This document shows positions 1 through 64,000 of a stretch of 64,000 nucleotides of DNA, piece by piece; within the stretch, counting starts at the first letter, position 1, and the number at the start of each line of letters is the position of its first letter. The position numbers and the translations under genes were made by a program. Below the pieces are notes generated by a model. That model was given only the letters and a program-made list of their open reading frames with translations. It ran no database searches and was not told the origin of the DNA. Source of the DNA: Candidatus Omnitrophota bacterium. GTDB taxonomy: Bacteria > Omnitrophota > Gorgyraeia > Zapsychrales > Fredricksoniimonadaceae. Where the stretch lies: contig JADFZK010000010.1 in NCBI GenBank assembly GCA_015232565.1, positions 987-64,986 on the forward strand. Direction: 5' to 3'.

Positions 1-492
1 TGTTATCTGCTGTTTAGCCGCCTGTTCCACATTTACCAGGGACTTCCAGTAAGCCGTGAAACCTTCCGACTGATGCCCGGCCTCTTTCTGGATCTCGGAA
101 ATTGCGAAAGGATACAAATGCAGGAGCGCAATGCGGCCGGCCAGAGTTTCGCCAATGCCCTTCATTAAAGCCCATTGCTGTGAACCGGTAAGGATCCATT
201 GCCCGGGAGTTTTATCCGCTTCGATCCTGGCCTTGATGTAGGGCAGAAGTTCGGGGACATTCTGGATCTCGTCAATTATGACCGGAGGAGAGTAGCGCTC
301 CAAAAAACCGCGAGGGTCTTCTGCGGCGTACTGGCGGATGTCCAGCTCATCCAGCAGGACGTACTTGTAGCGGTTGCCCAAACGCCGGGCCAGCGTGGTC
401 TTGCCGGCCCGCCGCGGCCCGCCAATATAAACCGCCGGGAAAGCAGTAACCGCATCAAACAAAGCAGGCTCGAGCAATCTGGTCGTGTACAT
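1..492 (-). CDS. AAA+ ATPase, DUF4143/AAA_14-type (partial; runs off the window start)
   Basis: Minus-strand translation starts at ATG 492..490 and reads MYTTRLLEPALFDAVTAFPAVYIGGPRRAGKTTLARRLG..., which contains a Walker A motif (GPRRAGKT). The frame is open to position 1. It is missing from the ORF track because it has no in-window stop. Confidence 0.75.
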   Translation of the reverse strand, partial: MYTTRLLEPALFDAVTAFPAVYIGGPRRAGKTTLARRLGNRYKYVLLDELDIRQYAAEDPRGFLERYSPPVIIDEIQNVPELLPYIKARIEADKTPGQWILTGSQQWALMKGIGETLAGRIALLHLYPFAISEIQKEAGHQSEGFTAYWKSLVNVEQAAKQQIT

Positions 493-622
493 GCTTGTAA
501 TTATAAAGTAGAACTTTAGTTTGTCAAGAGCAAAAAACCAGCCGCGGCCGACCTTGCCCCAGTCCCCGCCAGGGGATGTCGGATACGAAAATGATTCAAT
601 CTCTCGATCCGCTAAACAAGGA

Positions 623-676
623 CCAAAAAATAACAGCGCGGTATTCAATCCAGGCTGGGATTAAATACCGCGCTGT
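623..676 (-). terminator. Rho-independent terminator downstream of the porin gene
   Basis: There is a perfect 12-bp inverted repeat, acagcgcggtat (633..644) and ataccgcgctgt (665..676). On the minus strand it is followed by TTATTTTTTGG. Confidence 0.6.
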
Positions 677-696
677 TTCTGTGCTGACTAATTCAG

Positions 697-2037
697 TTAG
701 AACTTCAACGTTAAGGATGACATCAAACGATTGGCATCGCCTTCAACATCATCGGTGTATTTGGTCTGAAAATATTGGTACTCCAGGCCCAGCAACAGAT
801 CCTTACTCAGGCTGTATTTCAGATTGGTGTAGTAAGTACGGTTGTAATCCCAAACTGAACTGTTAGACATGGACGGTTGAACGTCCCGGGTAACGTCCTG
901 GCCAGCGCCAAAATTGGTTTCCACTTTTTTGGTTGGCTTTAAGGTCAATTCCACAAAACCGCCGGTGGACTGCACGCCCTTATAACCGTTAACCCCGGTA
1001 GCAGAGCCGCCCTGAAAATCATCAAGCTTGGCGCCGTTGTAACCTTCCGTCTTCAGGGAAAGCCAATCGGTGAACTTAAGCGTTAAGCCGGCGGTAACCG
1101 CCCAGATATCGGCATCGGTAGCGCCAGCGATAACATTACGGCCGTACGCACCGCCCACACCCAGCGTGGTGGCCACTCCGGCCACCTTGGTTTCATAACC
1201 CACGTAACCGGCACCCACCGGCACGCCGCTTTCTTCCTGCTGGGTATCATCGGTATCGATAGCGCCGAATTTGGACGTAAACTTGCCGCCCAGCATCTCG
1301 CCCCAGTTATTCGACACATAAACCATTGGATGACGCGTCCCGATATTTCCGGCGCGATACAGCACGCCGGCATTGATCAGATTAACGCTTAAAGGCGCAA
1401 AGAAATCCCAGTTCTGACCGGCCATCACGCCCCATTTGGCATAATCCAGCTGGGCATACGCCAAACGCAGCCGGGGATTATAAACTGACATGGACGTGGT
1501 AGACGAAGCCGTGCCGCCAGCAAAATCCATCTCGAACTTGCCGCTGACCTTACCGCCGTCCTCCAGATCGGGAGCTTTGAAATTCAACCCGAGGCGCGTG
1601 TCCTGGGCGGTGAAATTAATATCCTGGCCATCGCTGGCCACCCCCGCGATATTCTCGCGCGGAGCGTTAGACATGGACGCGGTGCCGCCCTGATCGGAAT
1701 CCGACCAGGCCGCCACTCCGGAAACAAACCCGTAAAGTTCAATATCCATCTTGGTCTTGAGGAAATTACCGGCGGCGGACAACGGAGCAGCGGGCGCCGC
1801 GGCTGCGGCCACGGACAGGGTCTTGGCTTTTACATCGGCCACTTCGGCGGCTTGCGAAACCTGCGCGCCTTTTAAGGCGCCGACTTCGGCTTTCAGCGCA
1901 GTATTCTCGGCCTCCAGCGCTTCCACACGTTTTAGGATATCTTCCAGCGTAACTTCGGCGCCGGCGGGAAAAGCATACCCGAAAGCGAAAACCGCCGACA
2001 TTATGAGCGCTAACACACCCTTACCTGTTTTTAACAT
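697..2037 (-). CDS. Outer-membrane porin with N-terminal coiled coil (DcaP-like architecture)
   Basis: It has a signal peptide, a coiled-coil segment (LEDILKRVEALEAENTALKAEVGALK), and a Gly/aromatic-rich region with beta-strand periodicity. The C-terminus ends ...SLTLKF with a terminal Phe. Confidence 0.6.
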   Translation of the reverse strand: MLKTGKGVLALIMSAVFAFGYAFPAGAEVTLEDILKRVEALEAENTALKAEVGALKGAQVSQAAEVADVKAKTLSVAAAAAPAAPLSAAGNFLKTKMDIELYGFVSGVAAWSDSDQGGTASMSNAPRENIAGVASDGQDINFTAQDTRLGLNFKAPDLEDGGKVSGKFEMDFAGGTASSTTSMSVYNPRLRLAYAQLDYAKWGVMAGQNWDFFAPLSVNLINAGVLYRAGNIGTRHPMVYVSNNWGEMLGGKFTSKFGAIDTDDTQQEESGVPVGAGYVGYETKVAGVATTLGVGGAYGRNVIAGATDADIWAVTAGLTLKFTDWLSLKTEGYNGAKLDDFQGGSATGVNGYKGVQSTGGFVELTLKPTKKVETNFGAGQDVTRDVQPSMSNSSVWDYNRTYYTNLKYSLSKDLLLGLEYQYFQTKYTDDVEGDANRLMSSLTLKF

Positions 2038-2134
2038 AAGCTTCTCCCCTGGTTTTTTACCGCTGGATATAAAATACAGTAAAAGAAGTATACAGCAGGC
2101 CTGACCCCAAGGTAAAGCAGGAAGGCAAGAATCT

Positions 2135-2317
2135 TTACTTCATGCCCAGCTTTTGCAAAAGCCACATCATCGGGCACCAGTTGGTAAAAGCCGATTGTAA
2201 AAGATTAAGCGCAATGAAAGCGGTGAACCACAGCCAAAGCGGGCTCACCAGATGCGCCAGCAACAGGCTGACCAAAAGAAACGTTCCGGCGATACCACGC
2301 AACATGCGCTCGATCAT
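2135..2317 (-). CDS. DUF2892/YgaP-like small inner-membrane protein
   Basis: This 60-aa protein has two TM segments and an MIERMLRGIAG...NWCP pattern typical of DUF2892. It is translationally coupled (ATGA) to the upstream RND gene. Confidence 0.45.
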   Translation of the reverse strand: MIERMLRGIAGTFLLVSLLLAHLVSPLWLWFTAFIALNLLQSAFTNWCPMMWLLQKLGMK

Positions 2318-5300
2318 AAAGCACCCCCCTTTGGTTTCATCATCATATAGTAGATCACCGGTATTGCGGTGCGCGACAACAACGTGGATGCCACTTCACC
2401 GGCTATTAACGCCAGCGCCAGACCCTGGAAGATCGGGTCGAACAAAATGACCGACGCGCCCACCACCACCGCGGCGGCGGTTAAAAGCATGGGCCGAAAC
2501 CGCTTGGCCCCGGCATCCACCACCGCTTCTTCCAGCGACATGCCTTCCCGGCGGCGCAGTTCGATAAAATCCACCAGGATGATAGCGTTGCGCACCACTA
2601 TCCCGGCCCCGGCGATCATGCCGATCATGGACGTGGCGGTAAAGAAAGTGCCGGTCATCCAATGGGCGGGCAGTATGCCGATCAGCGTCAGCGGAATAGG
2701 GAACATGATGATCAGCGGGGTCTTGAAAGACTGGAACCACCCGACGACCAAAGCGTATATCAAGAGCAAGACGATCGCAAAAGCGATCCCCAGGTCGCGA
2801 AAGACCTCGTAGGTCACCTGCCACTCGCCGTCCCATTTTACCGACCACCGCTCCCCGCCTTCCGGCATGGCCGTGAATAACTGATCCACCTGCTTCTGCT
2901 CACCGCCGGGCGGGACCAAAGCCGCGATCCGCGGCTTGAGGCTCAGGATAGCATAGACCGGGCTTTCCAGGCTGCCCTGCACATCGCCGGTAACATAGGC
3001 CACCCGTAAAAGGTTCTTATGATAAAGCACGGGATCGCGAAACCCTTCCTCCACGGTCACCAGGTCGCGCAAAGGGATCCGGTTGCCATAGCGGGACAAT
3101 ACCGCAACCTCCAGCACTCCGTCGAGCGACTGGCGTTTCTCGGCCGGCAGGCGCAAAACTATCTCGACGGGCTCGTTCTCACCGGACAAATGCGCCACAT
3201 CCGCGGCATTGCCTTTCAGGCTTTCGGCTACCAGGCCGGCGATAACTCCCGGAGACACGCCGTTAAGGGAAGCCAGGCGGGTGTTGATCCTTAAACGGTA
3301 AAGCTTTTCGGGCCGGGCGTTGAACGTATCGACATCGGTCACGTTATTATCGGACCGGAAAAGTTTTTCGATATCCTCGGCCAGCTGACGGCGGCCGGCC
3401 TCGGTGGGGCCGTAAACTTCGGTTACCAGCGTAGACAATACCGGCGGCCCCGGAGGCACTTCGGCCACCTGCACCCGGGCGCTGTATTTGGCCGCGATCG
3501 CGTGGATCTGCGGACGCACCGCCACTGCTATCGCATGGCTCTGGCGCTTACGTTCATCCTTACCCGCCAAATTAACCTGCAGATCCGCCTGCCAGGGGCT
3601 GGAACGCAGAAAATAATGCCGCACCAGGCCATTGAAATTATACGGAGCGCTGGCCCCGACATAGGCCTCGATATCACGCACTTCCGGAACAGTCTTGAGG
3701 TAATCGGCCATTTCATTGATAGCCCGGGCAGTCACCTGGACCGGGGTGCCTTCCGGCATATTAAGCACCACCTGGAATTCATTCTTGTTATCAAAAGGCA
3801 GCATCTTCACCTTAACCGCCTTAAGCGGCACCAGCAGGATGGACAAAAACAAAAGCCCGCCCATCGCCAAAAGGAAGTTCTTGCGCACCCGGGGCTTTTC
3901 AATAAGCGGTTTCATATACCAGCGGTATAACCGGGTGAGCCAGTCTTCCCGCTCGCCGTCCACATGCTCCTTAAGCGCCCCTTTTTGATGCGCCCCGCCG
4001 AGGATCCGGCACGCCGCCCAGGGTGTGGCCACAAAAGCCACCATCATGGATATAAGCATGGCCAGACTGGCGCCAATGGGGATCGGTCGCATATACGGAC
4101 CCATCAGCCCGCTGACAAACGCCATCGGCAGGATGGCCGCGATAACCGTTAAAGTGGCCAGGATAAGCGGGCCTTGCACCTCATTTACCGCGTCGATCGC
4201 GACCAGCAGGATATCCCGCCCGCGGTTTTTGGCCATGCGCAAATGCCGCACAATATTTTCCACGTCGACGATAGGGTCGTCCACCAGGATGCCGATCGAA
4301 AAGATCAGAGCAAAAAGAGTAATGCGATTAAGAGTGAACCCCATAAAGTAAAAACCGGCCAGGGTCAGCGCCAGCGTCATCGGAATAGCCACCGCCACCA
4401 CCCCCGCCTCACGCCAGCCAAGAACAAAACCGATGAGCACACTGACGCCCAGGACCGCCAGGGCCATATGGAAAAGCAATTCGTTGGATTTTTCCTCGGC
4501 GGTGTGCCCGTAATCGCGCGTTACGGTATATTCCACACCCGCCGGAATAACTCCGCCGCGCAAACCCTCCACCTTCTTTAATATCCTGCCGCATAACTGC
4601 GCGGCATTGGTGCCCTTGCGCTTGGAGACCGCCAGGGTGGCCGCCGCAAAAGGCCCCTTGTCCGCCACCGGCGAGTTTACGCCAAAGCGGATATTCACCG
4701 CACGGTCTTCCTGGTCCGGCCCGTCTACCACCCGCGCCACGTCCTTTAAATACACTTCGCCGCCCTGGCTCACGCCCACCACCAAATTCTCCAGGTCGCT
4801 TTTGGAACGAAAGAAAGCATCCGCTTCCACAAAGATCAGGTCCCGGTCGCCCTCGAGCTTGCCGGCCGCCTGCTTAACATTAGCGCGTTGGATAATAAGG
4901 GCGATCTCGGCCGGGTCAAGGATCCGCTCCCTGAGCCGGGCTCCGTCGAGCTCTACCCGGAACTGGCGCAAACGGCCGCCGGTTATCAGCGTTTCGGAAA
5001 CGTCCGGGATCGCCGCCACTTCATTCTGCACGTTGGAGACCACCTTGCGCAGGGCCACTTCGTCCAGCCGGGCCGCATGAAATGTCAAGGCCAGCACCGG
5101 CACATCGTCGATAGACCGCACTTTAATAAAAGGCTGAGTGCCGCCTTTGGCCAGCGAATCCAGGTTGGCATTCACCTTGCTGTAAAGCTTGATCAGGCTT
5201 CTTTCCACATCCTCGCCCACCTTGAAACGCACCGTGATAACGGCGCCTTCCGGGCGGATCATGGAATATATATATTCCACGCCGTTGATCTCCCAGAGCC

Positions 5301-5532
5301 GGCGCTCGCCCACGTTCACCACCCGCCGCTCCACCTCCTCGGTGCTGGCGCCGGGATAAGACACGAATATATCGAACATCGGCACGCTGATCTGCGGCTC
5401 TTCCTCGCGCGGCAGGTTAAGCACCGCCAGCAGGCCGATGACCACCGAGAAAATAATGATCAGGGGCGTAACCTTGGAACGGGCAAAAGCCCCGATCACT
5501 TTACCGATAAAACCGCTTTCCGAAGGCTCCAT
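2314..5532 (-). CDS. RND efflux transporter permease (AcrB/CzcA superfamily)
   Basis: The protein is about 1070 aa with 12 TM segments and two large periplasmic loops, the classic RND layout. The likely start is MEPSESGFIGK at 5532, preceded by a GAGGA Shine-Dalgarno site. The ORF-track start at 5592 would overlap the upstream gene. Confidence 0.9.
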   Translation of the reverse strand: MEPSESGFIGKVIGAFARSKVTPLIIIFSVVIGLLAVLNLPREEEPQISVPMFDIFVSYPGASTEEVERRVVNVGERRLWEINGVEYIYSMIRPEGAVITVRFKVGEDVERSLIKLYSKVNANLDSLAKGGTQPFIKVRSIDDVPVLALTFHAARLDEVALRKVVSNVQNEVAAIPDVSETLITGGRLRQFRVELDGARLRERILDPAEIALIIQRANVKQAAGKLEGDRDLIFVEADAFFRSKSDLENLVVGVSQGGEVYLKDVARVVDGPDQEDRAVNIRFGVNSPVADKGPFAAATLAVSKRKGTNAAQLCGRILKKVEGLRGGVIPAGVEYTVTRDYGHTAEEKSNELLFHMALAVLGVSVLIGFVLGWREAGVVAVAIPMTLALTLAGFYFMGFTLNRITLFALIFSIGILVDDPIVDVENIVRHLRMAKNRGRDILLVAIDAVNEVQGPLILATLTVIAAILPMAFVSGLMGPYMRPIPIGASLAMLISMMVAFVATPWAACRILGGAHQKGALKEHVDGEREDWLTRLYRWYMKPLIEKPRVRKNFLLAMGGLLFLSILLVPLKAVKVKMLPFDNKNEFQVVLNMPEGTPVQVTARAINEMADYLKTVPEVRDIEAYVGASAPYNFNGLVRHYFLRSSPWQADLQVNLAGKDERKRQSHAIAVAVRPQIHAIAAKYSARVQVAEVPPGPPVLSTLVTEVYGPTEAGRRQLAEDIEKLFRSDNNVTDVDTFNARPEKLYRLRINTRLASLNGVSPGVIAGLVAESLKGNAADVAHLSGENEPVEIVLRLPAEKRQSLDGVLEVAVLSRYGNRIPLRDLVTVEEGFRDPVLYHKNLLRVAYVTGDVQGSLESPVYAILSLKPRIAALVPPGGEQKQVDQLFTAMPEGGERWSVKWDGEWQVTYEVFRDLGIAFAIVLLLIYALVVGWFQSFKTPLIIMFPIPLTLIGILPAHWMTGTFFTATSMIGMIAGAGIVVRNAIILVDFIELRRREGMSLEEAVVDAGAKRFRPMLLTAAAVVVGASVILFDPIFQGLALALIAGEVASTLLSRTAIPVIYYMMMKPKGGAL

Positions 5533-5542
5533 AGAATTATCC

Positions 5543-6919
5543 TCAGTTCCCGTTGGTGATCCCGGCCGAGACCGCTTTAATCCCGTCGGCATTCAGCTGA
5601 CCGCTTAAGAACAACAAACGCGCCCGGGACGTGATCAAGCCCCAGCGCATTTCCGCCAGCGCGCTGGCCGCACTCAGCCGGGCATCGCGCGCATCTTCCA
5701 GATCGGTGATCGATTTCCGACCCTCGCTGTACAACGGCAGTAACATTTCAACCGCCCGGGCGGAGTCTTCGGCCATAGCCAGCACTACCGGATAATTAGC
5801 TTGTAACGCTTCGTAACGCGCGTTTTCCCGCGCCAGGTCGCTGGCGGCCGTATCCCGCAGGGCCTGCTGTTGTGCCAAAGCCAGCTCCAGCAAAGCGCTG
5901 GCTTCCTTTATACGGCCGGAACGGGCCGGGTCAAATAATGGCAAATCAGCCACCACCCCCAGCGCTGCGTTATTACCTCCCCGATCACCCAGGTCACGGC
6001 GATTATTAGTGCCATCGGCCGTTAAAGTAACGGTGGGCAGGATACTATCGCGAGCGCGTAAAACCTCTTCCCGCCGGGCATTTACCCGCGCCGCCAGCGC
6101 CACAAAGTCCGGTCGCGTTTCCTGGGCCTGGGCCAGCAAGTCCGCCGCCGGCACCCCGGCCGGTTCGGCCTTACCGGCTGACAGCGGCAAAGTAAATTCA
6201 CTGGCCAACGGAGCACCTCTCATAATATTCAGCAACAACCGCATACTCTTCACCTGACGGGTCAGCTCGTTGCGCGCCTGGCTAAAGCGTCCCGCACGGA
6301 CCCGGGCGGCATAAAAATCGGCCCCCAACACCAGGCCCTTGTCCTTAAGGTCCTGGGCCTTTTTAAGATCCTCGCCCGACGCGCTCACAGCTTCCTCGGC
6401 AATAACCAGCATTTGTTCCAGGGCCAGGGCGCCGGAATAAGCATCGTGCGCCAGCAGGAAGGCCTCCATAACCACGAATTTCTCGTCGGCCTGTGCGGCC
6501 TTGACCTGTTCACGGGCCGCACGCGCCGTGCGCACCGTGCGCATGGCGTCGAACAAGGGCCAGCGCAAATGTACCCCGCCCTGCAGGTCACGCTGATGGC
6601 GCGGAGTGTTTAAACGATTTAATTCGAAATCGGATTGGCTAAACCGCTCCTGACGCAACAACATGCCAAACACATTTACCGGATCATCGCTTTCGCTAAA
6701 CCCGGCCGTCACCGACAGGCTGGGCCAGAACCCGGCCGAGGCCTGCATTTTGCGCGCCCAGCTCAATTCCACCTCGGCCGCGGCCGAACGCAATCCGGGA
6801 TTATGCTCCACGACCTGCTGATAAAATTGATCAAAAGCCAACGACGGCGCCTCGGCGGCTTGCGCCCCGGCGGCCGCCAAAATGGTAACCAGCATCAGAC
6901 AAAATGATCGTATTCGCAT
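5543..6919 (-). CDS. TolC-like outer membrane efflux protein (OMF)
   Basis: It has a signal peptide and two repeated alpha-helical/coiled-coil halves typical of the OEP family. The start is refined to MRIRSFC at 6919, preceded by GGAGGA. Confidence 0.8.
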   Translation of the reverse strand: MRIRSFCLMLVTILAAAGAQAAEAPSLAFDQFYQQVVEHNPGLRSAAAEVELSWARKMQASAGFWPSLSVTAGFSESDDPVNVFGMLLRQERFSQSDFELNRLNTPRHQRDLQGGVHLRWPLFDAMRTVRTARAAREQVKAAQADEKFVVMEAFLLAHDAYSGALALEQMLVIAEEAVSASGEDLKKAQDLKDKGLVLGADFYAARVRAGRFSQARNELTRQVKSMRLLLNIMRGAPLASEFTLPLSAGKAEPAGVPAADLLAQAQETRPDFVALAARVNARREEVLRARDSILPTVTLTADGTNNRRDLGDRGGNNAALGVVADLPLFDPARSGRIKEASALLELALAQQQALRDTAASDLARENARYEALQANYPVVLAMAEDSARAVEMLLPLYSEGRKSITDLEDARDARLSAASALAEMRWGLITSRARLLFLSGQLNADGIKAVSAGITNGN

Positions 6920-6936
6920 AGCTATCCTCCGGTCAT

Positions 6937-7290
6937 TCAAATTTTAACTTGATAAACATAGGCCGCAACTGTTTCCACACAACCCAGGCAAGACAATTTA
7001 TGGCCGGCCCGGATCTCGCGGCATTTAGTGGAACCGGCCCGTTCCCGCAGGGCGCTTTCGCATTCTTTTATAATGGAAGACGGCGCTTTATCCAACAGAA
7101 ACCGGGCGGCGTAAAGAGAGCCGCATTCGCCCTCCGGCGCCCGGCCGCCGCCGTGCCCGGCAAAACGCGCGACCGTATCATCACTATAACTGAATTTGTC
7201 CTTGAAAGCATTTATTATAGTTTGCGCACAGTTCAGTTTGGCGTGGCCGTCTTTACCTGCATAATGGGCCCGGGCTTTTTCTATAGACAT
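6937..7290 (-). CDS. C_GCAxxG_C_C family putative redox-active protein
   Basis: The motifs NCAQTI, GGG...GECGSL, GSTKCREI and SCLGCV match the C_GCAxxG_C_C signature layout. Confidence 0.7.
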   Translation of the reverse strand: MSIEKARAHYAGKDGHAKLNCAQTIINAFKDKFSYSDDTVARFAGHGGGRAPEGECGSLYAARFLLDKAPSSIIKECESALRERAGSTKCREIRAGHKLSCLGCVETVAAYVYQVKI

Positions 7291-7302
7291 AAAGTTACCT
7301 CC

Positions 7303-7620
7303 TTATATTCTTTGGCTGCCGGCCCTTTCGCGCGCCAGCAAACGTGGGCAGTTTATCTTGATAGTTTTGCCCTTCACCAGCGCTTCGGCGATCTTGGCAT
7401 GCGCGCGCGCCACAGTATTCCCGAAAGTCTGGCGGGAAACCTTCATGCGCCGGGCGGCGTCGGCCTGATACAAGCCTTCCAGGTCGGCCAGGCGTACCGC
7501 TTCCAGCTCGTCCACCTCCAGCGCCACCTCTTGCCTAACGTCATCCGCGACGCCTTGCGGCTGGAAATAGAAAGCCTTAAGGTCCAAACAGATCTTGCGC
7601 TCCTTGCGCGGCCGGGGCAT
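7303..7620 (-). CDS. UPF0251/DUF134 DNA-binding protein
   Basis: The N-terminus MPRPRKERKI...YFQPQG and a C-terminal sigma-70 region-4-like HTH (VSRQTFGNTVARAHAKIAEAL) fit the family. The start is refined to MPRPRK, preceded by GGAGGGGAAG. Confidence 0.75.
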   Translation of the reverse strand: MPRPRKERKICLDLKAFYFQPQGVADDVRQEVALEVDELEAVRLADLEGLYQADAARRMKVSRQTFGNTVARAHAKIAEALVKGKTIKINCPRLLARERAGSQRI

Positions 7621-7650
7621 TATCTTCCCCTCCGCACAATTAATTGCCAC

Positions 7651-7826
7651 CCACTAATTATTAGCATATGCCAATAATAAAAGCTTTGGCCTGGAATGTC
7701 AAGGATGAAAATTCTACATTGATATTGGAAATATAATGTGTCCCGGTTTTCATGAACAGGAAACTTGACACCAGATTGAAACACTATTAGAATGTCAAAA
7801 TTGTTTAATAACAATAACGCGGATAA
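7651..7826. promoter_or_regulatory. AT-rich divergent intergenic region with repeated TGACA/ATGTCAA half-sites
   Basis: The region contains ggaatgtcaagg, cttgacaccag and gaatgtcaaaatt, i.e. TTGACAC...ATGTCAA palindromic arrangements. It lies between the divergent UPF0251 gene and the HTH regulator gene. Confidence 0.3.
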
Positions 7827-8414
7827 ATGATTTTTATGAAAGAATTTCTTTCCACGACCGAAGCTTCGAAGCTGTGCCAGGTGAACCGGCTTACCGTTAT
7901 CAACTGGGCCAACAAAGGGATCATACCGACGCACAAGACCCCTGGCGGCCACCGGCGCATCCTGAAAGACGACCTGCAAAAATTCATGAAGGAACACGGC
8001 ATGGACGCGGGCGGCTCGGAACTGGCTTCACCGGAAACCAGCTTTCGCTGGTGCTGGGACTACCACAAGGACGAGAAGTTCAAGAACCATAAATGCCGCG
8101 GCTGTCTGGTGCACCTGACCAACGCTAAAAAGTGCTACATGTTGCGCGAGAAAGTCGGGCATAAACGTATCTTTTGTAAAAACAACTGCGACGCCTGCCA
8201 GTACCGCAAGGACTACCTGGACAACTTTCAATGGTGCTGGGAGTTCCATCGCGAGAACGGCGCCTCCGGCCACAAGTGCACGGAATGCGTGGTCTTTCAA
8301 TCCGGAATCAAGAAATGCTACATCCTCCGCGAGGAAACCGGGCACAAAAAGATCTTCTGTAAAGCCGACTGCCAGGACTGCGATTATTATAAGAGAGTGG
8401 CGACCCAGCGCTGA
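7827..8414 (+). CDS. Excisionase/MerR-type HTH (HTH_17) regulator fused to two tandem Cys-rich repeats
   Basis: The N-terminus LSTTEASKLCQVNRLTVINWANKGIIPTHKTPGGHRRI is an HTH_17 domain. It is followed by two ~58-aa repeats, each of the form F.WCW.[FY]H..(7)HKC..C...(9)KCY.LRE..GHK.IFCK..C..C. Confidence 0.6.
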   Translation: MIFMKEFLSTTEASKLCQVNRLTVINWANKGIIPTHKTPGGHRRILKDDLQKFMKEHGMDAGGSELASPETSFRWCWDYHKDEKFKNHKCRGCLVHLTNAKKCYMLREKVGHKRIFCKNNCDACQYRKDYLDNFQWCWEFHRENGASGHKCTECVVFQSGIKKCYILREETGHKKIFCKADCQDCDYYKRVATQR

Positions 8415-8416
8415 AA

Positions 8417-8453
8417 GCCCCCTCCCCACACTCCGTTCGGCAGCGGGGGAGGG
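8417..8453. terminator. GC-rich hairpin between convergent genes
   Basis: The stem pairs ccccctcccc with gggggaggg around a 17-nt loop. The U-tract is weak. Confidence 0.3.
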
Positions 8454-8661
8454 CAATTATCAACAACGTTCCAAAACTGCCGGCTAAACTTTACTCCTTT
8501 TCCTCGTCCGACTTGTGCGCTACTTTACCGCTCAGGTACGCCACCGTACCGCCTACCAAAGCAAAAGCGCCTATTACAAAACACATTCCACAGAACATAA
8601 CTATCCCCCTTTTTGTTAACCCGTTAATTTAGTCCACTGGCCCGAAACCCTTCGCGCCCGG

Positions 8662-9288
8662 TCATTTCCGCCCGGTGATCAAGAACACACTGAAGACCCT
8701 TTCCTGCCCTTCGGCATCCGCCTTGCAGATCTGCGTGGCCTTGGAACAAGAAACCTCCCGAAAGCCGACCACCTCAAGCAAACGCACCAGTTGCACCCGG
8801 TCAAAACCAAGATGGAACACCCCGTCGTGGGAATCATGAAACCGCCCATCCTCCACATCCAGGTCCGCCAGGGCCAGGTGCCCGCCGTCTTCCAGGACTT
8901 TGTAAAACTGCTCCACCAGCATCCGGGTATCCTTCACATGATGCAAAGTCATACTGCTCATAACCAGATGATAACTTCCGGACAAACGCTCGTTCAGCGT
9001 AAGGTCCAGCAAATACGCCTTCATATTGCCGCCGCCGTGCTGGCGGGCCTTGGCCAGAAATACATCCAGCATACCCTTTGAAGTATCTACCCCCGTAACC
9101 GAACGCACCAGAGGGCGAATGTTAAACGACAAAAGCCCGGTGCCACAACCAAAATCGAGGACATCCATTCCCTCTTTTAAGCCCACCTGCCGCATTATTG
9201 CCGCGGCCACTTCTTTCGCCAGATTCGTCCTGAGGGGTGAATCATCCCAGGACTGGGCGTCTTTATCAAAATCCCGCACTTTCGTCAT
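8662..9288 (-). CDS. Class I SAM-dependent methyltransferase
   Basis: It has the motif-I sequence VLDFGCGTGLL and the overall Methyltransf_11/25 layout. Confidence 0.85.
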   Translation of the reverse strand: MTKVRDFDKDAQSWDDSPLRTNLAKEVAAAIMRQVGLKEGMDVLDFGCGTGLLSFNIRPLVRSVTGVDTSKGMLDVFLAKARQHGGGNMKAYLLDLTLNERLSGSYHLVMSSMTLHHVKDTRMLVEQFYKVLEDGGHLALADLDVEDGRFHDSHDGVFHLGFDRVQLVRLLEVVGFREVSCSKATQICKADAEGQERVFSVFLITGRK

Positions 9289-9427
9289 ACCTCACTACCC
9301 CTTAAAATCTTAAGAAACGTTAAACGTACTGCATAAGTTTCAACACCAAATCCGTCTACTACACACAGCATCTTCATGAACCACTTCAAACCAGTGCCGC
9401 CGGCACCGGTCATACAGGCGCGGTCGC

Positions 9428-10336
9428 TCAGGTGAGGGTATAAGGATTGCCGGTATTTAGCGCCGCCGGAATAAACGGATTCGCCCCCGCCCCGCCCTGG
9501 CCGGCATTAGGCGTACCGCTATTCAGCAAGGCCAGCGCCCGATTGATCGGCGTGGCATAACCGATACCCATATAGTTGTTCTCGGTAGCGCCGGCGGAGT
9601 TATTCACCCCCACCACCTCGCCCTTGATATTCACCAGCGGGCCGCCGCACGAACCCGGATAGATATTGATGTTCGTACGGAACTTGTTACTAAACTGCAG
9701 TCCAGCTACCGTGTAGGAATAATTATTATCGATGATCATGCCCGTCGCCATCAGGTTGCCGGTGCCGAAAGCATTGCCGGTGGCAAACACAATATCGCCG
9801 CGGTCCACCAGGTCGGAATTGCCAAATATGCCGACAGACTGAAAGTCCACATTGTTGGTTACCTGCAAGACCACCAGGTCACTGGCCGCGTCCCGCCGGC
9901 AAACTGCCACCGGATAACGCACCGGTTGAGCCCCGCTGGTCGCCACGAACAAATCACCGCCGCCCTGCACAATGTGCGCATTGGTCAAAACTATTTGCCG
10001 GGAAATGATCACGCCCGAACCCAGCAACTGCGGCTGGGCCTGGCCGGCCAGGTTAACATAAATGCTGACGGTGATGCGGTTCATGACATCCGCCACCTGG
10101 TTATAGGTATTCTCCAAAGCCCCGGTATTCATACCCGGCGCGGCTCCGGCCATGATCTGCCCGCCGCCCTGAGCCGGCGCAATAGCCACCGGTCCCGGTA
10201 CGGCTGTAACGGCCTGCCCCTGGGGGCCCGCCGCCGCGGCCTTGGGCCTGGACGAACAAGCCACCACCGCCAAAAGCACCAGCACACCCCCCGCCCAAAG
10301 CCATAATATTTTTTGTGAATCGTCTTTCTTCATCAC
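9428..10336 (-). CDS. Membrane-anchored trypsin-like (S1C/HtrA-type, no PDZ) protease paralog with Cys at the nucleophile position
   Basis: His is at LTNAHIV and Asp at ASDLVVLQ. At the position aligning with the canonical nucleophile motif GNSGGPL the sequence reads PGSCGGPLVN. The paralog at 15966..16892 has GSSGGPL there. Confidence 0.7.
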   Translation of the reverse strand: MMKKDDSQKILWLWAGGVLVLLAVVACSSRPKAAAAGPQGQAVTAVPGPVAIAPAQGGGQIMAGAAPGMNTGALENTYNQVADVMNRITVSIYVNLAGQAQPQLLGSGVIISRQIVLTNAHIVQGGGDLFVATSGAQPVRYPVAVCRRDAASDLVVLQVTNNVDFQSVGIFGNSDLVDRGDIVFATGNAFGTGNLMATGMIIDNNYSYTVAGLQFSNKFRTNINIYPGSCGGPLVNIKGEVVGVNNSAGATENNYMGIGYATPINRALALLNSGTPNAGQGGAGANPFIPAALNTGNPYTLT

Positions 10337-10373
10337 CGCGCCCCCTTTTGGTTACTCTTGACTGACCAATCTT

Positions 10374-12296
10374 TTAGACCCTAACCAGCCTTCGGCCCTT
10401 GCCTTCGCGGACAGTGACCCCCTGCTCATCAAAATACTCCAGTATTGGCACCGCCTGGTTACGGGAAAAACCGGTAACCTGCCGGAACGCTCCCAACTCC
10501 ACCACCGGACATTTCTCAAACAAAACTTTAAGCTTTTTAAGGCCGGCATTCACCTCGGCCGCCGACAGCAAATAATGATCCGCCGCCACCACCAGCCCCT
10601 CCTCGATCAACAGCCGCACCAGGAACTGCATTTCCTGGTCGGTAGCATTCAACCGGGCCTGCAGGGGCGCATACGGCGCCACGCCGTGTTCCGCGCCCAG
10701 CACCGCTTTTAAGATCAGCTCCTTCTGCACCTCCTGCCGGGCGCTCAACTCCGGGCTGTAGCCTCTTAAAGCCAGAACATTCTTCTCGACCACAATACGT
10801 TCACTATCCAGAAAAAGCGCCCGGATCCCGTCCCAACAAGCCGGATCCAGCCCCAGTGCGGAGCAGGCCTGCGCGCCGGGCATACCGCGGGCCGCCTTAT
10901 TGTCTTTATGATAACGGGCCAGTACGGCCGCCAGTTTCTCCTCCAGTTCCGCCACCCGATCAGCGGCAATCCACTGTGCCGGACCGACCGGCCGAAGAAC
11001 CCCGGCTTCCACCTTGGCAGCGACAATAGCCCGGCTGTTAACATTACCCGCCAACCCGGGCAGCACGCTGGAGTCAATGATCGTAAAACAACCCGCCAAA
11101 AGCTCGCTTTGAAACGGATCCTGCCCGGCGGCCGCCTGCCGCGCCCGTTCCAGCCTTTCCGGCGTCAAATAGGCCTTCTTCCGGCGCGGATCCACATTAC
11201 AGCTCAGGATCACCCCGCCGGCAATAGTCGCCGCCGGAGAAAGTGTGCGCAAAAGGAACCGGTCGCCCGCCGCCACCACCATCGGCTCGCCGGACTCCAC
11301 CTGCATGAACCCCTCCTCGCCGGGGCCCAGCGTATTGCGCCCCGTCAACAAACCCCACACCACCCGGGTAAACGTGCCGCAACAAAAACGCATTTCCTGC
11401 CGACGCTTGATGACCGCCGATTCATGCACATTGCGGACCGCCAGCACCAGCGCACCGGTCTCCTTAAAAACACCCGGTGCCGCCAGCGTCATACCGCGCT
11501 TGATGGCCGACGCCTTTATATCCCGGATAGTAATGGCCGAACAGGTATGCGCCTCGGCCTCCCGGGCATCATAACCATATTTCTGCACCGCCCGGCAAGC
11601 CGTGGCCACCGGGCCGGGAAAAAGTTCCAGCTTATCCCCCACCGCACAGCGCCCCGACAAAGGTATCCCGGTAACCACCGTTCCCACGCCCGGCGGAGAA
11701 AAAACCCGCTCGATATCCATGCGGAACGCCCGTTCGGCCGCCGGCGCCCGGGACACCACGCCCACCAGGCGCTCGATCTCCCGGCGCACATCCTCCAGGC
11801 CCTCGCCCGTCCGGTTGGACAGCAAAACCACCCGGGCCGGGCCAAAACCGTTGGCCGCCAGAAAAGCCGCCACCGCTTCTTTAACTTCCTGCTGCCGGGC
11901 AGACGTTACCAGGTCGATCTTGGTGATCACCGCCATTACTTGCGGCGCACCCAGCAAACTGACGATCTTTAAATGCTCGACCGTTTGCGGCATAATGCCG
12001 TCGTCGGCAGCCACTACCAGCACCAGCACATCAATAGCCGACGCCCCGGCCACCATGTTCTTGATAAAATCTTCATGCCCCGGCACATCAATAATACCCA
12101 CCATCCGCTCGCCCGAAAGCCGGCAGGGCGCAAAGCCCAGATCGATGCTCATCCCCCGCTGTTTTTCCTCGGGCAGGCAGTCGGTATCGCAACCGGTCAA
12201 CAATTTAACCAGCGCGGTCTTGCCGTGATCCACATGCCCGGCAGTGCCCACCATTACCGGCACGACCCTTAATTCCTGTTGACCCGGCACGCTCAT
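10374..12296 (-). CDS. selB: Selenocysteine-specific elongation factor SelB
   Basis: The GTP-binding motifs GTAGHVDHGKT and DVPGHEDF are present. A long C-terminal extension with winged-helix-like repeats follows. The gene is adjacent to selA and tRNA-Sec. Confidence 0.9.
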   Translation of the reverse strand: MSVPGQQELRVVPVMVGTAGHVDHGKTALVKLLTGCDTDCLPEEKQRGMSIDLGFAPCRLSGERMVGIIDVPGHEDFIKNMVAGASAIDVLVLVVAADDGIMPQTVEHLKIVSLLGAPQVMAVITKIDLVTSARQQEVKEAVAAFLAANGFGPARVVLLSNRTGEGLEDVRREIERLVGVVSRAPAAERAFRMDIERVFSPPGVGTVVTGIPLSGRCAVGDKLELFPGPVATACRAVQKYGYDAREAEAHTCSAITIRDIKASAIKRGMTLAAPGVFKETGALVLAVRNVHESAVIKRRQEMRFCCGTFTRVVWGLLTGRNTLGPGEEGFMQVESGEPMVVAAGDRFLLRTLSPAATIAGGVILSCNVDPRRKKAYLTPERLERARQAAAGQDPFQSELLAGCFTIIDSSVLPGLAGNVNSRAIVAAKVEAGVLRPVGPAQWIAADRVAELEEKLAAVLARYHKDNKAARGMPGAQACSALGLDPACWDGIRALFLDSERIVVEKNVLALRGYSPELSARQEVQKELILKAVLGAEHGVAPYAPLQARLNATDQEMQFLVRLLIEEGLVVAADHYLLSAAEVNAGLKKLKVLFEKCPVVELGAFRQVTGFSRNQAVPILEYFDEQGVTVREGKGRRLVRV

Positions 12297-13687
12297 TACA
12301 GCTCTCCCCTGGCCAGGCACTGCAATTGCCGGGCCACCACCAGCTCTTCGCCCGCAAACAAGGTGCGCATATCAAAATATAAAGCGTTAGCCTTGACCCG
12401 GCAGAACACCGAAGGCAAGCCGGCCCTGAGATATTCCGCCGCCGCTTCCACTCCCGGCAAGCCGGCTTCGGCCTGAGCAAAACTGACCCGCACCACCCGG
12501 GTGGGTATGCCCTCATCGGGCAAGGACCCGCTGCCAACATACGCCACATCATCTTCCACCACCGCCGTAACCCCGGGCTCGGCGGCCAGGGCCCGCACAA
12601 GGACCGCCGCCCGCGCATCCAGCTCCGGGCGGGACACACTTAACATCTGGTAGAAAGGCAAAGCCTCGCGGTAAGTGTCATTTACAAAATGCAATAAGGT
12701 GGCCTCCAGCGCCGCCAGGGTAAGCTTGCACACCCGGAACATCCGCGCAAAAGGATTCCGGCGTATGCGCTCGATATATTCTTTTTTACCGCAAATGATC
12801 CCCGACTGGGGGCCGCAGATCAGTTTGTCGCCGCTAAAACACACCACTGCCGCTCCGGCGGATAACGAGGCCCGCACCAGCGGCTCATCGGCCAGGCCAA
12901 AGCCCGACAGCGGCACCAGCGACCCACTGCCGATATCGTCTATTACCGGCAGGCCCTTCTGCCGCCCCAGCCCGCACAGGCCGGCGATATCCGGCACGCC
13001 GGCAAAACCGCGCACCCGGAAATTGGAAGTATGCACATGGATCAAGGCGCCGGTATTCTCGTTGATCGCCCGCTCATAATCATGCAAATGCGTGCGGTTG
13101 GTGGTGCCGACCTCGCGCATGCTGACCTGGCTTTGGGCCATCACATCCGGCATGCGGAATTCTCCGCCGATCTCAATAAGCTGGCCGCGGCTGATGATCA
13201 CCTGCCGGCCTGCCGCCAGGGTATTAAGCACCAGCATGGTAGCCGCCGCGTTATTGTTCACCACCGTTGCGGCCTCACAACCGGTCAGCTCGACCAGCAA
13301 CCGCTCCACTTTTTCCTCACGCAAAGAACGTTTCCCGGAAGCCAGCCCGGTCTGCAGGACCGAATAGGCCCCCATCCCGCCCAGCGCCGCCACCGCCTCC
13401 CGGCATAATGGAGAACGCCCCAGCCCGGTGTGCAGTAAAACGCCGGCCGCATTTACCGCCGCACGCCCCTCGGGAGCCGCCAGGCGCGTGAGCCGCTTGC
13501 GCAAACCGGCGGCCAGTTCACCATCCCCGGGAATACCGGCCAACGCCCCCGCATTTATCCGGGCGCGCAGGCCATCGAGCAAAGCGCGCAATTCCAGCTT
13601 GACCGCGCCATTGCCAAATTCCCGGCCCAGCGCGCGCACCGCATCGAGTTCCAATAATGCGGACACTGCCGGGATCTGCTTTAATAA
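12296..13687 (-). CDS. selA: L-seryl-tRNA(Sec) selenium transferase SelA (start uncertain, probably non-ATG)
   Basis: The motifs VVNNNAAA, LIEIGGEFRMPDVM, EVGTTNRTH and SFSGDKL are SelA signatures, including the PLP-lysine region. The first 41 codons of the listed ORF (12296..13810) overlap tRNA-Sec, so the real start must lie at or below 13687. A GTG at 13669 is one candidate. Confidence 0.85.
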   Translation of the reverse strand, partial: LLKQIPAVSALLELDAVRALGREFGNGAVKLELRALLDGLRARINAGALAGIPGDGELAAGLRKRLTRLAAPEGRAAVNAAGVLLHTGLGRSPLCREAVAALGGMGAYSVLQTGLASGKRSLREEKVERLLVELTGCEAATVVNNNAAATMLVLNTLAAGRQVIISRGQLIEIGGEFRMPDVMAQSQVSMREVGTTNRTHLHDYERAINENTGALIHVHTSNFRVRGFAGVPDIAGLCGLGRQKGLPVIDDIGSGSLVPLSGFGLADEPLVRASLSAGAAVVCFSGDKLICGPQSGIICGKKEYIERIRRNPFARMFRVCKLTLAALEATLLHFVNDTYREALPFYQMLSVSRPELDARAAVLVRALAAEPGVTAVVEDDVAYVGSGSLPDEGIPTRVVRVSFAQAEAGLPGVEAAAEYLRAGLPSVFCRVKANALYFDMRTLFAGEELVVARQLQCLARGEL

Positions 13688-13782
13688 TGGCGGAGGTGTA
13701 TGGGAATCGAACCCACCAGGGGCTTTATCAGCCCCGCGACAGTTTTGAAGACTGCGAGCATCACCAGACACTGAACACCTCC
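13688..13782 (-). tRNA. selC: tRNA-Sec (selenocysteine, anticodon UCA)
   Basis: The minus-strand sequence is GGAGGTGT...CTTCAAAAC...GGTTCGATTCC...ACACCTCCGCCA. It has an 8-bp acceptor stem, a TCA anticodon, a long variable arm, a G discriminator and CCA, and is 95 nt long. Confidence 0.85.
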
Positions 13783-13922
13783 ACAATGTGCCAATTCTCC
13801 GGTCCCACAATGGCCGGGAGAAGTTAATTTATACCAACTGAATAATTTGTTCCGTTACGCTTATACCGCACTGCTGATACCCCGGCTTGAGCGCCATTCC
13901 CGATGGCGCGCAAATTGGTCGT

Positions 13923-14252
13923 TCACCTGCCGTTGATCCGGTTTATCAGGTCCCCCGGCTGGATCCCGGCCCGTGCGGCCGCCGAACCCGGCTCTACCGA
14001 CACCACCGTACCCTTGCCCTCCAGGACCACACCCATCGGTAAAGTAAGCGTATTGGACCGCAAGGCCACCATCTGCATGGCTGAGCCCGCCGTGCTATTT
14101 ACTGGCGTGACCGGTATACCGGCCAACGGCCTTTGCGCCGCCGGCAGGCCAGCCGGACGCTGGGACACCACCCCGAACACCAGCAACAAAACCACCAGAA
14201 AAATGATCGCGTTCACTCTATGCGCTTCCAGGTAATCGAATATTTCTTTCAT
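13923..14252 (-). CDS. Small membrane-anchored PDZ-domain protein
   Basis: The likely start is MKEIFDYL. It has one TM segment (AIIFLVVLLLVFGVV) and a PDZ-like C-terminus (GVVLEGKGTVVSVEPGSAAARAGIQPGDLINRING). Confidence 0.55.
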   Translation of the reverse strand: MKEIFDYLEAHRVNAIIFLVVLLLVFGVVSQRPAGLPAAQRPLAGIPVTPVNSTAGSAMQMVALRSNTLTLPMGVVLEGKGTVVSVEPGSAAARAGIQPGDLINRINGR

Positions 14253-14292
14253 AGGATCTTTCTGGCCGCCCAGGCCGCTGATTAAATTATCC

Positions 14293-14763
14293 TCACTTAA
14301 CCGTGAACGTCTTGGAGAAACCCGTCGGCCCGCCGGACTCGGTGAGCTGTCCGCTGTTATATTTGGTAAGCGCCTCCTGCACATTATTGGCCAGGCCGCC
14401 GAACACCTTGACCCCCCGGCGCATCAAATGCTCAAAAGGCTCGGGCCCCACATTCTTGGCGATCACCACCCCCACCCGCTCGCGCACCAGCAGGCGGGCC
14501 ACATGCAAACCCGCCTCATGGGTGGTATTTACAAAACGATTGGCCACAAAGATCGCCGTATTATGCTTGAAATCATAGACCGCAAAATAGGGCGCCCGCG
14601 AGAACACCGGCGATACCGGCGACAACAGCGAAGGCTCATCGGCCGGCACGGCCACCACATAAGGGAACACATGCGGCCGGAACGACAAAAGCATTACCGG
14701 GCTGAACAGCAGAAAAACGATCGGGATCAGAAAGTGATACCAGCTCAGTTTGATCGGCCCCAT
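14293..14763 (-). CDS. Membrane-anchored NifX/NafY-like (dinitrogenase FeMo-cofactor-binding domain, PF02579-type) protein
   Basis: One TM segment is followed by YVVAVPADEPSLLSPVSPVFSRAPYFAVYD...GVVIAKNVGPEPFEHLMRRGVKVF. This matches the HFGRAP.F.IYD...GIG..A...L...GI.V pattern. The start is refined to MGPIKL at 14763, giving a TAATG overlap with the upstream gene. Confidence 0.6.
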   Translation of the reverse strand: MGPIKLSWYHFLIPIVFLLFSPVMLLSFRPHVFPYVVAVPADEPSLLSPVSPVFSRAPYFAVYDFKHNTAIFVANRFVNTTHEAGLHVARLLVRERVGVVIAKNVGPEPFEHLMRRGVKVFGGLANNVQEALTKYNSGQLTESGGPTGFSKTFTVK

Positions 14764-15650
14764 TATTTCCCCCCGCGTGTGGTCTTTTTTAACGCCAGCT
14801 CTCTTTGCGGCAGGGCGCTGACCAGTTTTATGTGCTTGCAATCCGTACACTCCAGGCAACGGATACAATCCTTCATGTTCGGATCCTCATATACCTTCAT
14901 GCCTTCGGGGCATTTCTTCTGGCAAAGGTTGCACTCGGTACACCCGTCATCAACCTTGAGTTTCATAATGCTGACTTTATTGAAGAACGACCAGAACAGC
15001 CCCATCGGGCAAATGTACTGGCAGAACGGGCGCTTGGAAACCACGAACAGCCACAGCACCACTCCCAATATCGCCAGCTTCAGCGCGAACAACCAGCCCA
15101 CCGAACCCGGCTCAATTGTCGGCGCGCCAGTAGTAGGATTGATCGGATTCCATAATATCCACGGAATACCGGCAGTCACCGTGCCTACCGGGCACAATTT
15201 GGAGAACCAGTGCTCGGTAGTCAGGAACGGCAGGATAATTATGAAAATGATCAACATGATCCACGGCAAAACGCCCCAGTAATACGGTATGTCGATCTTG
15301 ACCGACTTGATCTTGTAAACCATTTCCTGGAACAGCCCCACCGGGCAAACCCAGCCGCAAACCATGCGGCCCACCAGTAATCCCACGATCATCAAATGCC
15401 CCACCAGAAAAAACGGAAACTGGTGGATAGCCGAATAGTGTTGCATGACCCCCAACGGGCAGGCGAAAGCCGCCGTGGGGCAAGAGTGGCAATACAGGAA
15501 CGGCAGGCACACGCTCTTGAACAGCCCCGTATAGATCTGGTTCTGGTAGATCACCGCCACGTAAACATTGGTAATGATCAGCCCGAAGAACTGGGTGGCC
15601 CGCCTAAAAGGATGTAACAGATTCATAATACGCCCATTAATGGTTAACAA
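14763..15650 (-). CDS. NapH/MauN-type polyferredoxin membrane protein (4Fe-4S)
   Basis: It has multiple TM helices with CxxxCP motifs (CHSCP, CGWVCPVG, CPVG, CPMG). The C-terminus carries two Cx2Cx2Cx3CP ferredoxin motifs (CTECNLCQKKCP and CIRCLECTDC). Confidence 0.7.
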   Translation of the reverse strand: MLTINGRIMNLLHPFRRATQFFGLIITNVYVAVIYQNQIYTGLFKSVCLPFLYCHSCPTAAFACPLGVMQHYSAIHQFPFFLVGHLMIVGLLVGRMVCGWVCPVGLFQEMVYKIKSVKIDIPYYWGVLPWIMLIIFIIILPFLTTEHWFSKLCPVGTVTAGIPWILWNPINPTTGAPTIEPGSVGWLFALKLAILGVVLWLFVVSKRPFCQYICPMGLFWSFFNKVSIMKLKVDDGCTECNLCQKKCPEGMKVYEDPNMKDCIRCLECTDCKHIKLVSALPQRELALKKTTRGGK

Positions 15651-15726
15651 TACTCCGCCCTTGACCGCCTTGACCCGCCCGGGGCACCCGGCCCCGCACG
15701 GCTCACTGAATGCCGATACACGACAG

Positions 15727-15879
15727 TCAGAGCGTGGATGAAGTCTGATAATCCTCGAAAGGATTGCCCAGCATTATCCCGATCACCGACAGTACCACCC
15801 CCACCGCCAGCACGATCCAGAACATCCGGCCGTCATCGGGCCCGATCAGCAACATGATCTTTTTTAGCTTGTCACCCAT
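15727..15879 (-). CDS. Small (50 aa) membrane protein, not in the ORF track
   Basis: It is preceded by a GAGGGG Shine-Dalgarno site. The translation is MGDKLKKIMLLIGPDDGRMFWIVLAVGVVLSVIGIMLGNPFEDYQTSSTL, and it fills the gap between coupled genes. Confidence 0.35.
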   Translation of the reverse strand: MGDKLKKIMLLIGPDDGRMFWIVLAVGVVLSVIGIMLGNPFEDYQTSSTL

Positions 15880-15965
15880 AACACCCCTCGTAAAACCGTT
15901 CCCCGTTCCGCTTTTCCCTAACCGCTTTTACCAGTGCACACGGCACCGGATCAAATTGGCGCCCC

Positions 15966-16892
15966 TCAGGCCACCGGCAAGGCGAACTGTTTATCGGCCA
16001 GCGCACCTCCCGGATACTGGCCGCCAGCCAGCACCGCGCTATCGGCCGCCGGCACACCGCTCTTTTGCAAAAGCGCCAGCGCCCGATTGATCGGCATGGC
16101 AAAACTTATGCCTGTGAACTTGCCCTGCGGGTTATACACCGCCGTATTAATACCCACGATATCGCCGTTGATGTTCGCCAGAGGCCCGCCGCTGGACCCG
16201 GGATAAGTGTAGGACTCCGTACGGATCATATTGTGATAGGTCATCCCGCCCACCGAGAACGATTGCGTACGGTCGCACACCACGCCGGTGGTAAAAACAT
16301 TCCCCGAACCAAACGCATTACCCATGGCAAAGACCAGGTCGCCGGCGCTCACGTTATCGGAATTCCCCAGGTCGGCCGACGGCAGAACCGTAAGCGTATC
16401 GATCTTCATCAAAGCCAGGTCATTGGCCTTATCCGACAGCACCATACTGGCCGCATAAGTCATTTCGGTATTAGTCGGAGTATAAACCGTCACCTGGATG
16501 TCCGTGGCACCGCCCACCACATGATAATTGGTAAGCATATACTGGTCGGCGATGATCACGCCCGAGCCGCTCACCTGCTCCGGCACCCCGTTGATGACCT
16601 TGCCGCCGGTGATGCGGGCGCAAATATGGTTCATATTATGCGCGATGTTGTTATACACCTTCTCCAGCGAAGCCGCCGACAGCGTGGGCGCGCCGCTGGT
16701 GTAAACCGGGTGCTTATAACCGATCCAGTGTTCGGCCATCTCGATCTGGAACATATGCCAGGCCATATTAAAATTGGCCACTATCGCCACCGGAACAATT
16801 ATGCCCGTCAAAAAAATTATCCAGACCGACAATTGCACATTGTCGCTAATATTAAACCAAGCCTTATTCGGTTGCTCTTTAGGGGATATCAT
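15966..16892 (-). CDS. Membrane-anchored trypsin-like serine protease (HtrA-type catalytic domain, no PDZ)
   Basis: The real start is MISPKEQ... at 16892, which makes an ATGA overlap with the upstream ATPase gene. His is at LTNYHVV, Asp at ANDLALMK, and the nucleophile motif reads GSSGGPLAN. Confidence 0.8.
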   Translation of the reverse strand: MISPKEQPNKAWFNISDNVQLSVWIIFLTGIIVPVAIVANFNMAWHMFQIEMAEHWIGYKHPVYTSGAPTLSAASLEKVYNNIAHNMNHICARITGGKVINGVPEQVSGSGVIIADQYMLTNYHVVGGATDIQVTVYTPTNTEMTYAASMVLSDKANDLALMKIDTLTVLPSADLGNSDNVSAGDLVFAMGNAFGSGNVFTTGVVCDRTQSFSVGGMTYHNMIRTESYTYPGSSGGPLANINGDIVGINTAVYNPQGKFTGISFAMPINRALALLQKSGVPAADSAVLAGGQYPGGALADKQFALPVA

Positions 16893-17716
16893 TGGACCGC
16901 CTCCAGGAATTTGCCTACCTCGGCCGAGGCGCCCGCCGTGCGCCGCGCCTGCCCGCAGGCGATCAGCGCGGCACCCCGCGCCGCGGTCATCTGCGGCGCT
17001 TCCGCAATGATCACGTTCCGGTCGAGCGCGTCGGAAAGCGCCCGCGCCATGCCCGGGATCAAGGCCACCCCTCCGGTAAAGACCACCGGGCCGTTTACCC
17101 GGCCGGCCAGCATGGCCACAATGCGCCGGGCCACCGAATGCTGTACCCCGGCCGCCAGATTGGCCGGCGCCTCTTCCGCGGCCAGCAGGCCCACGATCTC
17201 GGTCTCGGCAAAAACCGCGCACATACTGCTGATGATCGACGGACACGCCGCTTTTTCGGCCATTGCTCCCAGATCCTTAAGTCCAGTTTCCAGCCGCACC
17301 GCCACGATCTCCAGGAACCGCCCGGTTCCAGCCGCACACCGGTCATTCATCACAAAATCATAAACCAGTCCCCGTTCGTCGAGCCGGATCACTTTACTGT
17401 CCTGCCCGCCGATATCTATAATGGTGCGCGCGTTCGGCACCTGCGCTATCACGCCATAAGCCTGGCAGGTAATTTCGGTCACCGCGGCATCCGCCCATTC
17501 GACGGCACTGCGCCCGTAGCCAGTAGCGATCACCCGGGAAACATCCTCGCGCCCCAGGCCCGCCTGGCCCAGAACCTGTTTAAAAAGATCATGCGCCAGG
17601 GCCGCCTGCCGCACCCCCTGGTCGCAGATCCCGGAGGCGATCAACTGCCCAAGACCCTCATCGATGACCACCACCTTGATAGTGCGCGAACCCACATCCA
17701 CTCCGGCATATAACAT
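16889..17716 (-). CDS. BadF/BadG/BcrA/BcrD-type ATPase (HgdC-like activator of 2-hydroxyacyl-CoA dehydratase-type enzymes)
   Basis: The motifs GVDVGSRTIK, TGYGR, IIDIGGQDSKVI, FVMNDRCAAGTGRFLE, CAVFAETEIV and FTGGVAL give near-collinear motif conservation with HgdC. Confidence 0.85.
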   Translation of the reverse strand: MLYAGVDVGSRTIKVVVIDEGLGQLIASGICDQGVRQAALAHDLFKQVLGQAGLGREDVSRVIATGYGRSAVEWADAAVTEITCQAYGVIAQVPNARTIIDIGGQDSKVIRLDERGLVYDFVMNDRCAAGTGRFLEIVAVRLETGLKDLGAMAEKAACPSIISSMCAVFAETEIVGLLAAEEAPANLAAGVQHSVARRIVAMLAGRVNGPVVFTGGVALIPGMARALSDALDRNVIIAEAPQMTAARGAALIACGQARRTAGASAEVGKFLEAVQ

Positions 17717-17719
17717 AAA

Positions 17720-19138
17720 CTACCGCTCTTTCCTTTGGTTCCTGACAGTTTCTACCAATGCTTCCAGCCGCGTCCGCAAAGTCCCCTGCAAAGGGTCACA
17801 GACCGAGGGCACTTCTATCTCCAGCACCGGACAATTCCCGGCCGCCGTCACTATTTCCCGAATAACTTCGCCCTCCAGGGCGCAGTGACTGGCCCCGGGG
17901 ATACGGGAAATTATCAAAGCCTCCGAACCAAAAGCGCGCATATCGCGCTGAATGCGTTGCGCCCGTTCCTGGGCCGTACCCGCCATCGGATCGGCCAGCG
18001 CCACGCGCGCCAGGGCTTCCAAAGGCGGAATATCATCCGGTATCTGGTCCAGGGCATGGGTAAACAAATAATCCGTCCCGCAGATCCGCCCGCCGCACTC
18101 CTCCAGCAGGTTCATAGCTTTCAGGTCGGCCACCGGGTTAACCCAGAACACCCGCACTGCGTCCCGGCCATGAAACCCCACCCCCCGCCCGGTCCGCTCC
18201 CGGACCGTGGCCAGTAACTCCTCCAACACCACCAGCGTTTCGGCGCGATCGGAACAATAATGCAAGGCCAGCATCTCGGCCACCAGCAACTCCAGGGCCG
18301 GCAAAGGCGCCAGCCCGGCGGTAAATACTGCTCGGCGCAATTCCGCCAGGCAAGACCGCACTTTATTGGCCTGATGGATACTGGCCGCCAGCATCCGGTC
18401 GGTCAGCTTGACATTGCACTGCATGGTAAAACCTGTTATTACGCGCGCCAGCTCGGCCTGGACAAAAGCCACCTGCCCGGCACCGGCCCGCGCACCGCCC
18501 GGCAATAACGCCGCTTTCTCACCCGGCTCAGGTTCCCGCCGTTGAGGCAGTTCCCACCACAATACCGGATGCCCCAGGCCTTCCACCCGCTGGGCGATCG
18601 CCGAAAAATCATCACAAGTCGCGCCCACACTGCAAACCAGCAGGTCCGGCCGCGGAAAATGCTCCCCGGAAACAAAAGCCCCCAGCATGGCGCGAACCGG
18701 ACAAAACGACTCGTCCACTCCCAGGCGGTCAGCGATCGCCAGCAAACCGGCATTGTCTTCCAGCAAACACGGCAGCCACCACGCTCCGTCCGGATAAAAC
18801 GCCACCAGATCCGGATAAGCGCAGGCAATGACCGGCACCGTACCCAGGTCTTTCATGGCCCCGATCAGTGTTTTACCGGCCAACCGGGCCTGGCGCAAAC
18901 GATCTTCCTCGGTCAGCAAAAAGTTCCACAGTTTAAGCGCCGCAAAAGAATTGTCGAACTGCAGCCGGGCCAGGCGCGTATTCCCGCTCCGCACATGCCG
19001 CCCCAGCAAACCGCCATAACCGGCGTCCCGGGGTTCCAATGACCCCGCGCGCTCGTAAGCCTCGTCCCATTCCTCCAGCGTGATCTGCCGTGGAACCGCT
19101 ACCGGGCCCAGCGCCCGCTCTGCCAGGCAAAGGCTCAC
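17720..19138 (-). CDS. 2-hydroxyacyl-CoA dehydratase / DCCP-like subunit (HGD-D family)
   Basis: Cysteine ligand-type motifs FCPVRAMLG, VGATCDDF and GASHCALE are present. The gene is coupled to the activator ATPase gene. Confidence 0.65.
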   Translation of the reverse strand: MSLCLAERALGPVAVPRQITLEEWDEAYERAGSLEPRDAGYGGLLGRHVRSGNTRLARLQFDNSFAALKLWNFLLTEEDRLRQARLAGKTLIGAMKDLGTVPVIACAYPDLVAFYPDGAWWLPCLLEDNAGLLAIADRLGVDESFCPVRAMLGAFVSGEHFPRPDLLVCSVGATCDDFSAIAQRVEGLGHPVLWWELPQRREPEPGEKAALLPGGARAGAGQVAFVQAELARVITGFTMQCNVKLTDRMLAASIHQANKVRSCLAELRRAVFTAGLAPLPALELLVAEMLALHYCSDRAETLVVLEELLATVRERTGRGVGFHGRDAVRVFWVNPVADLKAMNLLEECGGRICGTDYLFTHALDQIPDDIPPLEALARVALADPMAGTAQERAQRIQRDMRAFGSEALIISRIPGASHCALEGEVIREIVTAAGNCPVLEIEVPSVCDPLQGTLRTRLEALVETVRNQRKER

Positions 19139-20202
19139 CGTAAACCCTCCATAAAAGCCCCGATACGATTTCGGACACGCTCGTTCATTCTTCCGCCGTC
19201 CAACTCAATATCCAGCAACGGCACCTCCAGCGCCGCGCGAAAACGCTCGGCTTCTGCATGCCATTTATCGCACCACAAGTGGCGCACAAAAACCACCCCG
19301 CGCACTTGCCGGGACCGGACCGCTTTTTCCATCCAGGCGAAGATCCCGCTGTTCGGCCGCTGAAAAACATCGGGGATCGCGCGAAAATACGCTTCCGTCA
19401 ACACGCCGGTCGGGTCCTCCTTGATGCGCCGCAAATCAAGCCGCGCCGGAAAAGCCCGCTCTCCCGACTCGGTGCCGTTAAAGACCACTTCGGCGCCATG
19501 ATCGGCAAAAACATCAAACAAGTCGAACTGGCGCGCGGTTAAAGGCCCGCCGATAAAACCCACCGGGACCGAGCCCGCATACGGCCGCCCGCAAGCCAGG
19601 CCGGCGAAATTCTCGTCCCGCACCTTGCCGTTCTCGCCAAAAAACTGCAATTCACGCGCAAAATCACCAGCCGACAGATCGTTCTGGCGCGCCAACACCA
19701 TCCGGCGGTTAATATCGTATTCCAACAGTATCGACACCAGGCGCTCCGGCTCCACCCGTTTACCGCCCAGCGTTACACAAAAACGGCCCAGCCGCTCCAG
19801 CTCGGCGGCATATAACGCGCTAACCTCGGGCGTGCCGCAGGTGGACGGCACATTCATCAGAAAACACGGCACCTTAGTACGCAAATTTATCAGATCGGCT
19901 CCCCGGCGCATCTGGTCGCAAGTAGTTACCAGCACTACTCCCAGGACCTGGGGATCGCTTACGGCCTCGTTAATGAACCCGCGCATATATGCGCAAACCC
20001 CGGACTCCACACTCACCGGCGGCGCACCCGAGCCGCCACAAAAAGCACTGCCGCCGGAAGTCATCCGCCACGGCACCAGGCCATGCGCCGCTATCCATTC
20101 CGCCGGCACAAAAGGACTGGTAAAGATGATCTTTTTTCCCCGCCGCAAAGCCGTACCCGGACTATCCATGGTTGCACCCCTGGCGGCCTTTAACAGTCTC
20201 AA
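19135..20202 (-). CDS. HGD-D family subunit (smaller paralog)
   Basis: The motifs GVCAYMRGF, VTTCDQMRR and HLWCDKW are present. It overlaps both neighbours. Confidence 0.6.
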   Translation of the reverse strand: MRLLKAARGATMDSPGTALRRGKKIIFTSPFVPAEWIAAHGLVPWRMTSGGSAFCGGSGAPPVSVESGVCAYMRGFINEAVSDPQVLGVVLVTTCDQMRRGADLINLRTKVPCFLMNVPSTCGTPEVSALYAAELERLGRFCVTLGGKRVEPERLVSILLEYDINRRMVLARQNDLSAGDFARELQFFGENGKVRDENFAGLACGRPYAGSVPVGFIGGPLTARQFDLFDVFADHGAEVVFNGTESGERAFPARLDLRRIKEDPTGVLTEAYFRAIPDVFQRPNSGIFAWMEKAVRSRQVRGVVFVRHLWCDKWHAEAERFRAALEVPLLDIELDGGRMNERVRNRIGAFMEGLR

Positions 20203-21361
20203 ACAACGATTGCACCCGCAAACTCAACCGGGCGTTATCGGAGGGCGAATAATCTGTCTCGATCTTCAGGTAAGGCATTCTCAGCTTGTCCTCGGCCAGC
20301 GCCTTAACGGCCTGGGCTTCTATATCGTAAGTCAGGCAGGTCCGCCAGACCACTTCGATCACACACTCCGCCCGGTATTCCCCGGCCAGAGCCTCCAGCC
20401 GCTCCAACCGCCGGTCGTTAGGCGTCATCACCGAACAGGGCAAATGAAAATATTTCGCCGCTAGCGCCCGTAACAGGTCCGGGGCATCAATGTCAATATC
20501 TTCCAGCACCGGCTTCTCGCCGGAACAGCTCTCCTGGCACACCACCAGCCCGCCATTATCCTCGATCAGGCCCAGCACGCGCTCGGCGCCGTGCGGCAAA
20601 GGCACGCCCGTCAGCAAAACCCGCACGCGCTTACCGGCCGCCGGCTTTATTTCCCGTCCGGCCAACCAGGCCGCGGCTTTGGAATACTGCTCGTGATCTT
20701 GCGGCAAACCGGCGATCAGGCTTCTCATCCCCAGCAATTCACGCCCGGTCAACGGCGGGCAAGCGCTTTGCATCAACCCGGCCAGCTCCCGCTTAAGGCG
20801 GCGGTCGCGATTCATTACCACGACGGCTTCTTTAAGCTTCTCATCCGTGATCTCAACCGCAAAACGTGCTTCCAGTTCTTTCCGCAACTTTCTCAGCTCG
20901 GCCACCCAATGCTCAAAAGCATCGGCATCGCGGGATTTTTGCGGCAATTCCAGCACATACATCGGATGCCGCTGGCCCAGCAATTCATACATTTTCTTTT
21001 TTCCGTCACAAGTGGTCTCCGCCACCACCAGACTGGCCATTTCCAGGAACGGATTGGCTTTTTCCAGGCTGTACCCAAAAGTCGACTTGATCAACGGACA
21101 AAGATTGGCCGGCAAAACCCGCTCCGCCGGCTCTACCATTTCCGCCGACCCGCCGCATAAGCACACCGGCACGCCACCCGCGGCCATGATCAGCTCCCGG
21201 GGGGTGAATTCACACATGATCCCCACGACCGGCGCCCCCTGGCTTTTACGCAATCGGGCATACGCCAGGCAATTCTGCACTTGGCCGGCAAAATGCTCCA
21301 GCGGACCGCCGTCCTGCGCCCGCGCCACCACCTGATCTTTTGTTCCGCAACATCCGGCCAT
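20162..21361 (-). CDS. HGD-D family subunit
   Basis: The motifs VGIMCEFTPRELIMAAG, ETTCDGKKKMYELL, CQESCSG and WRTCLTYD are present. Confidence 0.65.
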   Translation of the reverse strand: MAGCCGTKDQVVARAQDGGPLEHFAGQVQNCLAYARLRKSQGAPVVGIMCEFTPRELIMAAGGVPVCLCGGSAEMVEPAERVLPANLCPLIKSTFGYSLEKANPFLEMASLVVAETTCDGKKKMYELLGQRHPMYVLELPQKSRDADAFEHWVAELRKLRKELEARFAVEITDEKLKEAVVVMNRDRRLKRELAGLMQSACPPLTGRELLGMRSLIAGLPQDHEQYSKAAAWLAGREIKPAAGKRVRVLLTGVPLPHGAERVLGLIEDNGGLVVCQESCSGEKPVLEDIDIDAPDLLRALAAKYFHLPCSVMTPNDRRLERLEALAGEYRAECVIEVVWRTCLTYDIEAQAVKALAEDKLRMPYLKIETDYSPSDNARLSLRVQSLFETVKGRQGCNHG

Positions 21362-21390
21362 CCAGCACTCTTTCTTTACACCAGCCCCGG

Positions 21391-22983
21391 TTAACTTTTA
21401 GCAGCCTTGTCCCGGCAGGCCTGAAGGCACTCGCCATAGAACATTTTGACCGGCGCCCCGCCCACCAGGACCGCGCACCACATAACCTCGTCGAGCTCGG
21501 CGGGCGTAATGCCCATGGCCAAAGCTTTAGCGTAATGCAAATTAAAACAACCATGACAGCGCTGGAGCAAAACCAGCGCGAACAAGATCAATTCTTTGGC
21601 CCTTTTATCTATCACCCCGCTCGCCGTTACACTGGCCACCAGGTCGCCAAATGCCTTGGCCGATCCATTAGCCGTCGAAGCTAACCCTGCCGAAGCCGCG
21701 CCTTCCGCCATGCCCGTACAGCAGCACGCCGGCTCTTTATGCCCATCCTGTTTTTTATCCCCGCTCATTGCGCCCTCGCTTTTAGTCATCACCAGTTCAA
21801 TAGCCCCGCACCGGGCCGCCACCACTTCGCCTATCACCGCCGCGCCGGCACCGCGCGCTTTAAGTTCGCTCACCAACTCGCCCAAACGCGCCAGCGGTAC
21901 AGCTATCATCAGGCCGCCCGAAGTCTCGGCGCCCAATCCCAAATATTTATATTCATTGCCCACATCGGCGTCAGCGCATAATTCTGCGCCCACGAACTCC
22001 GCGTTACGCTCGCTGGCCCCGGATATAACCCCGGCCCGTAACAGGTCCAGCGCTCCGGAAAAGGCCGGCAAAGCATCCGCGTAGACCCGGGCCGCGGTGC
22101 CGGAATGACGCATCATGCGCAATAAATGCCCGAACAACCCAAACCCGGTTATGTCGGTGCAAGCCGAAACGCCCACCTTGACCATTGCCGCGGCGGCTTC
22201 CTTATTAAGAAGCATCATGGACTGTTCAGCCTCCAGTAACCCGGCCGCATGCTCCCGCCCTAACTGGCGCGCAAAAGTCAGGACCCCGGTGCCCAGCGGC
22301 TTGGTAAGCACCAGCACATCGCCCGGCCGGGCCGTTTCCAGGGCAACCGCCGCACCGTTCAAGATCTCCCCGGTGATGGCGAACCCCAGCTTGACCTCGG
22401 TATCTTTAATGCTATGCCCGCCCAGCAAAGCGCAGCCGGCGCTGGCCAGTGTTTCCATAGCGCCTTTTAACATCAGGAACATGATCTCTTTATCGTGAGT
22501 TTCTACCGGGAACGCCAGAATGCTCAGCGCAGTACGCGGCACCGCGCCCATGGCATAAATATCAGAAAGGCAATTGGCGGCGCAGATCTTGCCGAAGGTT
22601 AACGGGTCATCTACGCAAGGAGTGAAAACATCCACCGTCTGGACCAGCGTGGTGCCGGCATTGATCCGGTAAACACCGGCGTCATCCGCGGCGGCCAGGC
22701 CGGAAAGTACAGCGGGATCATCGACCGCCGGAAGGCGCGCCAGCAAGCCCTCCAGGTCGGCCGCCGGGATCTTGGAGGCGCAACCCGCGCTTGCGCTCAT
22801 GGCGGTCAGCTTGACACTGGCAATATCCACCGGAGTCGGCCGCTCGCCGGCACAAGGGCACAGGTCACATTCCAACAAGCTCGCGCACGGACAGGCCTGC
22901 TGGACATCACAAATGCAATGCCCCAGCGCCCTGGAACGCCCCATAACCCGGGCGCGAATCGTGTGTTTATTGTTTTCTGCCAT
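21391..22983 (-). CDS. selD: Selenide, water dikinase (SelD, Cys type) with Cys-rich N-terminal extension and C-terminal AhpD/CMD-like domain
   Basis: The SelD core includes MSASAGCASKIP, which aligns with the active-site GCGCK, and a PurM-like fold. The N-terminal ~55 aa are Cys-rich (HCICD..CPC..CDLCPC). The C-terminal ~110 aa carry an AhpD-like CxxC-type motif (LQRCHGCFNLHYAKALAMG). Confidence 0.8.
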   Translation of the reverse strand: MAENNKHTIRARVMGRSRALGHCICDVQQACPCASLLECDLCPCAGERPTPVDIASVKLTAMSASAGCASKIPAADLEGLLARLPAVDDPAVLSGLAAADDAGVYRINAGTTLVQTVDVFTPCVDDPLTFGKICAANCLSDIYAMGAVPRTALSILAFPVETHDKEIMFLMLKGAMETLASAGCALLGGHSIKDTEVKLGFAITGEILNGAAVALETARPGDVLVLTKPLGTGVLTFARQLGREHAAGLLEAEQSMMLLNKEAAAAMVKVGVSACTDITGFGLFGHLLRMMRHSGTAARVYADALPAFSGALDLLRAGVISGASERNAEFVGAELCADADVGNEYKYLGLGAETSGGLMIAVPLARLGELVSELKARGAGAAVIGEVVAARCGAIELVMTKSEGAMSGDKKQDGHKEPACCCTGMAEGAASAGLASTANGSAKAFGDLVASVTASGVIDKRAKELILFALVLLQRCHGCFNLHYAKALAMGITPAELDEVMWCAVLVGGAPVKMFYGECLQACRDKAAKS

Positions 22984-23123
22984 GACCGGGCCGTTCTTTC
23001 GTCGGCGTGCCTTGACAGGCCCGCAATTAAACAGTATGATGTTTTACAATATATCGATTTTTAACAATTTACCATGGAATTATACATTACCTTTTTCACA
23101 ACGCAAGGACTTTCTACTGCCAT
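22984..23123. promoter_or_regulatory. AT-rich divergent promoter region between selD and the YceI-like gene
   Basis: A locally AT-rich stretch (ttaaacagtatgatgttttacaatatatcgatttttaacaattt) lies between divergent start codons. Confidence 0.4.
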
Positions 23124-23708
23124 ATGAAGACTTACAACCAGACCACGGCGGCTTGTTATATTTACACTTTCAAGAAGGGCCTGCTCTCTGCTTTGGCCCA
23201 TGACCTGAAGATCCAAGTTTTTAAGTTTGAGATAAAAACCACTGGCAGTACGAAGGATACCGCGGACTGGAAAAACATTGAGGCCAGGTTTGATGCCGCC
23301 AGCCTACGCACTGTTTGCGCCATGAAGGACGGCGCGCGCTCTCCGGCAAAACTGTCGGATCAAGACAAGCGCGATATTGACCGGAACATCATTAATGCGG
23401 TTTTACACTCGCAGGAATTTCCCGGCATCACCTTTCGCTCCAGCAGTATTACCCGGCGAAAATCCGGCGTGGTTATCAAAGGCGCACTGACCATTTGCGG
23501 CCAAACCCGCACCATTACTCTCCCGGTCCAGGAATTAAATACCTGTTATCGCTCCGAACTGGTCATCGACCAGCGCGACTTTGGCATCCAGCCCTTCAGC
23601 GCCTTAATGGGAGCAATGCAAATTAAGCCGGAGATCATCGTGCGGATCGAGCTGGGTAAGGTTACGGCGAAGGCACCGCTATCGGAGCATTGTCCGACAG
23701 ACCCATAA
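23124..23708 (+). CDS. YceI-like periplasmic/lipid-binding domain protein
   Basis: ITFRSSSI...GVVIKGALTICGQTRTITLPV resembles the conserved core of the YceI family. The 3' end overlaps the convergent giant gene by 47 nt. Confidence 0.5.
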   Translation: MKTYNQTTAACYIYTFKKGLLSALAHDLKIQVFKFEIKTTGSTKDTADWKNIEARFDAASLRTVCAMKDGARSPAKLSDQDKRDIDRNIINAVLHSQEFPGITFRSSSITRRKSGVVIKGALTICGQTRTITLPVQELNTCYRSELVIDQRDFGIQPFSALMGAMQIKPEIIVRIELGKVTAKAPLSEHCPTDP

Positions 23709-26700
23709 ACTCTGGCAAGGCCACCAGCAATGGACTGATATCAACAATTATCGGCGCAAGGCCCACAGAACTTTGTAATTGCCGGATCATCGCCGGATCA
23801 AGATCAAATTTAACGCCTGGCCCTTCACCCTCCAACCGGAGATCGAGCTTGTCCCGGGCCAGATCAATACCGCCCACCTCGTCAATGAGCCCTACGGCTG
23901 GTGCACCCGCCATCGAGCTGTCAAACGGGACAAGATAAGCCTTGGCCGCACCAGTTGAATCCAGGTAGTACTTCCCACCCAGATAGCCGCCGATCTTGTC
24001 CAGGCCGTAATCCACTTCCTGTTTTCCATACCGGTTTTCAACAAAACCTCCCGAACCAAAATACTTCCCATGCCCCGGCTGGCCGATAAGAAAGCGCCTT
24101 GCGCCAATATGTTGGGCGAATTGCCGTGCATACTCGACCATGCCACTGCCCACCGCGTTCATTAAAGGCTCGATGCGCTCATAATCAGCATTGATCTCCA
24201 GGTTCTGGATCACCAGGCTGCCGTCCGTGGCGATATACAACCACGCCGCGGCCATGGTCTTTTGCGTATCTTCATCAATGACCTCAAGGACATTCAGCCC
24301 TTCATCGATCAGCCGGTCCATCATCGCATCCGGATATTGATTGGAATTCATCCCCAAACAGCAATTGGTAAAATCCCCGATAAACAAATCGTGCCCAGGA
24401 TTACGCAGGATCGGCCTGACCAAAAAATGCCGACGCTGTTTCCCAAGATCCTTTTGATATTCCGGATTATCCATCCTCGCCTGGAGCGTGGCAATACGCT
24501 CGCCCAAATGCGTGACCATTTCCAGCAGAGGAACATTGTGCTGAACATTCTCTGCTGAAACCAGCCTGCTCTGTATTGCTAACAGCATTTTCAGATTAGT
24601 ACGCTCCGCGATCGCCGAAACGATATCGCGCTTCTTTGCAGCGCCCACCACCCTAATGGCTGACACCAGCCCCCGAGGATCCCTAACAGCCGCCAGGCCG
24701 CTCTGTTTTAAGAACTGCATCAACGCCTCACGCTGGTCAGGCTCCAGCTCAGCATTCAATGTATTCACAATGTAATTCGCCACCACCCCGGCATCAGCCA
24801 CCGGGTCGTACTCTTGCATGGAATTCTCATGATACAGAAAAGCCCCTTCCGGCATTCTGCTGTTTCCGGCTCTGCCTAACCAGCGCTCAACATCGATCCC
24901 CGCACCAGCCAGAGCCTCACGCACCAACTTGTTGTGCTGTGCGATCAACTTTCCCTGTTCATTCGCCTGCTCGGTGTCTTCTATAAAAACCCAGAACCGC
25001 CCCTGCAACATGGCCGCTACCAACGCCCGAAACCGCTCATATTTCTCCGGCGTATTTCCCTTTATAAATAACAAAGCATCCCGGATCCGGGAAAGATAAG
25101 GCATATATAAACTTTGCCCCGCCTCCGCCGAAACTGCTTCGGCGGGAACTTCAAGATAACTGGCGAGCTCACCCATGAACAAGCCCTCCAGGTGCTTCGC
25201 CAGATCCGTAACGCTCATTGGCTCTGACAGGGCGTTGAGTATTTCTACGCAACGCCGGCCTTTCCCCAGATCAATAAACCCCGCCATCGTGTTAATGACT
25301 TTAAATAATGTCGTCATATCTACCCGAAAAGCCTTTCGCGAAATCTTTTCGTGCTCCACCCGCATTCGTTCCAGCACACCGCGCAAAGCCTGCATAGCCG
25401 CCCCATTGCGCAGAAAACTTTGTTTGCTTCCCAGAAACCTGACCACTACCGGCACGCCACCATTATTCTTCAGGGAAGCAGTAATATATTGCGCGCCTTG
25501 TCCGGGCAAAAAAGCCTCCAAAGCGCCCACCAGCGGCAGATATTCCCTCTGAAACACATCTCGGCTGATCTGGCGATCCTCGGAGGATCCTTTGTTCGCT
25601 TCATCCAAAGCCGACACAACATCCGTTAGCAAAGCGTCTTCACGCTCCACGCTCGGCACATCGAGACCAGACACCCAATCAAGAACATATGCATTGCCGA
25701 GCACCAAAAGCCCCCGGCGATCCCAGAACTCATACTGCTTTATTGCTTCAGGCCCCGTCTGGCCTTGCTCAACCATTCTCAGGCAAAGCGCTCCTAGTGC
25801 ATTTACAATAGCGCATTGTACAACCATCCTGGCACTCTTCAGTCGGAATTCCAGATCACCGATTGTCATTCGACCCTGCTCAACCTCCCTTATGTAAAGC
25901 AGGGTCAACGCATTCCCGATATTACGCAACGCCTCTGAATCATACTCGACCTTCTCAAGCGCCTCCATATCAACAATTGCCATCTTCCCGAGCTTGATGC
26001 GAAGCGTGTTTAGCGCATTCCTGAACGCAGGCTCTATAAGTGAATCATTGGCGCTCTTTTCCGCACGAGCCTCAAAAGCCTCCATTGTCATTTGCCCTTG
26101 TTCCACCCTCCTCAGGTAAAGCGTCCCCAGCGTAAGCGCAATCGCACACCGCACATTTACCGCTTCAATTTTATACTCGGACTCCAAAGCCTCTATAGTC
26201 AATTTTTCTTGCTCAACCAGGCTTATGTACAGAGCGATCAACGCCTCATGGTTCGCCAGCCTTAACTCTGAATCACCCAGTGTCCTCAGACGACTCTCCA
26301 GACCATCTTTGGTCCATCGGCCTTGCTCGATCAAATGCAAATAGATCAACACCAACCCATTCATGATCGCCCTGCGCACCTTCCAATCTTCTTCCGTCAT
26401 TAAGCGTAATTCTAAAGCCTCCTTGGTCGTCTGACCCTGCACCACCATCTTTAAGTAAAGCGAGCCCGAACCCTTTATGATCTGCGGCACTACATCCAGA
26501 TTTGGCTCACGCTTCAGGAAAGCCTCCATAACCTCCGCTGACACTTGTCCTTGTTCGAGCTTCCTTAAGTAAAGCTTACCCAGCAATTCAAGCGCTTGCT
26601 GAAGACTTTGATTGCCTTCTACCGCCCTCCAACGGTTTTCAAACATATCCAAGGTCATCCGGCCTTGCTCGACCATCTTCTCGTCAAACATTAGCACCAC

Positions 26701-28419
26701 ATCAACAAGCGCACGCTCCACTGCGGAATCATGCTCTTTATTAATACGGGCCCTTAAAACATCCAAAGAGATCGCCCGGCCTTGCTTGACCATCCTCGAA
26801 TATAGCAAGCCCAGCGCATGCACAACCGCTTGCCGCCCATATCGATTGTCAACCTCCAGGCGAGCCTCTAATGCGCCAATCGTCATTGTTCCTTCTTCAA
26901 CCATATTTAAATAGTGCACACCCAACGCATTCACGACAACGTGCCGCAAATACACATTCTCCAGGCGAGCTTCTAATGTGCCGATCGTGATTTCGTTTTG
27001 CTCGACACTCTTCACATAATGAAGGCCCAACACGTTCTCGATCGCGTCCTTCACGGCCTGACCCCCACTAGCACTCATCAGGCGGGCCTCTAAAGAATCT
27101 ATTGTCAACAGGCCTTTCTCGACCATCTTTGAATAAATTGCAGTCAGCACAGCCACCAATGCTTTGTTCACAAGCGAATACGCTCTGTTTGGCTGAGACT
27201 CCAGGGCGATCAGTTTCTTAAAGAAATTTTCCGTTTTATCAGGACGGGCTGTTTGTCCGGCGTCAACATTCATCTGCGCACCATCTATCATTGCCATATC
27301 TATTTTCACAACGACCATGGTATGGCTAGACGAACCTGCATCAAATTTAGCGCGATCCCTGGTTGTACGATAAACCAGCGGATCAACAATACCGGAGAAA
27401 CCCACGCCCCCGGAGAAATACTTCCGCGGGACCGCTTGCTGAGCGGCCGGATCAAGATCGTCCTTTATATAATTGAATGAACCCTTCCTGAACGCCTCAA
27501 CATATTGAGCCCAAATCTGCTCCTTCTCCTTCCTGTTCTCAATATCCACGCCGCCAGTCTTCCTTTGGTCAACATAGGCCCCGCCAAAGACGGTCTCCCT
27601 GACCTTGTCTTTATACCAAACCGCCAGGATCAGCGCAGAATAGACCTGACGTAATTGCGCAAAGTTTTTGCCTTCGTTGATCTCATTTTCAAGTATCGGG
27701 ATCACTACTTCGCGTAGGATGTTTTTGGCGATTTCGTTTGGGGCAATTGTGGGGTTTGGCGTTGAGGTAGAGACCTGGGTTGCAAAATAATCCGTTTCGA
27801 GCATTACTTTTAGGCGGCTTTTTATTACATAGGCCGCCTTTTGGTTTTCGTACACTACTGCTTTTTCCGGTACGATCCATACTTTGTTGAAGGTATCGAG
27901 CGGGATATCGGTGGTGCCGTATTTGGCATATACGGCCTTATAGACCCGGGCCCAGAAAGCCCTGCCGATTTCTCCTTCCGGATAAATAACCGATGCCGTA
28001 ACCTGCTTAAGCAGATAATCCTGGGCCAAAACATCACGCCCCATCTCCGTAACACCAAAAGCCTCCGGGACAATACGCTCGCGCTCGTATGGAGAAAGGT
28101 TTACCCAAAGATCTTTCTCGGGAACAGTGACCGAAGTCAGGAAGTACTTTATCAGGCGGGACGATTCCGCTCTCAACTCCTCGGCCGATGCACTGGAATC
28201 GCCTTGATCAAGTATAAATTCCAAACGGAACGGATTTTCTCTATCAACCTTAATACCTTTTAACAAAGGCGCCTGGAAGGCCGAGCTCAAACCCACCATC
28301 TGGCCGGGCGCGGGCAAAAGAACACTCTCCGCACGAACACCTGTTGCGGTTAGCAGAAAACAGATCAAGGTAACAAAAGCCACCCACTTACGCACGCACA
28401 CCCCCCCTACAACTGCCAC
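23662..28419 (-). CDS. Giant (1585 aa) secreted protein with about 11 tandem ~37-aa alpha-helical repeats (HEAT/PBS-lyase-like?)
   Basis: It has a signal peptide. A central array of repeats follows the form [VR].AI.NALG.LYLR.VEQG.MT.EALEARL. The C-terminal domain is Gly/Tyr-rich (GHGKYFGSGGFVENRYGKQEVDYGLDKIGGYLGGKYYLD). Confidence 0.6.
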   Translation of the reverse strand: MAVVGGVCVRKWVAFVTLICFLLTATGVRAESVLLPAPGQMVGLSSAFQAPLLKGIKVDRENPFRLEFILDQGDSSASAEELRAESSRLIKYFLTSVTVPEKDLWVNLSPYERERIVPEAFGVTEMGRDVLAQDYLLKQVTASVIYPEGEIGRAFWARVYKAVYAKYGTTDIPLDTFNKVWIVPEKAVVYENQKAAYVIKSRLKVMLETDYFATQVSTSTPNPTIAPNEIAKNILREVVIPILENEINEGKNFAQLRQVYSALILAVWYKDKVRETVFGGAYVDQRKTGGVDIENRKEKEQIWAQYVEAFRKGSFNYIKDDLDPAAQQAVPRKYFSGGVGFSGIVDPLVYRTTRDRAKFDAGSSSHTMVVVKIDMAMIDGAQMNVDAGQTARPDKTENFFKKLIALESQPNRAYSLVNKALVAVLTAIYSKMVEKGLLTIDSLEARLMSASGGQAVKDAIENVLGLHYVKSVEQNEITIGTLEARLENVYLRHVVVNALGVHYLNMVEEGTMTIGALEARLEVDNRYGRQAVVHALGLLYSRMVKQGRAISLDVLRARINKEHDSAVERALVDVVLMFDEKMVEQGRMTLDMFENRWRAVEGNQSLQQALELLGKLYLRKLEQGQVSAEVMEAFLKREPNLDVVPQIIKGSGSLYLKMVVQGQTTKEALELRLMTEEDWKVRRAIMNGLVLIYLHLIEQGRWTKDGLESRLRTLGDSELRLANHEALIALYISLVEQEKLTIEALESEYKIEAVNVRCAIALTLGTLYLRRVEQGQMTMEAFEARAEKSANDSLIEPAFRNALNTLRIKLGKMAIVDMEALEKVEYDSEALRNIGNALTLLYIREVEQGRMTIGDLEFRLKSARMVVQCAIVNALGALCLRMVEQGQTGPEAIKQYEFWDRRGLLVLGNAYVLDWVSGLDVPSVEREDALLTDVVSALDEANKGSSEDRQISRDVFQREYLPLVGALEAFLPGQGAQYITASLKNNGGVPVVVRFLGSKQSFLRNGAAMQALRGVLERMRVEHEKISRKAFRVDMTTLFKVINTMAGFIDLGKGRRCVEILNALSEPMSVTDLAKHLEGLFMGELASYLEVPAEAVSAEAGQSLYMPYLSRIRDALLFIKGNTPEKYERFRALVAAMLQGRFWVFIEDTEQANEQGKLIAQHNKLVREALAGAGIDVERWLGRAGNSRMPEGAFLYHENSMQEYDPVADAGVVANYIVNTLNAELEPDQREALMQFLKQSGLAAVRDPRGLVSAIRVVGAAKKRDIVSAIAERTNLKMLLAIQSRLVSAENVQHNVPLLEMVTHLGERIATLQARMDNPEYQKDLGKQRRHFLVRPILRNPGHDLFIGDFTNCCLGMNSNQYPDAMMDRLIDEGLNVLEVIDEDTQKTMAAAWLYIATDGSLVIQNLEINADYERIEPLMNAVGSGMVEYARQFAQHIGARRFLIGQPGHGKYFGSGGFVENRYGKQEVDYGLDKIGGYLGGKYYLDSTGAAKAYLVPFDSSMAGAPAVGLIDEVGGIDLARDKLDLRLEGEGPGVKFDLDPAMIRQLQSSVGLAPIIVDISPLLVALPEFMGLSDNAPIAVPSP

Positions 28420-28557
28420 TACAAAGCTGTCGACCCAAATACCCAGCCACTACAAGTATTTACTATATTGTTGGGAAAACAAGGGGGGCACGGCCAAAAA
28501 CGGGAAAGCGTTTTCTTCTCGACGAGAGGCGGAAAAAATACTTAAAATATCCAGCAA

Positions 28558-29478
28558 TTATTTCAACTTACCGCGGATATGCACCAGGCATTTGCGGCAT
28601 TTGTCTTTTTTGTCGGCGGCGCGGCCCTGCATCTGGCCGTCGCACCAGGTATGATCGATCTCCCAGCACTTGGCCCCATGATTGGGAAAGGAAGGGCACT
28701 GCACCTGGCGTTCGGGCGGGCAATTAAGGATCTCCCAGCAGTTGGATTTCATGGTCGTCGCGCAATAAACCTTCAGATCGCCGGTGTGTTTGCGCATGTC
28801 CCCGATCAGGCGGTCCCAGGCTTCCTTGCTTTCCAGATCCTTGGGTAAAGGCCGCCGCTCGATCCGTTCCAGGAACATTTCCACCTTGCGGCAATGATCC
28901 CGCAGGGCATCGAGCAAATGTTTGGTGCGCACATTTACTTCATCATCAGGCATGGCATCGCGCCATACCTCAAAGCCGCCCAGCACACGGCCTTTCTTGT
29001 CGATCAACGGCCCCGCCGAAACCACTATCGCATGCTCACGGCCCATGCGGTCGTTCACTTTCACCCTCTTGCCCACCACCGACTTACGCGTCTTCATGGC
29101 CTGCTTGATAGCGCAATGCCGCTCACAAAGGTCGCTGTTAAAGATCTGCGCGCAATTTACCTTGCCCACTGCATCGTTGAGCTTTAATCCGGTGAATTCC
29201 AGGCAAGCCGGGTTCATGAACTGGATCTTCATGTCCTTGTCGACCACAAAAAACGGGTAGGTGGAAGCGCGCAGGATGCTAACGGCAAATGCGGCCATAT
29301 CCTCAAATTCACCGAAAGCCTTGGTTTTGGATGACAGGAAATCCAGGAAATCGTTCTGGGCTCCGTCTTCTTTAGGCTCGACGACCTTTTTACTGCCATG
29401 CGAGGCTTCGGTAGTCTTTAAGGGCTGTTTAAACTCCCTGAGCTCACCCAGGATCCTGGCCATGCGATCGAAATTCAT
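28558..29478 (-). CDS. PAS-domain protein with C-terminal Cys-rich (8 Cys) putative metal/redox-sensing module
   Basis: The PAS-like core is FFVVDKDMKIQFMNPACLEFTGL...GKVNCAQIF. The C-terminus reads NCWEILNCP..(5)C..(8)CWEIDHTWCDG..(12)CRKC. Confidence 0.55.
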   Translation of the reverse strand: MNFDRMARILGELREFKQPLKTTEASHGSKKVVEPKEDGAQNDFLDFLSSKTKAFGEFEDMAAFAVSILRASTYPFFVVDKDMKIQFMNPACLEFTGLKLNDAVGKVNCAQIFNSDLCERHCAIKQAMKTRKSVVGKRVKVNDRMGREHAIVVSAGPLIDKKGRVLGGFEVWRDAMPDDEVNVRTKHLLDALRDHCRKVEMFLERIERRPLPKDLESKEAWDRLIGDMRKHTGDLKVYCATTMKSNCWEILNCPPERQVQCPSFPNHGAKCWEIDHTWCDGQMQGRAADKKDKCRKCLVHIRGKLK

Positions 29479-30386
29479 TATCCGCCTCCCAAGTCAGTAT
29501 AAAGATCCACTGTGTCAATTTCCGCAAACGCGCCCGTAAGCGCGGCCCGCACAGCGCCCGTTCGCTCCAGCTCCTCGGCTACCAGAATGCCCGTCGGCCC
29601 CTGTAAAGTGATCCCCAGCCAAAACTTCTTGCCGACCCGCCGGAACTTGATATTGCGCACGCTGTAGGGCGCAAAGTCCCGGGCCACCAGCACTTCGATC
29701 CGCCGCCGGAACCCGGAATCCGGCACCTGGTCGAGCACCGCCTGCAGATTGCTGGTCCAGTGCCCCAGGGCATCTTTGACGATAATCGCCCCCACTATTA
29801 AAGCCGCAAACTTGTCGCAAATCGCGAACGCCGGCCCGATCTGCGCCACCAAGATCGCCACGATCACCGCGCCCGACGAGAAAAGATCCGCCCCGGCATG
29901 ACAGCCATTAGCCACCAATCCCGGGCTATCCAGCCGGGTGCCGGCACAAAAATTATAACGGTACATCATATACGTCAAGAAAGCCGACACTACCACGATC
30001 GGGAGCGCCATAATATCCGGCTGGACAAACTCCCGCCGGAAGATCGCCAGCAAATTTGACAACACAATATATAACCCCAGGCCGATGAGCACACTAAAAG
30101 CAGACAGCGCGGCAATGAACTCGGCTTTGGCATAACCAAAAGGAAAACGCTCGTCCGACTGCCGGCCGGAAAAAACCAGGCTGATCATAATAAGGATACT
30201 GGTAGCCACACAAGACAAGGACTGCAAGCCGTCCGCGATCAGCCCGGAACTGTTGGTAAATACCCCGCCCGCCAGCTTGAGTCCCGACATCACCACATTG
30301 CCGGCCACCGTCCACATAAGGATCTTTTTGGAACAACTCCGGCAGACACCCAGATCTTCCGACGGGCACATTGGCTGTTCGCTCAT
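29478..30386 (-). CDS. mamB: Cation diffusion facilitator (CDF) transporter, MamB-like (N-terminal CxxC)
   Basis: It has the CDF signature FGYAKAEF, six TM segments, a C-terminal cytoplasmic domain, and an N-terminal CRSCS motif like the CxxC at the MamB N-terminus. Confidence 0.65.
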   Translation of the reverse strand: MSEQPMCPSEDLGVCRSCSKKILMWTVAGNVVMSGLKLAGGVFTNSSGLIADGLQSLSCVATSILIMISLVFSGRQSDERFPFGYAKAEFIAALSAFSVLIGLGLYIVLSNLLAIFRREFVQPDIMALPIVVVSAFLTYMMYRYNFCAGTRLDSPGLVANGCHAGADLFSSGAVIVAILVAQIGPAFAICDKFAALIVGAIIVKDALGHWTSNLQAVLDQVPDSGFRRRIEVLVARDFAPYSVRNIKFRRVGKKFWLGITLQGPTGILVAEELERTGAVRAALTGAFAEIDTVDLYTDLGGG

Positions 30387-31273
30387 GCCGGCTCCTTTTG
30401 CACAAAACCCACCAAAAGCTCATGCGGCACCGTGAACTTTTTATGCAAAAGCTCCCGCACCTTGCGGCCCTGCGCCACCGCTTCTTTCATGGAAGACTCC
30501 CCGGCCACCTGCAGGGTCACCATGATCTCCAGCAAATGCCCCGACCGGCTGACCCGTAAGGCCGCCAGCCCGACCGCCGGCCGGATACGCAGGATCAAGG
30601 CCCGCACCTGACCCACGGTCTGCGGATCGCCCGACGCATCCATCAAACCCTTAAACGCCGACTTCAAAAAAGTGCAGCCGTAAATGATCAAAAAGAACGC
30701 GGTCAGGATCGCACAGGCGTAATCCAGCAAGGAAGAACCGTTCCGCGCTATGATCACCGCAACAACTGTCATAATGGAAAGCAAAAAGTCTGCATTCAGC
30801 AAAAATGAAACTTCCCGGGCATCGATCTCCGGAACATTCCGGCCCGCCGACCGGATCCACCACATGAGCCCCAGGCTGGCCAATGCCGTGGCCAGCGCCA
30901 CCCCCGCCGCCAGCATTTGCGGCGGATAAAGCGTATGAAAGAAAACCATATGCCCGATCGAGAACAAAAGCGCACTGGTGCTCAGGGTAATTATCATGGA
31001 CGTCCCCAGGACAATGATAAATTCCAGCTTGTCCGGATTAAAATACATCCGGCCCGCGCGCCCGGGATGCGAACGCCCGATCCGCACCAGGCTCACTACC
31101 GCGATAAACACCCCGAACAACGCAAATATACCCGCCACCAGCAGACACTTGGAACCGGCGATCACGCCGAACACCACCTTGAGCGCTCCGGAGGCCAGGA
31201 AGAAATAGAACAGCGCGTAAGCCGTTAATTCTTTCTGCTCTTTTACAGCGTCGAAACTCTTCTTTATCATCAC
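30383..31273 (-). CDS. mamM: Cation diffusion facilitator transporter, MamM-like
   Basis: It has CDF topology and is ATGA-coupled to the preceding CDF gene. It lacks an N-terminal CxxC. Confidence 0.55.
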   Translation of the reverse strand: MMIKKSFDAVKEQKELTAYALFYFFLASGALKVVFGVIAGSKCLLVAGIFALFGVFIAVVSLVRIGRSHPGRAGRMYFNPDKLEFIIVLGTSMIITLSTSALLFSIGHMVFFHTLYPPQMLAAGVALATALASLGLMWWIRSAGRNVPEIDAREVSFLLNADFLLSIMTVVAVIIARNGSSLLDYACAILTAFFLIIYGCTFLKSAFKGLMDASGDPQTVGQVRALILRIRPAVGLAALRVSRSGHLLEIMVTLQVAGESSMKEAVAQGRKVRELLHKKFTVPHELLVGFVQKEPA

Positions 31274-31298
31274 CCGTTCCTTGTATTAAATTGCGCCA

Positions 31299-32042
31299 TT
31301 AGGGCGCGGCTTGTAACCCCAGGATAGTATGGCAATTGGAACACACACCCCGAAAATTATGCGGCACCTGCGCGGTAGCCGCGGGAATAGCAATGTCGGG
31401 ATTAACCACATGGCAGTTCTCGCATACCCCGCGGAACTGGTGCAGCATCTGGGCATCACGAAATATCGGCGGCGGGCTTAAAGGCTGAACAGCCGCCACT
31501 CTTTGCAAACCGGTATTGCCCTGCACCGGCACCCGCAACATTCCCTGGCAGCGCGGACAGCGCGTATAACCGCGGTTCCAGTAGTTAGCGTCGTTAAAAA
31601 CAAAATTGCACTGCGGGCAACGTAAAGCTCCGGCGTTCTGGCCGGCCCCGGCTCCTAACCCCAACCCCATACCCATACCCGGCTGTCGGCCGGGAACCGG
31701 GCACGGCACCCAGGCCGCGGGCTGGGCGCAACCCGGCGTAAAACCCACCTGCTGGGCACACCCGGGAGCAAACGCCACCGGTAACGCACCCGTCGCCGGC
31801 GCCGGTGCGCCCGGAAAACACTGGGTCACTGTAGGACAAGTGGCACAGGCCGGCGGCACATATGCCGCCTGCTGGCCAGCGGCCGTACCCGCGCCAACCG
31901 GCTGTCCGGGCAATGGCACATCGCCGCCCTTGAACATGGCCACGCAAAACAACGTGACCAGTAAGGTGACCGTAATGCCCGCGATCCAGACATTCTTTGC
32001 ATTGGTCGTCGTACAACTTGTGCCGTCTTTATCGTGCTCCAT
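31299..32042 (-). CDS. mamT: Membrane-anchored double-magnetochrome c-type cytochrome (MamT-like) with zinc ribbon and Gly/Leu repeats
   Basis: One TM segment is followed by a GMGMGLGLGAGAG stretch and a zinc ribbon (RCPQCN...RCPRCQ). The C-terminus has two P..H..RG.C..CH motifs (PPIFRDAQMLHQFRGVCENCHVV and VPHNFRGVCSNCHTI). Confidence 0.7.
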   Translation of the reverse strand: MEHDKDGTSCTTTNAKNVWIAGITVTLLVTLFCVAMFKGGDVPLPGQPVGAGTAAGQQAAYVPPACATCPTVTQCFPGAPAPATGALPVAFAPGCAQQVGFTPGCAQPAAWVPCPVPGRQPGMGMGLGLGAGAGQNAGALRCPQCNFVFNDANYWNRGYTRCPRCQGMLRVPVQGNTGLQRVAAVQPLSPPPIFRDAQMLHQFRGVCENCHVVNPDIAIPAATAQVPHNFRGVCSNCHTILGLQAAP

Positions 32043-32075
32043 AGAACGATCCCTTTCGTTGCCTTTATGCCGGAT

Positions 32076-32522
32076 TTATATTCCGCCTGGACGGATACCC
32101 ACCCGGCCGTAAACCAGCGTTTGCTTGCCTGCCCGCTCTACCGTAAACGTTACCCGTTCATTGATCCCGGTGGTGCGGATCAAATACTGAGACTGGTCCT
32201 GGCTTATTACGCTCGCGCCATTCCAGCGTTGCAAAACATCGCCCTCGCGCAAACCCGCGCTCTCGGCGGGCGACCCCTTGAAGACCCGCGAGACCAGAAC
32301 GCCATTGGCCGCCATCAGGTCATACTGGCGCCGCACATCGGCCGTCAGCTCGATGGTCTCAACCCCCAGCCACAGCCGGGGGTCCACAGTCCGGAACCGG
32401 AAGTTCCACCCGTCAGCAAAAACCATCACCAGATAAACCACCGCCACCAGCACCAGGCCCGCGGCCATATTGATGATAGTGGCCTTGGAGCCCTCCTTGC
32501 TATACCGCCCGGACTGACTCAT
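32076..32522 (-). CDS. Small membrane-anchored PDZ-domain protein
   Basis: One TM segment is followed by a PDZ domain (GVLVSRVFKGSPAESAGLREGDVLQRWNG). Confidence 0.55.
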   Translation of the reverse strand: MSQSGRYSKEGSKATIINMAAGLVLVAVVYLVMVFADGWNFRFRTVDPRLWLGVETIELTADVRRQYDLMAANGVLVSRVFKGSPAESAGLREGDVLQRWNGASVISQDQSQYLIRTTGINERVTFTVERAGKQTLVYGRVGIRPGGI

Positions 32523-33361
32523 GGCTTCTTCCCCTCGGGACTTTTCGCGCCGATCCGAACTTTAACGCTATCGCACTTTAAACAATTAAAACAGCGCACA
32601 CACACCGAACTGCCGGGATCGTCGCTGATATTAATATCCACCGGACAAACCTCGCGGCATTTCTGGCAGTCCCGGCATTTCCCGGGGTCCACATCAAGCT
32701 GTAACAGGCTGTGCCGGTTAAAGAATCCGAATATCGCCCCCAGCGGGCACGCCAGCTTGCAGAACGGGCGCTTGGCAAAAACAAAAAAACCTACGAACAA
32801 GACCGCGATCAAAACCTTGATCACGAAAAGAAAACCCAGAGTGGAAGTGGCTACCGCCGGCTCACCGTAAACCGGAATGACCGGATTCCACAAGACCCAC
32901 GGAAAAGCCGCTTGCAATGTTCCCATCGGGCATAATTTAGAGAACGAAGTCTCCTGAGTTACCAGCGGGAACAGCACCACCAGCAAAGCCAGCACCAGAT
33001 AACGCGAAACCGCCAGTTTGAGAGGAATATGGATCTTGATACTTTTGATTTTGTACAACAAGTCCTGCATGAACCCGAAAGGGCACAACCAGCCGCAAGC
33101 CAGACTGCCCACTGTCACTCCGATAGCCGTCAGGTAACCTGCCACCAGGTAGGGGAACTTATGGATGGTCATAAAATGCTGGATGGTCCCGATGGGGCAG
33201 GAGAAGAACGCCGACGGACAACTGTGGCAATTTAAGAACGGCACGCACGCGCTTTTAAGCGGGCCCTGATAAACCTGCCGGGTCTTGAAGAACCCCAGAT
33301 ACAGGTTCGACAAAACCAGCGTGCACCACTGCACCGTTTCCCTTAATCTTTGCAGATCCAT
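32519..33361 (-). CDS. NapH/MauN-type polyferredoxin membrane protein (paralog of 14763..15650)
   Basis: The start is refined to MDLQRL at 33361 by alignment with the paralog. It has CHSCP, CGWLCPFG, CPMG and CPLG motifs. The C-terminus carries CRDCQKCREVCP and CVRCFNCLKC. Confidence 0.65.
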   Translation of the reverse strand: MDLQRLRETVQWCTLVLSNLYLGFFKTRQVYQGPLKSACVPFLNCHSCPSAFFSCPIGTIQHFMTIHKFPYLVAGYLTAIGVTVGSLACGWLCPFGFMQDLLYKIKSIKIHIPLKLAVSRYLVLALLVVLFPLVTQETSFSKLCPMGTLQAAFPWVLWNPVIPVYGEPAVATSTLGFLFVIKVLIAVLFVGFFVFAKRPFCKLACPLGAIFGFFNRHSLLQLDVDPGKCRDCQKCREVCPVDINISDDPGSSVCVRCFNCLKCDSVKVRIGAKSPEGKKP

Positions 33362-33365
33362 AAAC

Positions 33366-33497
33366 CTACTCCAGTCCAATGCAGGCCATACACATGGTCG
33401 CGCCGTTATTTTGCGTTTCCAGCGCATCGTTAGCGCTGTCGCCGATAAGGAATAAAATAAAGACCACAAAAAGAACCAGTATCACTTTTTTACCCAT
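33366..33497 (-). CDS. Small (43 aa) signal-peptide/membrane peptide, not in the ORF track
   Basis: It is preceded by a GGGAGG Shine-Dalgarno site. The translation is MGKKVILVLFVVFILFLIGDSANDALETQNNGATMCMACIGLE. Its stop lies 3 nt before the refined NapH-like start. Confidence 0.3.
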   Translation of the reverse strand: MGKKVILVLFVVFILFLIGDSANDALETQNNGATMCMACIGLE

Positions 33498-33528
33498 CCC
33501 CAACCTCCCGGTTCACACCCGCCAAATT

Positions 33529-33882
33529 TTATTGCGCTTCAATCCAGGTCATATGTTCCTTACACCGCGGACAGACCGGAAAACCCATCTGACCGCAGGC
33601 CGGGCACACAAAGTTGCCGGCGAACCCGTTCCAGAACATAGCCACCTTGCAAGTGGGGCACATCGGCACGCCCTTCGAACCGCATTTAGGGCATACCGCG
33701 TTAACATTGTGCTGAATAACTTTCATAACCACGTTATTACGGATCAAAGCCCGCGCCGACAAGGACTGAAACTTGCCGACCGCGTAAGCGGTATATACCG
33801 ACAAGAACACCACCAGCAAGGCCCCGGTGATAATAAGCCGGCCGCGATCCTGTTCATTAATGCCCGACTTTAACTGCGCCAT
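33529..33882 (-). CDS. Membrane-anchored double zinc-ribbon protein
   Basis: One TM segment is followed by CPKCG..(6)CPTC and CPACG..(6)CPRC. Confidence 0.5.
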   Translation of the reverse strand: MAQLKSGINEQDRGRLIITGALLVVFLSVYTAYAVGKFQSLSARALIRNNVVMKVIQHNVNAVCPKCGSKGVPMCPTCKVAMFWNGFAGNFVCPACGQMGFPVCPRCKEHMTWIEAQ

Positions 33883-34592
33883 TAAAATACCCTCACTTTC
33901 GGGCTGACCAGCCCGGCATCCAGCGGGGACGCCACCGCCACCACCTCATGCATGGCGCCATTGCACTTCGGGCAAGCAGCCGGCATTTTCCCGCCGGCAG
34001 CCGTCTCCGACAAACGATAATTGCAGTCAAAGCAAATATAAAACTTCCCCTGCACAATACGTCCCAGGTTCGCCTGGGTATCAAAAGAATTACAGGCCAC
34101 CGCCTTCTTGCTGTTGGTAATACCAAAATGCGCCGGCACATTTTCAGCCGTCAATTTAGTCAGGCCATCCGGGAAATCATTCAAAGCTTGCCAGGCGGTA
34201 CCATGGATATCGGTATACACTTCGACCCGCGCCGCGTCGAAAACCCGGAACGGCTCAAAGCCCACGTTATTACCCAACACCACATCCACATTCATCGCGG
34301 CCAGCATTTGTGCCGAGCGCAAGCCGGCGGCGTGCTGGCTGTCCATGAATTTGTTCGGCACAGCCTTATAGGTCTTCTTGGCGCGGTCACAAATAATATA
34401 GAACGGCGCCCGCCCGAAAAGATAAGATACCGGGCTGGTTATATCCTTGCCCGTAGCCGCGATCGCCACAATGACCGCCTTGCGGCCGGTAAGCACCAGC
34501 GGATTACTTTGCTCCCAGGTCATTTGCCCGATCACCGCCCCCAGGGCGGCAAGAAAGATCAACAGGAACAAGAGCTCTTTATTTTTGATCAT
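33882..34592 (-). CDS. Membrane-anchored NifX/NafY-like domain protein with C-terminal zinc ribbon
   Basis: It has a signal/TM segment, then KAVIVAIAATGKDITSPVSYLFGRAPFYIICD...VVLGNNVGFEPFRVFDAARVEVY, a PF02579-type pattern. The C-terminal zinc ribbon is CFDCNY...CPKCNG. Confidence 0.6.
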   Translation of the reverse strand: MIKNKELLFLLIFLAALGAVIGQMTWEQSNPLVLTGRKAVIVAIAATGKDITSPVSYLFGRAPFYIICDRAKKTYKAVPNKFMDSQHAAGLRSAQMLAAMNVDVVLGNNVGFEPFRVFDAARVEVYTDIHGTAWQALNDFPDGLTKLTAENVPAHFGITNSKKAVACNSFDTQANLGRIVQGKFYICFDCNYRLSETAAGGKMPAACPKCNGAMHEVVAVASPLDAGLVSPKVRVF

Positions 34593-34764
34593 TTTATAAT
34601 TATGTCTTTTTGTAGATTTTCACAATGAGTATACAATTTTAACATTTCAGACCAAAAAAAATTACGTCCGCCTTAACAGTCTCACAACGATTCACAACCA
34701 CTCATGAAACCCAAATCATTACCTCATATGCCATGAACCCGAAACCCGCCGGTTGCAGTGTTGC

Positions 34765-35150
34765 GGCGCAAAGGTAAAGCCTTTTGGCTCGCTGATGATC
34801 CTTTCCGCCGCGTTCATAGAATTTAGAGCACCGCTACGGATAAACCAACCCTCATTATACAATCCGACGGGGTTTGAGTCGGATGGCAATAGTTGTAAAA
34901 GATCCAACGCGTTAGACATACCCTCCGCGCTGCTCTAAATTCATGAACCCGGATAATGCACCAACACATAAACGACATGCACCCAGCCGGGTAACCTTGG
35001 CTAACATAAAACTCTCAAATCGTTGGCCAAGCTTGAGTTTTATGAGCCAACCCTTCGGGCGGATTTTTCTATTGAAAAATCCGGGATTAACGCCCTTGTA
35101 AACACAGTGGCGGGGATCATATGCGAGCCAAAAGGCTTTACCTTTGCGCC
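34765..35150. repeat. Non-coding element bounded by perfect 28-bp terminal inverted repeats, with internal hairpins (MITE-like or structured RNA)
   Basis: ggcgcaaaggtaaagccttttggctcgc at 34765..34792 is the exact reverse complement of 35123..35150. There is a second internal near-inverted pair (aatttagagcaccgc / gcgctgctctaaatt) and a hairpin at about 34995..35050. No convincing ORF is present. Confidence 0.5.
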
Positions 35151-35221
35151 TTGCAGGTGCGCCCACGCCTGTTTTCTACCAGCAACTCATGCCAATCATG
35201 CCACCACTAAACACTTTTGTT

Positions 35222-35932
35222 CTATTTAATAGGCAAAAAGCCTTCCATCTCGCCTTCACCGACCCACAGCACGGCCTGTTTTTTGCGCGTACTGCGCAAA
35301 TAAGTGATCTTGTAATTCTTCTCCGGCGGCACCGCGGCCAGCATAGCCTTGAACTGCTTGAAGCTGGTAATATCTTTGGCGTTAAAAGACAGCAGAATAT
35401 CTCCCGGTTGCAACATCGCCTTGGCCGCCCAGGAATTGCCCATGACGCCGGTGATCTTAACCTTGCCCGCGCCCACTTCTACCGCCTCCACGCCCATTAT
35501 CTTAACCAACTCCGGCGCCGCCTGCCCCGGCTCAATAGCCGGCGCTCCGGTCATAGCTGCGGCCATGGCACCGGGCTGTAACATCATTCCCGAACCACCA
35601 TAAACTTGCGGCTGACCCTGTCCGGCATAATAACCTTGCCCACCACCCTGGCCCGCATAAAAGCCCTGGCCGCCACCCTGCCCGGCATAATACCCCTGAC
35701 CCGCCCCTTGCGCGGGATAATAACCCTGCGCCCCGCCGGCGGGAGCGCCAGCCGCAACCGGACAAACAAAACCCGGAGTATTCAAAGCGGCCTGCTTAAA
35801 CATATCGGCGGTCTGCACCTCATGAAAAGCATCCTGCGCCGTATCCTGCACCGTGTTATTATTAACCGCGGCAATTACCAGCACCACCAGAAAAGTGATC
35901 CCGCAGATCATAATGATATTTTCTTTGCTCAT
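35222..35932 (-). CDS. Membrane-anchored protein with (A)GQGGGQG[YF]Y tandem repeats and a C-terminal PDZ domain
   Basis: One TM segment is followed by GAQGYYPAQGAGQGYYAGQGGGQGFYAGQGGGQGYYAGQGQPQVY. The PDZ domain reads VKITGVMGNSWAAKAMLQPGDILLSFN. Confidence 0.55.
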   Translation of the reverse strand: MSKENIIMICGITFLVVLVIAAVNNNTVQDTAQDAFHEVQTADMFKQAALNTPGFVCPVAAGAPAGGAQGYYPAQGAGQGYYAGQGGGQGFYAGQGGGQGYYAGQGQPQVYGGSGMMLQPGAMAAAMTGAPAIEPGQAAPELVKIMGVEAVEVGAGKVKITGVMGNSWAAKAMLQPGDILLSFNAKDITSFKQFKAMLAAVPPEKNYKITYLRSTRKKQAVLWVGEGEMEGFLPIK

Positions 35933-35962
35933 GAGCTTCCCCTAGGTTTTCCAACAGCCGGG

Positions 35963-37003
35963 TTATACCAGAAACAGTTTTATCGCCAGCACAATAAGTA
36001 TCACTACAAACAAATAAAGCGTGATCTTGGTGTTCAGCTTGGGCGCAATGCGCGCCCCGGCTTGCGCACCAACAATAACGCCAATCCCCATCCACACCGC
36101 TTCCGCATAGCAAACATTACCCAGAAAAACATGCGGCAGCAACGCGATAGCGCAGGTCAACAATGTTACAAAGTGACTGGTCGCAGTAGCGATATGCGAA
36201 GGGTACCTTAACAAAAAGATCAGGATCGGCACCTGAAAAACCCCGCCGCCAATGCCTAAGAAACCGCAGAAGAAACCCAAAGCCAGGTTTAAAGATACGC
36301 CCAGCTTATCGTTAGCAAAGAAATCGTACTTGACGCCAAAAGCGTCCATGAACTTCACCCGGCGGAAGCCGCCCGCTTTGGCTTCTTTTAACAAAGTCTT
36401 GGTTTGCGCCGCGGTTTTATCCAGCCGGCCAATACTGAAGATCGTATAAAACGACAGAAATACCAGGAAAACACCGAAGATAATATTGAAGAACGAAAGA
36501 TTTATCAAATGGTGGGTAAAGCTGGAAATAAGCGCACCCGGCATGGCCGCCAGCGTGAACTTTAACCCGCCCTTATAATCGATCCGTTTCTGCAGGGAAT
36601 ACCCCAAACAGCCCGAACCCGCATTCAGGAATACTATGAATAACGAGGTGGCCACCAGCAACTCGTTCTCCCAGCCGTAAAAGAACACCAGCAAAGGCAG
36701 AATGATCGGACCGCCGCCAATACCCACGATAGTGCCATAACAACCAATAGCAAAACCGGTGAACAAAAGCACCCACCAGGCCGGCAGGTCGGCAGGTACT
36801 GCCGCGCCCGGCATGCCCGGCTGAACGCCCACCGCTCCGGCGGCGCCATTCAGCGCCACCTGCATGGTCGACAAGGTTTGCGGCGCCGGCTTGTTAGACG
36901 AGCTGAACATCGCCACCAGGATCACGATCATCAGGACGAGCGCCGCGCCGATCTTGGCGTAGCTCTTCCAGTCGTGTTGCACTTCGTCGTTCATTTGGAA
37001 CAT
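35963..37003 (-). CDS. TauE/SafE (DUF81) family membrane transporter
   Basis: It has two repeated 4-TM halves with GxGGG motifs (VGIGGGPIILPLL and LGIGGGVFQVPIL). Confidence 0.75.
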   Translation of the reverse strand: MFQMNDEVQHDWKSYAKIGAALVLMIVILVAMFSSSNKPAPQTLSTMQVALNGAAGAVGVQPGMPGAAVPADLPAWWVLLFTGFAIGCYGTIVGIGGGPIILPLLVFFYGWENELLVATSLFIVFLNAGSGCLGYSLQKRIDYKGGLKFTLAAMPGALISSFTHHLINLSFFNIIFGVFLVFLSFYTIFSIGRLDKTAAQTKTLLKEAKAGGFRRVKFMDAFGVKYDFFANDKLGVSLNLALGFFCGFLGIGGGVFQVPILIFLLRYPSHIATATSHFVTLLTCAIALLPHVFLGNVCYAEAVWMGIGVIVGAQAGARIAPKLNTKITLYLFVVILIVLAIKLFLV

Positions 37004-37021
37004 ACAGACCTCATTACCCGA

Positions 37022-38824
37022 TTACGGGAGCAGACTTAAAAAGATGATATAAAAAGACGCGAGCACAAGGACCACAATAGCGAACGGAATACCCCGGCGG
37101 CTATAACTGGCAAACGATAAACCTTCCTTGTTCTTGAGGTCTTTCCCCATTTCCTCTACCAGCGTTTGCGAAACCACCCCGGCGCTGGCGCCCGAAATAC
37201 AAGCGCACGCCCCGGCGATCGAGCCCAGGTTGAGCGCCCACCACACCACATCGGTAAAATCCGCAAAGCCCGAATGCATAACTATCGGCACCAGAAAAGC
37301 GGTGGCCGGCCCGGCATTCATCAGGGCGGTAAAGATCGCCATGGTGAGCATCAGCAAAATAGGATACAGGATCTTGTTGCCCATGGACAGCGTGACCAAA
37401 GTATCCGACACCACTTTAAGGAGCCCCGAATACAAAGCGCCGCCCACGATCAAAAACAAAGCAATAAAGAACAGCATGTCCGTGAGGCTGATCTTCTTGA
37501 TGACTTCCCGCGCCTTGTGATTCTCGAGCGCCAGCAAAAGAAAACCGCCGCCCAGCGCGATAGGCGCCAAACGCACTTTAAAGAACGGCAGCACCAAGAA
37601 AGCCACCAGCACACAACCTAAAACGATCAAAACCCGCTTGATCCGCGGCCAATCCATCTTCATAGCCGACAGCTCGTCTTCCACCTGAGCCAGGAAAGCC
37701 TTCTCCAGCTTGATGGAACGGTGCTTCTCTTTATGGCGGAATTCGGTGTACCACATGAACCACAGGAAAACGCCCAACAGGATAGCGCAGATCGGCCCCA
37801 TGACAATAAGGAAATCCAGGAAAGACAAACCGGCGGAAGACGCCATTAACATGTTGGAAAAATCCCCCACCGGAGTCATATTGCCGCCGATAACCGAGGA
37901 AATAAGTTCGGATACGATCACCGGGATCGGGTCAAAATTAAGCCCCCGCGCCACATAAATGGTTATGGGAATAACCACCAGAATGATCGAAATATTATTA
38001 ACAAACGCTGACGCCACCGCGGTCACCACGCACAGGGCAAAGACCACTTTCATAGTATTGGCCTTGAACATCACCACTATTTTCTTGGCACAGAATTCAA
38101 AAACCCGCAAGTCTTCGAGAAAAATAGTAAAAATGCTCATGCCCATAAAAATGAAGATCGGGCTCATATGAATAGCATCGAACGCTTCGGTCTGGTTATA
38201 AAAACCAAACGCCGTCCCCGCCAAAAGCATCAGCACCGCGCCCAGCGTAACGCATACTGTACGATTGAATAAATTAAGGAAGAGCATGGCAAAAGTGATC
38301 GCCACGATAACCAGCACCACCAGAATATTCCGGCCGCTGGGTCCGAACAGGTCGACCCCGGCATTCATGGGCAGGCGCTCGCTCATGGTAAGCTTGCCAC
38401 CATTGCGCATGATCACAAAAGTCACTTTATCGCCCGGCTTGTTCTGCGACATTAAAAACGCCAGATGGCTGGCCGACTGGATATCGACATTATTGTACTT
38501 AAGGATCACATCGCCGCGGCGAATATCGATCAGCCGCCGGGCCGCGCCTTTGGGCACATTGTTAACCAGCACGCCCGCCACCACCGGCAGGTTGAATTCC
38601 TTGGCAATGACCGGGTTAACCGTAATGCCGTCAAACTCGATAGCGCTCGAACCGCCCGATTGCGCCAAACGCGGCGTACCGCGCTGGGGCATCTGCCGGC
38701 TGTCAATAAACAACGCCGCCAGGACGATCACCACCACCAAAGCAATGGCCGTTTCCATGAACGGAAAGCTCTTTATGCGCTTCAAGCCGTCTTCCTGCAT
38801 TGACCTTCTGATATTTAACGCCAT
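37022..38824 (-). CDS. PDZ-domain fused to ArsB/NhaD-superfamily ion permease (MamN-like transporter?)
   Basis: An N-terminal TM segment is followed by a PDZ domain (AGVLVNNVPKGAARRLIDIRRGDVIL). A ~450-aa polytopic permease follows, with two repeated halves typical of the ArsB/NhaD/CitMHS fold. Confidence 0.6.
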   Translation of the reverse strand: MALNIRRSMQEDGLKRIKSFPFMETAIALVVVIVLAALFIDSRQMPQRGTPRLAQSGGSSAIEFDGITVNPVIAKEFNLPVVAGVLVNNVPKGAARRLIDIRRGDVILKYNNVDIQSASHLAFLMSQNKPGDKVTFVIMRNGGKLTMSERLPMNAGVDLFGPSGRNILVVLVIVAITFAMLFLNLFNRTVCVTLGAVLMLLAGTAFGFYNQTEAFDAIHMSPIFIFMGMSIFTIFLEDLRVFEFCAKKIVVMFKANTMKVVFALCVVTAVASAFVNNISIILVVIPITIYVARGLNFDPIPVIVSELISSVIGGNMTPVGDFSNMLMASSAGLSFLDFLIVMGPICAILLGVFLWFMWYTEFRHKEKHRSIKLEKAFLAQVEDELSAMKMDWPRIKRVLIVLGCVLVAFLVLPFFKVRLAPIALGGGFLLLALENHKAREVIKKISLTDMLFFIALFLIVGGALYSGLLKVVSDTLVTLSMGNKILYPILLMLTMAIFTALMNAGPATAFLVPIVMHSGFADFTDVVWWALNLGSIAGACACISGASAGVVSQTLVEEMGKDLKNKEGLSFASYSRRGIPFAIVVLVLASFYIIFLSLLP

Positions 38825-38902
38825 GATACTGATCCCCGGTTATTAACCTTGGTTCCGGGCCGGAATAACCCCGGCCCCTGCACTTGCTCTTTATGAAACA
38901 AA

Positions 38903-39709
38903 CTACTTTACGACCTCATTAGCAATAACATTACCCATCGGGCCGCTTTTCAGCCCGGTGACCTGCCGCTCCACCTGCTCACGATTGCCGGCGTTCGAAA
39001 GGCCCGGCTCGCGATAATCGATAATGGTATTCTTGTCGAGGTCGTTATCCACAATCGCGTAATGGAACATGCTCTCCCGATACCCGAACACGAAAGCATA
39101 GATACAACCGGGCACTTCTTTCACCGCGGCGTGGAAAATACTGGCCGCCTTGTTATATTCCATCCGGCTGTCGGCAATACGGTTCTCGCTGATGATCAGG
39201 GCGTTCATCAAATCCTGGAAATTGGTACTCAGCTTGAGGTCGGGATACGCTTCCGCCACGGCCAGCAGTTTGGTCATCGAACTCTTGAAAGCCTCGGGCT
39301 TCATTTTGCTGAAATCGTCTATGCCGATGTTCTTGAGCACGTCCACCATCATTTCCGACTTGCCGGCATTGCCCGTGCGCGAATCGGCCATGTATTTGTA
39401 CAGGATCCGTTCATGCTCGGCATAAGCCAGCACCATCCGGGCCAGGTTGGCCGCCAGGTTCCGTTTGCGCTGGAGCTGGACCTCGATCTGATGCTGTTCC
39501 ATGTCGGTAAAACGCGACAGGTTAATGAACTTGTTGTAATAATAGATCCCAGGCAGAATGATAACCACTGCAATGACCACCGCCCATACGCCCTCCCGGC
39601 TTTGCAGGTTCTTAAAATCGATCTTCTGCCACCAGTGCCGGCCGACCGGCTTAAGCTCGCCGAGCTCGCTGGGGAAAAGGCGTTTTATTGAATCCGTTAC
39701 CATACTCAT
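38903..39709 (-). CDS. mamQ: LemA family protein (MamQ-like)
   Basis: An N-terminal TM segment is followed by the LemA core QHQIEVQLQRKRNLAANLARMVLAYAEHER. Confidence 0.7.
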   Translation of the reverse strand: MSMVTDSIKRLFPSELGELKPVGRHWWQKIDFKNLQSREGVWAVVIAVVIILPGIYYYNKFINLSRFTDMEQHQIEVQLQRKRNLAANLARMVLAYAEHERILYKYMADSRTGNAGKSEMMVDVLKNIGIDDFSKMKPEAFKSSMTKLLAVAEAYPDLKLSTNFQDLMNALIISENRIADSRMEYNKAASIFHAAVKEVPGCIYAFVFGYRESMFHYAIVDNDLDKNTIIDYREPGLSNAGNREQVERQVTGLKSGPMGNVIANEVVK

Positions 39710-39770
39710 GACTGGTCTCCCGTTGCACTCAAACCCGCCAGGGGCCGCCTGGCCCGCCGGTTAAACGATC

Positions 39771-40586
39771 TTAATGGCCGGAACGCTTCTGGCCGCGCTC
39801 GAGATCCATGGCTTTCTTGAAACAAACAATAGCGTCGTTATGGTTACCGTTGCTCTCGTATAAAAACCCGAGGGCCTGATAATACACCGCCTGACGCGGC
39901 TCCAGGTCGATAGCCTTCTTGTAGAACTTCTTGGCCTCTTCCACATTCTCGGTCTTCTCGTAGCAGGTGCCCAGGTGATAATAACTGTCGGCATGCTCCT
40001 CGTTGACCTCAATGGCCTTCAGCAGATAAGGGATCGCTTCGGCATACTCTTCCTGCGAAACCAGGCAATCGCCCAGCTCGGTGATAATATTGATGTCGCT
40101 CTTCTCAATCTTCTCGGCCTTCTTCAGGTACTCGACCGCTTCCTTGCACTCATCCATGTTCTTGTGGCACATGGCGAGCATATAAAGGATATCGGCATCT
40201 TCGGAGTTTTCCTCTTCGTAGTGCAGGAAATAATTAAGGGCTTTTTCGAAATCACCCTTTTCAAAATATTTGTAACCCTGCTCCTTGTTGAAAGAAGCCT
40301 TGGTCTGTTCAGGCGCCACAAAAACACTCTGATAGGCGTTCGTCAGGCCGTTGATAATGCGCTCGGCGGTAGACAGCGTTACATTAGCGGCCACCTTTAA
40401 CTGCTGGTCAAAGCCAGGCGCCTTGGGCGCTTTGGATCTTCTGGCGCGGGCGTGATGATGCGGCTTTTTCTCCGCCGCCGCCGCCTCATTACCCTCGACC
40501 AGCGACGCTTCATCGATATCCGCCGAAGCATTCTCTGCCTTCTCGATCTCTTCGTGATGCCTTTTATGTTTCTTAAGCTCTTCCAT
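39771..40586 (-). CDS. mamA: TPR-repeat protein (MamA-like)
   Basis: There are about 5 TPR units (e.g. AEAIPYLLKAIEVNEEHADSYYHLGTCYEKTENVEEAKKFYKKAIDLEP). It sits among the CDF, LemA and magnetochrome genes. Confidence 0.65.
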   Translation of the reverse strand: MEELKKHKRHHEEIEKAENASADIDEASLVEGNEAAAAEKKPHHHARARRSKAPKAPGFDQQLKVAANVTLSTAERIINGLTNAYQSVFVAPEQTKASFNKEQGYKYFEKGDFEKALNYFLHYEEENSEDADILYMLAMCHKNMDECKEAVEYLKKAEKIEKSDINIITELGDCLVSQEEYAEAIPYLLKAIEVNEEHADSYYHLGTCYEKTENVEEAKKFYKKAIDLEPRQAVYYQALGFLYESNGNHNDAIVCFKKAMDLERGQKRSGH

Positions 40587-40617
40587 GTTCCCCTCCTGTT
40601 AACCTAATTGAAAATAT

Positions 40618-41526
40618 TTATTTCCGGGCCGCCTGGGCCAAAGCTTTCGGCGTTATGTTCTCTTTACATGTAAACGCCACCGTAACGTCCTTGATCTGCG
40701 TATATTTCCGCATTAAAGCCTGCCGCACTTCCCGCGCAATAGCATGGCCTTCCTGCACCGTGTTACGCGGATCGATAATGATCTCCATATCCACCCAGGC
40801 ATGCTGACCCACCCGACGGGCATGCACATAATTAACGCCCTGGACCTGGCGGTATTTCAATACTTCGGCCTCGATCACCTTTTCCTTGTCGCCGGGCAGG
40901 GCTTCATCGATCAAATTCTTGAACGATTGCAAGCCCAGGGTGACCGCCGACTTGCCGATCATCAACCCCACAAAGATCGCGGCCAGCGCGTCGATGATGG
41001 GAAACCCGATATTGGCCGCAAAGACCCCGAACAAAACCGCGATGCTGGAGAGCATATCGGAACGGTTCTCCTGGGCATTGGCGATCATGGCCGGCGAGTT
41101 CAGCTTTTTGCCCACGCAAAAACCATACGATGACAGGATGAAGTTCGCCAGAATCGCCACCAAAGCGGCAAAGAACGCCGCCATGTGCGGCGGATGTATT
41201 TGGCCGCTCACAATAACCCCGATCGCGTCGATCAAAATCATGCAGGCTATACCAAAAAGCAAAATATAAGCAAAAACCGCGCCCAGGAACTCCGACTTGC
41301 CCAGCCCCCAGGGATATTTCTTGTCGTCCTTGTGGCTCGACAGGCGGACGGTGATGATGACCATCAAAGTCGTGGCTACGTCCGTACCGCTGTGAAAACC
41401 GTCGGCCACCAGGCCTTTGGAATTGGCCGCGTAACCGATATAGATCTGAAATATCGCCAGCGTAAGGTTCCCCATTAAGACGATCCAGGGAACGATCTTG
41501 CCGCATTTAACACATTTTTCTTGCAT
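40618..41526 (-). CDS. mamB: CDF transporter, MamB-like (N-terminal CxxC)
   Basis: The N-terminus MQEKCVKCGK and the motifs HSGTDV and AQENRSDM match the CDF layout. A C-terminal cytoplasmic domain is present. Confidence 0.7.
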   Translation of the reverse strand: MQEKCVKCGKIVPWIVLMGNLTLAIFQIYIGYAANSKGLVADGFHSGTDVATTLMVIITVRLSSHKDDKKYPWGLGKSEFLGAVFAYILLFGIACMILIDAIGVIVSGQIHPPHMAAFFAALVAILANFILSSYGFCVGKKLNSPAMIANAQENRSDMLSSIAVLFGVFAANIGFPIIDALAAIFVGLMIGKSAVTLGLQSFKNLIDEALPGDKEKVIEAEVLKYRQVQGVNYVHARRVGQHAWVDMEIIIDPRNTVQEGHAIAREVRQALMRKYTQIKDVTVAFTCKENITPKALAQAARK

Positions 41527-41575
41527 GCCTGAAACCTTACCTTAAATAAATCGTCAGCGCCAAAGCCTGTTACCC

Positions 41576-42472
41576 TCAGGTATCCGCTGGCACATCCTGG
41601 ATAAAAATATTGCCGATGTATTTGTCTTCACTGCGCAACAAAGCCCGCACCGACTGGTTTATGTGCTTGGCTTCCAGCACGCTGATCTCCGGGCTGAGCT
41701 GTAAACCGATATCCAGGACGATCTGCCGGCCGGTCTGGCGCGCCCGCACATGCTTGATACGCACAATACCTTTGATCGTAACGATACTGCGCCGCAATTT
41801 CTCCAGATAATCCTCGGGCAGATTGGTGTCCATGATACCCTTCAGGCCCGACTTCAAGATCCCGAAACTGGCATGCAGAACGTGCACGCACTCAAAGATC
41901 GCGATAGCCGGATCCACCCAGTGCAGCCCCATGCGCGTAACCACTACACCGATAGCCACCAGCAAAGAAGAAATAACGTCGATCTTGTTATGCTCGGCAT
42001 GCGCTTTGAGCGACGGGCTGTTAAGCTCTTCACCGCTGCAACGCGAAAATTTGTAAATAAAAGCGCTGATGACCGCGCTCAGGATCGCCACGAAGAACAC
42101 CACCGAGTGCTGGACCACGAACGTGCGCTTGGCTATGACAATGAACGAACTTAAGATCAGCGCCAGCGTGCCGAGGATCATGATGACGCTCATCACTACC
42201 TGGGCGATGAACTCGATCTTGCCGTAGCCGTAAGGATAACGGTGATCGGCCGGCTTCTTGGAATACTTGACGCCTATAATTACAACGATCGAAGAAAAAA
42301 CATCGCTCAGATTGCAAAGGCCGCTGCCAATAAGCGCGCGACTGCGCCCCATGAACCCCACGAAAAGCTTGAAAGCCGCCAGGAACAGGTTCGCCAGGAT
42401 GCCGGCGAAGATCGTTTTGCGCGCACAACCTTCGCACTTCTCCGAACTTTTTTTCTTCGGCTCAGGCCTCAT
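41576..42472 (-). CDS. CDF transporter (MamB/MamM-like paralog)
   Basis: It has the N-terminal motif CEGC, the CDF signature YPYGYGKIEF, a six-TM topology and a C-terminal cytoplasmic domain. Confidence 0.65.
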   Translation of the reverse strand: MRPEPKKKSSEKCEGCARKTIFAGILANLFLAAFKLFVGFMGRSRALIGSGLCNLSDVFSSIVVIIGVKYSKKPADHRYPYGYGKIEFIAQVVMSVIMILGTLALILSSFIVIAKRTFVVQHSVVFFVAILSAVISAFIYKFSRCSGEELNSPSLKAHAEHNKIDVISSLLVAIGVVVTRMGLHWVDPAIAIFECVHVLHASFGILKSGLKGIMDTNLPEDYLEKLRRSIVTIKGIVRIKHVRARQTGRQIVLDIGLQLSPEISVLEAKHINQSVRALLRSEDKYIGNIFIQDVPADT

Positions 42473-42737
42473 CTTCGAACAGCTCCCCGTCGTCTTCCTT
42501 GGCCTCTAAAGCCTGACGCTTCTTGCGCATCTTGGAACCGAAATGCACCATTACCCAGAACATATTCGACAAACCCAGCAAGTAGGAAATAGCGATAATG
42601 ATTATCAACCCGCACTGGCGCCCCTTAAAGAACGGGATCCAGATCCGGACCGGTTCCAGGTTCTCGAAAATGAACATCCCCATAAAAAGGAGAAACAACA
42701 AAACAGCAATGATCTTGAGTATCAGTTTTATTTTCAT
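42462..42737 (-). CDS. Small two-TM membrane protein (LapA/DUF1049-like; MamI/MamL-type candidate)
   Basis: The 91-aa protein has two hydrophobic helices and a charged C-terminal tail. It overlaps both neighbours. Confidence 0.4.
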   Translation of the reverse strand: MKIKLILKIIAVLLFLLFMGMFIFENLEPVRIWIPFFKGRQCGLIIIIAISYLLGLSNMFWVMVHFGSKMRKKRQALEAKEDDGELFEDEA

Positions 42738-43954
42738 ATCGCCGGCTTTAATATCAGGTGACAGTTCTTACATTTTCCCCGGTATTCGTGCGGCGCCACC
42801 GCCCCTTTGGTGATGGGCGGAGGATTAGGCAGGATATCGCCGGCATCCGTCGGCAACTGGCCGCCGGTTATCATGATGATATGGCACGCGGTACACGGCT
42901 TGCTCCGGTTGCGATGCGGGCTTAAAGCACCCGGCGTTATGGGCTGGGCCGCTTCGTTCTGGGAAAAACCAATGGTACGGGTGGAAACGAACGTAAACTC
43001 CATTAACTGCCCTCTCCGCGACACCTGCACATCGGCCTTACGGCGGTTCTTGACCCGGCGCGTAGCCTCGGTGAACGCCACCAGGTCCGGCGTGGCGTAA
43101 TTCTCCACCGCCACCACCATATCGCCGGCCAAAATACCGGACTCGGCAGATTCCAGCGAGATCTCATCGACCAGCAAACCCTTTTGATGGGGCGGGATCT
43201 TGTATTCGGTAGCCAGTTCCGGCGTCAGCGGTATAAGCTCCATGCCCAGCCAATGACCTTCAATAAGTTCTTTCTGCGCAGCGCCCTGTTCTTTGGGTGA
43301 AGGCAAAACGACCGACGGCACCGCAGGGGCATTCGCCGGGTTCATGGCCGCGGCCTCGGCGGTTTCAGCCGGCGCCCGGTTACCCATTGCTCCGGCCGGC
43401 GCAAAAGCCACCGGGCTTAAAGGCTGGCCGGCATCGGGCGCGGTAACAGCCTGCGCCATCGCGGTCGGACCTGCGGCCACCGGCGAGGAAACAACGCCGG
43501 TAGTGCCGGGGTCAATATTCAAAGCTTTCTTGAGCTTGTCGTGCAAGCCAACCATGTGCTCCATGGTAATAAAAAGCGGCTGGCCATTGCGCAGAATATC
43601 CAGCAGAACGCCCTGCTCCAGGCTGGTGACCTTGGTGACCTTAAGGAAATCCGCCAGATTGGCCACCTTCCGGTTATTGATCCCCTTGATCAGGTCGCCA
43701 CTACGCACCCCCGCCGTATAAGCCGGGTCTTCACACCAATCCACCACCACCCCGGTCTCGTCCTTAGGGATGGCGAACTCCATTTGCAAAGCGGAGGTCG
43801 GATTAGACACCGTCATGCCGCCCCACTCGGCGTCGCCGGCCCCGATGTGCATCAGCGCGGCCACTATCAGCAAACCCACCACGATCAGCAGGGTCAGCAG
43901 AATATTCCGCTTCCATCTTTTATTGCGATATTGGCTTAATTCAGCGTCGATCAT
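42734..43954 (-). CDS. mamP: Membrane-anchored two-PDZ, double-magnetochrome c-type cytochrome (MamP/MamE-like without a protease domain)
   Basis: One TM segment is followed by PDZ1 (GVRSGDLIKGINNRKV) and PDZ2 (GILAGDMVVAVENYATPDLVAF). The C-terminus has PHRNRSKPCTACHII and PHEYRGKCKNCHLI. Confidence 0.7.
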   Translation of the reverse strand: MIDAELSQYRNKRWKRNILLTLLIVVGLLIVAALMHIGAGDAEWGGMTVSNPTSALQMEFAIPKDETGVVVDWCEDPAYTAGVRSGDLIKGINNRKVANLADFLKVTKVTSLEQGVLLDILRNGQPLFITMEHMVGLHDKLKKALNIDPGTTGVVSSPVAAGPTAMAQAVTAPDAGQPLSPVAFAPAGAMGNRAPAETAEAAAMNPANAPAVPSVVLPSPKEQGAAQKELIEGHWLGMELIPLTPELATEYKIPPHQKGLLVDEISLESAESGILAGDMVVAVENYATPDLVAFTEATRRVKNRRKADVQVSRRGQLMEFTFVSTRTIGFSQNEAAQPITPGALSPHRNRSKPCTACHIIMITGGQLPTDAGDILPNPPPITKGAVAPHEYRGKCKNCHLILKPAI

Positions 43955-43966
43955 AGATCCGTTCTG

Positions 43967-44230
43967 CTATTCTTGGGCGATCGTTTTGGGGTTAAGCTCG
44001 ATCCGTTCAATACCGATATTACATTCCTTACAAACCCACAGGTCCCTTTTCGCCGTACTCATATATATCCCGATCAACAAAAGCGGTACGCCCAGCACCG
44101 CGCCGATCCAGAATAAAGTTGCCAGCACGCCGGCCACGATCAGAAAACCGGCCACTTTCCGGTTATAGCGGGGACCTGAATAAAGCTGCATTACGCCGTT
44201 ACAATGTGAACAAACTATGGGTTTGGCCAT
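43967..44230 (-). CDS. Small zinc-ribbon membrane protein
   Basis: The motifs CSHCNG and CKECN flank one TM helix. Confidence 0.4.
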   Translation of the reverse strand: MAKPIVCSHCNGVMQLYSGPRYNRKVAGFLIVAGVLATLFWIGAVLGVPLLLIGIYMSTAKRDLWVCKECNIGIERIELNPKTIAQE

Positions 44231-44247
44231 GATCTTTCCTTCCGAAT

Positions 44248-44508
44248 TTAATCCTGATTGGCGATAAGAGCATCGATCGCTTTTTCTTTTTCCACATCAA
44301 TAACCACCGGCGCATTGTCGGCCCGCTCAACCGGAACAGGCGCCTGAGGCCGCGTTGTTCTGGTAACTGCCGCCGGCTGGGCCGCTTTCCTGCCTACCGG
44401 CTCGACGGAGTCCACCTTGGCAGGCTTCTTCCCCGTGAGCGACAAACCCACACCCACCGCCGCCGCTATAGCCGTAAAAGCCCAGATCGAAAATGGTTCC
44501 ATAGCCAA
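44248..44508 (-). CDS. Small single-TM protein with Pro/Ala-rich tail
   Basis: This 86-aa protein has an N-terminal TM segment (FSIWAFTAIAAAVGVGLSL). Confidence 0.35.
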   Translation of the reverse strand: MAMEPFSIWAFTAIAAAVGVGLSLTGKKPAKVDSVEPVGRKAAQPAAVTRTTRPQAPVPVERADNAPVVIDVEKEKAIDALIANQD

Positions 44509-44570
44509 ATCTCCTTATATTTCCTGCGCCCGGAACGGCCAACACCTGCCGCCAGGCCGCACCGATCGTT

Positions 44571-46181
44571 TTACTTAATAGCCATATGCGCCACGTTCGG
44601 ATCCTGCGCGGCGTTATTTTGCGCCTGATTAACCTGCGCCTGGTAATTCGGGAACTGATTGTTGGGCATAGCATTCGCATTATTAACCGCACCCGCCGTC
44701 GGCGCTATTTGATGGCAATTCGAACATACCCCGCGATAATTATGCGGCAGTGAAGCGTTAGCGGGGATCGTGATATCCGGATTGACCACATGGCAGTTCT
44801 CGCACACTCCCCGGAACTGGTGGAGCATGGCGGCATCCCGGAAGATCGGCGGCGCATTACCCAGCCCGGCGGGCCCCGGCGCGGCATTCATCGCCCCGCC
44901 ATTTTGGGCCAGAGCCACCCGCGCGGCCGAAGCCGTGCGCTTCATGATCTGCCCGCAATTCGGGCAACGCGGAAATTCATTGGCGCCCTGCTGGGAATGC
45001 ATCAGCCAGTTACAATTGGGGCACTGGAACGTGCCCATCATATCGGGATTCGGGCTGAAGAAATTAGCCTGCTGGGCCGGCACTTCCGGCGCCTCAACAA
45101 AAGGATTTACGATCTTGTTCGGATTATACATATCCAGCGCCATCTGGCCGCCGCAATTGGGGCACGGGGGAAAAGCGTTGCCCTGGCGCGCCGCCTTCAT
45201 ACGCCAGTTGCACGTGGGGCACACAAAAGCCTGCTGGCCCCAGTTAAACAAACCCACCTGTTGCATTTGATTCGGCACCAGGCAATTAGGCTGGTTCATG
45301 ATCTGCATACCATAGTTCATGCCCTGGGCATTCTGCATACCCTGGCCAAAACCCGCTCCCGCTCCACCCTGGAGCATGCCGCCCTGAACCCTGGCCGGCA
45401 AAGGACACGGCACCTGGTTCATGCCCATGCCCTGTTGCACCGGAGCGCCCATCGGCATGCCCTGGTTCATACCGCCCTGCGGCATCTGGCCCGGCAGAGG
45501 ACACGGCACCTGATTCATGTTCATGCCCTGGCCTTGGGCCCGCATATTTTGCATCCCCACATCCGCCGGAATGCCCTGCGGCATCATATTCGACACCATC
45601 GGACAATTGGGCCCGATGCACGGCGGCATTCCCGGAGCCATAGCTCCCGGAGCTTGCGCCGGATTATTAGGCAACGGCGCTGCTGATATCCTTGCCTGGC
45701 GGTACAAAGAAATAACTTTCTGCGCCCGGCCCTGATACCCGCCGAAAACCCGGATGCCAAACTGCAGTAAAACATTGTAGGTCTGCTGATCCACACTGCC
45801 CACGATAACCGCTTCCTCGCCTTTACCGGCGATCAGATAGGTCAGCTGGGTGTTGGGCTGTTGCCCGAGGTACGGGTTCTTGATAACTTCCAAAAGCTTT
45901 TTGCTCAGGGGATTGACCACCAAAAAATACCGCGCTTCAGGTAAAGTGGGCGCCACCGTGGACGCCAGCGAGCGGCCATTGGCCGCGATCACGATCTTGC
46001 CGCAAGCCGGATTGCCCCGCGCCGCGTTCTGCGCTTCGGAAGAAAACAGTGCGTAAACCCCCACGATCAAGATCAGAATGATCGCGCCGAAAATAAAAAT
46101 TGTGTTAAGGTCGGCGCTCTGAAACCGGGCCTTGATATCATCCAAAGTGATCTTAACCAGCTTTTGCGGCGTTTTAACCAT
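44571..46181 (-). CDS. Multidomain membrane protein with NifX-like domain, Met/Gln/Gly-rich linker, two zinc ribbons and two C-terminal magnetochrome CXXCH motifs
   Basis: A TM segment is followed by KIVIAANGRSLASTVAPTLPEARYFLVVN...AVIVGSVDQQTYNVLLQFGIRVF, which is PF02579-like. Next come an M/Q/G/P-rich low-complexity region and two zinc ribbons (CPTCNW...CPNCGG and CPNCNW...CPNCGQ). The C-terminus has PPIFRDAAMLHQFRGVCENCHVV and LPHNYRGVCSNCHQI. Confidence 0.65.
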   Translation of the reverse strand: MVKTPQKLVKITLDDIKARFQSADLNTIFIFGAIILILIVGVYALFSSEAQNAARGNPACGKIVIAANGRSLASTVAPTLPEARYFLVVNPLSKKLLEVIKNPYLGQQPNTQLTYLIAGKGEEAVIVGSVDQQTYNVLLQFGIRVFGGYQGRAQKVISLYRQARISAAPLPNNPAQAPGAMAPGMPPCIGPNCPMVSNMMPQGIPADVGMQNMRAQGQGMNMNQVPCPLPGQMPQGGMNQGMPMGAPVQQGMGMNQVPCPLPARVQGGMLQGGAGAGFGQGMQNAQGMNYGMQIMNQPNCLVPNQMQQVGLFNWGQQAFVCPTCNWRMKAARQGNAFPPCPNCGGQMALDMYNPNKIVNPFVEAPEVPAQQANFFSPNPDMMGTFQCPNCNWLMHSQQGANEFPRCPNCGQIMKRTASAARVALAQNGGAMNAAPGPAGLGNAPPIFRDAAMLHQFRGVCENCHVVNPDITIPANASLPHNYRGVCSNCHQIAPTAGAVNNANAMPNNQFPNYQAQVNQAQNNAAQDPNVAHMAIK

Positions 46182-46250
46182 GTGAACTCCGTCGTTATTT
46201 TAATAATTACCAACCACCGGCACAACTGCAAGACTTGATACAAAATCGGC

Positions 46251-46844
46251 TTATCTGACCACCGGGCCGTACTGGAAAGCCTGGCCCAAAAGCGGCGAGC
46301 CTAACTGCCAACTGCCTTTATTCGGCCCCATCAGGGGGCCATATTTATAAGCGAAGGGAATACTGATGTATGTGTTCTCGCCGTTCCGAAAAATATCCAG
46401 CAAGATCCCGCCGGTGAACCGGGAGCCGTTCGCCACCTTGATAAACTCGCCCTGCGTAGGTACCGCCCGGCGGCTGATAGAAACAATAACGTCCCCGGTC
46501 TTAACCCCGTACTTTAAGGCTTCCTGGGTACCCTCGCTGATAACGAACATCCCGCGGATCCGGGCCGGGATCTTGAATTCTTTCCTGATGACTTTGGAAA
46601 GCTCGGCGACCTCCATACCCAGCCAGATCATACTGCCGCCCGGCTTTATGACTACCGGCGTAACCGCTTCCCGGGCCTCGGCCGCTTCCGGCAAAACTTC
46701 CGCCGCCCGCAAAGAAGCCACCAGCCAGGAAAACCCTATAACCACCGCCAGCACAATACCGCCCAAAACGAGCGGCTTATGCCGCGCAAACTCGACCGAG
46801 CGCTGGACTATTTTCTGCAGTGGGGTCTGAACTTTATGTTTCAT
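46251..46844 (-). CDS. Membrane-anchored PDZ-domain protein
   Basis: One TM segment is followed by a PDZ domain (GMFVISEGTQEALKYGVKTGDVIVSISRRAV). Confidence 0.5.
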   Translation of the reverse strand: MKHKVQTPLQKIVQRSVEFARHKPLVLGGIVLAVVIGFSWLVASLRAAEVLPEAAEAREAVTPVVIKPGGSMIWLGMEVAELSKVIRKEFKIPARIRGMFVISEGTQEALKYGVKTGDVIVSISRRAVPTQGEFIKVANGSRFTGGILLDIFRNGENTYISIPFAYKYGPLMGPNKGSWQLGSPLLGQAFQYGPVVR

Positions 46845-48214
46845 TGTAATTTAACCAGGACCTCGTCGGCCTTGCCATTGCGCAACAAGCGCACGTTCAC
46901 ATTGTCGCCCGCCTTGAAATGGGTGACCACTTTGGGTATGTCGCCGGTCTCGGTAATTTCCACTCCCGCTACGGACAGGATAATATCCCCGCGCATGATC
47001 CCCGCAATAGCCGCCGGCGAACCATCAAGAATGCGGTTCACCAGCACGCCCTTGCCGACGGGTATGCCATACTGCTTGGCAATAATGGAATCCACCGCCA
47101 TGACCTCGATACCAAAATGCACCGGCACCGGGCCTTGCTGAAGGTGGCTGAATTTGGTAAGCGCCACGTTCACCAGGCCTTTTTTATCCAGAGGCACGGC
47201 GTAGCTCTTGCCCAAATTGGCCGAAAGGAAATCTTTGCAATTATTAATGGGGATCGCGAACCCCGTACCGCTGAAAACACCCGTCGGCGCATAGATCGCT
47301 GTATTGATACCGATGACCTCGCCTTTCATGTTCACCAAGGGCCCGCCGGAAGAACCGCGGTTGATGGAAGCATCGGTCTGAAAAAGATCCTTGTAACGCA
47401 CACCGTCGATCACCATGGATTTGCGATTGCCGCTGATTATGCCGCTGGTCACCGTTTGCTCGATGCCGAACGGACTGCCCACCGCCACCACATAATCGCC
47501 CACCTGGGTCCAGCTGGAGTCACCGATCTTGGCCTCCACAAACGGCCCGTCGGTAGTTTTAAGCTTTAACAAGGCCAGGTCCGCATTGGCATCCTGCGCC
47601 ACGATCTCGGCCGGATAATCGCGGGCCGGAGTGCCGAACACCGTCACCATTACATCGGTGGCGTCCTGGGTAACGTGATAATTGGTCAGGATATAACCGC
47701 GATCGTCGACGAACACGCCGGAGCCGATCTTTTCGTAACCTTTGTTGGCAATAAATTTGTCGATCACGCCGTCAAAGGGCGGCACGAACTTGAGGTTCTG
47801 CGCATCGACCACCGGCTGGCGCGCCGCCCGCGGGATACGCCGGGCATGGATATCGCACACCGTCGGAATAATGGAATTTACCGCGTCCTTGAGAGAATCC
47901 TGAAACCCGCCGCCATTCACCTGCGCGGCCACCAGCTGCATGCCGCCGTTAGGCGTAGCCTTGGTAAGCCCCGCCCGCTGAAGGTTAGGATCCACGGCCA
48001 TGGCCGCCGGCATAACATTCCTGGGAAAAGACGGCTCCCCCACCATGGAGGTAACAGCCTTGGGCACATTGGGAGTTTCGAATTCGACGGGGGTAAAGAT
48101 CTCCTGCCTTTTAAGCACCACCCACAGCACCGACATTACCGAAACGCCCACCAGCCCCAGGATCCAGGGTCGGATAGACTGATTACAAAATTCGTCATTA
48201 TGATCGTCTGGCAT
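46841..48214 (-). CDS. mamE: HtrA/DegP-family serine protease with C-terminal PDZ domain, membrane-anchored (MamE/MamO-like)
   Basis: His is at LTNYHVT, Asp at ADLALLKL, and the nucleophile motif reads GSSGGPLVN. The PDZ domain is GVLVNRILDGSPAAIAGIMRGDIILSVAG. An N-terminal TM segment is present. Confidence 0.8.
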   Translation of the reverse strand: MPDDHNDEFCNQSIRPWILGLVGVSVMSVLWVVLKRQEIFTPVEFETPNVPKAVTSMVGEPSFPRNVMPAAMAVDPNLQRAGLTKATPNGGMQLVAAQVNGGGFQDSLKDAVNSIIPTVCDIHARRIPRAARQPVVDAQNLKFVPPFDGVIDKFIANKGYEKIGSGVFVDDRGYILTNYHVTQDATDVMVTVFGTPARDYPAEIVAQDANADLALLKLKTTDGPFVEAKIGDSSWTQVGDYVVAVGSPFGIEQTVTSGIISGNRKSMVIDGVRYKDLFQTDASINRGSSGGPLVNMKGEVIGINTAIYAPTGVFSGTGFAIPINNCKDFLSANLGKSYAVPLDKKGLVNVALTKFSHLQQGPVPVHFGIEVMAVDSIIAKQYGIPVGKGVLVNRILDGSPAAIAGIMRGDIILSVAGVEITETGDIPKVVTHFKAGDNVNVRLLRNGKADEVLVKLQ

Positions 48215-48228
48215 TCAAAAACCCCGCG

Positions 48229-48450
48229 TTAAAATAATACCTTGGCTGAACCGGTGGTATCCGCTATTACCGGAGCCGGAACGGTTTGCACCGCGCTCCG
48301 GGGCGCCTTATGTACGCGCTTCTTGGCCCGGCGCCGGGCCGCGCTGTCCTTGGTCTCAAAAAAGACCGCGCCCGCAATGACCACGCAAACCACCACGATC
48401 ACCATGAACCCGAACCACGGACTAAAACATTTTTCGCTCTTGCCAAACAT
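48229..48450 (-). CDS. Small single-TM protein with basic tail (MamL-type candidate)
   Basis: This 73-aa protein has one TM segment (FGFMVIVVVCVVIAGAVFF) followed by RRRAKKRVHK. Confidence 0.35.
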   Translation of the reverse strand: MFGKSEKCFSPWFGFMVIVVVCVVIAGAVFFETKDSAARRRAKKRVHKAPRSAVQTVPAPVIADTTGSAKVLF

Positions 48451-48505
48451 GGCTCACCCGTTTTTTACCGATTGATCAAAGCCGCTACGTTCAAGTCCTG
48501 AAAAA

Positions 48506-48676
48506 TCACTTCTTCTCTTTGAGGAATTTCAAACCAGTATTAAGAGCCACCAGACCGCCAATGAAAATAGCCAAAGGCATGGCGCCGCGCAGAAAATCGC
48601 CGAAATTATCCCACCAGCCAATGATACCGATAATGCCCAGAACTGCCGCGATCGAACCACCAATAATATGAACCAT
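48506..48676 (-). CDS. Small (56 aa) two-TM protein, MamI-like candidate; below the ORF-track size cutoff
   Basis: It is preceded by a GGAGAAACAC Shine-Dalgarno site before the ATG. The translation is MVHIIGGSIAAVLGIIGIIGWWDNFGDFLRGAMPLAIFIGGLVALNTGLKFLKEKK. It fills a gap between coupled genes. Confidence 0.4.
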   Translation of the reverse strand: MVHIIGGSIAAVLGIIGIIGWWDNFGDFLRGAMPLAIFIGGLVALNTGLKFLKEKK

Positions 48677-48723
48677 GTGTTTCTCCTTCCCTTACGAGTT
48701 AATGAAACCCTGCCCACTGTATT

Positions 48724-49128
48724 TTAAACGTGTTCTACCGGATGAACTTTATGCCCCAACGCGGCAATATATTTACCGGAAAGAAAAGCGCCCTGTTTCA
48801 CAATATTGCCAAACTTGTGTTTCTGCTTCTCCAGGAATTGCCCAACCGCTACCGGCTCCTTGGCCCGCGCACCAAGCTCCAGCAAAGCCGCAGCCGCGGG
48901 TTCAACCGGAACCGCAGACGAAACCGCACCCGCTGAAAAATCAGCAGGTTGATCATTAACATGACTTTTTTGGAGAAGTTCCAGAACAGCGGTGCGGGGT
49001 ATACGCTGATGGCCGCCCAGAGTAGCTTCGGAACGCAGCTTGTTCTTCTTGACCCAGTTAAGGACCGTGAAGCGGGTGACGTGAAATATTTTGGCAGTTT
49101 CAGAAGTAGTTAAATAATCTGTCTGCAT
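48724..49128 (-). CDS. Excisionase/MerR-type HTH (HTH_17) regulator, first gene of the biomineralization operon
   Basis: LTTSETAKIFHVTRFTVLNWVKKNKL...GGHQRIP is the same HTH_17 type as the N-terminus of 7827..8414. Confidence 0.6.
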   Translation of the reverse strand: MQTDYLTTSETAKIFHVTRFTVLNWVKKNKLRSEATLGGHQRIPRTAVLELLQKSHVNDQPADFSAGAVSSAVPVEPAAAALLELGARAKEPVAVGQFLEKQKHKFGNIVKQGAFLSGKYIAALGHKVHPVEHV

Positions 49129-49361
49129 TTAAGCTTGGGTCCTAACTCTTTATGAAGTATGAAATTATGTATGTGCTAAATTTACCCGAACAACGAATTT
49201 ATAAAGTATAAATTGCAATATTTAAAAGGCAACAATTTTTGCTGTTTTTGAATTTTGTAAAGTATATATATTCAATAAAAACAAGTCAAGAAAAGTTTTA
49301 AACAGAATTGATTTTTAAAGGCAGGATTGTTGAAATCGTTGAACTTCGGGCGGAGAGCGGA
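49129..49361. promoter_or_regulatory. Strongly AT-rich promoter region upstream of the long minus-strand operon
   Basis: About 200 bp are much more AT-rich than the flanks (taaattgcaatatttaaaaggcaacaatttttgctgtttttgaattttgtaaagtatatatattcaataaaaac). Confidence 0.5.
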
Positions 49362-50198
49362 TCAGAGAAAAGCGTTGGTGCGGTAAAAAGCCAGGCGGCC
49401 TTCAACATTTTCCACGATCAAAGCTTCAACATTTTTTTGTGCGCGGACAAACTCGATTCCCCGGGCGCCACCCATTACACAAAGAGCGGTAGACATTTCG
49501 TTAGCGGCTTGAGTGGAATCCGCAATGACCGTAACACTGGCCGCACCGGTTTGCGGATAACCACTGCGGGGGTCAATAATGTGCGCGTATTTCTGGCCAT
49601 TGATCAAGGCAAACTTTTCGTAATTCCCGGAAGTGGAGACCCCGCGCCCGTTTAACTCTATATCCTGCAAGACCTTTTCTTTGTGAAAAGGGTCCTGCAC
49701 TCCAACCTTCCAGGCATATTCACCCTTGTTCAAACCGCGGGCAAAGATCTCGCCGCCGCCATCAACCATAAAATGTTCCACCCCGGCTTCTTCCATAATA
49801 GCGGCCACCTCATCACAGAAGTATCCGGAAGCCGGCGAACCCAGATCGATCATCAGGCCTTTTTTCATAAAAAACACCTGATCCGGCGCTACGAAACGTA
49901 AATTCTGATAGCCGACTTTGGCTTTGGCGATATTAATGGTGTCCGGATCCGGAAGGCGGTTATTGACTGCGGCTTCCTGCCACAGCTTGACCAGCGGGAA
50001 AATGGTCATATCGTAAGCGCCGTTGGTCAAACGGGCGTATTCCATGGAACGCGAAAGTATCTTGTAAAGATCCGCCTGGACCCGCACGCCTTCAAAACCC
50101 AGGGCGTTAAGCCAGGCCAGGTTACCCTCCTTCAGACCGGCATGAACATTAATGTTCTGCTGAATATTCTCGGCTTTTTGCCAGCAGGCGCGGGACAC
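49362..50198 (-). CDS. ApbE-family FAD:protein FMN transferase, apparently N-terminally truncated
   Basis: The core motifs AYDMTIFPLVKLW, GLMIDLGSPASGY, HFMVDGGGEI and VSTSGNYE are present. An in-frame stop lies 7 codons upstream of the first Met. No signal peptide or first beta-hairpin is present. A repeat element lies ~115 bp upstream. Confidence 0.6.
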   Translation of the reverse strand: MSRACWQKAENIQQNINVHAGLKEGNLAWLNALGFEGVRVQADLYKILSRSMEYARLTNGAYDMTIFPLVKLWQEAAVNNRLPDPDTINIAKAKVGYQNLRFVAPDQVFFMKKGLMIDLGSPASGYFCDEVAAIMEEAGVEHFMVDGGGEIFARGLNKGEYAWKVGVQDPFHKEKVLQDIELNGRGVSTSGNYEKFALINGQKYAHIIDPRSGYPQTGAASVTVIADSTQAANEMSTALCVMGGARGIEFVRAQKNVEALIVENVEGRLAFYRTNAFL

Positions 50199-50312
50199 CC
50201 CGGCAATATCGATCCCCGGCTTATAAAAACAATGGATCCAGACAGTAGTCCCAAAGTAAGGCCGGATCTCATAATATTCGGTTAAAAATGTTGAAATTGT
50301 TGAATCCTTCCG

Positions 50313-50466
50313 CTAGTGTGGTGATTCACATATCTCTTTACATTTGAATCACCACACTGGAGCAATGGAGCAATCGAAAATGGAGAAATATTAAAACATT
50401 TGGCTCCATTGCGGTCTATTTTCGATTTTCCAATGCTCTTCAAATGTAAAGAAGCGTCAGACACAC
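50313..50466. repeat. 154-bp imperfect-palindromic repeat element, copy 1
   Basis: It has a 13-bp stem hairpin (gtgtggtgattca N16 tgaatcaccacac) plus an extended imperfect palindrome. It is more than 95% identical to 57919..58072. Confidence 0.75.
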
Positions 50467-50539
50467 AACTCTAAATAATACATGTTTAGCGAATAGAGAG
50501 ATTGAATCATTTTCGCTAAATATATACACTAAACAAGCG

Positions 50540-51307
50540 CTAATATCTTAAATATTTGCGACACAGGCCGGTTAAATACAGCGGAACCGTGAATATGCCA
50601 ATGAAAGATTCCATGACCGCTACGATCTTGGTAAAACCTACCGGAGACATGTTCTCGGGGCCCACCTTGGTATAACTGGTAAAGCTGAAATATATAGCCT
50701 GAATCAGGCTGGGCTCAACTATCACTCCATCCCGGCTCAAATGCCCGTAGGTATAAAAAATCGCGCAGATCAATATGAAAACCAAACCAAACCCTACCGT
50801 ACGATGCGGCCGCTCACCATAGCCCCATAATAAGGAAGCGAAGGTTAAGGAGATCAGGGGTATTATCCGCTTGCTGAAGAACTGCAGGTTAAAACCAATA
50901 CCCACATTGTCCTTGGTCTTTTTGGTGCGGAACAGATCCTGGATCAAAAACTGCCGGTAAGCCTCCTTGGACTTGAACAGGCACTCGGAAAGTGAAGTAT
51001 TATCATGATCGCGCTCATAGGCAATAGCGGCATACTTGTAAAGCATAGCCGAATATTCCAGGTCCCGGGAAGCCTCGGCCTCCAGAGCCGCTTCCTCATA
51101 TAGTGAAGCCACGCGATGATAAGTTTTTTCTCCCAGGATCAGAGCCCGGCTGCTGGCCGCGGCCGCCAGGCAAATAGCCGCCCGGTCATGCTTTTCCTGC
51201 CGCTGAAAAGCCTTGGCGGCTTGCAAATAACGCTCGCCGGCTTCCGCGTACTTCTCTTCACCCAGCAATTCGTGGGCTTCCTGTTCCAGGGTCTTGCGCT
51301 CGGGCAT
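50540..51307 (-). CDS. Ion-channel-like membrane protein (Ion_trans_2-type pore region) with N-terminal helical cytoplasmic domain
   Basis: The C-terminal AIYFSFTSYTKVGPENMSPVGFTKIVAVMESFIGIFTVPLYLTGL resembles a 2-TM pore module with a degenerate selectivity filter. Confidence 0.4.
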   Translation of the reverse strand: MPERKTLEQEAHELLGEEKYAEAGERYLQAAKAFQRQEKHDRAAICLAAAASSRALILGEKTYHRVASLYEEAALEAEASRDLEYSAMLYKYAAIAYERDHDNTSLSECLFKSKEAYRQFLIQDLFRTKKTKDNVGIGFNLQFFSKRIIPLISLTFASLLWGYGERPHRTVGFGLVFILICAIFYTYGHLSRDGVIVEPSLIQAIYFSFTSYTKVGPENMSPVGFTKIVAVMESFIGIFTVPLYLTGLCRKYLRY

Positions 51308-51309
51308 AC

Positions 51310-51642
51310 TTAAAAACTCCTTAAAGCCTCTTGATGGCTTTCGAACATTTTGAACAGCTTGTGGACCTTGGTGATCTCAAAAACATTCACGATCTTTTTG
51401 TTCACATGGCACAGGCACATACGGCCATTAACCTTGCCCAGGTTCTGGCACACCTCGATCAAAGCGGCAATGCCCGAACTGTCAATGAACGGCACCTTGG
51501 CAAAATCTATAAGCACCTTGGCATTCCGCTCTTTTAAAATGGGCTTGAAGGTTTCCTTGAACTTGTGGGCGCTTTCCATATTAAGCTCACCCTCCAGCAC
51601 AATAAGCCGGATATCATTGATCTTTTCGAATTTAATGTCCAC
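51310..51642 (-). CDS. STAS-domain anti-sigma-factor antagonist (SpoIIAA/RsbV-like)
   Basis: This 110-aa protein has the motifs IDFAKVPFIDSSGIAALIE, with the conserved phosphorylatable Ser in the DSSG context. Confidence 0.8.
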   Translation of the reverse strand: MDIKFEKINDIRLIVLEGELNMESAHKFKETFKPILKERNAKVLIDFAKVPFIDSSGIAALIEVCQNLGKVNGRMCLCHVNKKIVNVFEITKVHKLFKMFESHQEALRSF

Positions 51643-52051
51643 CGGATCGGTCTCCTGTTAATGGCATAACCATTTTAATAGTGCGGCCGCCATTGGAAAA
51701 ATCTACCGCACCCATGGTCTGCCGGATCAAATATATTCCCCGGCCATGATTCTTGCCTATATTCTCCGGAGCGGTAGGATCGGGCACCGCGCCGGGGTCA
51801 AACCCCTGGCCCTGATCGGTAATTTCCACGGCCAGGCAGCGGGGATCGGCCGCTATCTTAACCCACACCGCCAAATGCTTGTTACATTTATTGCCATGCT
51901 TGATGGCGTTTATCAACGCCTCCTGCAAACACAACTTCAGGCCGAATACCTGATCGTCATTGAGCCCCAGCGGCCGCAAACGCCGCAGCCACGCCTCAAT
52001 AAAAACAGGCGCCCGGTCGGGATCGGAAGGCAGTTTTTCCTCAATTAGCAT
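51632..52051 (-). CDS. Anti-sigma regulatory factor Ser/Thr kinase (RsbW/SpoIIAB-like, HATPase_c)
   Basis: The motifs EALINAIKHGN and GRGIYLI fit a GHKL ATPase fold. The gene overlaps the STAS gene. Confidence 0.75.
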   Translation of the reverse strand: MLIEEKLPSDPDRAPVFIEAWLRRLRPLGLNDDQVFGLKLCLQEALINAIKHGNKCNKHLAVWVKIAADPRCLAVEITDQGQGFDPGAVPDPTAPENIGKNHGRGIYLIRQTMGAVDFSNGGRTIKMVMPLTGDRSGGH

Positions 52052-53951
52052 CTGGGCTCATTTTGATCTTGACCGCCACCAGGGTAATGTCGTCCTGTTG
52101 TTTTAATTTACCGCGGAACCGGATCACGTCCTGCGCGATCGCCTGCACCAGCTGATGCGCATCCATTTCCCGCCGGGCTTCGACGAAAGCACTTAAACGC
52201 TCCAGGCCGTACATCTCGCCTTTACTGTTGGCCGCCTCGGTAACGCCGTCCGTATAATAAATAAAGATATCCTGCGGGTCAAATTTTTTCTCCCCGCCCG
52301 AATAAACACCATTCATCATCCCTAACGGCAGGCCGTCCTCCACATCCAGGCTCACTCCGGGCCGGCCCCGGCCAAAATATAAAACCGGCATATGCCCGCC
52401 ATTGGCATACTGCATTACCCGGCGCTGCAGGTCGAAACGGGAATAAAAAACGGTCACAAAACGGTCCGAGGTGTGCTCGCGCACGATCTTCTCGTTAAGA
52501 TCCCACAAAGCTTTTTCCGGCCGCACCCCCGGTTGGGCAAAAAACTTGAACGAACTCACCGCCATGGCCATAAAAAGGCTGGCGGGGAAACCCTTGCCCA
52601 TAACGTCGCCGATCATCACGCCCAGATCATTCGCACCCGAAGAATTAACATCATACAGATCGCCGCCCACTTCCCGGGCGGTGAGCATGAGTGCGCCAAC
52701 ATCAACACCGGCGATCGCGGGCAATTCCGCCGGCAAGAAACTGTCCTGGATCTGTTTTGCCAGCCGAAACTCATTGTCCAGGACGATCTTTTCCTTAAAA
52801 TGCAAGACCGACCGGTACAACAGGCCCACCACATAAAGGGCCGCACAAACCACCAGCGGATAAAAAACATCGATCCACAGCCCCAGCTTGTTAAAGAGCA
52901 TATAGGCGATCACCAGAAAGATCGCGGCCACTTCCAGCAGGATACCGAAAGCCAGCGCCGGTGAAACCTTAACACAAGCCAGGACAACCAGGGCGCAAAG
53001 CCCAAAAAGGATGCCCAGGTTCTGCCAGCGCGATGCGCGGGTAATAAATTTGCCATTAACCAGGGAATTAAAGATGTCGGCGTGAATGCCAATGGAAGGA
53101 TACAAAGGCTCCAGCGGACTGGGATGCATATCGGTGGTCCCGTCGGCGGTCAGGCCCACCAGGCAAACCTTGCCCTTAAAGACCGCCAGGTCCAGCCGGG
53201 GCTTACCCGCCGCCGCGGCAGCTGCGGCCGGGGTGGACTGAGCCGCATAAGACTGTAAAATGTCGGCATAAGAATAATGTGCAAAAGAATCCGCCCAGGG
53301 GCCGGCAAAATTAACCAGCAAATTGCCCTGCTCATCGAGAGGCACCTTCCGAACGGGGGCCTGGCGCTGGAGAAAATCCAGCCCTACCTGATACGCCAGC
53401 GACGGATACTGCCGGCCCTGATAATCCACGAATAAAGGCACCCGGCGGAACTTGCCGTCGCTGTCGGGAATAACATTTATATAGCCCGTCCCGCGAGCCG
53501 CACGCGCCAGCTTTTCCTGGTTCTGCGCGGCCAGCCGCACCGCCTTGGGCACAGCACTGTCGGAGCTATCGGCCAACTCAAAAACATAGGGTAGATACAC
53601 ATTGCCGGCCAGGCGCATGGCCAGGCGAAACTCGTCGTCGCCGCGCTGGGGCTCGCTAAAAAACATGTCGAACACCACCGCCCGGGCGCCGGCGCGGGAA
53701 AGCGCCTCCACCAGTTTGGCGTGATACCCGCGGTCCAGCGGGAAAAGCCCCAGGGATTTGATCGTATCGTTATCGATCTCGACAATAACCACCTGGTCAG
53801 TGCGCTCGATAGCCGGGCGCAAACGGAAGCGCAGGTCCAGCGCATCGAGCTCGTTCTTCTCGAACACCCGGAAATACGATCCGCCCCATAAAGCCAGGGC
53901 AACCAGGACCAGAAGCAGGACCAGTAATTTTTCTTTGTAGTGGTTTATCAT
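52041..53951 (-). CDS. CHASE2-sensor PP2C/SpoIIE-type phosphatase (RsbU-like partner-switching input)
   Basis: The N-terminus has a periplasmic CHASE2-like region with TM segments. The C-terminal PP2C domain includes GGDLYDV and GDVMGKG. Confidence 0.75.
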   Translation of the reverse strand: MINHYKEKLLVLLLVLVALALWGGSYFRVFEKNELDALDLRFRLRPAIERTDQVVIVEIDNDTIKSLGLFPLDRGYHAKLVEALSRAGARAVVFDMFFSEPQRGDDEFRLAMRLAGNVYLPYVFELADSSDSAVPKAVRLAAQNQEKLARAARGTGYINVIPDSDGKFRRVPLFVDYQGRQYPSLAYQVGLDFLQRQAPVRKVPLDEQGNLLVNFAGPWADSFAHYSYADILQSYAAQSTPAAAAAAAGKPRLDLAVFKGKVCLVGLTADGTTDMHPSPLEPLYPSIGIHADIFNSLVNGKFITRASRWQNLGILFGLCALVVLACVKVSPALAFGILLEVAAIFLVIAYMLFNKLGLWIDVFYPLVVCAALYVVGLLYRSVLHFKEKIVLDNEFRLAKQIQDSFLPAELPAIAGVDVGALMLTAREVGGDLYDVNSSGANDLGVMIGDVMGKGFPASLFMAMAVSSFKFFAQPGVRPEKALWDLNEKIVREHTSDRFVTVFYSRFDLQRRVMQYANGGHMPVLYFGRGRPGVSLDVEDGLPLGMMNGVYSGGEKKFDPQDIFIYYTDGVTEAANSKGEMYGLERLSAFVEARREMDAHQLVQAIAQDVIRFRGKLKQQDDITLVAVKIKMSPDAN

Positions 53952-53960
53952 AAAGGCGCG

Positions 53961-55031
53961 TTACGCAGCGGTTTGAACATACTCGGAATAGCTCACGTCC
54001 TTCAAGCTGACGAAAACCGCCATAGCCTTAACCAGCTTTAACTGCCGGTATTCTTCCTGGGTGATCTCCACATGGAGGCGCTCGCCGGTATCGGCCTTGA
54101 GGTTAACCTTGACCAGCGTGCCGGCGGGATTAATGAACTCCACCACCGCCTTGAGCGAAGTGCCCTTGCCGGGCCCGCGCGAAAGCCGGAACTGGTTGGG
54201 GCGCACATACAGCTTGGCCGCCTTGGGCTGGTCCACCGAAAGGCCCGGCACTTCCAGCGCCGTGTCGCCGATGATCGCCTTGCCCTCGGCCAGCCGGCAG
54301 TGAAAGAAATTAACATTGCCCAGGAAGTTCAGGACGAAAGCATTGACCGGATTATGATAAACGTCCTCCGGCGTGCCCACCTGCTCGATGCGCCCCTGGT
54401 TCATGACCACAATGCGGTCGGCCACCTCCAGCGCTTCTTCCTGGTCGTGCGTAACAAATAAAGTGGTAATGTGCGATTCGTCGTGGAAACGCCTCAGCCA
54501 CAGGCGCAGTTCCTTGCGCACCTGCGCGTCCAGCGAACCAAAAGGCTCGTCCAGCAAAAGCACGCGCGGCTTGACCGCCAAAGCCCGGGCCAGGGCGATC
54601 CTCTGCCTTTGCCCGCCGGACAATTGCCAGGGATAACGGTCCACCACCCACTCCAGCTGGATAAGCTTGAGCAGTTCCGTAACCTTCTCGCGGATCTTTT
54701 GCTCCGACGGCCTAACCGGCCGCGGCTGGACCCGCAAGCCGAAAGCGATATTCTCAAAGACCGTCATATGCCGAAAAAGCGCGTAGTGCTGGAACACAAA
54801 ACCCACTCCGCGATCCTTCACCTTCTGATCGCGGGCGTCCTGGCCGCTAAAAAGCACCTGGCCGGCATCATGAAAATCGAGCCCCGCCACGATGCGCAAT
54901 AGCGAGGTCTTGCCCGAACCCGAAGGCCCCAGCAAAGCCAACAGTTCGCCGTTCTCTACCTTAAGGCTGACATTATTCAACGCCTTGAACTGGCCAAAAT
55001 TCTTGTGGATATTCCTGACTTCGATGCTCAT
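53961..55031 (-). CDS. cysA: Sulfate/thiosulfate ABC transporter ATP-binding protein
   Basis: Walker A is GPSGSGKT and the ABC signature is LSGGQRQR. The C-terminus has a TOBE domain. Confidence 0.9.
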
Positions 55032-55852
55032 GCCGTATGCCCCCGACGGATAACCGCCTCAATAACAGTTTTAGCGACCAGCGTAACAATGGCCAGCAAC
55101 ACCAGAATGGATGCCGCCGCAAAAGCCGCGGCCGACTGGTATTCATTATACAATATCTCCACGTGCAAAGGCAGGGTATTGGTGAGCCCCCGGATATGTC
55201 CGGAAACCACCGACACCGCGCCGAATTCGCCCATAGCGCGCGCATTGCACAAAATAATGCCGTAAAGGATACCCCAGCGGATATTCGGCACCGAGACCAT
55301 CCAGAAAGTCTTCCAGCCGCTGGCCCCCAAAGTAAGCGCCGCTTCTTCCTCCTCGTTACCCTGCGAGCGCATTACCGGAATAAGCTCGCGCGCCACCATC
55401 GGGAACGTTACGAATATCGTCGCCAGGATTATACCCGGCAAAGCAAAGATCACGTGGATATTATGCGCCCTCAGCCACGGCCCCAAAGCGCCCTGGGCGC
55501 CAAAGATCAAAACGAAGATCAGCCCGGCGATCACCGGCGAGACCGAAAGCGGCAGGTCAATAAGCGAGAGCAAAAGGTCCCGGCCTTTAAAATCGAACTT
55601 GGCAATGGCCCAGGAAGCCGCCACGCCAAACACCAGATTCAACGGCACCGCCACCAGCGCCGTTATGACCGTCAGGCGCATAGCCGCCAAAGCATCCGGA
55701 TGCGCCAGCGCCTGCAAATACACCACCCAGCCCTTGGAAAAAGCATGATAAAAAACACAGATCAGCGGCAGGACAATAAAAAGGCCAAAGAATCCCAGCG
55801 CGATCCCAATGAACAATCTCCTGATAACAACCGGTTCGGTGCGTGTGTTCAT
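55028..55852 (-). CDS. cysW: Sulfate ABC transporter permease CysW
   Basis: It has the ABC permease fold with an EAA-like loop and is ATGA-coupled to cysA. Confidence 0.85.
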
Positions 55853-55859
55853 GCCAGGC

Positions 55860-56699
55860 TCAAACCTTTCCCAGATTCTTCGAGGTCAACCATTGAAAAT
55901 AATTCGCCGCCGCCAGCAGGACAAAAGAGATCAACAGCATGCCGATGGCAATGGCCGTTGCACCCGCGTAATCGTATTGTTCCAGTTTGGTCATAATAAG
56001 CAAAGGCGCGATCTCGGTCTTCAGGGGCATATTCCCGGCAATAAAGATGACCGACCCGTATTCCCCGATCGCCCGGGCAAAAGCCAGCGTTACCCCGGTC
56101 AGCAAGGCCGGAAAAATAACCGGTAGAATAACCAGCCGCACAGTCTGCCAGCGGTCCGCGCCCAGCGAAGCGGCGGCTTCCTCGATCTGCGGGTCGAGGT
56201 CTTCCAGCACCGGCTGAACAGTGCGCACCACAAAAGGCAACCCAATAAAAGTTAAAGCCACCGTGATCCCGAACGGCGAAAAAGCGCCCTTGATACCCAG
56301 CACATTCAGGAATTGCCCGATCCAGCCGGTGGGCGCGTACAATTCGGTAAGCGTAATGCCCGCCACCGCCGTAGGCAAAGCCAGCGGGAAATCCACCAGG
56401 GCATCCACTATGCGCTTGCCCGGAAAAGAATAGCGCACCAGCACCCACGCCACAATGGAACCGAACACCGCATTCACGCACGCGCTGGCAAAAGCCGTCC
56501 CGAAACTTAACCGGTAAGCCGCCAGGGTCCTGTCGGCCGTGATCACGCTCCAGAACTGCGCCATTCCGAGCGACGAGCTCTTGATAAATAGCATGGCCAA
56601 CGGAATGAGCACGATCAGGCTCAAATAGAATATCGTAAAACCCAGGGATAAAGAAAACCCCGGCAGGATGCTTTTCTTGACGAAACCCGGCTTCATAAA
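55860..56699 (-). CDS. cysT: Sulfate ABC transporter permease CysT/CysU
   Basis: It is an ABC permease. The start is refined to MKPGFV at 56699 to avoid overlapping sbp. Confidence 0.85.
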   Translation of the reverse strand, partial: FMKPGFVKKSILPGFSLSLGFTIFYLSLIVLIPLAMLFIKSSSLGMAQFWSVITADRTLAAYRLSFGTAFASACVNAVFGSIVAWVLVRYSFPGKRIVDALVDFPLALPTAVAGITLTELYAPTGWIGQFLNVLGIKGAFSPFGITVALTFIGLPFVVRTVQPVLEDLDPQIEEAAASLGADRWQTVRLVILPVIFPALLTGVTLAFARAIGEYGSVIFIAGNMPLKTEIAPLLIMTKLEQYDYAGATAIAIGMLLISFVLLAAANYFQWLTSKNLGKV

Positions 56700-56703
56700 A
56701 GAA

Positions 56704-57726
56704 TCATTTCTTTTGATAGATCTGGTCGAAGACGCCATTGTCCGCAAAATGCGTTTGCTGGGCCTTCTGCCAGCCGCCGAAAACCGCGTCTATCGTTATA
56801 AGCTCGATCTGTTTGAATTGCCCGGCATATTTCTGCACCACCTCCGCCAGGCGCGGGCGATAATGATTCTGCGCCGCGATCTCCTGGCCTTCGGGAGTAT
56901 AAAGATATTCCAGGTACGCCTGGGCTAACGAACGGGTGCCATGCCGGTCCACATTACCATCCACCAAGGCTACTGCCGGTTCGGCCAGGATGCTCAGTGA
57001 AGGCGCCACGATCTCATACCCGTCGGCGGAGAACTGGTTCACCACCAGGTACGCCTCGTTCTCCCAGGCCAGCAGGACATCGCCGATCTTGCGTTCCACA
57101 AAAGTAGTGGTCGACCCGCGCGCGCCGGAATCGAGCACCGGCACATTCTTGTACAGCGCGGCCACAAATTCCCGGGCCTTGGCCTCGTCATTGTTAAAGT
57201 TCTTAAGCGCATATCCCCACGCCGCGAGGTAATTCCAGCGCGCCCCGCCGGAGGTTTTGGGGTTGGGAGTAATCACACTGACCCCGGGCTTTACCAGGTC
57301 GTTCCAATCCTTGATCTGCAAAGGATTGCCCTTGCGCACCACAAAAACAATAGTCGAGGTGTACGGCGCGCTGTTGTCCGGCAAGCGCGTCTGCCAATCC
57401 ACCGGCAGAAGGCCGGAATTCTTCGCTATAGCGTCAATGTCGTAGGCCAGGGCCAGGGTGACCACATCGGCCTCCAGGCCGTCGATCACCGAGCGGGCCT
57501 GTTTGCCGCTGCCGCCATGCGACTGCTGGACCGTAACCGCCGCACCGGTTTTTTTCTGCCAGAAATCCGTAAAAGATTTATTGAAAGCCTGGTAAAGCTC
57601 CCGGGTAGGATCATAAGAAACATTCAGCAAAGCCAAGCCGCCTTCCGCCCGCGCCGGCGCCGCAAAAGAAGCCCCCCCGACCACCAGCACCGCCGCCACC
57701 AGCACTCCCAGCCATTTTACGTTCAT
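56704..57726 (-). CDS. sbp: Periplasmic sulfate-binding protein
   Basis: It is near-collinear with E. coli Sbp: [66 protein letters not shown] and [20 protein letters not shown]. Confidence 0.95.
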
Positions 57727-57918
57727 ACCCGCCCTTTCTGGTTATAAAACATCAGCTCCACCACTCCGCCGCCATACTGTACAAAATATTTTAACAATTT
57801 TATTCCTTTAATCATAACTGTCCAGCCAAATAAAGTTCCGGCCACTCCCCAAGCCGCCCCAACGCTCTTAATTTTTCATTTTGAATTGTAGTGCAAGTGG
57901 CAAGCAAATATCGGAAGG

Positions 57919-58072
57919 CTAGTGTGGTGATACACATATCTCTTTACATTTGAATCACCACACTGGAGCAATGGAGCAATCGAAAATGGAGAAATAATTA
58001 AACATTTGGCTCCATTGCGGTCTATTTTCGATTTTCCAATGCTCTTCAAATGTAAAGAAGCGTCAGACACAC
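57919..58072. repeat. 154-bp imperfect-palindromic repeat element, copy 2 (direct orientation relative to copy 1)
   Basis: It is near-identical to 50313..50466. The mismatches are gattcacat vs gatacacat and aaatattaaaac vs aaataattaaac. Confidence 0.75.
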
Positions 58073-58075
58073 TAC

Positions 58076-58122
58076 ACTAGTGTGGTGATTCATGATTTTC
58101 TTAACATTTGAATCGCCGCACT
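58076..58122. repeat. Degenerate third copy of the hairpin module
   Basis: ctagtgtggtgattcatgattttcttaacatttgaatcgccgcac retains the stem arms with 2 mismatches. Confidence 0.5.
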
Positions 58123-58214
58123 GGAACTGGCTATTGCAATAAAAAAACCGAACAAACTTAAACGGGCTATGCTACAAGAACAATTGTCCAATTTTGATCA
58201 GACCATTACCTGGT

Positions 58215-58901
58215 CTATAACAAGTTGAATCGATACCCGATCCCCGGCTCGTTAACAATACGCTTTGGCTGTGCCGGATCTTCTTCGATCTTTTGCCGGA
58301 GATGATTGAGGTAAACACGAACGGAGTTAAGCTTCTCTTCGTTATCGGTCGCCCAGACATCCCTCAGGATCTGGCGCATTGTAAGGACGCGGCCAGCATT
58401 CTTGCTAAACAAGGTCAGCAGTCCATATTCGATCGACGTAAGCTTAAGCGGCTGTCCATTAAGCGTAGACACTCGCGTATTAAACTCCAGCCTGAGTCCC
58501 GCATTATCAAAAACCTCGTCAATAATGCCCGGCGTGGTCTTGCGCCGAAGCACTGCCTGAAGGCGCGCCGTCAGCTCGACCGCCGAGAACGGCTTGGTCA
58601 CATAGTCATCCGCGCCATTCTCGAGGCACCTGACCTTCACCTCTTCCTGCCCCCGGACAGAAACCATAATAACAGCCACATCACTGATCTCCCGGATCCG
58701 CAAAAGAACCTCTGAACCCTCCATGTCCGGCAAGCCCATGTCCAGCAACACGGCGTTAGGCTTTTTATAAACAAGCTCGGAAAGCCCCTCTCTGCCGGTA
58801 CCGGCAGAGATCATGGAGTATCCGGCATGAGTCAGAATGACCCGGAACAGTTTCTGGATCTGCGGCTCATCATCAATGACCAAAACCAGCCCTTTGGACA
58901 T
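58215..58901 (-). CDS. kdpE: OmpR-family response regulator KdpE
   Basis: A receiver domain (LVIDDEPQI...LLDMGLPDMEG) is followed by a winged-helix domain. It lies immediately downstream of kdpD. Confidence 0.85.
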   Translation of the reverse strand: MSKGLVLVIDDEPQIQKLFRVILTHAGYSMISAGTGREGLSELVYKKPNAVLLDMGLPDMEGSEVLLRIREISDVAVIMVSVRGQEEVKVRCLENGADDYVTKPFSAVELTARLQAVLRRKTTPGIIDEVFDNAGLRLEFNTRVSTLNGQPLKLTSIEYGLLTLFSKNAGRVLTMRQILRDVWATDNEEKLNSVRVYLNHLRQKIEEDPAQPKRIVNEPGIGYRFNLL

Positions 58902-58903
58902 CT

Positions 58904-61588
58904 TTATGCCCTCTCTTTATCAATGACAGGCAATGATACAGACATCATAAACCCGCGCGGAGACAAGTTCGCGGCCTCAACACTGCCATTGTTCAGTTCA
59001 ATGAACCGCCTGGAAATGGACAACCCCAACCCCAGGCCGCCCTTCCTCGTCTGAGACCCGCGATAAAACTTATCGAAGATCCTGGCCAGGACATCCCTGG
59101 GGATGCCGCCGCCCTGATCTATGATGTTGATCAGGACCTTCTGGTTCAAGGCATTAACCTTTACATCAACATCACCTTGCGCAGGGCCATGGGTCAGCGC
59201 ATTATTGATCATATTCTTCAAGGCCTGGGTCAGCATATAGAAATCCACCTGAACAACCAGCGGCTCATGCGGGCATTCAACCTTCACCCTGTTCCTGTTG
59301 CTGCCGATCACCGCCTGCTTGACCGCTTCGGATACAACATCCTTCACATCACACAAAGCGTAATTGGGCTTAAAGTTCCCCGTGTCCAGCCTGGTCAGGT
59401 CCAGGACAGCATCAACACTGTTAGTTAACCGCAAACTGGCCAACCGGCTTTCCTCCAACAACTCCAGGGCATCCTTTGGCCATTCATGATACAACAACAG
59501 CGCATCCAGGTACCCGGCAATGATCGTCAGCGGCGTCTTGAGTTCATGCGACAAATTATCCAGAAGGGCGCTCTGCAATTTTTGGGTATCTTCCTTCATC
59601 CTTGCCTCACGGGAGATCCGCAACAGCCCATCCTTCTCCAACATCAGCGTCATGAGCGCCGTGAACGACTCCAGCAAGGTCCTTTCTGCCAGATCCAGGC
59701 GGGCATTGTCTGCCAATTTAATAACAAGCACGGCCCGTACGATGCCGGATGAAATGAGCGGTAAATACATGAGAGGCTGTTGCGGCAAGGTATCACTGAA
59801 GCGTCCGGCTGATTTCTTGTTGGCAATAACCCAGTGAAGCAAGCCTTTCTGCTCATCCGTCAGGCTGATCTGATCTCCCAGCACCCCGTCAAAGACCGGT
59901 TCCCCGGCATCATTAGCCATAACGACAGAACTATTCGAATGACAAAGCACATTGATCTGCCCCGTCCCCACCCGCATGGCCTGCGGCAAATCAACCGTAG
60001 CCGCCAACGCGCGCGTTAACGCATACAATGCTTCCGAACGAACACGCTGGCGGCGCTCGATCTCTCGCTGATGCCTTAACTGCGAGGTGATGTGCCCCAT
60101 CATAAGCGCAACCACAAAGAACATCGCCAGCATCGCCACGTCATAATGATTGTGGATCATGAATGTAAACCTGGGGGCAATAAAAATATAATCCCACCCC
60201 AGGGCACACAACAATGCCAGCATGAACGACGCGCTGCGCCCCAAAAACACTCCGCTCAAGGCCACTACCAGTAAATAAACCAGCCCCAGGGTCTGGTACC
60301 CGGCAAAAGGGCTCAACACCCACGCAACGGCCGTAGCCACTGCGAACATACCCAGGCTTAACCCATATTCCAAAGGCTTCACCTGTGGCACGACCGGAGG
60401 TTTCCTGGCCGGGAAAGGGGCCTCCGAGGAAGAAAGCCGGACAACATGAACATCGATCTGATCGCTGAGATCAACCAGCCGGTCTGTCAACGTTGGCTTG
60501 CCCAGCCAGCGCTGCCAGGGCTTTAAGGAAGACTTGCCGACAATAATCTGGGTGGCTTGCTCCTTCCGGGCCGTATCAACGATCACCCGCGCCAGGTCAT
60601 CACCCTCCTTATGGACAACCTCCGCCCCCAAAACACGCGCCAGGGTCAAATTCTTGAGGACCCGGTCTTTCTCCTCCTCACCTAACGGCATGGAACCTTC
60701 AACGTGCAATGCGACCCAGGAAGCATCCAGCATCCCGGCCCAGCGGCGGGTCATGCGAATAAGCGATTCGGAGAACGGCGTGGCCCCGACAGCCACCAGG
60801 ATCCGCTCGCCGCTCTGACAAGATCCGGACAACCCCCGGGCCGACATCAGCGAACGCAAATTCCGGTTTACATGGGCCGCCGTTAACCGCAAGGCCATCT
60901 CCCGAAGGGCGGTCAGGTTCTCGGTCTTAAAAAAATTATCAGCCGCATCTTGCGCGCGATCAGCAACATAAACCCTGCCTTCGGCCAGGCGCTTGCGCAG
61001 TGCCTGCGGAGAAAGATCGACCAGGGCGATCTCGAACGCCTCATCGAGAATAGTGTCCGGGACGGTTTCGCCGACAACGATCCGGGTCACGGCATGAATA
61101 TCTTCCCGGTGGCTTTCCACATGCTGGACATTGAGTGTTGTAAAAACATCGATCCCGGCAGACAACAGCTCCAGGACATCCTGATAACGCTTGGGATGAC
61201 GGCTTCCGGGGACGTTGGAATGGGCCAGCTCATCAACTATTACCAGCTGAGGACGGACTTTCAGGATCTCATCGATGTCCATTTCCTCGAATGACCGGTC
61301 CCGATACGAAACAAGCTTGACTGGTATCCGGTCCAGGCCCTGGGTAAGTGCTTCGGTCTCAACGCGCCCATGTGTATAAACGATCCCGATCACAACACGC
61401 AAGCCATCCGCTTGACGCTGACGCGCCTCCTGCAACATGGCATAAGTCTTCCCCACACCAGGGCACATCCCGAAGAAGATCTTGAGCTTGCCCCGCTGGG
61501 CGTCCTCGTTGTGAATGTTCAATAACAGCGCATCCGGATTAGGCCTATCCATGCCGTATATCTTACTTTCATCCGCCATATTTGGCAC
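58904..61588 (-). CDS. kdpD: Sensor histidine kinase KdpD
   Basis: The KdpD N-terminal domain (GMCPGVGKTYAML) is followed by a Usp domain, four TM segments, a GAF-like region, HisKA (SHELKTPL) and HATPase_c. Confidence 0.9.
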   Translation of the reverse strand: MPNMADESKIYGMDRPNPDALLLNIHNEDAQRGKLKIFFGMCPGVGKTYAMLQEARQRQADGLRVVIGIVYTHGRVETEALTQGLDRIPVKLVSYRDRSFEEMDIDEILKVRPQLVIVDELAHSNVPGSRHPKRYQDVLELLSAGIDVFTTLNVQHVESHREDIHAVTRIVVGETVPDTILDEAFEIALVDLSPQALRKRLAEGRVYVADRAQDAADNFFKTENLTALREMALRLTAAHVNRNLRSLMSARGLSGSCQSGERILVAVGATPFSESLIRMTRRWAGMLDASWVALHVEGSMPLGEEEKDRVLKNLTLARVLGAEVVHKEGDDLARVIVDTARKEQATQIIVGKSSLKPWQRWLGKPTLTDRLVDLSDQIDVHVVRLSSSEAPFPARKPPVVPQVKPLEYGLSLGMFAVATAVAWVLSPFAGYQTLGLVYLLVVALSGVFLGRSASFMLALLCALGWDYIFIAPRFTFMIHNHYDVAMLAMFFVVALMMGHITSQLRHQREIERRQRVRSEALYALTRALAATVDLPQAMRVGTGQINVLCHSNSSVVMANDAGEPVFDGVLGDQISLTDEQKGLLHWVIANKKSAGRFSDTLPQQPLMYLPLISSGIVRAVLVIKLADNARLDLAERTLLESFTALMTLMLEKDGLLRISREARMKEDTQKLQSALLDNLSHELKTPLTIIAGYLDALLLYHEWPKDALELLEESRLASLRLTNSVDAVLDLTRLDTGNFKPNYALCDVKDVVSEAVKQAVIGSNRNRVKVECPHEPLVVQVDFYMLTQALKNMINNALTHGPAQGDVDVKVNALNQKVLINIIDQGGGIPRDVLARIFDKFYRGSQTRKGGLGLGLSISRRFIELNNGSVEAANLSPRGFMMSVSLPVIDKERA

Positions 61589-61619
61589 TCATTTCTTGCT
61601 GCAAAGAAATTCAAAACAC

Positions 61620-62222
61620 TTAAGGTTGCGAAGCTGGCTTGAGCCCGTCTAACGCCAGATTAACCTTAAGGACATTAACGACAGGCTCCCCCAATAATCC
61701 CAAGAAACGCCCACTCATGTTCCGGCCGACGACCTGCCTTACAGCCGCTTCCGGCAACTTCCTTAACCCGGCAACACGCGCAAGCTGATAATTCACTCCC
61801 GCCAGGCTCAAGTGCGGATCTAGGCCGCTCGCCGAAGCCGTTACCAGATCAACAGGGACTAAAGCCTGATTGCCCGGATCAACAGCTTTAAGCACAAGTA
61901 TCCTTGCCTTGACCGAAGCGGCCAAGGCCGGATTAGACGGCCCCAGATTAGAGCCAGATGATGCCGAGGCATTGTACGCCGGAGTTGTTGCCGAAAGCCT
62001 GCCCCAGAAATACTTTGGGTCATCAAAATTCTGCCCGATCAATGTGGAGCCGACACACTGCCCGCCACCCGGACAGATCAGGCTGCCGTTAGCTTGTTTG
62101 TGAAAAAACACCTGCGCCATACCGGTAACGATCAGTGGATAAACGCCTCCGGTGATCACGGTTAACACAATGAAGATCATTATTGCCGGACGGATCTGCT
62201 CGCGAAACATATTCACCCCCAT
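61620..62222 (-). CDS. kdpC: K+-transporting ATPase subunit KdpC
   Basis: The N-terminal TM segment and the PLIVTG and ASGLDPHLS motifs are present. Confidence 0.85.
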   Translation of the reverse strand: MGVNMFREQIRPAIMIFIVLTVITGGVYPLIVTGMAQVFFHKQANGSLICPGGGQCVGSTLIGQNFDDPKYFWGRLSATTPAYNASASSGSNLGPSNPALAASVKARILVLKAVDPGNQALVPVDLVTASASGLDPHLSLAGVNYQLARVAGLRKLPEAAVRQVVGRNMSGRFLGLLGEPVVNVLKVNLALDGLKPASQP

Positions 62223-64000
62223 TTATGACAAATGTAAAATTACCAGGATCATGTCGATCAATTTAATGCCCACAAACGGCGTTACCAGTCCGCCCAGCCC
62301 ATAGATCAGGAGATTATCCCTCAACAAACGGCTCGCCGGCATAGGCCTGTAGGGCACGCCAAATAATGACAGCGGAATAAGAAAGATAATGATCAGCGCG
62401 TTAAATATAACCGCCGACAATACCGCGCTTTGCGGCGTTGCCAGGTGCATGATGTTAAGCGCATTCAAGGCCGGATAAGTCCCCGCAAACGCGGCCGGAA
62501 TGATGGCAAAATATTTCGACACATCATTAAAGATGCTGAAGGTTGTTAAAGACCCGCGCGTCATAAGAAGTTGTTTGCCGATCTCAACGATTTCAATCAG
62601 CTTGGTCGGGTTCGAATCCAGGTCCACCATATTCCCGGCTTCTTTGGCCGCCTGCGTTCCGGTATGCATGGCAACGGCTACATCGGCTTGTGCCAGGGCC
62701 GGGGCATCATTGGTGCCGTCTCCGGTCATAGCCACCAGCCGGCCGCCGGCCTGCATTTCACGAATAAGCCTCAGCTTGGCTTCCGGCGTTGCCTGGGCAA
62801 GAAAATCATCCATCCCAGCTTCCGCCGCGATAGATGCCGCTGTTAAAGAATTATCTCCCGTGATCATGATTGTCCTGATCCCCATGCGCCGAAGTTCAGC
62901 GAACCGCTCTTTGATCCCCCCCTTGATAATATCCTTAAGCTGGATCACGCCCAGAACACGGCTGTTCTCACAAACCGCCAACGGCGTGCCACCGCTCCTT
63001 GAAATAGTCTCGATCGTTGCTTTCAAGTCCTCCGGGAACACTCCTCCGTGGATCTTGACGTAGTTCTCAATCGCCTCAACAGCGCCCTTCCGGATCTCTC
63101 TCCCGCCCCCAAGATCAACCCCGCTCATCCTGGCCTGGGCGGTGAAAGGGACAAATTTTGCCTCTATACTATTGATCTGCCTTTCCCGGATACCATATTT
63201 CTGTTTTGCCAGTATAACGATACTGCGGCCTTCCGGAGTCTCATCGGACAAAGATGAAAGCTGTGCGGCATCAGCTAACGCCTCAAGGCCAATGCCGCAA
63301 GCAGGATAGAACGCCACTGCCTGACGGTTCCCCAGCGTGATCGTCCCGGTCTTATCAAGAAGAAGAACGTCCACATCCCCGGCGGCTTCCACGGCACGCC
63401 CGGATGTAGCGATAACATTGGCCTGGATCATCCGGTCCATGCCGGCAATACCAATGGCGGGAAGCAAGCCCCCTATAGTCGTTGGAATAAGGCAGACCAG
63501 CAGCGCCACCAATACAGTAACCGAGATCACTTCGCCATGACCGGCCGCAGTAACGCTATAGATCGAGAACGGCAACAGAGTGACCGTAACCAGAAGAAAA
63601 ATGATCGTAAACACGACCAAAAGAATAGTAAGAGCGATCTCGTTCGGGGTTTTCTGCCGCCGGGCCCCTTCCACCATCGCGATCATGTGATCCAGAAAAG
63701 TCTCTCCGGGATTCGCCGTGATCCGCACGACCAGCCAATCAGACAAAACACGTGTGCCGCCAGTGACGGCCGAACGATCGCCGCCGCTTTCCCGAATAAC
63801 GGGCGCACTCTCGCCAGTGATCGCGCTCTCGTCAACCGACGCAACCCCCTCGACAACTTCCCCGTCCATGGGAATAATATCTCCGGCCTCAACCAATACC
63901 ACATCTTCCTTGCGCAAGCTATTTGCCGGAACCGTGGTGCAAACTGAACCACGGGACGGCGTTGACAATTTCTTTGCCGGAGCATCCTTTCTTGTTTTCC
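62223..64000 (-). CDS. kdpB: K+-transporting P-type ATPase subunit KdpB (partial; continues past the window end)
   Basis: The P-type motifs [15 protein letters not shown] and [13 protein letters not shown] are present. The frame is open to position 64000. Confidence 0.9.

What the first reader, a model, noticed from the sequence alone, without database searches (positions are those of the whole stretch)
13923..15879. Recurring three-gene module: PDZ membrane protein + membrane-anchored NifX/NafY-like domain + NapH-type polyferredoxin
The trio at 13923..15650 is repeated, rearranged, at 32076..34592, where a double zinc-ribbon protein is inserted. A third NifX-like domain is fused to zinc ribbons and two magnetochrome motifs in 44571..46181. 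PF02579-type domains bind FeMo-co or other Fe-S/metal cofactors, and NapH-type proteins are membrane quinol-linked ferredoxins. Pairing them with c-type magnetochromes suggests a dedicated membrane redox or iron-handling relay for biomineralization. I do not recognise this as a defined mam/mad module.
Basis: partly seen in the sequence, partly recalled or inferred. Interest (0 to 1): 0.75.

Follow-up and report, generated by a model that had tools for sequence, protein, structure and literature searches.

The report
Magnetosome redox gene trio, one selenoprotein

Summary
All domain calls hold (Pfam: PDZ; PF02579 at 5e-18 and 2.5e-14; Fer4_5 at 2e-18 and 6e-15). The polyferredoxins (42% identity, E 8e-86) and NifX-like proteins (33%, E 5e-19) of the two copies are true paralogues. 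The PDZ proteins match only at domain level.

The trio is not an undefined module. The polyferredoxin is 44-48% identical over its full length to Mad6 of Solidesulfovibrio magneticus RS-1. RS-1's FmpA and FmpB carry PDZ and NifX fused beside a PDZ-less trypsin and Mad6. The window, an Omnitrophota magnetotactic MAG, holds a split, duplicated form.

The new point is that 13923-13925 is an in-frame TGA, not the gene end. The frame continues 32 codons and completes the PDZ fold. The TGA, the downstream peptide and a SECIS-type hairpin are conserved in seven lineages, and all 13 database homologues are truncated there. tRNA-Sec, selA and selB follow directly. selD, three double-cubane-type reductase paralogues, an activase, a protease and a 50-aa protein lie upstream, and this block is syntenic across relatives and sits beside or inside magnetosome clusters.

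Function is inferred: a membrane redox and iron-handling unit. Selenocysteine is not biochemically shown.

The parts
14763..15626 (-). Mad6-type membrane polyferredoxin, copy A (287 aa). Motifs: two CX3CP, an N-terminal Cys cluster and a C-terminal 2x[4Fe-4S] motif.
   Evidence: Fer4_5 at 2.2e-18. 44% identical, 97% coverage, E 2e-78 to RS-1 Mad6. 17 Cys are invariant across the Mad6 homologues aligned. Below the NapH cutoff (62 against 213). Its stop overlaps the NifX_A start by 1 nt.
14293..14763 (-). TM-anchored NifX/ORP-like protein, copy A (156 aa, no Cys in the soluble domain).
   Evidence: PF02579 at 5.4e-18. AF2 pLDDT 86. Best PDB match is ORP 2wfb (E 1.3e-11, rmsd 1.1 A, 32% identity). 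26 homologues, all from Omnitrophota-type contigs. 33% identical to the NifX domain of RS-1 FmpB.
13824..14252 (-). TM-anchored PDZ protein, copy A. It is 141 aa plus one predicted selenocysteine at codon 110 (TGA 13925..13923). The public annotation truncates it to 109 aa.
   Evidence: In-frame TGA with 32 conserved downstream codons that complete the PDZ fold. All 13 homologue clusters end at ...INRING[RK].
13891..13909 (-). SECIS-type hairpin GCGCCAU-CGGGA-AUGGCGC, with 20 nt between the UGA and the loop.
   Evidence: Meets the four bacterial SECIS criteria of PMC13188914. Third codon positions are invariant only across codons +6..+10. 94.6% of cells are paired, and two pairs have changed on both sides in the L023 lineage. 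The energy z-score is only -1.25.
13688..13782 (-). tRNA-Sec (selC), 41 nt after the PDZ_A stop.
   Evidence: ARAGORN, anticodon tca. Rfam RF01852, 75 bits against 47. Present at the same place in six related loci.
12296..13663 (-). SelA (start approximate; the listed ORF runs over the tRNA gene).
   Evidence: TIGR00474, 457 bits against 268.
10374..12320 (-). SelB.
   Evidence: TIGR00475, 302 bits against 242.
9428..10336 (-). Second PDZ-less trypsin-like protease (302 aa).
   Evidence: Trypsin_2 at 6e-20. Syntenic after SelB in L005, L006, L007, L010 and L018. A 52%-identical homologue directly precedes a PDZ(Sec) gene in L023.
15727..15879 (-). 50-aa single-TM protein, always between the protease and the polyferredoxin.
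   Evidence: Conserved at 47-86% in L004-L007, L010, L011 and L019; a 50-aa gene is called at this position in L018. No family hit.
15966..16892 (-). PDZ-less, TM-anchored HtrA/MamE-type protease (308 aa).
   Evidence: Trypsin_2 at 7.7e-28. MamE model 144 bits, far below the equivalog cutoff. Start fixed.
16889..17716 (-). ATP-dependent activase (BcrAD/BadFG family).
   Evidence: PF01869 at 6e-53. TIGR00241, 237 bits against 125.
17720..21361 (-). Three HGD-D paralogues. 21361..20162 is a double-cubane-cluster reductase. 20202..19135 and 19138..17720 are diverged copies.
   Evidence: NF040772, 389 bits against a cutoff of 350 for the first; 54 and 49 bits for the others. PF06050.
21391..22983 (-). 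SelD fused to an AhpD-like (CxxC) domain, with a Cys-rich N-terminal extension.
   Evidence: TIGR00476, 305 bits against 125; the CMD/AhpD domain. Active-site loop GCASK has Cys, not Sec.
33882..34592 (-). TM-anchored NifX/ORP-like protein, copy B, with a C-terminal zinc ribbon (236 aa).
   Evidence: PF02579 at 2.5e-14. 65% identical homologue in L010.
33529..33882 (-). TM-anchored double zinc-ribbon protein (117 aa).
   Evidence: Zn-ribbon families at E 4e-6 to 7e-5, below cutoffs. 53% identical homologue next to NifX_B in L010.
32519..33361 (-). Mad6-type polyferredoxin, copy B (probable start 33361; the ORF begins at 33469).
   Evidence: Fer4_5 at 6e-15. 48% identical to the RS-1 mad6 locus (E 1.4e-82).
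32076..32522 (-). TM-anchored PDZ protein, copy B (complete PDZ, Ser at the Sec position).
   Evidence: PDZ_2 at 3.4e-10. 36% identical to a PDZ of the FmpA-like protein in L020.
31299..32042 (-). TM-anchored zinc-ribbon plus double-magnetochrome protein, directly downstream of copy B.
   Evidence: PF18509 at 5e-8. Two CxxCH motifs. Its C-terminal 112 aa are 51% identical to the C-terminus of the 536-aa protein.
44571..46181 (-). TM plus NifX-like domain plus 2 zinc ribbons plus 2 magnetochromes (536 aa).
   Evidence: There is a single TM helix, so NifX, the ribbons and the c-haem motifs lie on the same side of the membrane.

Best explanation
The trio is the Omnitrophota form of a known deep-branching magnetosome-cluster unit. 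It consists of a Mad6-family membrane polyferredoxin plus the PDZ and NifX/ORP-like domains that Desulfobacterota carry fused in FmpA (MamE-Cter) and FmpB (MamP*). Here those domains are separate proteins, each anchored by a single N-terminal TM helix, and the set is duplicated.

Proposed mechanism (inferred, not shown):
- The polyferredoxin moves electrons between cytoplasmic Fe-S donors or the quinone pool and the magnetosome membrane.
- On the lumenal side, magnetochrome c-haem proteins set the Fe(II)/Fe(III) balance.
- The ORP-like domain holds an iron or metal-cluster species non-covalently.
- The PDZ domain docks C-terminal tails of partners, most likely the PDZ-less MamE-type proteases encoded alongside. 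Together they would form a split HtrA.

Copy B sits in the core cluster with a magnetochrome partner. Copy A belongs to a conserved block: selD-AhpD, three double-cubane-type reductases, an activase, a protease, the 50-aa protein, mad6-like, nifX-like, PDZ, selC, selA, selB and a second protease.

The copy-A PDZ protein is a selenoprotein. UGA codon 110 is read as selenocysteine with the help of a hairpin 20 nt downstream. The selenol sits just before the helix that walls the peptide-binding groove.
For: Shown:
- Domain calls and paralogy.
- Identity of RS-1 P0134 with mad6 through the published mutation coordinate.
- The RS-1 and L020 gene order FmpB(MCR-PDZ-NifX) - FmpA(PDZs[-NifX]) - MamEO - trypsin - small protein - Mad6, against trypsin - 50 aa - Mad6-like - NifX - PDZ here.
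- NifX_A is 33% identical to the FmpB NifX domain, and PDZ_B 36% to a PDZ of the FmpA-like protein in L020.
- The same protease - small protein - Mad6-like - NifX run lies inside a magnetosome cluster of a MAG labelled Verrucomicrobiota (L019).
- The copy-A block is syntenic in Cal1bin1, MBPbin6 (both magnetically collected MTB, PMC5955933), Ki2-D4 bin, nW3bin14 and two metagenome contigs.
- The block is flanked by mam genes on both sides in L018. In L010 it lies between FeoB/FeoA-DtxR and NifX_B-DZR.

Selenocysteine:
- In-frame TGA at the same codon in seven lineages, with the downstream peptide conserved through synonymous changes (Leu +4: 5 codons; Arg +22: 5 codons).
- TGA is an ordinary stop for 19 of 51 window genes.
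- The hairpin meets all four bacterial SECIS criteria.
- Synonymous sites are frozen only inside the hairpin.
- Two base pairs are compensated via G.U intermediates.
- tRNA-Sec, SelA, SelB and SelD are all in the block.
- In L018, NifX, PDZ, tRNA-Sec and selA are lost together and selD is decayed.

Topology: every one of these proteins has one N-terminal TM helix. In the 536-aa protein, NifX shares its side of the membrane with CxxCH haem motifs.

Genetics from the literature: mad6, fmpA and fmpB mutants of RS-1 make fewer particles (PMC4287615).
Against: - No experiment on these proteins exists.
- No Cys-containing homologue of PDZ_A was found, so the usual Sec/Cys pairing test is unavailable.
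- The hairpin's folding energy is not unusual for its composition (z -1.25).
- Covariation rests on one lineage and a hand-made alignment; 94 of 500 shuffles reach it.
- Polyferredoxins 46-49% identical to copy A also occur outside magnetosome clusters (L021, L022). A rough NJ tree places these apart from, but among, the cluster-linked clades. Orthology with Mad6 therefore rests on context as much as on sequence.
- The two PDZ proteins are not demonstrably paralogous.
- L019 and L018 lack the PDZ gene, and L010 has lost it by deletion, so the PDZ is dispensable in some lineages.
- A CDF-NifX fusion implies a cytoplasmic NifX-like domain in that protein, so the lumenal placement may not be general.
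- Double-cubane proteins track SelD across bacteria in general (10.1101/2022.07.06.499078), so part of the block could be selenium metabolism unrelated to magnetosomes.
Confidence: 0.6

Rival explanations
1. The copy-A block is a selenium-linked anaerobic reductase island (selD, double-cubane reductases, activase, selC/A/B). It would merely lie next to the magnetosome cluster, and its polyferredoxin, NifX and PDZ proteins would serve that metabolism, not biomineralisation.
For: NF040772 double-cubane proteins co-occur with SelD in 955 of 970 cases across bacteria. A YceI gene on the opposite strand separates the block from the core cluster in the window. Relatives carry methyltransferase and Mla genes nearby. 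Related polyferredoxins exist in non-magnetosome contexts.
Against: The polyferredoxin, NifX, PDZ and protease genes are paralogues of genes in the core cluster and homologues of RS-1 magnetosome genes. The block is inside the cluster in L018 and between FeoAB and copy B in L010. The protease - 50 aa - Mad6-like - NifX run occurs within a cluster without any sel or double-cubane genes in L019. All four species-level genomes carrying it are Omnitrophota, and two of them are proven MTB.
Confidence: 0.2
2. The TGA is a true stop. The PDZ protein is a 109-aa truncated product or a decaying gene, and the downstream conservation reflects the selC promoter or a SelB-binding regulatory hairpin for selAB. 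It would not reflect translation.
For: Every public annotation stops there. No Cys homologue was found. The hairpin energy is unremarkable. SECIS-like elements are known to regulate selAB expression in E. coli (my own knowledge, not checked here).
Against: The 32 downstream codons keep their amino acids while their codons vary (up to 5 synonymous codons per site) and end in a stop in the same frame in all lineages. They supply the missing helix and strands of the PDZ fold (Pfam profile cut at position 28 of 54). L023 carries a 5-codon in-frame insertion with the hairpin rebuilt. There is no start codon after the TGA. A regulatory role for the hairpin could coexist with decoding.
Confidence: 0.08
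3. The PF02579 proteins are carriers of nitrogenase-type or cytoplasmic Fe-S cofactors (NifX/NafY/NifB-like), as the family name suggests.
For: PF02579 membership. A weak similarity to the C-terminal domain of the Fe-S carrier MrpORP (E 1e-5). The nearby double-cubane proteins are nitrogenase-related in cofactor chemistry (PMC7317905, title and abstract).
Against: There are no nif genes in the window. The soluble domain of NifX_A has no Cys. NafY and NifX are distant structural matches (E about 1e-2) while ORP is close. The domain is TM-anchored and, in the 536-aa protein and FmpB, fused on the same side as c-type haem motifs that are matured outside the cytoplasm.
Confidence: 0.07

Closest known systems
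Mad6 (DMR_41050) of Solidesulfovibrio magneticus RS-1
   Same: Same length and architecture, with all 17 Cys aligned. 44% (copy A) and 48% (copy B) identity over the whole protein. It lies in a magnetosome cluster just after a PDZ-less trypsin and a small protein. Its mutant makes fewer particles (PMC4287615).
   Different: Two diverged copies are present here, and they fall in clades separate from the Desulfobacterota Mad6 clade. Here the next gene is a NifX-like protein; in RS-1 it is an unannotated 131-aa protein.
FmpA (MamE-Cter, DMR_41090) and FmpB (MamP*, DMR_41100) of RS-1
   Same: They combine PDZ and PF02579 domains (FmpB also has a magnetochrome) in a magnetosome cluster near Mad6 and trypsin genes. 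NifX_A is 33% identical to the FmpB NifX domain. Their mutants make fewer particles (PMC4287615).
   Different: Here PDZ and NifX are separate single-TM proteins, and other fusions are used (NifX plus zinc ribbon; NifX plus ribbons plus magnetochromes). No selenocysteine is known in FmpA or FmpB, and no tRNA-Sec lies in the RS-1 locus.
NapH/MauN/NosR-type membrane ferredoxins
   Same: CX3CP (Fer4_5) motifs in a polytopic membrane protein, plus a C-terminal two-cluster ferredoxin motif.
   Different: Scores of 62 and 54 bits against the family cutoff of 213. No nap, mau or nos genes are nearby. There is an extra N-terminal Cys cluster.
Orange protein (ORP) of Desulfovibrio gigas and other single-domain PF02579 proteins (TM1290, TM1816, MTH1175)
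   Same: Same fold: TM 0.93 on the target, rmsd 1.1 A, 32% identity. No Cys ligands are needed. That ORP binds a Mo-Cu-S cluster non-covalently is my own knowledge, not tested here.
   Different: The protein here is membrane-anchored and probably extracytoplasmic. It is encoded in magnetosome clusters, and its ligand is unknown.
Known PDZ-containing selenoprotein family Trx7/PDZ (NF041199)
   Same: A bacterial selenoprotein that contains a PDZ domain (PMC13188914).
   Different: In that family Sec sits in a CxxU motif of the thioredoxin-like domain. PDZ_A has no such domain, scores 21.7 bits against the cutoff of 300, and carries Sec inside the PDZ domain with no partner Cys.
Double-cubane cluster protein with its ATP-dependent reductase, and its genomic link to SelD
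   Same: The first HGD-D paralogue passes the NF040772 cutoff, an activase is adjacent, and selD is next door. This matches the reported co-occurrence (10.1101/2022.07.06.499078).
   Different: It sits in or beside magnetosome clusters. It has two diverged paralogues, and no SAO-system genes were seen.

Membership tests
PF02579 (Nitro_FeMo-Co; NifX/NafY/ORP superfamily) | Profile score above the Pfam gathering cutoff (26.3 bits). | tested here: met
   NifX_A 65.5 bits and NifX_B 53.8 bits. The 536-aa protein scores 23.2 bits, below the cutoff, but matches the copy-A family HMM at E 1.4e-11.
PF02579 (Nitro_FeMo-Co; NifX/NafY/ORP superfamily) | Ribonuclease-H-like alpha/beta fold shared with solved members. 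| tested here: met
   AF2 pLDDT 86. Top 13 PDB hits are all PF02579-type proteins, with ORP best at E 1.3e-11.
NifX/NafY proper (FeMo-co carriers) | Close similarity to NifX or NafY, and a nif gene context. | tested here: not met
   NifX 9ian at E 6e-3 and NafY 1p90 at E 1.2e-2. No nif genes in the window.
NapH/MauN family (TIGR02163 / NF007013) | Score above the curated cutoff (213 / 234 bits). | tested here: not met
   Copy A 62 / 51 bits; copy B 54 / 49 bits.
Fer4_5 polyferredoxins (PF12801) | Two CX3CP motifs scoring above 22 bits. | tested here: met
   66 and 55 bits, two stretches each. Motifs invariant.
Mad6 | Full-length homology to RS-1 DMR_41050. | tested here: met
   44% identity, 97% coverage, E 2e-78 for copy A. 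48% identity, E 1.4e-82 for copy B. P0134 confirmed as mad6 by the mutation coordinate.
Mad6 | Encoded within a magnetosome gene cluster. | tested here: met
   Copy B lies between CDF/magnetochrome genes and MamQ/MamA/MamP-like genes. Copy A lies beside the cluster here and inside it in L018 and L019.
Mad6 | Monophyly with Mad6 to the exclusion of non-magnetosome polyferredoxins. | tested here: inconclusive
   A rough NJ tree gives three cluster-linked clades, with non-cluster homologues (L021, L022) branching among them.
Bacterial selenoprotein | In-frame UGA conserved among homologues, with coding sequence conserved downstream. | tested here: met
   Seven lineages. 13 of 13 database clusters are truncated at that codon.
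Bacterial selenoprotein | [quoted passage not shown] | tested here: met
   Loop CGGGA, 7-8 bp stem, 20 nt spacing (32 nt in L023), -16 kcal/mol. Conservation and two compensated pairs.
Bacterial selenoprotein | Sec machinery present (selA, selB, selC, selD). | tested here: met
   All four pass curated cutoffs and lie within 9 kb of the UGA.
Bacterial selenoprotein | Homologues with Cys at the Sec position. | tested here: not met
   None among 21 hits in a 5.8-billion-protein search. Paralogue PDZ_B has Ser there. This criterion is not obligatory.
Bacterial selenoprotein | Selenium detected in the protein. | not testable with these tools
   Needs 75Se labelling or mass spectrometry.
Double-cubane-cluster reductase (NF040772) | Score above 350 bits, with an adjacent activase. 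| tested here: met
   389 bits for 21361..20162, with activase TIGR00241 at 237 bits. The exact 7-Cys spacing regex did not match, although similar spacings are present. The two other paralogues score only 54 and 49 bits.

The most novel reading that the evidence does not exclude
Magnetosome formation in this Omnitrophota lineage depends on selenium. The selenocysteine at the mouth of the PDZ peptide groove would act as a redox- or metal-sensing switch. It would gate the PDZ-less MamE-type proteases, or hand iron to the ORP-like domain. Low-potential electrons would come from an ATP-driven double-cubane reductase system through the copy-A Mad6 paralogue. On this reading the Sec machinery is kept inside the cluster mainly to make this one protein.
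Probability: 0.2. Interest if true: 0.85.

Novelty: new variant of a known kind. Interest (0 to 1): 0.62.

Why it matters
- The trio itself extends known parts. It shows that Mad6, and the PDZ and NifX domains of FmpA/FmpB, form a unit conserved from Desulfobacterota to Omnitrophota, whether split or fused. That strengthens the case that these parts act together.
- The selenoprotein is the real gain. I found no curated family model for it and no paper linking selenocysteine to magnetosome clusters, so this appears to be a new selenoprotein family with Sec inside a PDZ domain.
- It is mis-annotated as a 97-179-aa fragment in every database copy I saw.
- It gives a directly testable link between selenium, an ATP-driven low-potential reductase and biomineralisation.
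- It also flags that magnetosome-cluster annotation pipelines miss UGA-recoded genes.

Tried and rejected
The position of Sec in the fold therefore rests on sequence alignment to DegQ and site-2-protease PDZ domains.
- Rfam at gathering threshold found only tRNA-Sec and no SECIS family.
- The hairpin's folding-energy z-score is not significant.
- The first six-sequence alignment showed no covariation. Only the divergent L023 added compensated pairs.
- The promoter and terminator scan gave no more sites than shuffles.
- A scan of the window for other ORF pairs joined by an in-frame TGA found no second convincing candidate. The 8028 case is antisense to an HTH gene.
- The search for Cys homologues found none.
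- Global reassignment of TGA was considered and rejected, because 19 of 51 genes stop at TGA.
- Genuine NapH or NifX/NafY membership was considered and rejected, because cutoffs are not met.
- Most ENA contigs carrying homologues had no DNA on file.
- The search of protein representatives was not used, because it returns no context.


Full report
**What is there**

The window comes from a magnetotactic Omnitrophota MAG. The exact NifX_A protein is recorded from a 67,996-bp 'Candidatus Omnitrophica' contig. All relevant genes are on the - strand.

- Copy A is a Fer4_5 polyferredoxin (15626..14763), a PF02579 protein (14763..14293) and a PDZ protein (from 14252).
- Copy B is PF02579 plus zinc ribbon (34592..33882), a double zinc ribbon (33882..33529), a polyferredoxin (33361..32519) and a PDZ protein (32522..32076).
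- The 536-aa protein (46181..44571) has one TM helix, a weak PF02579 match, two zinc ribbons and two CxxCH magnetochromes. Its PF02579 region matches an HMM built only from copy-A NifX homologues at E 1.4e-11.

The polyferredoxins (42% identity, E 8e-86) and NifX-like proteins (33%, E 5e-19) of the two copies are paralogues. The PDZ proteins share only the domain.

The core magnetosome cluster runs from about 23.6 to 48.2 kb. It holds four CDF genes, MamQ/LemA, MamA/TPR, MamP-like, PDZ-CitMHS, TauE, MamE-like and magnetochrome proteins. Beyond it lie housekeeping genes.

**It is made of known parts**

A search with copy A returned a 286-aa protein of Solidesulfovibrio magneticus RS-1 (P0134): 44% identity, 97% coverage, E 2e-78. 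Its gene spans AP010904.1 4640377..4641237. The published mad6 nonsense mutation G4640709A falls at codon 177 of that gene, exactly as tabulated, so P0134 is Mad6. Copy B is 48% identical to the same locus.

In RS-1 the neighbours run in this order:
1. FmpB (magnetochrome-PDZ-NifX)
2. FmpA (PDZ-PDZ-weak NifX)
3. MamEO
4. A PDZ-less trypsin
5. A small protein
6. Mad6

A Desulfobacterota-type metagenome locus shows the same order, except that no NifX hit is recorded for its FmpA-like protein (L020).

In the window the order is PDZ-less trypsin, 50-aa protein, Mad6-like, NifX-like, PDZ. The trio is therefore a split version of Mad6 plus the MamE-Cter/MamP* domains. The PDZ-NifX fusion in RS-1 is Rosetta-stone support that the parts work together. 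The mad6, fmpA and fmpB mutants of RS-1 make fewer particles (PMC4287615). Reviews place Mad6 in redox control (PMC9840458).

Two family labels need care:
- 'NapH-type' is true only of the architecture. The curated NapH/MauN cutoffs are missed by a wide margin.
- The NifX_A model (pLDDT 86) is closest to the orange protein ORP (E 1.3e-11, TM 0.93, rmsd 1.1 A). NafY and NifX are distant matches.

**Distribution**

The copy-A NifX family has 26 members in 5.8 billion proteins. A pattern scan found it in four Omnitrophota species among 185,579 genomes. Two of these, Cal1bin1 and MBPbin6, are magnetically collected MTB (PMC5955933).

Mad6-like proteins that I looked up lie in magnetosome clusters in L018, L019 (a MAG labelled Verrucomicrobiota), L020 and RS-1. 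Relatives 46-49% identical also occur outside such clusters (L021, L022). A rough NJ tree does not resolve a single Mad6 clade.

**The unexpected part**

The copy-A PDZ hit stopped at profile position 28 of 54. Translating past 13923 showed that the 'stop' is an in-frame TGA. It is followed by 32 codons (TTNLRAIGNGAQAGVSAVRYKRNGTNYSVGIN) that complete the PDZ domain.

Evidence for selenocysteine decoding:
- The same TGA, at the same codon, with the same downstream peptide, is present in Cal1bin1, a second MAG contig (L002), MBPbin6, Ki2-D4 bin, nW3bin14, Ga0334722 and ERZ27247875.
- All 13 homologue clusters in the protein database end at ...INRING[RK].
- The downstream amino acids are kept while codons vary, with five synonymous codons at Leu +4 and at Arg +22. 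The stretch is therefore translated.
- TGA is a normal stop for 19 of 51 genes in the window.
- Twenty nucleotides after the UGA lies the hairpin GCGCCAU-CGGGA-AUGGCGC (13909..13891). It meets the four published bacterial SECIS criteria.
- Third codon positions are invariant across codons +6 to +10 and almost nowhere else.
- In the divergent L023 lineage a 5-codon insertion has shifted the hairpin to 32 nt. Two pairs there have changed on both sides: C-G to U-A and U-A to C-G. The G.U intermediates are seen in other lineages.

Weak points: there are only seven sequences, the hairpin alignment was made by hand, and the energy z-score is -1.25.

**The gene block around copy A**

Forty-one nucleotides after the PDZ stop lies tRNA-Sec, followed by SelA and SelB. 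Upstream are a SelD-AhpD fusion, a double-cubane-cluster reductase that passes its curated cutoff, two diverged paralogues, and an activase.

The whole order is syntenic in all relatives:

selD - reductases - activase - protease - 50 aa - mad6-like - nifX-like - PDZ(Sec) - selC - selA - selB - protease

**Is the block part of the cluster?**

- In the window and in L002 it abuts the CDF/PAS end of the cluster.
- In L010 it lies between FeoB/FeoA-DtxR genes and copy B.
- In L018 it is flanked by MamP/MamI/MamE on one side and MamL-like/CDF/MamA/MamI/MamE on the other.
- L018 has lost NifX, PDZ, tRNA-Sec and selA together, and retains only fragments of selD.
- L010 has lost the PDZ gene by a deletion that left 17 codons.
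- In L023 a PDZ(Sec) gene directly follows a PDZ-less trypsin. This fits a split HtrA/MamE arrangement.

The general co-occurrence of double-cubane proteins with SelD (10.1101/2022.07.06.499078) keeps open the rival that part of the block is selenium-linked metabolism.

**Mechanism**

Shown:
- The domain identities.
- The homology to Mad6, FmpA and FmpB.
- The conserved linkage.
- The recoded UGA with Sec machinery at hand.

Inferred:
- The polyferredoxin passes electrons across or along the magnetosome membrane.
- The single-TM NifX/ORP-like, PDZ, zinc-ribbon and magnetochrome proteins face the lumen. The basis is that NifX and c-haem motifs share one side of the membrane in the 536-aa protein and in FmpB.
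- The ORP-like domain holds an iron or metal-cluster species without Cys ligands.
- The PDZ proteins dock partner tails, probably those of the PDZ-less proteases.
- The selenol sits three residues before the groove-lining helix, by alignment to DegQ. It would add redox or metal sensitivity.

**Verdict**

The novelty lies in the split, duplicated arrangement and above all in the selenocysteine PDZ protein with its dedicated neighbourhood. I found no paper linking selenocysteine to magnetosome clusters and no curated family model for this protein.

Noticed in passing
window 13688..13782 (-), 12296..13663 (-), 10374..12320 (-), 21391..22983 (-): A complete selenocysteine toolkit (selC, selA, selB, selD) lies within 13 kb. 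SelD is fused to an AhpD-like CxxC domain and has a Cys-rich N-terminal extension (CICDVQQACPCASLLECDLCPC). Its active-site loop has Cys, not Sec.
   Followed up: partly
window 16889..21361 (-): A double-cubane-cluster reductase (NF040772, 389 bits), two diverged HGD-D paralogues and an ATP-dependent activase are conserved beside or inside magnetosome clusters in L004, L006, L007, L010 and L018. The literature searches turned up no report of this class of enzyme in such clusters.
   Followed up: partly
window 23662..28419 (-): A 1585-aa ORF with only a weak HEAT-repeat hit sits between YceI/selD and the PAS/CDF genes. In the related contig L002 the PAS and YceI genes are adjacent, so this giant gene is absent there.
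   Followed up: no
contig of P0006 (ENA ERZ1426704); L008 9974..11992, L009, L012: A 385-aa CDF transporter fused to a PF02579 domain lies upstream of the block in the Ki2-D4 relative. NifX-CDF-NifX-NifX gene runs occur in distant bacteria, with no magnetosome-gene homologue other than the CDF detected in the fetched flanks. This hints at a general link between PF02579 domains and CDF metal transporters.
   Followed up: no
L010 10453..10510 and 10656..11465: The PDZ(Sec) gene has been deleted, leaving a 17-codon out-of-frame remnant (GVAGYKRNGVNYTVNVQ*). A PAS gene sits in its place. tRNA-Sec, selA and selB are retained, and copy B (NifX_B, DZR) follows the second protease directly.
   Followed up: partly
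L018 7007..7237, 9417..9572, 10870..10940: Fragments of selD, of the protease and of selA remain around an intact double-cubane/activase/50-aa/Mad6-like/selB run inside a magnetosome cluster. There is no tRNA-Sec in the 20-kb locus. This looks like decay of the Sec-dependent part in that lineage.
   Followed up: partly
window 31299..32042 (-) and 44571..45030 (-): The zinc-ribbon plus double-magnetochrome C-terminus is duplicated: 51% identity over 112 aa between the 247-aa protein and the 536-aa protein.
   Followed up: partly
window 43967..44230 (-): An 87-aa protein with an N-terminal CxxC...CxxC ribbon and a TM segment has homologues in the RS-1 (32%) and L020 (38%) magnetosome clusters. 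It is probably a named small Mad protein, but I did not identify which.
   Followed up: no
window 34600..35220: A gap of about 600 bp without a convincing ORF lies between copy B and the upstream PDZ236 gene. It may be a promoter region or an operon boundary inside the cluster.
   Followed up: no
window 35963..38824 (-): A stand-alone TauE protein (like the MamO C-terminal domain) and a PDZ-CitMHS fusion (MamN-like with an added PDZ) are encoded here. The PDZ-CitMHS fusion recurs in L019 and L020.
   Followed up: no

What the first reader, a model, noticed from the sequence alone, without database searches (positions are those of the whole stretch)
16889..21361. One HgdC-type activator ATPase with three distinct HGD-D/DCCP-like subunits, co-operonic with a protease and Fe-S membrane proteins
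Classical 2-hydroxyacyl-CoA dehydratases have two subunits plus an activator, and benzoyl-CoA reductases have two ATPase subunits. Here a single ATPase (16889..17716) is followed, 5'-ward, by three overlapping HGD-D paralogs of 472, 355 and 399 aa. There are no obvious CoA-transferase or acyl-CoA genes nearby. The architecture and neighbourhood (NifX-like, NapH-like, SelD) fit better with an ATP-driven low-potential reductase of the double-cubane-cluster type acting on a non-CoA substrate, possibly a metal or metalloid.
Basis: partly seen in the sequence, partly recalled or inferred. Interest (0 to 1): 0.55.

Follow-up and report, generated by a model that had tools for sequence, protein, structure and literature searches.

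The report
Selenium-linked ATP-driven iron-sulfur reductase operon
One electron-pumping ATPase sits with a double-cubane reductase and two very divergent relatives in an operon fused to selenium-activation genes in hundreds of uncultured anaerobes, suggesting an unrecognised enzyme system that handles selenium.

Summary
Four translationally coupled minus-strand genes encode one HgdC/HadI-type activator ATPase and three HGD-D-fold proteins. The three are not equivalent:

- The 399-aa protein is a canonical double-cubane cluster protein (DCCP). It passes NCBIfam's curated cut-off and keeps all seven ligand Cys.
- The 472-aa and 355-aa proteins are very divergent. They look like an alpha-type and a beta-type subunit, as in HadBC or BzdON, each with a three-Cys single-cubane pattern.

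The protease and NifX-like neighbours belong to a magnetosome-type gene cluster of this Omnitrophota MAG and are not conserved elsewhere.

What is conserved, across about 80 sampled loci from more than eight phyla (427 species hold a relative), is this order: ArsM-like methyltransferase, DCCP, beta-like, alpha-like, ATPase. It is usually followed directly by a SelD-AhpD/CMD fusion, with SelA and SelB nearby. No CoA-pathway gene recurs.

The best reading is a selenium-linked, ATP-driven low-potential reductase system, probably supplying reduced selenium to SelD. The selenium link rests on strong synteny. The substrate is inferred.

Side finding: a conserved UGA plus SECIS-like hairpin in a PDZ gene next to tRNA-Sec.

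The parts
21391..22983 (-). SelD (selenide, water dikinase) fused to a C-terminal AhpD/CMD domain, with an N-terminal Cys-rich extension
   Evidence: TIGR00476 SelD scores 305 bits against a cut-off of 125. Pfam finds AIRS, AIRS_C and CMD. Invariant across 53 orthologs: CxC-x5-CxC-x8-CxC (residues 23-44), the active-site C68, CC420-421 and CxxC476/479. It lies 30 nt upstream of the DCCP gene on the same strand.
20162..21361 (-). Canonical double-cubane cluster protein (DCCP399)
   Evidence: NF040772 scores 389 bits against a cut-off of 350. It matches C. hydrogenoformans DCCP 6ENO/7YYL at E=1e-58, with all seven ligand Cys aligned (C50, C69, C88, C118, C279, C309, C342). Those Cys are invariant in 69-70 of 70 orthologs. 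A conserved N-terminal MxKCCG tail is present in 46 of 74 orthologs.
19135..20202 (-). Beta/N-type divergent HGD-D subunit (HGD355; true start probably ATG at 20169)
   Evidence: Pfam HGD-D scores 112 bits; NF040772 scores only 54 bits. The ortholog profile matches DCCP at 4e-21, BzdN at 3e-20, and also MbdN and HadC. hhalign against DCCP gives probability 99.4%. Invariant C70, C95 and C311 are the equivalents of DCCP C88, C118 and C342. DCCP C279 and C309 are replaced by Glu245 (71/76) and Asp278 (74/76). Position 29 is Cys in 54 and Ser in 21 orthologs.
17720..19138 (-). Alpha/O-type divergent HGD-D subunit (HGD472), the most conserved protein of the module
   Evidence: Pfam HGD-D scores 114 bits. 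It is 62-71% identical across phyla, with 74-79% mean column identity. The AF2 model has pLDDT 81.7 and pTM 0.86. Foldseek: HadB alpha TM 0.72/0.85, BzdO 0.70/0.75, DCCP 0.67/0.75, at 13-20% identity. Invariant Cys: C124, C146, C175, C295, C419, plus C169 and C353 at about 97%. DCCP C50 and C309 equivalents are lost.
16889..17716 (-). Single archerase-type activator ATPase (HgdC/HadI/DCCP-R family)
   Evidence: PF01869 scores 180 bits; TIGR00241 scores 237 bits against a cut-off of 125. PDB matches: HadI 4EHT 2e-55, MbdQ 8e-49, HgdC 1HUX 2.5e-46, DCCP-R 7YYL_E 3.5e-40. C127 and C166 are invariant in 77 of 77 orthologs.
15966..16892 (-). HtrA/MamE-like serine protease without a PDZ domain; lineage-specific neighbour, not part of the conserved module
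   Evidence: Trypsin_2 scores 98 bits; the best NCBIfam hits are DegP and MamE, both sub-threshold. Its ATGA start overlaps the ATPase stop. It is found next to the module only in Omnitrophota magnetosome contexts: 1 of 27 full-flank loci.
14763..15650 (-). NapH/CcoG-like membrane polyferredoxin (Fer4_5); recurrent neighbour and possible electron donor
   Evidence: PF12801 scores 66 bits; NapH/MauN TIGR02163 is sub-threshold. It is 81-87% identical in L002, L004 and L014. A homolog lies within 10 kb of the module in 12 of 27 full-flank loci and in 17 of 89 loci overall, including loci with no magnetosome genes.
14293..14868 (-). NifX/NafY-like (Nitro_FeMo-Co) protein; magnetosome-cluster context
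   Evidence: PF02579 scores 65 bits. It is syntenic only in Omnitrophota loci L002, L004 and L014. A second copy lies at 33882-34592.
13824..14252 (-). Candidate PDZ-domain selenoprotein (in-frame TGA at 13923-13925, then TAA at 13824-13826)
   Evidence: Reading through the TGA completes the PDZ domain. The TGA and the peptide context INRING(R/K)-U-TTNLRAI are conserved in L002, L004, L014 and L085. The hairpin GCGCCAU-CGGGA-AUGGCGC starts about 16 nt 3' of the UGA.
13688..13782 (-). tRNA-Sec (selC)
   Evidence: ARAGORN finds anticodon TCA. Rfam RF01852 scores 75 bits against a gathering score of 47.
12296..13684 (-). SelA (selenocysteine synthase)
   Evidence: TIGR00474 scores 466 bits against a cut-off of 268. 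The listed ORF start overlaps tRNA-Sec, so the true start is at about 13684.
10374..12320 (-). SelB (Sec-specific elongation factor)
   Evidence: Pfam finds GTP_EFTU, SelB-wing_2, SelB-wing_3 and Beta-barrel_SelB.

Best explanation
The locus encodes a conserved, selenium-linked, ATP-driven low-potential iron-sulfur reductase system. It is not a 2-hydroxyacyl-CoA dehydratase or a benzoyl-CoA reductase.

One homodimer-type activator ATPase, with a bridging [4Fe-4S] cluster on C127 and C166, serves two acceptors encoded in the same operon:
1. a canonical double-cubane protein (DCCP399);
2. a heterodimer-like pair of very divergent HGD-D proteins. HGD472 is alpha/O-type. HGD355 is beta/N-type. Each has a three-Cys single-cubane pattern that leaves one iron free to bind substrate.

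The operon is fused to the selenium-activation genes: a SelD-AhpD/CMD fusion, with SelA, SelB and tRNA-Sec nearby. In most genomes it also carries an ArsM-like SAM methyltransferase, which this window lacks.

Proposed mechanism (inferred):
- Electrons, possibly from the NapH-like membrane polyferredoxin or a ferredoxin, are boosted by ATP hydrolysis in the ATPase.
- They reduce a selenium species, such as Se(0), polyselenide, a selenotrisulfide or an organoselenium compound, at the open iron-sulfur site(s).
- The reduced selenium passes through the vicinal-cysteine motifs (DCCP N-terminal CC tail, SelD N-terminal CxC repeats, the CC linker, the AhpD CxxC) to the SelD active site.
- SelD then makes selenophosphate, so free selenide is never released.

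Shown: the gene content, the folds, the Cys patterns and the synteny with sel genes. Inferred: the substrate, the direction of selenium flow and the subunit stoichiometry.
For: 1.

2. Synteny. 427 GTDB species encode an HGD472 relative. In the 80 best loci, wherever the contig has room, HGD355 is present in 70/70, DCCP in 66/67, the ATPase in 75/78 and the MTase in 54/57.

3. Sel-gene linkage. A sel gene lies within 10 kb in 22 of 27 loci with full flanks and in 54 of 65 with partial room. SelD-CMD is directly downstream of the ATPase and co-directional in 45 of 80 loci. At least five different arrangements occur, including SelA-SelD-SelB then module, SelD then module, and ATPase then SelA. 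That variety argues for selected linkage rather than inherited synteny.

4. In the complete genome GCA_942493075.1 (L084), DCCP, MTase, HGD, HGD, ATPase, SelA, SelB and SelD-CMD form one co-directional array.

5. The DCCP plus ATPase pair alone is also linked to SelD, SelA and SelB in L085, L088 and L089.

6. An unbiased ORF census of 89 loci finds only the MTase, SelD-CMD, SelA, SelB, an exported lipoprotein family, the NapH-like protein and an ABC transporter as recurrent neighbours. No CoA-pathway gene recurs.

7. Invariant vicinal-Cys motifs occur in the DCCP tail and in SelD.

8. Literature. DCCPs reduce small molecules and have no known physiological substrate. The superfamily includes TudS, which binds and transfers a chalcogen at the unique iron of its cluster (PMC11971306). 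Haft's study found DCCPs enriched beside selenoprotein (SAO) loci (bioRxiv 10.1101/2022.07.06.499078).

9. My own calculation from textbook potentials, not a tool result: Se(0)/HSe- has E0' of about -0.7 V at pH 7. That makes an ATP-coupled electron boost thermodynamically sensible.
Against: - No biochemical data exist. Every organism is an uncultured MAG.
- Synteny shows a functional link to selenium metabolism, not the reaction or its direction.
- Five of 27 full-flank loci have no sel gene within 10 kb, and L087 (Elusimicrobiota) has DsbD and redoxins instead.
- SelD-CMD also occurs without the module (L086), so it is the ordinary SelD of these lineages rather than a dedicated partner.
- The SAM methyltransferase has no obvious role in supplying selenide.
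- The alpha/beta pair looks structurally like enzymes that act on organic CoA esters.
- None of the module proteins is itself a selenoprotein: no in-frame TGA aligns with a Cys column.
- Related genomes are not independent samples, so the counts overstate the statistical support.
Confidence: 0.45

Rival explanations
1. Selenium is a component or product of the system rather than its substrate supply. SelD would provide activated selenium either to build a selenium-containing cluster (for example a Se-bridged double cubane, 2x[4Fe-4S]-Se) or to make a methylated organoselenium metabolite. In the second case the radical alpha/beta enzyme and the methyltransferase would act downstream of selenophosphate. 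That would be a further selenium-utilisation trait alongside Sec, selenouridine, the Mo-hydroxylase Se cofactor and selenoneine.
For: SelD sits last in the operon in 45 of 80 loci, after the ATPase. The methyltransferase is nearly always present (54/57) and fits a biosynthetic pathway better than a supply route. Haft's preprint explicitly raises a possible 2(4Fe-4S)-Se cluster in DCCPs. From my own knowledge: known selD-linked biosynthetic clusters such as senABC set a precedent.
Against: SelA and SelB are also linked, and SelD-CMD lies between SelA and SelB in several loci (L049, L054, L057, L061, L079), so it is the housekeeping SelD. The window and L085/L088 lack the methyltransferase yet keep the DCCP-SelD linkage. 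No selenium-transferase-like gene (SelU, SenB or YqeB/C type) recurs in the census.
Confidence: 0.15
2. It is a metalloid methylation and detoxification pathway of the Challenger type, alternating reduction and SAM-dependent methylation of selenium, arsenic or tellurium oxyanions. It would sit next to the sel genes because both deal with selenium homeostasis.
For: The methyltransferase's best, sub-threshold, NCBIfam hits are arsenite methyltransferase families and ArsM-like selenoprotein families. Those families' 'UxxG' Sec motif (table in PMC13188914) could correspond to the Cys-rich SAM motif I here, GvDLCCCxGaG; that correspondence is my inference. Vicinal Cys pairs are typical soft-metalloid ligands (my own knowledge).
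Against: All ArsM-type scores are far below cut-off: 40 bits against 263. Detoxification reductions do not need an ATP-driven potential below -600 mV. No ars or efflux genes recur. The methyltransferase is dispensable in this window and in L085/L088.
Confidence: 0.1
3. It is an ordinary radical dehydratase or reductase acting on an organic substrate, whether a CoA ester or not, plus a DCCP of unrelated function. The proximity to sel genes would then reflect hitch-hiking or shared regulation under anoxia, with no direct selenium chemistry.
For: HGD472's closest structural matches are the catalytic subunits HadB and BzdO. Both divergent subunits have the three-Cys pattern of catalytic [4Fe-4S]-OH2 sites (PMC11971306). 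The activator is closest to HadI. Some loci lack sel genes nearby.
Against: No CoA-transferase, CoA-ligase, 2-hydroxyacid dehydrogenase or dienoyl-CoA pathway gene is present here or recurs in 89 loci. Identity to characterised enzymes is only 13-20%, and all equivalog HMMs are far below cut-off. The linkage to SelD persists through at least five rearranged architectures in more than eight phyla.
Confidence: 0.2
4. The module is part of the magnetosome machinery, for example providing low-potential redox control for iron or iron-sulfide biomineralisation. This was suggested by its position inside a magnetosome gene cluster and its co-translation with a MamE/O-like protease.
For: It lies inside a cluster whose genes best match MamA, B, M, E, N, O, P and Q and carry magnetochrome domains. 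The ATPase stop overlaps the protease start. The same arrangement is seen in L002, L004 and L014, and in reduced form in L085 and L088.
Against: About 75 of 80 related loci are in Planctomycetota, Armatimonadota, Verrucomicrobiota and other lineages with no magnetosome genes in the flanks. The sel genes in the magnetosome cluster are better explained by the adjacent candidate PDZ selenoprotein.
Confidence: 0.03

Closest known systems
Double-cubane cluster protein DCCP with its reductase DCCP-R (Carboxydothermus hydrogenoformans; PDB 6ENO, 7YYL; NCBIfam NF040772)
   Same: DCCP399 passes the curated HMM and aligns over its full length (E=1e-58) with all seven Cys conserved. An adjacent single BcrAD-type ATPase keeps the two cluster Cys. 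In some relatives (L085, L087, L088, L089) the system is exactly this two-gene pair.
   Different: Here the DCCP is co-operonic with two further, highly divergent HGD-D proteins, usually with a methyltransferase, and with SelD, SelA and SelB. It carries a Cys-rich N-terminal tail (MxKCCG). The activator is closer in sequence to HadI than to DCCP-R. The physiological substrate of the reference DCCP is itself unknown.
2-hydroxyacyl-CoA dehydratases (HadBC + HadI, HgdAB + HgdC; PDB 3O3M, 4EHT, 1HUX)
   Same: The HGD472/HGD355 pair resembles the alpha/beta heterodimer: TM 0.72/0.85 to HadB, and the HGD355 profile hits HadC. Each subunit has three conserved Cys in the 2+1 arrangement. A single homodimer-type activator is encoded next door.
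   Different: Identity is only 13-20%. The equivalog HMMs are far below cut-off. No CoA-transferase or 2-hydroxyacid dehydrogenase is present. HGD472 has about 80 extra N-terminal residues, an insertion, and four additional invariant Cys. The genomic partners are SelD and a methyltransferase.
Class I benzoyl-CoA reductase, Bzd/Mbd type (BzdNOPQ, MbdONPQ; PDB 8S02, 9GAI)
   Same: It combines a double-cubane carrier with a three-Cys catalytic subunit and an ATP-driven electron module. HGD355 aligns over its full length to BzdN and MbdN, and HGD472 resembles BzdO and MbdO structurally.
   Different: BCRs have two different ATPase subunits; here there is one gene. In BCR the N subunit holds the [8Fe-9S] cluster, whereas the N-like HGD355 here has lost that ligand set and the double cubane sits on a separate third protein. 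No aromatic-degradation genes are present.
Known SelD fusions (Ndh-SelD, NifS-SelD) and selenium-delivery proteins
   Same: A redox or sulfur-transfer domain fused to SelD, presumed to deliver reduced selenium to the active site.
   Different: The fusion partner here is an AhpD/CMD CxxC domain plus an N-terminal six-Cys motif. That combination is not among the fusions listed in PMC2398784. It is genomically coupled to an ATP-dependent Fe-S reductase rather than to a flavoprotein or a desulfurase.

Membership tests
Double-cubane cluster protein (NF040772) | Scores above the curated HMM cut-off of 350 bits | tested here: met
   DCCP399 scores 389 bits. HGD355 (53.9 bits) and HGD472 (49.2 bits) do not meet it.
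Double-cubane cluster protein (NF040772) | Seven conserved Cys (CX19CX18-19CX29CX166-170CX32-34CX32C) that ligate the [8Fe-9S] cluster | tested here: met
   For DCCP399, all seven Cys align to 7YYL/6ENO and are invariant in 69-70 of 70 orthologs. The spacings differ slightly (X18, X18, X29, X160, X29, X32), so the literal pattern fails. For HGD355 and HGD472 the feature is not met: three to four of the seven are lost.
Double-cubane cluster protein (NF040772) | Partner ATP-dependent reductase of the BcrAD/HgdC family | tested here: met
   The ATPase lies in the same operon. It matches DCCP-R 7YYL_E at E=3.5e-40, and C127 and C166 are invariant.
Double-cubane cluster protein (NF040772) | An [8Fe-9S] cluster is actually bound, and small molecules are reduced in an ATP-dependent way | not testable with these tools
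   This needs purified protein, spectroscopy and activity assays.
2-hydroxyacyl-CoA dehydratase (HgdAB, HadBC, FldBC, LcdAB) | Alpha/beta heterodimer of HGD-D fold, each subunit with a three-Cys [4Fe-4S]-type site | tested here: inconclusive
   The fold and the Cys pattern of HGD472 and HGD355 are compatible. Heterodimer formation was not tested.
2-hydroxyacyl-CoA dehydratase (HgdAB, HadBC, FldBC, LcdAB) | Sequence membership (equivalog HMMs such as NF052456 HadC) | tested here: not met
   The best score is 69.8 bits against a cut-off of 700, and that is for DCCP399. HGD355 and HGD472 give no hit. Structural matches are 13-14% identical.
2-hydroxyacyl-CoA dehydratase (HgdAB, HadBC, FldBC, LcdAB) | Genomic association with a CoA-transferase or ligase and a 2-hydroxyacid dehydrogenase (the substrate pathway) | tested here: not met
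   None is present in the window flanks. None is among the recurrent neighbour families in 89 loci.
Class I benzoyl-CoA reductase (BcrABCD, BzdNOPQ) | Two distinct ATPase subunits (A/D or P/Q) | tested here: not met
   There is a single ATPase gene here, and a single gene in 75 of 78 related loci.
Class I benzoyl-CoA reductase (BcrABCD, BzdNOPQ) | Equivalog HMMs for the B/C or N/O subunits | tested here: not met
   TIGR03190 BzdN scores 80 bits against 454 for DCCP399 and 16 bits for HGD355. TIGR02263 scores 56 and 18 bits against 421.
Archerase / HgdC-type activator (TIGR00241) | Passes the curated cut-off and keeps the two Cys that bridge the [4Fe-4S] cluster | tested here: met
   It scores 237 bits against 125. 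C127 and C166 are invariant in 77 of 77 orthologs. The best PDB match is HadI at 2e-55.
SelD, selenide water dikinase (TIGR00476) (neighbour) | Passes the equivalog cut-off and has an active-site Cys or Sec in the N-terminal Gly-rich loop | tested here: met
   It scores 305 bits against 125. C68, in the motif SAGCASKI, is invariant in 53 of 53 orthologs.
Magnetosome gene cluster (context of the window) | A set of MamA/B/M/E/N/O/P/Q homologs with magnetochrome domains | tested here: inconclusive
   The best NCBIfam hit of each gene is the matching Mam protein, but all are below the equivalog cut-offs. The Pfam magnetochrome domain passes (48.9 against 30.4) in two proteins. The related locus L085 carries Pfam MamI.

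The most novel reading that the evidence does not exclude
This is the missing 'selenide-generating' step of selenium assimilation in anaerobes. A dedicated ATP-driven machine, built from a double-cubane protein and a new HadBC-like pair, reduces poorly available selenium (Se(0), polyselenides or organoselenium compounds) and channels it through cysteine relays directly into a SelD-AhpD fusion. If so, it would give DCCPs their first physiological substrate and define two new enzyme families (HGD472 and HGD355).
Probability: 0.3. Interest if true: 0.85.

Novelty: new variant of a known kind. Interest (0 to 1): 0.66.

Why it matters
Three points make this worth following up.

1. DCCPs are structurally well characterised, but their physiological substrate is unknown (PMC11971306; bioRxiv 10.1101/2022.07.06.499078).
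2. How anaerobes obtain the selenide that SelD needs is an open question. A 2022 review states that no high-affinity selenium uptake system has been identified and that selenite reduction is attributed to non-specific thiol chemistry (PMC9312934).
3. A module present in more than 400 species that welds a DCCP, a new HadBC-like pair and one activator onto SelD, SelA and SelB turns both questions into a direct experiment: does this system reduce a selenium species and feed SelD?

It also shows that the HGD-D superfamily contains two uncharacterised, strongly conserved families. HGD472 is about 64% identical between phyla, yet its N-terminal half is nearly unrecognisable against every solved structure at the sequence level.

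For genome annotation, these proteins are currently labelled '2-hydroxyacyl-CoA dehydratase' or 'BcrC/BadD/HgdB', which is probably misleading.

Tried and rejected
- **Exact look-up of the 472-aa protein:** it returned nothing. The source was identified instead from the 100%-identical hit P0001.
- **Are any module proteins selenoproteins?** That would trivially explain the sel linkage. I looked for in-frame TGA aligned to Cys columns in DCCP, HGD355, HGD472, the ATPase, the MTase and SelD orthologs. The only in-frame stops lie at HSP ends and are gene boundaries. Rejected.
- **Literal published seven-Cys regex:** it fails on DCCP399, but the alignment shows all seven Cys are present. The regex failure comes from spacing differences and was not counted as evidence.
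- **Methyltransferase in the window:** there is no tblastn hit. The 208-aa MTase at 8662-9288 is a different family, CpaM/BioC-like.
- **Exceptions L074 and L076:** I examined them for substrate clues and found only peptidases, an ABC-2 transporter, SufS/SufD and glyoxalase II. Uninformative.
- **Promoter and terminator scans:** counts are at chance level and were not used.
- **Rfam:** it finds only tRNA-Sec. No riboswitch and no curated SECIS family.
- **Literature searches:** magnetosome + HGD, selenophosphate synthetase + double-cubane, and SelD + CMD found no description of the module. Haft & Tolstoy 2025 (mSystems; PMC12013261) could not be read, so prior description there cannot be excluded.
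- **Magnetosome function for the module:** considered and rejected on its distribution.
- **Not run:** I did not use the second structure job, because HGD355 had no permitted alignment, nor the 1.84-billion-representative search, because its hits cannot be placed in genomic context.

Full report
**1. The observation**

The four ORFs exist exactly as described, all on the minus strand.
- 16889-17716 is a BcrAD_BadFG ATPase that passes NCBIfam's 'acyl-CoA dehydratase activase' model (237 bits against 125).
- The 472-, 355- and 399-aa ORFs all pass Pfam HGD-D.

The junctions are those of a translationally coupled operon:
- DCCP/HGD355 overlap in ATGGATAG, which places the likely HGD355 start at 20169.
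- HGD355/HGD472 overlap in GTGA.
- A 3-nt spacer precedes the ATPase.
- ATPase and protease overlap in ATGA.

SelD lies 30 nt upstream of the first HGD-D gene. There is one ATPase gene and no CoA-pathway gene in the flanks.

**2. The three HGD-D proteins are not equivalent**

*DCCP399* is a bona fide double-cubane cluster protein.
- It scores 389 bits against a cut-off of 350 on NF040772.
- It aligns at E=1e-58 to the C. hydrogenoformans DCCP (6ENO/7YYL), with all seven ligand Cys in register.
- Those Cys are invariant in 69-70 of 70 orthologs.

*The other two* score about 50 bits on that model and are nearly invisible to single-sequence searches of the PDB (E=0.013 and 3e-5).

*HGD355.* Ortholog profiles place it in the DCCP/BzdN/MbdN/HadC (beta/N) lineage: 4e-21 to 8e-10, and hhalign probability 99.4% against DCCP.

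*HGD472.* By profile alone only the C-terminal half is recognised. hhalign aligns residues 79-469 to DCCP at 97% probability. An AlphaFold model (pLDDT 81.7, pTM 0.86) has the complete two-domain fold. Its highest TM-scores are to the catalytic alpha/O-type subunits HadB (0.72/0.85) and BzdO (0.70/0.75), at 13-20% identity.

*Cys mapping*, using DCCP399 numbering:
- HGD355 keeps only the equivalents of C88, C118 and C342, which are its C70, C95 and C311.
- In HGD355, C279 and C309 are replaced by near-invariant Glu245 and Asp278.
- Position 29 of HGD355 (the C50 equivalent) alternates between Cys (54) and Ser (21).
- HGD472 keeps C146, C175 and roughly C419, loses the C50 and C309 equivalents, and adds invariant C124, C169, C295 and C353.

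This 2+1 three-Cys pattern is the one used by the catalytic [4Fe-4S]-OH2 cluster of BzdO (Cys95/128/380) and by HAD (PMC11971306). The locus therefore encodes a canonical DCCP plus a HadBC/BzdON-like alpha/beta pair, served by one activator. That activator is closest to HadI (2e-55), then MbdQ, HgdC and DCCP-R, with the cluster Cys C127 and C166 invariant.

**3. Context in the window**

The window comes from a 'Candidatus Omnitrophica bacterium' MAG. It is a magnetosome-type gene cluster. The best NCBIfam hits of the flanking genes are MamE, P, M, B, A, Q, N and O, all sub-threshold, and magnetochrome domains pass Pfam.

Immediately downstream of the HGD-D operon lie a MamE/O-like protease, a NapH-like polyferredoxin, a NifX-like protein, a PDZ gene, tRNA-Sec, SelA and SelB.

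**4. What is conserved elsewhere**

HGD472 has hundreds of relatives at 62-71% identity, and 427 GTDB species encode one. The 80 best loci span Planctomycetota, Omnitrophota, Armatimonadota, Verrucomicrobiota/Victivallales, Myxococcota, Nitrospiraceae, Hydrogenedentes, Aminicenantes and Eubacteriales.

Where the contig has room:
- HGD355 is present in 70/70.
- DCCP is present in 66/67.
- The ATPase is present in 75/78.
- An ArsM-like SAM methyltransferase is present in 54/57.

Linkage to sel genes:
- A sel gene lies within 10 kb in 22 of 27 loci with full flanks.
- A SelD-AhpD/CMD fusion follows the ATPase directly and co-directionally in 45 of 80 loci.
- Other arrangements include SelA-SelD-SelB then module, SelD then module (as here), and ATPase then SelA.
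- In a complete 6.5-Mb genome, all eight genes form one array (L084).

The protease accompanies the module in only 1 of 27 loci. The NapH-like protein accompanies it in 12 of 27.

An unbiased clustering of all ORFs in 89 loci found these recurrent neighbours and no CoA-pathway family:
- the MTase (52 loci);
- SelD-CMD (59);
- SelA (33) and SelB (30);
- an unannotated exported lipoprotein family (31);
- the NapH-like protein (17);
- an NMT1-type ABC transporter (8-11).

The module is also separable:
- L074 and L083 have the MTase, HGD355, HGD472 and ATPase without a DCCP.
- L085, L088 and L089 have only the DCCP and ATPase, still next to SelD, SelA and SelB.
- L087 has the DCCP and ATPase next to DsbD and redoxins.
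- L086 has SelA, SelB and SelD-CMD without the module.

In this window the methyltransferase is absent.

**5. Mechanism**

*Shown:* family membership, folds, ligand patterns, operon structure and repeated linkage to SelD, SelA and SelB.

*Inferred:*
- The ATPase uses ATP to inject low-potential electrons into two acceptors, the DCCP and the alpha/beta pair.
- These act on a selenium species.
- Reduced selenium is handed to SelD through cysteine relays.

Supporting details:
- Invariant Cys-rich motifs run through the system. The DCCP has an N-terminal MxKCCG tail. SelD has an N-terminal CxC-x5-CxC-x8-CxC motif, a CC linker and an AhpD CxxC.
- The superfamily contains TudS, which binds a chalcogen on the unique iron of its cluster (PMC11971306).
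- DCCPs are enriched beside another selenoprotein system, SAO (bioRxiv 10.1101/2022.07.06.499078).
- From textbook potentials, and not from a tool, Se(0)/HSe- is about -0.7 V at pH 7. That is the range where ATP-coupled electron transfer is used.

Against:
- There is no biochemistry.
- The SAM methyltransferase has no clear role in a supply route.
- The alpha/beta pair resembles enzymes that act on organic substrates.
- Some loci lack sel genes nearby.

I put 0.45 on the selenium-supply reading. The rivals and their weights are:
- selenium as cofactor or product, 0.15;
- metalloid methylation, 0.10;
- an unrelated organic-substrate enzyme, 0.20;
- a magnetosome function, 0.03.

**6. Comparison with known systems**

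The closest known systems are DCCP/DCCP-R, HadBC/HadI and BzdNOPQ.
- DCCP399 is a member of the DCCP family.
- HGD355 and HGD472 fail every curated model and are new families within the HGD-D superfamily.
- The system as a whole differs from BCR, which has two ATPase subunits and keeps its double cubane on the N subunit.
- It differs from HAD, which has a CoA-transferase context.

The SelD-AhpD/CMD fusion is not among the SelD fusions listed in PMC2398784 (Ndh-SelD, NifS-SelD).

I found no paper linking HGD-D or DCCP proteins to SelD. Haft & Tolstoy 2025 could not be read, and NCBIfam release 20 has no model that claims these proteins.

**7. Side finding**

The PDZ ORF next to tRNA-Sec stops at a TGA (13923-13925). 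Reading through it completes the PDZ domain. The TGA and its peptide context are conserved in four loci from two phyla, with a GC-rich hairpin carrying a CGGGA loop about 16 nt downstream. This is a candidate magnetosome-cluster selenoprotein, and it explains why selC, selA and selB sit inside the cluster.

**8. Verdict**

- The locus is a new variant of the ATP-dependent BCR/HAD/DCCP enzyme kind.
- It has a strong genomic tie to selenium activation that I did not find described, and its substrate is not established.

Noticed in passing
window 13824-14252 (-), TGA at 13923-13925; also L002, L004, L014, L085, L088: Candidate PDZ-domain selenoprotein directly 5' of tRNA-Sec, selA and selB. The in-frame TGA and its context INRING(R/K)-U-TTNLRAI are conserved in Omnitrophota and in a 'Syntrophus' MAG that carries magnetosome genes. 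A GCGCCAU-CGGGA-AUGGCGC hairpin lies about 16 nt downstream. In L088 I saw only a 68-aa truncated PDZ ORF in the matching position and did not check its codon. This would be a selenoprotein inside a magnetosome gene cluster.
   Followed up: partly
window about 28500-48300 and 9400-16900 (-): The window is a magnetosome-type gene cluster of an Omnitrophota MAG. It has MamE-, P-, M-, B-, A-, Q-, N- and O-like genes, three magnetochrome-domain proteins and two separate pairs of CDF transporters (29478-31273 and 40618-42472). All hits are below the NCBIfam Mam cut-offs.
   Followed up: partly
window 21391-22983 (-); 120 database homologs: SelD is fused to a C-terminal AhpD/CMD CxxC domain, with an invariant N-terminal CxC-x5-CxC-x8-CxC motif and a CC linker. 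The fusion is widespread (Omnitrophota, Planctomycetota, Myxococcota, Armatimonadota, 'Syntrophus', Chitinivibrionales, Limisphaerales). It is not among the SelD fusions (Ndh, NifS) listed in PMC2398784.
   Followed up: partly
L001:6919-7725 (+) and orthologs; absent from the window: A conserved 267-aa SAM methyltransferase precedes the DCCP in 54 of 57 loci. Its SAM motif I reads GvDLCCCxGaG. Its best hits, all sub-threshold, are DVU_1556-family and arsenite methyltransferases. It is missing between selD and the DCCP gene in this window and in L085 and L088.
   Followed up: partly
window 21350-21361 (-) (N-terminus of DCCP399); orthologs in L001-L089: The DCCPs of this clade start with a conserved MxKCCG tail (46 of 74 have the CC pair). 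In Planctomycetota it is often followed by DPCNPPxPxC. This may be a metalloid-binding arm.
   Followed up: partly
L001:3682-4929 and 5159-5683 (+); L001:5984-6907 (DUF3034); L003:2408-5250: Upstream of the module in many Planctomycetota lie three further elements. One is an unannotated exported lipoprotein family (31 of 89 loci) with a shared C-terminal GPPF-IKT...F-I-DE-G-L-SG-F-YG module. Another is a DUF3034 protein that looks like an outer-membrane beta-barrel from its signal peptide and C-terminal YEF. The third is an NMT1-type ABC transporter (8-11 loci). Together they may be an uptake system for the substrate.
   Followed up: no
window 32519-33469 and 33882-34592 (-): A second NapH-like and NifX-like gene pair. 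They are 41% and 34% identical to the pair at 14763-15650 and 14293-14868, and sit next to a magnetochrome protein and a CDF pair.
   Followed up: no
window 23662-28419 (-): A 1585-aa ORF with only a weak HEAT-repeat hit lies between the PAS protein and selD. In the syntenic locus L002, no gene of comparable size is called between the PAS gene and selD.
   Followed up: no
L087:5788-10953: In an Elusimicrobiota MAG the same DCCP clade and its ATPase sit directly after DsbD and two AhpC/TSA-redoxin genes, with no sel genes within 9 kb. This is an alternative thiol-redox context worth comparing.
   Followed up: no

Follow-up and report, generated by a model that had tools for sequence, protein, structure and literature searches.

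Within the window, i.e. the whole 64,000-nucleotide stretch of Candidatus Omnitrophota DNA that was analyzed, a segment of 4.9 kb stands in an otherwise conserved magnetosome gene order and carries a gene for a large protein with a signal peptide, two conserved end domains, here termed bookends, and a central region between them, here termed the payload. The features of the segment and of the encoded protein are the following:

23638..28558, no strand assigned: segment that is absent from syntenic Omnitrophota magnetosome clusters, between convergent PAS and YceI genes
23662..28419, minus strand: whole open reading frame, 1585 aa from the GTG at 28419, with the stop codon at 23662-23664
28330..28419, minus strand: predicted Sec-type signal peptide (aa 1-30) with basic residues, a hydrophobic core and a VRA|ES site
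27406..28329, minus strand: conserved N-domain (aa 31-338), mixed alpha/beta, ending in PRKYFSGG
27178..27405, minus strand: variable linker with the short beta-strand MVVVKIDMAM (aa 339-414)
25717..27177, minus strand: 12 clear and one degenerate HEAT-like repeats of 37-38 aa (aa 415-901)
24856..25716, minus strand: all-helical payload domain (aa 902-1188; AlphaFold2 model, pLDDT mostly 70-90)
24448..24855, minus strand: mixed alpha/beta and helical payload linker region (aa 1189-1324)
23929..24447, minus strand: alpha/beta module with a GNAT-like fold (aa 1325-1497), which carries the motif RPILRNPGHDLFIGDFTNCC and is Gly/Tyr-rich at its end
23665..23874, minus strand: conserved C-tail (aa 1516-1585), starting with GGIDL and ending at the C-terminus

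The 1585-aa open reading frame named in the preliminary description is present on the minus strand and agrees with the NCBI gene HQL20_03555, which is annotated with 1577 aa. The true start is probably the GTG at position 28395, giving the shorter form, since a Shine-Dalgarno-like AGGGGGG run precedes this codon. The GC content of the gene is 0.49-0.52, compared to 0.55-0.59 in its surroundings, and a scan for promoters and terminators yielded no higher number of sites than shuffled sequence. When the whole protein was searched, Pfam returned only a sub-threshold match to HEAT_2, NCBIfam returned 0 matches, and sequence searches of the PDB, run with the protein itself and with two profiles, gave no meaningful match. 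The PDB matches of one profile were confined to payload columns and were discounted, as was a PADLOC match at chance level. No internal transmembrane segment was detected in the 1585-aa protein, which contains a single payload.

The first part of the payload is formed by the repeat array, initially described as about 11 tandem repeats of 37 aa. The array is far beyond chance: a hidden Markov model generated from nine seed units identified 12 units, each 37-38 aa long and with E-values per unit of 1e-10 to 5e-21, ten of them contiguous (aa 415-790) and two more at aa 828-901, the two blocks being separated by a degenerate unit of 37 aa (aa 791-827). Tandem Repeats Finder detected no DNA-level repeat within the gene, so that collapse or expansion of a repeat during assembly is unlikely; as the units are also divergent, an assembly artefact was rejected. 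The suggested relationship of the repeat to a divergent HEAT/PBS-lyase-type unit is upheld. The query repeats reach 22-25 bits with Pfam HEAT_2 (PF13646), just below its cut-off of 27.7, and the homologous repeats of the closest relative (protein P0002) score 52.1 bits with HEAT_2 and 31.3 bits with HEAT (PF02985), above both cut-offs. The two-helix repeat with its (R)xAIxxALGxL core is shared with HEAT/PBS-lyase-type repeats, whereas the period of 37-38 aa and the long second helix (MTxEALEARL) set the query apart. The HEAT-like solenoid probably serves as a protein-binding platform.

The last payload module resembles the GNAT fold. All of the best 50 PDB fold matches retrieved with Foldseek are GNAT proteins, at weak E-values of 0.01-0.1 and TM scores of 0.5-0.63 (normalized to the target), and the underlying AlphaFold2 model of the C-terminal domain has a pLDDT of 76 overall and 50-83 across the GNAT-like region. 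The likeness to GNAT acetyltransferases (GCN5, PCAF, Naa80, AAC(3)) is thus a tentative one of fold; the query has no match to Pfam GNAT, and a Pfam search with ten relatives of the C-terminal domain was equally without a match. In addition, the Q/RxxGxG/A motif that binds the acetyl-CoA pyrophosphate after beta-4 is not conserved (NAVGSG in the query; DEVGSA, NRVGES and EEIKKS in relatives), and the hallmark of the module is instead an invariant G-[ND]-x-x-x-C-C motif. Probably, the module transfers acyl or related groups or is an enzyme that depends on Cys. The Gly/Tyr-rich C-terminal domain of the preliminary description is reduced to a stretch of 60 aa (21% Gly, 11.5% Tyr), which closes the GNAT-fold-like module and is followed by the separate conserved tail of 70 aa. 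Relatives of the C-terminal domain numbered 462 in an exhaustive profile search of 1.84 billion representative proteins, while a word-index search with the same domain gave only 4. Some of these relatives sit inside proteins of 4,000-7,000 aa, and the bookends were absent from eight large ones that were examined. One relative is a 7085-aa protein from Elusimicrobiota.

In contrast to the payload, the two ends of the protein belong to a family with a constant layout: a Sec signal peptide, an N-domain of about 310 aa, a payload that is hypervariable and 400-2,300 aa long, and a tail of about 65 aa. The N-terminal domain, first estimated at about 450 aa, is accordingly shorter (aa 31-338, about 310 aa) and followed by a linker, whose MVVVKIDMAM strand has an 'AMIV'-type counterpart in many members of the family. 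Thousands of Omnitrophota proteins share 50-65% identity with the query in the N-domain. Among the top 120 family matches, 117 carry both the N-domain (starting at about aa 30-45) and the tail, which ends at most 12 aa from the C-terminus in nearly all of these 117. The payload junctions are marked by PRKYFSGG (116/120 members; aa 332-338 in the query) and GGIDL (115/120), with an invariant Gly-Gly at both. The N-domain and the tail co-diverge (Mantel r=0.45, p=0.001), while payload similarity of any kind was found in only 45 of 4,656 member pairs. An AlphaFold2 model of the N-domain together with the tail reached a pTM of 0.72, a value that suggests mutual contact between the two. Neither domain contains Cys, and the sole hydrophobic window of the protein besides the signal peptide is located in the tail, where it includes Asp and Pro and forms a beta-strand in the model. 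Both domains lack a match in Pfam, NCBIfam, PDB and BFVD, and a fold search with their joint model was also without a match in PDB or BFVD (best E 0.16 and 0.5, TM<0.2). Judged by its sequence, the query is a member of this family, as the N-domain, the tail and the signal-peptide pattern are all present.

The family is large. Among 8,000 scored candidates, 3,786 protein clusters were matched at E<=1e-3, nearly all of which align to no more than the first 21-25% of the query with 50-65% identity, while their other Pfam domains vary widely. At least five copies are present in the source MAG (HQL20_03555, _08120, _08085, _04970 and _01955), and the 64-kb window contains no further member. GTDB species representatives harbor at least 588 family loci, the best 80 of which are all located in Omnitrophota-type MAGs, a single MAG often contributing several. 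In these 80 loci, no conserved partner gene was found beside the family members, only tandem arrays of the family itself, and neither an immunity-like nor a secretion-machinery gene recurs next to them. Members were also detected in lake and groundwater MAGs from surveys that were not directed at magnetotactic bacteria. The motifs WVNLSPYE and GGIDLT/N were not found in the literature, and term searches of three papers on Omnitrophota (10.1101/2023.11.21.568195; PMC10066038; 10.64898/2026.06.07.730766), one of them together with its Archaeovorin section, revealed no mention of the bookend family. Apparently, this is a very large family of putatively exported proteins that was seen here only in Omnitrophota-type MAGs and has so far not been described.

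The position of the gene had suggested a link to magnetosome chains. To the left and to the right of the gene, two magnetosome clusters of Omnitrophota (L082 and L084) are colinear with the window at 66-82% DNA identity, and in both of them the PAS and YceI genes are adjacent: where the window has 4,921 nt, L082 has 46 nt and L084 no more than that. The gene is also absent from a third cluster (L083), so that the search for orthologues in related magnetosome clusters, which the preliminary description had proposed, found neither presence nor position conserved. The gene is likewise not located at the entry of the biomineralization region, as conserved cluster genes lie on both sides. The insertion site is placed between two convergent 3' ends, and the YceI stop codon was damaged by the insertion; a gap between convergent 3' ends is a typical neutral landing site. 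The 4.9-kb segment is thus a lineage-specific insertion and not a conserved part of the magnetosome cluster. The gene shares its orientation with the mamB/M-PAS genes and follows them downstream at a distance of 138 nt, so that it may be co-expressed with the cluster in this strain.

This arrangement could be taken to indicate a lineage-specific magnetosome scaffold, in which a bookend gene was recruited, its product is exported to the magnetosome lumen and the HEAT solenoid organizes lumenal proteins. The lumen is topologically periplasmic, so that a Sec signal would fit such a location, and the orientation and short distance to the CDF (MamB/M-like) and PAS genes as well as the cluster-type genes on both flanks are consistent with it. 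We nevertheless regard this as highly improbable. The three syntenic clusters without the gene represent natural relatives and suggest that magnetosomes are unaffected by its absence, and the damaged stop codon and the neutral type of the site argue for a chance landing. Moreover, the closest and only full-length relative, P0002, adjoins genes for a tRNA synthetase, TsaD/E, Alr and LptFG, i.e. a housekeeping context, and members of the family occur throughout Omnitrophota MAGs, also in those from surveys with other aims. The caveat raised at the outset, that the protein might be a common surface protein of relatives that are not magnetotactic, therefore applies at the family level, with non-magnetotactic status judged from the aim of the surveys. 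With known magnetosome scaffolds (MamK, MamJ, MamY, Mad28 and similar), the protein shares only the gene location; no homology was detected, and the syntenic clusters lack the gene. The preferred and likely reading is that the gene is one paralogue of a large, exported and modular bookend family that landed by chance in the magnetosome region. For magnetosome research, this is a negative but useful result: the gene is to be left out of magnetosome gene inventories and marks an insertion in an otherwise conserved Omnitrophota magnetosome cluster.

Export of the query and of its family via Sec is predicted from the signal peptides, which were judged from sequence pattern. The signal peptide of the query, noted from the outset, has a basic N-terminus, a hydrophobic core and a cleavage-type site, and a classical signal peptide, whose AxA|Q site immediately precedes the N-domain, is found in 108 of 109 N-terminally complete family members. 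This reading is weakened by the payloads, many of which are of typically cytoplasmic, cofactor-dependent types (radical SAM, B12-binding, PEP-utilizing, kinases). Following the preferred reading, Sec would export the protein, and the N-domain and tail, inherited together, would be a shared carrier module by which it is sorted, anchored or delivered. The payload would then act beyond the cytoplasm, its site of action being the cell surface, the periplasm, or a host or prey cell. Any role of the bookends is a guess, because the two domains have no known homologue. Tentatively, they might represent two halves of an undescribed carrier or sorting module, with thousands of payloads inserted between them, that guides proteins to export, to display at the surface or into host or prey cells, the payload possibly being freed at the Gly-Gly junctions by double-glycine peptidases of the C39 type.

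A polymorphic effector or toxin for use on a host or prey, with the bookends as delivery module and a variable centre that is possibly cleaved at the Gly-Gly junctions, is a more specific version of the preferred explanation rather than an alternative to it, and appears rather unlikely. Conserved ends around hypervariable centres that are mostly cytoplasmic-type enzymes, signal peptides throughout the family and the invariant Gly-Gly at both junctions point in this direction. In two reports, a host-dependent or predatory lifestyle was proposed for Omnitrophota, along with giant proteins that have the same domain repertoire and C39 peptidase domains (10.1101/2023.11.21.568195; PMC10066038). However, no immunity-like or secretion-machinery gene recurs in the neighborhood, and the bookends are unlike known delivery domains. 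Even less probable is a cytoplasmic protein that is anchored in the membrane by its N-terminus. The requirement of many payloads for cytoplasmic cofactors would be explained, and a 2026 preprint reports the prediction of a membrane anchor, with the bulk of the protein in the cytoplasm, for many long proteins of Omnitrophota (10.64898/2026.06.07.730766). Yet the basic residues, hydrophobic core and AxA|Q site in nearly every complete member describe a cleaved N-in signal with the mature part outside, the hydrophobic window in the tail, with its Asp, Pro and modelled beta-strand, is the only other one, and the bookends are free of Cys.

Several known systems resemble parts of this architecture. 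MARTX toxins have exchangeable enzyme modules between conserved regions at the N- and C-terminus, and feature type I secretion, glycine-rich repeats and a cysteine protease domain. The likeness of the bookend family to MARTX and similar toxins is one of architectural logic only, without known similarity in sequence or fold, and the family differs in that its bookends are globular and its signals of the Sec type. C-terminal sorting domains (T9SS CTD, PEP-CTERM, LPXTG) also combine a Sec signal with a short conserved domain at the C-terminal end, whereas the bookend tail is always accompanied by the N-domain. No NCBIfam or Pfam model of known sorting signals, including GlyGly-CTERM, matched, and the family tail has no transmembrane helix with a basic cluster, nor does it end in basic residues. 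The giant or long proteins of Omnitrophota ('Archaeovorins'; 10.1101/2023.11.21.568195; 10.64898/2026.06.07.730766) occur in the same phylum, carry signal peptides and use HEAT repeats as scaffolding beside cytoplasmic-type enzyme domains, with a shared repertoire of HEAT_2, HATPase_c, radical SAM, PPDK_N, NUDIX, HAD, Lysine_decarbox, GNAT and methyltransferases; the occurrence of the query C-terminal domain inside very large proteins is a further likeness. In contrast, bookend proteins have 0.9-2.7 kaa with a single payload, compared to 10-147 kaa, and lack transmembrane helices apart from the signal peptide. An assignment of the query to Archaeovorin-type giants (>10 kaa, many enzyme modules, transmembrane segments) was rejected on the same grounds.

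Omnitrophota are uncultured. Thousands of their putatively exported proteins share unannotated bookends, while the payloads are drawn from the domain pool of the phylum's giant proteins. If the proposed role is correct, the bookends would constitute a new protein-export or effector-delivery signal at a phylum-wide scale. They can be used as profile models for listing candidate effectors, and a carrier module common to these proteins would offer direct access to the extracellular delivery of enzymes by Omnitrophota.

The 1585-aa open reading frame in the window (HQL20_03555, hereafter the query) belongs to a family of Omnitrophota proteins in which a signal peptide and a conserved N-terminal domain of ~310 aa are separated by a variable payload from a conserved C-terminal tail of ~65 aa. 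Its features in the window are as follows:

23662..28419, minus strand: query open reading frame, 1585 aa, from the ORF listing of the window
27406-27426, within the query: N-terminal Gly-Gly junction, PRKYFSGG (aa 332-338)
23860-23874, within the query: C-terminal Gly-Gly junction, GGIDL (aa 1516-1520)

NCBI holds an identical protein as 'hypothetical protein HQL20_03555, Candidatus Omnitrophica bacterium' (1577 aa; contig of 67,996 bp), and the difference of eight codons corresponds to a second GTG at 28395, preceded by an AGGGGGG run, which is probably the true start rather than 28419. Translation from 28395 yields an MRKW... N-terminus with a textbook signal peptide pattern, MRKWVAFVTLICFLLTATGVRA↓ES. 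When only 8,000 candidates were scored in a homology search with the query, 3,786 clusters matched at E<=1e-3. With the exception of the query itself and P0002, its closest full-length relative, nearly all of the 120 matches listed align over just the opening 21-25% of the query sequence, at ~50-65% identity. Outside the shared N-domain, Pfam assignments vary widely and include radical SAM/B12-binding, PEP-utilising (PPDK_N), SAM methyltransferase, HATPase_c, GNAT, PRTase, protein kinase, peptidase M48 plus ABC1, NUDIX, HAD, HIT, histidine phosphatase, WD40, TPR and HEAT domains, while roughly half of the 120 matches listed contain no Pfam domain. The second common piece, recognized by reading several member sequences, is the extreme C-terminus: N-domain and tail occur together in 117 of the 120 matches listed, with the N-domain starting at ~aa 30-45, the tail ending at most 12 residues from the C-terminus in nearly all of these 117, and payloads of ~400 to ~2,300 aa (median ~900). 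In 108 of 109 N-terminally complete members, the sequence pattern is that of a classical Sec signal peptide whose AxA↓Q site directly precedes the N-domain. The junction motifs are near-invariant (PRKYFSGG in 116 and GGIDL in 115 of 120 members), and their Gly-Gly dipeptides, which the whole family keeps invariant on either side of the payload, could act as hinges or double-glycine processing sites.

Pairwise identities among members range from 51-91% for the N-domains (mean 63%) and from 28-87% for the tails (mean 47%), and the two sets of distances correlate (Mantel r=0.45, p=0.001). Any payload similarity is limited to 45 of 4,656 protein pairs, in which the N-domains are no more alike than in other pairs. 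N-domain and tail are therefore handed down as a pair under strong constraint, with payloads that are unrelated. For the N-domain of the query fused to the query tail, an AlphaFold2 model based on a 60-member alignment (mean pLDDT 68.6, pTM 0.72, low-confidence residues chiefly in the linker), predicts a mixed alpha/beta N-domain with two beta-hairpins and six long helices and a tail of three strands plus helices. A strand after the N-domain (MVVVKIDMAM in the query, an 'AMIV'-type motif elsewhere) is also modelled and recurs in many members. Foldseek returned no match for this model (PDB best E 0.16, TM<0.15; BFVD best E 0.5), sequence profiles against PDB found nothing for either region, no Pfam or NCBIfam model covers the N-domain or the tail, and Cys is absent from both. 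Outside the repeat array, hydrophobic windows of the query are confined to the signal peptide and one position in the tail; since Asp and Pro occur in the latter and the model makes it a beta-strand, it is not read as a membrane anchor.

Among GTDB species representatives, at least 588 family loci were found. The best 80 of these lie in MAGs labelled Omnitrophota/Omnitrophica, 'uncultured Planctomycetales' (binchicken MAGs) or Candidatus Elulimicrobium, with one MAG often yielding many loci. Family loci include lake and groundwater MAGs from surveys not aimed at magnetotactic bacteria. The query's own MAG carries at least five family copies, of which the query is the sole one in the window. 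No recurrent non-family neighbour gene is apparent in the 80 loci examined, and at least 9 of them, in Omnitrophota MAGs other than the query's, contain head-to-tail family arrays, which suggests that the family grows by local duplication followed by payload replacement:

L027, 1-5655: tandem array of family genes
L009, L011, L032, L035, L038, L049, L064 and L080: further tandem arrays

In two preprints on Omnitrophota giant proteins, the commonest modules are HEAT_2, HATPase_c, radical SAM, TPR, PPDK_N, NUDIX, Lysine_decarbox, HAD, GNAT and methyltransferases, C39 peptidase domains are noted, and a signal peptide or transmembrane helices are reported for 94% of long proteins (10.1101/2023.11.21.568195; 10.64898/2026.06.07.730766). 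Giants and bookend payloads have one domain pool in common, and the bookend family looks like their short, single-payload counterpart. By term search, neither of these preprints nor Seymour et al. 2023 (PMC10066038) mentions a conserved N-domain plus C-tail, and the bookend motifs had no match in the literature searched; they may be described elsewhere.

The payload of the query combines a HEAT-like array with a GNAT-like module. A repeat HMM built on nine seed units detected 12 units of 37-38 aa (per-unit E 1e-10 to 5e-21), ten unbroken at aa 415-790 and two at aa 828-901, and the 37 residues separating these blocks are a degenerate unit. The preliminary description had counted ~11 tandem 37-aa helical repeats; the repeats hold, and the count becomes 12 plus one degenerate unit. 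Tandem Repeats Finder found no DNA-level repeat in the gene, and the array is therefore old and divergent rather than an artefact of collapsed or expanded assembly. Pfam reports only HEAT_2 for the query, just below the 27.7 cut-off (22 bits with the complete protein, 25.1 bits with the repeat region by itself). Because the homologous repeats of P0002 exceed both Pfam thresholds (HEAT_2 52.1 bits, HEAT 31.3 bits), the original reading as a divergent HEAT/PBS-lyase unit was correct. Downstream, aa 902-1497 form a rare domain with four relatives by word-indexed search; a full profile search, covering 1.84 billion representatives, raises this to 462 (E<=1e-3), with 55 at E<=1e-30. Conservation is widest over its last ~190 residues; some of the 462 relatives embed it in proteins of 4,000-7,000 aa, and one of these long proteins is annotated Elusimicrobiota. 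Proteins without bookends also carry the helical plus GNAT-like module, after canonical HEAT repeats in P0131 and within 4,000-7,000-aa proteins in P0125, P0140 and P0162; this occurrence outside bookends and inside giants marks it as a mobile module common to giant proteins. AlphaFold2 (pLDDT 76, pTM 0.63) predicts a helical domain followed by alpha/beta modules, and the 50 best PDB fold matches are all GNAT acetyltransferases (GCN5, PCAF, Naa80, AAC(3)), at weak scores (E 0.01-0.1, TM 0.5-0.63 normalised to target). As the Pfam GNAT model matches neither the query nor ten relatives of the domain, and the CoA-binding motif Q/RxxGxG/A is not conserved among relatives, the module is labelled GNAT-fold-like. 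Its hallmark is R-P-x-x-R-x-P-x-x-D-L-F-x-G-[DN]-x-x-x-C-C, and a candidate Cys nucleophile is possible. The Gly/Tyr-rich composition reported for the C-terminus is real (21% Gly, 11.5% Tyr), but marks the end of this module and not a domain of its own.

The window, part of an Omnitrophota MAG that comes from the Lin et al. 2020 survey (PMC7602337), is a magnetosome gene cluster. Besides the query, it contains the following features:

28558-29478, minus strand: PAS protein with a C-terminal Cys-rich region of the 'two-CW' type, following the pair of cation-diffusion-facilitator (CDF) genes
13837-22983, minus strand: SelD-CMD/HGD-D block directly adjoining the mamB/M-PAS genes (11668-20646 in L082 and 11650-20927 in L084, related contigs with magnetosome clusters)

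The PAS gene, two CDF genes (MamB/M-like) and a magnetochrome gene lie 5' of the query on the same strand, as do Fer4_5, NifB-like, PDZ, TauE, CitMHS-PDZ and LemA genes; on its 3' side are a convergent YceI gene, a SelD-CMD fusion, three HGD-D genes, trypsin-like proteases, a second Fer4_5 gene, SelA and SelB. The PAS/'two-CW' gene follows the CDF pair in at least eight Omnitrophota MAG contigs, and remoter relatives (49-55% identity) occur in Syntrophales, Riflebacteria and Planctomycetota records. The SelD-CMD fusion, three HGD-D (2-hydroxyacyl-CoA dehydratase-like) genes, a BcrAD-type activator, trypsin-like protease, Fer4_5, NifB-like and PDZ genes form a conserved block, kept beside mamB/M-PAS in several magnetosome clusters of Omnitrophota; in the window, it also has SelA and SelB close by (10374-13810). 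Selenium or radical-dehydratase genes accompany the cluster.

Three related contigs were chosen with the PAS protein as anchor (identity 82% in L082, 80% in L083 and 65% in L084). L082, L084 and the window agree in the order MCR - CDF - CDF - PAS / YceI / SelD-CMD - HGD-D x3 - BcrAD - trypsin - Fer4_5 - NifB-like; PAS and YceI are immediate neighbours in L082 and L084, whereas the query gene lies between them in the window. In L083, another gene follows PAS and a large gene of the query type is absent. By blastn, L082 and the window are colinear on both flanks of the query gene (66-82% identity), with alignment edges at 10923 and 10970 in L082 corresponding to 28559 and 23637 in the window, so that 46 nt in L082 stand against 4,921 nt in the window. 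PAS and YceI are convergent, and the inserted segment sits where their 3' ends face each other. The YceI-like gene (23124-23708, plus strand) overlaps the 3' end of the query gene by 47 nt (23662-23708), and its C-terminus is ~14 codons longer than that in L082. The extra codons come from the antisense strand of the inserted gene, and the stop codon that YceI had before was apparently lost through the insertion. GC content is 0.49-0.52 inside the query gene (24001-28000) versus 0.55-0.59 in neighbouring cluster genes. The query gene is thus no part of the conserved magnetosome cluster. A magnetosome scaffold, as initially suspected, would fit the co-directionality of the gene with the cluster and a magnetosome lumen that is topologically periplasmic. 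That reading retains a small probability, as the gene is absent from L082, L083 and L084, and P0002, which is 39% identical and has the N-domain, HEAT repeats, C-terminal domain and tail in common with the query, lies among housekeeping-type genes (alanine racemase, TsaD/E and tRNA-synthetase genes on one side, LptF/G on the other) with no magnetosome cluster. With P0002 outside any such cluster, and N-domain and tail present in thousands of Omnitrophota proteins, the query probably corresponds at family level to a common surface protein of non-magnetotactic relatives, the alternative that the preliminary description had itself raised. As regards magnetosomes, the query is an ordinary hypothetical protein.

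As a bookend protein, the query would be exported by Sec, with N-domain and tail acting together as one module for carriage, sorting or delivery, while the HEAT solenoid would hold partner proteins and the GNAT-like module would modify an extracytoplasmic target. In architecture, bookend proteins resemble MARTX toxins and cargo bearing C-terminal sorting domains, a parallel that carries no sequence support here. Payloads of the radical SAM type are hard to reconcile with function after Sec export, a puzzle also met in the papers on Omnitrophota giant proteins. It speaks either for a payload that is delivered into another cell or for an error in the predicted topology. Through the query, a large protein architecture comes to light that is unannotated, was seen here in Omnitrophota-type MAGs only, and merits follow-up.
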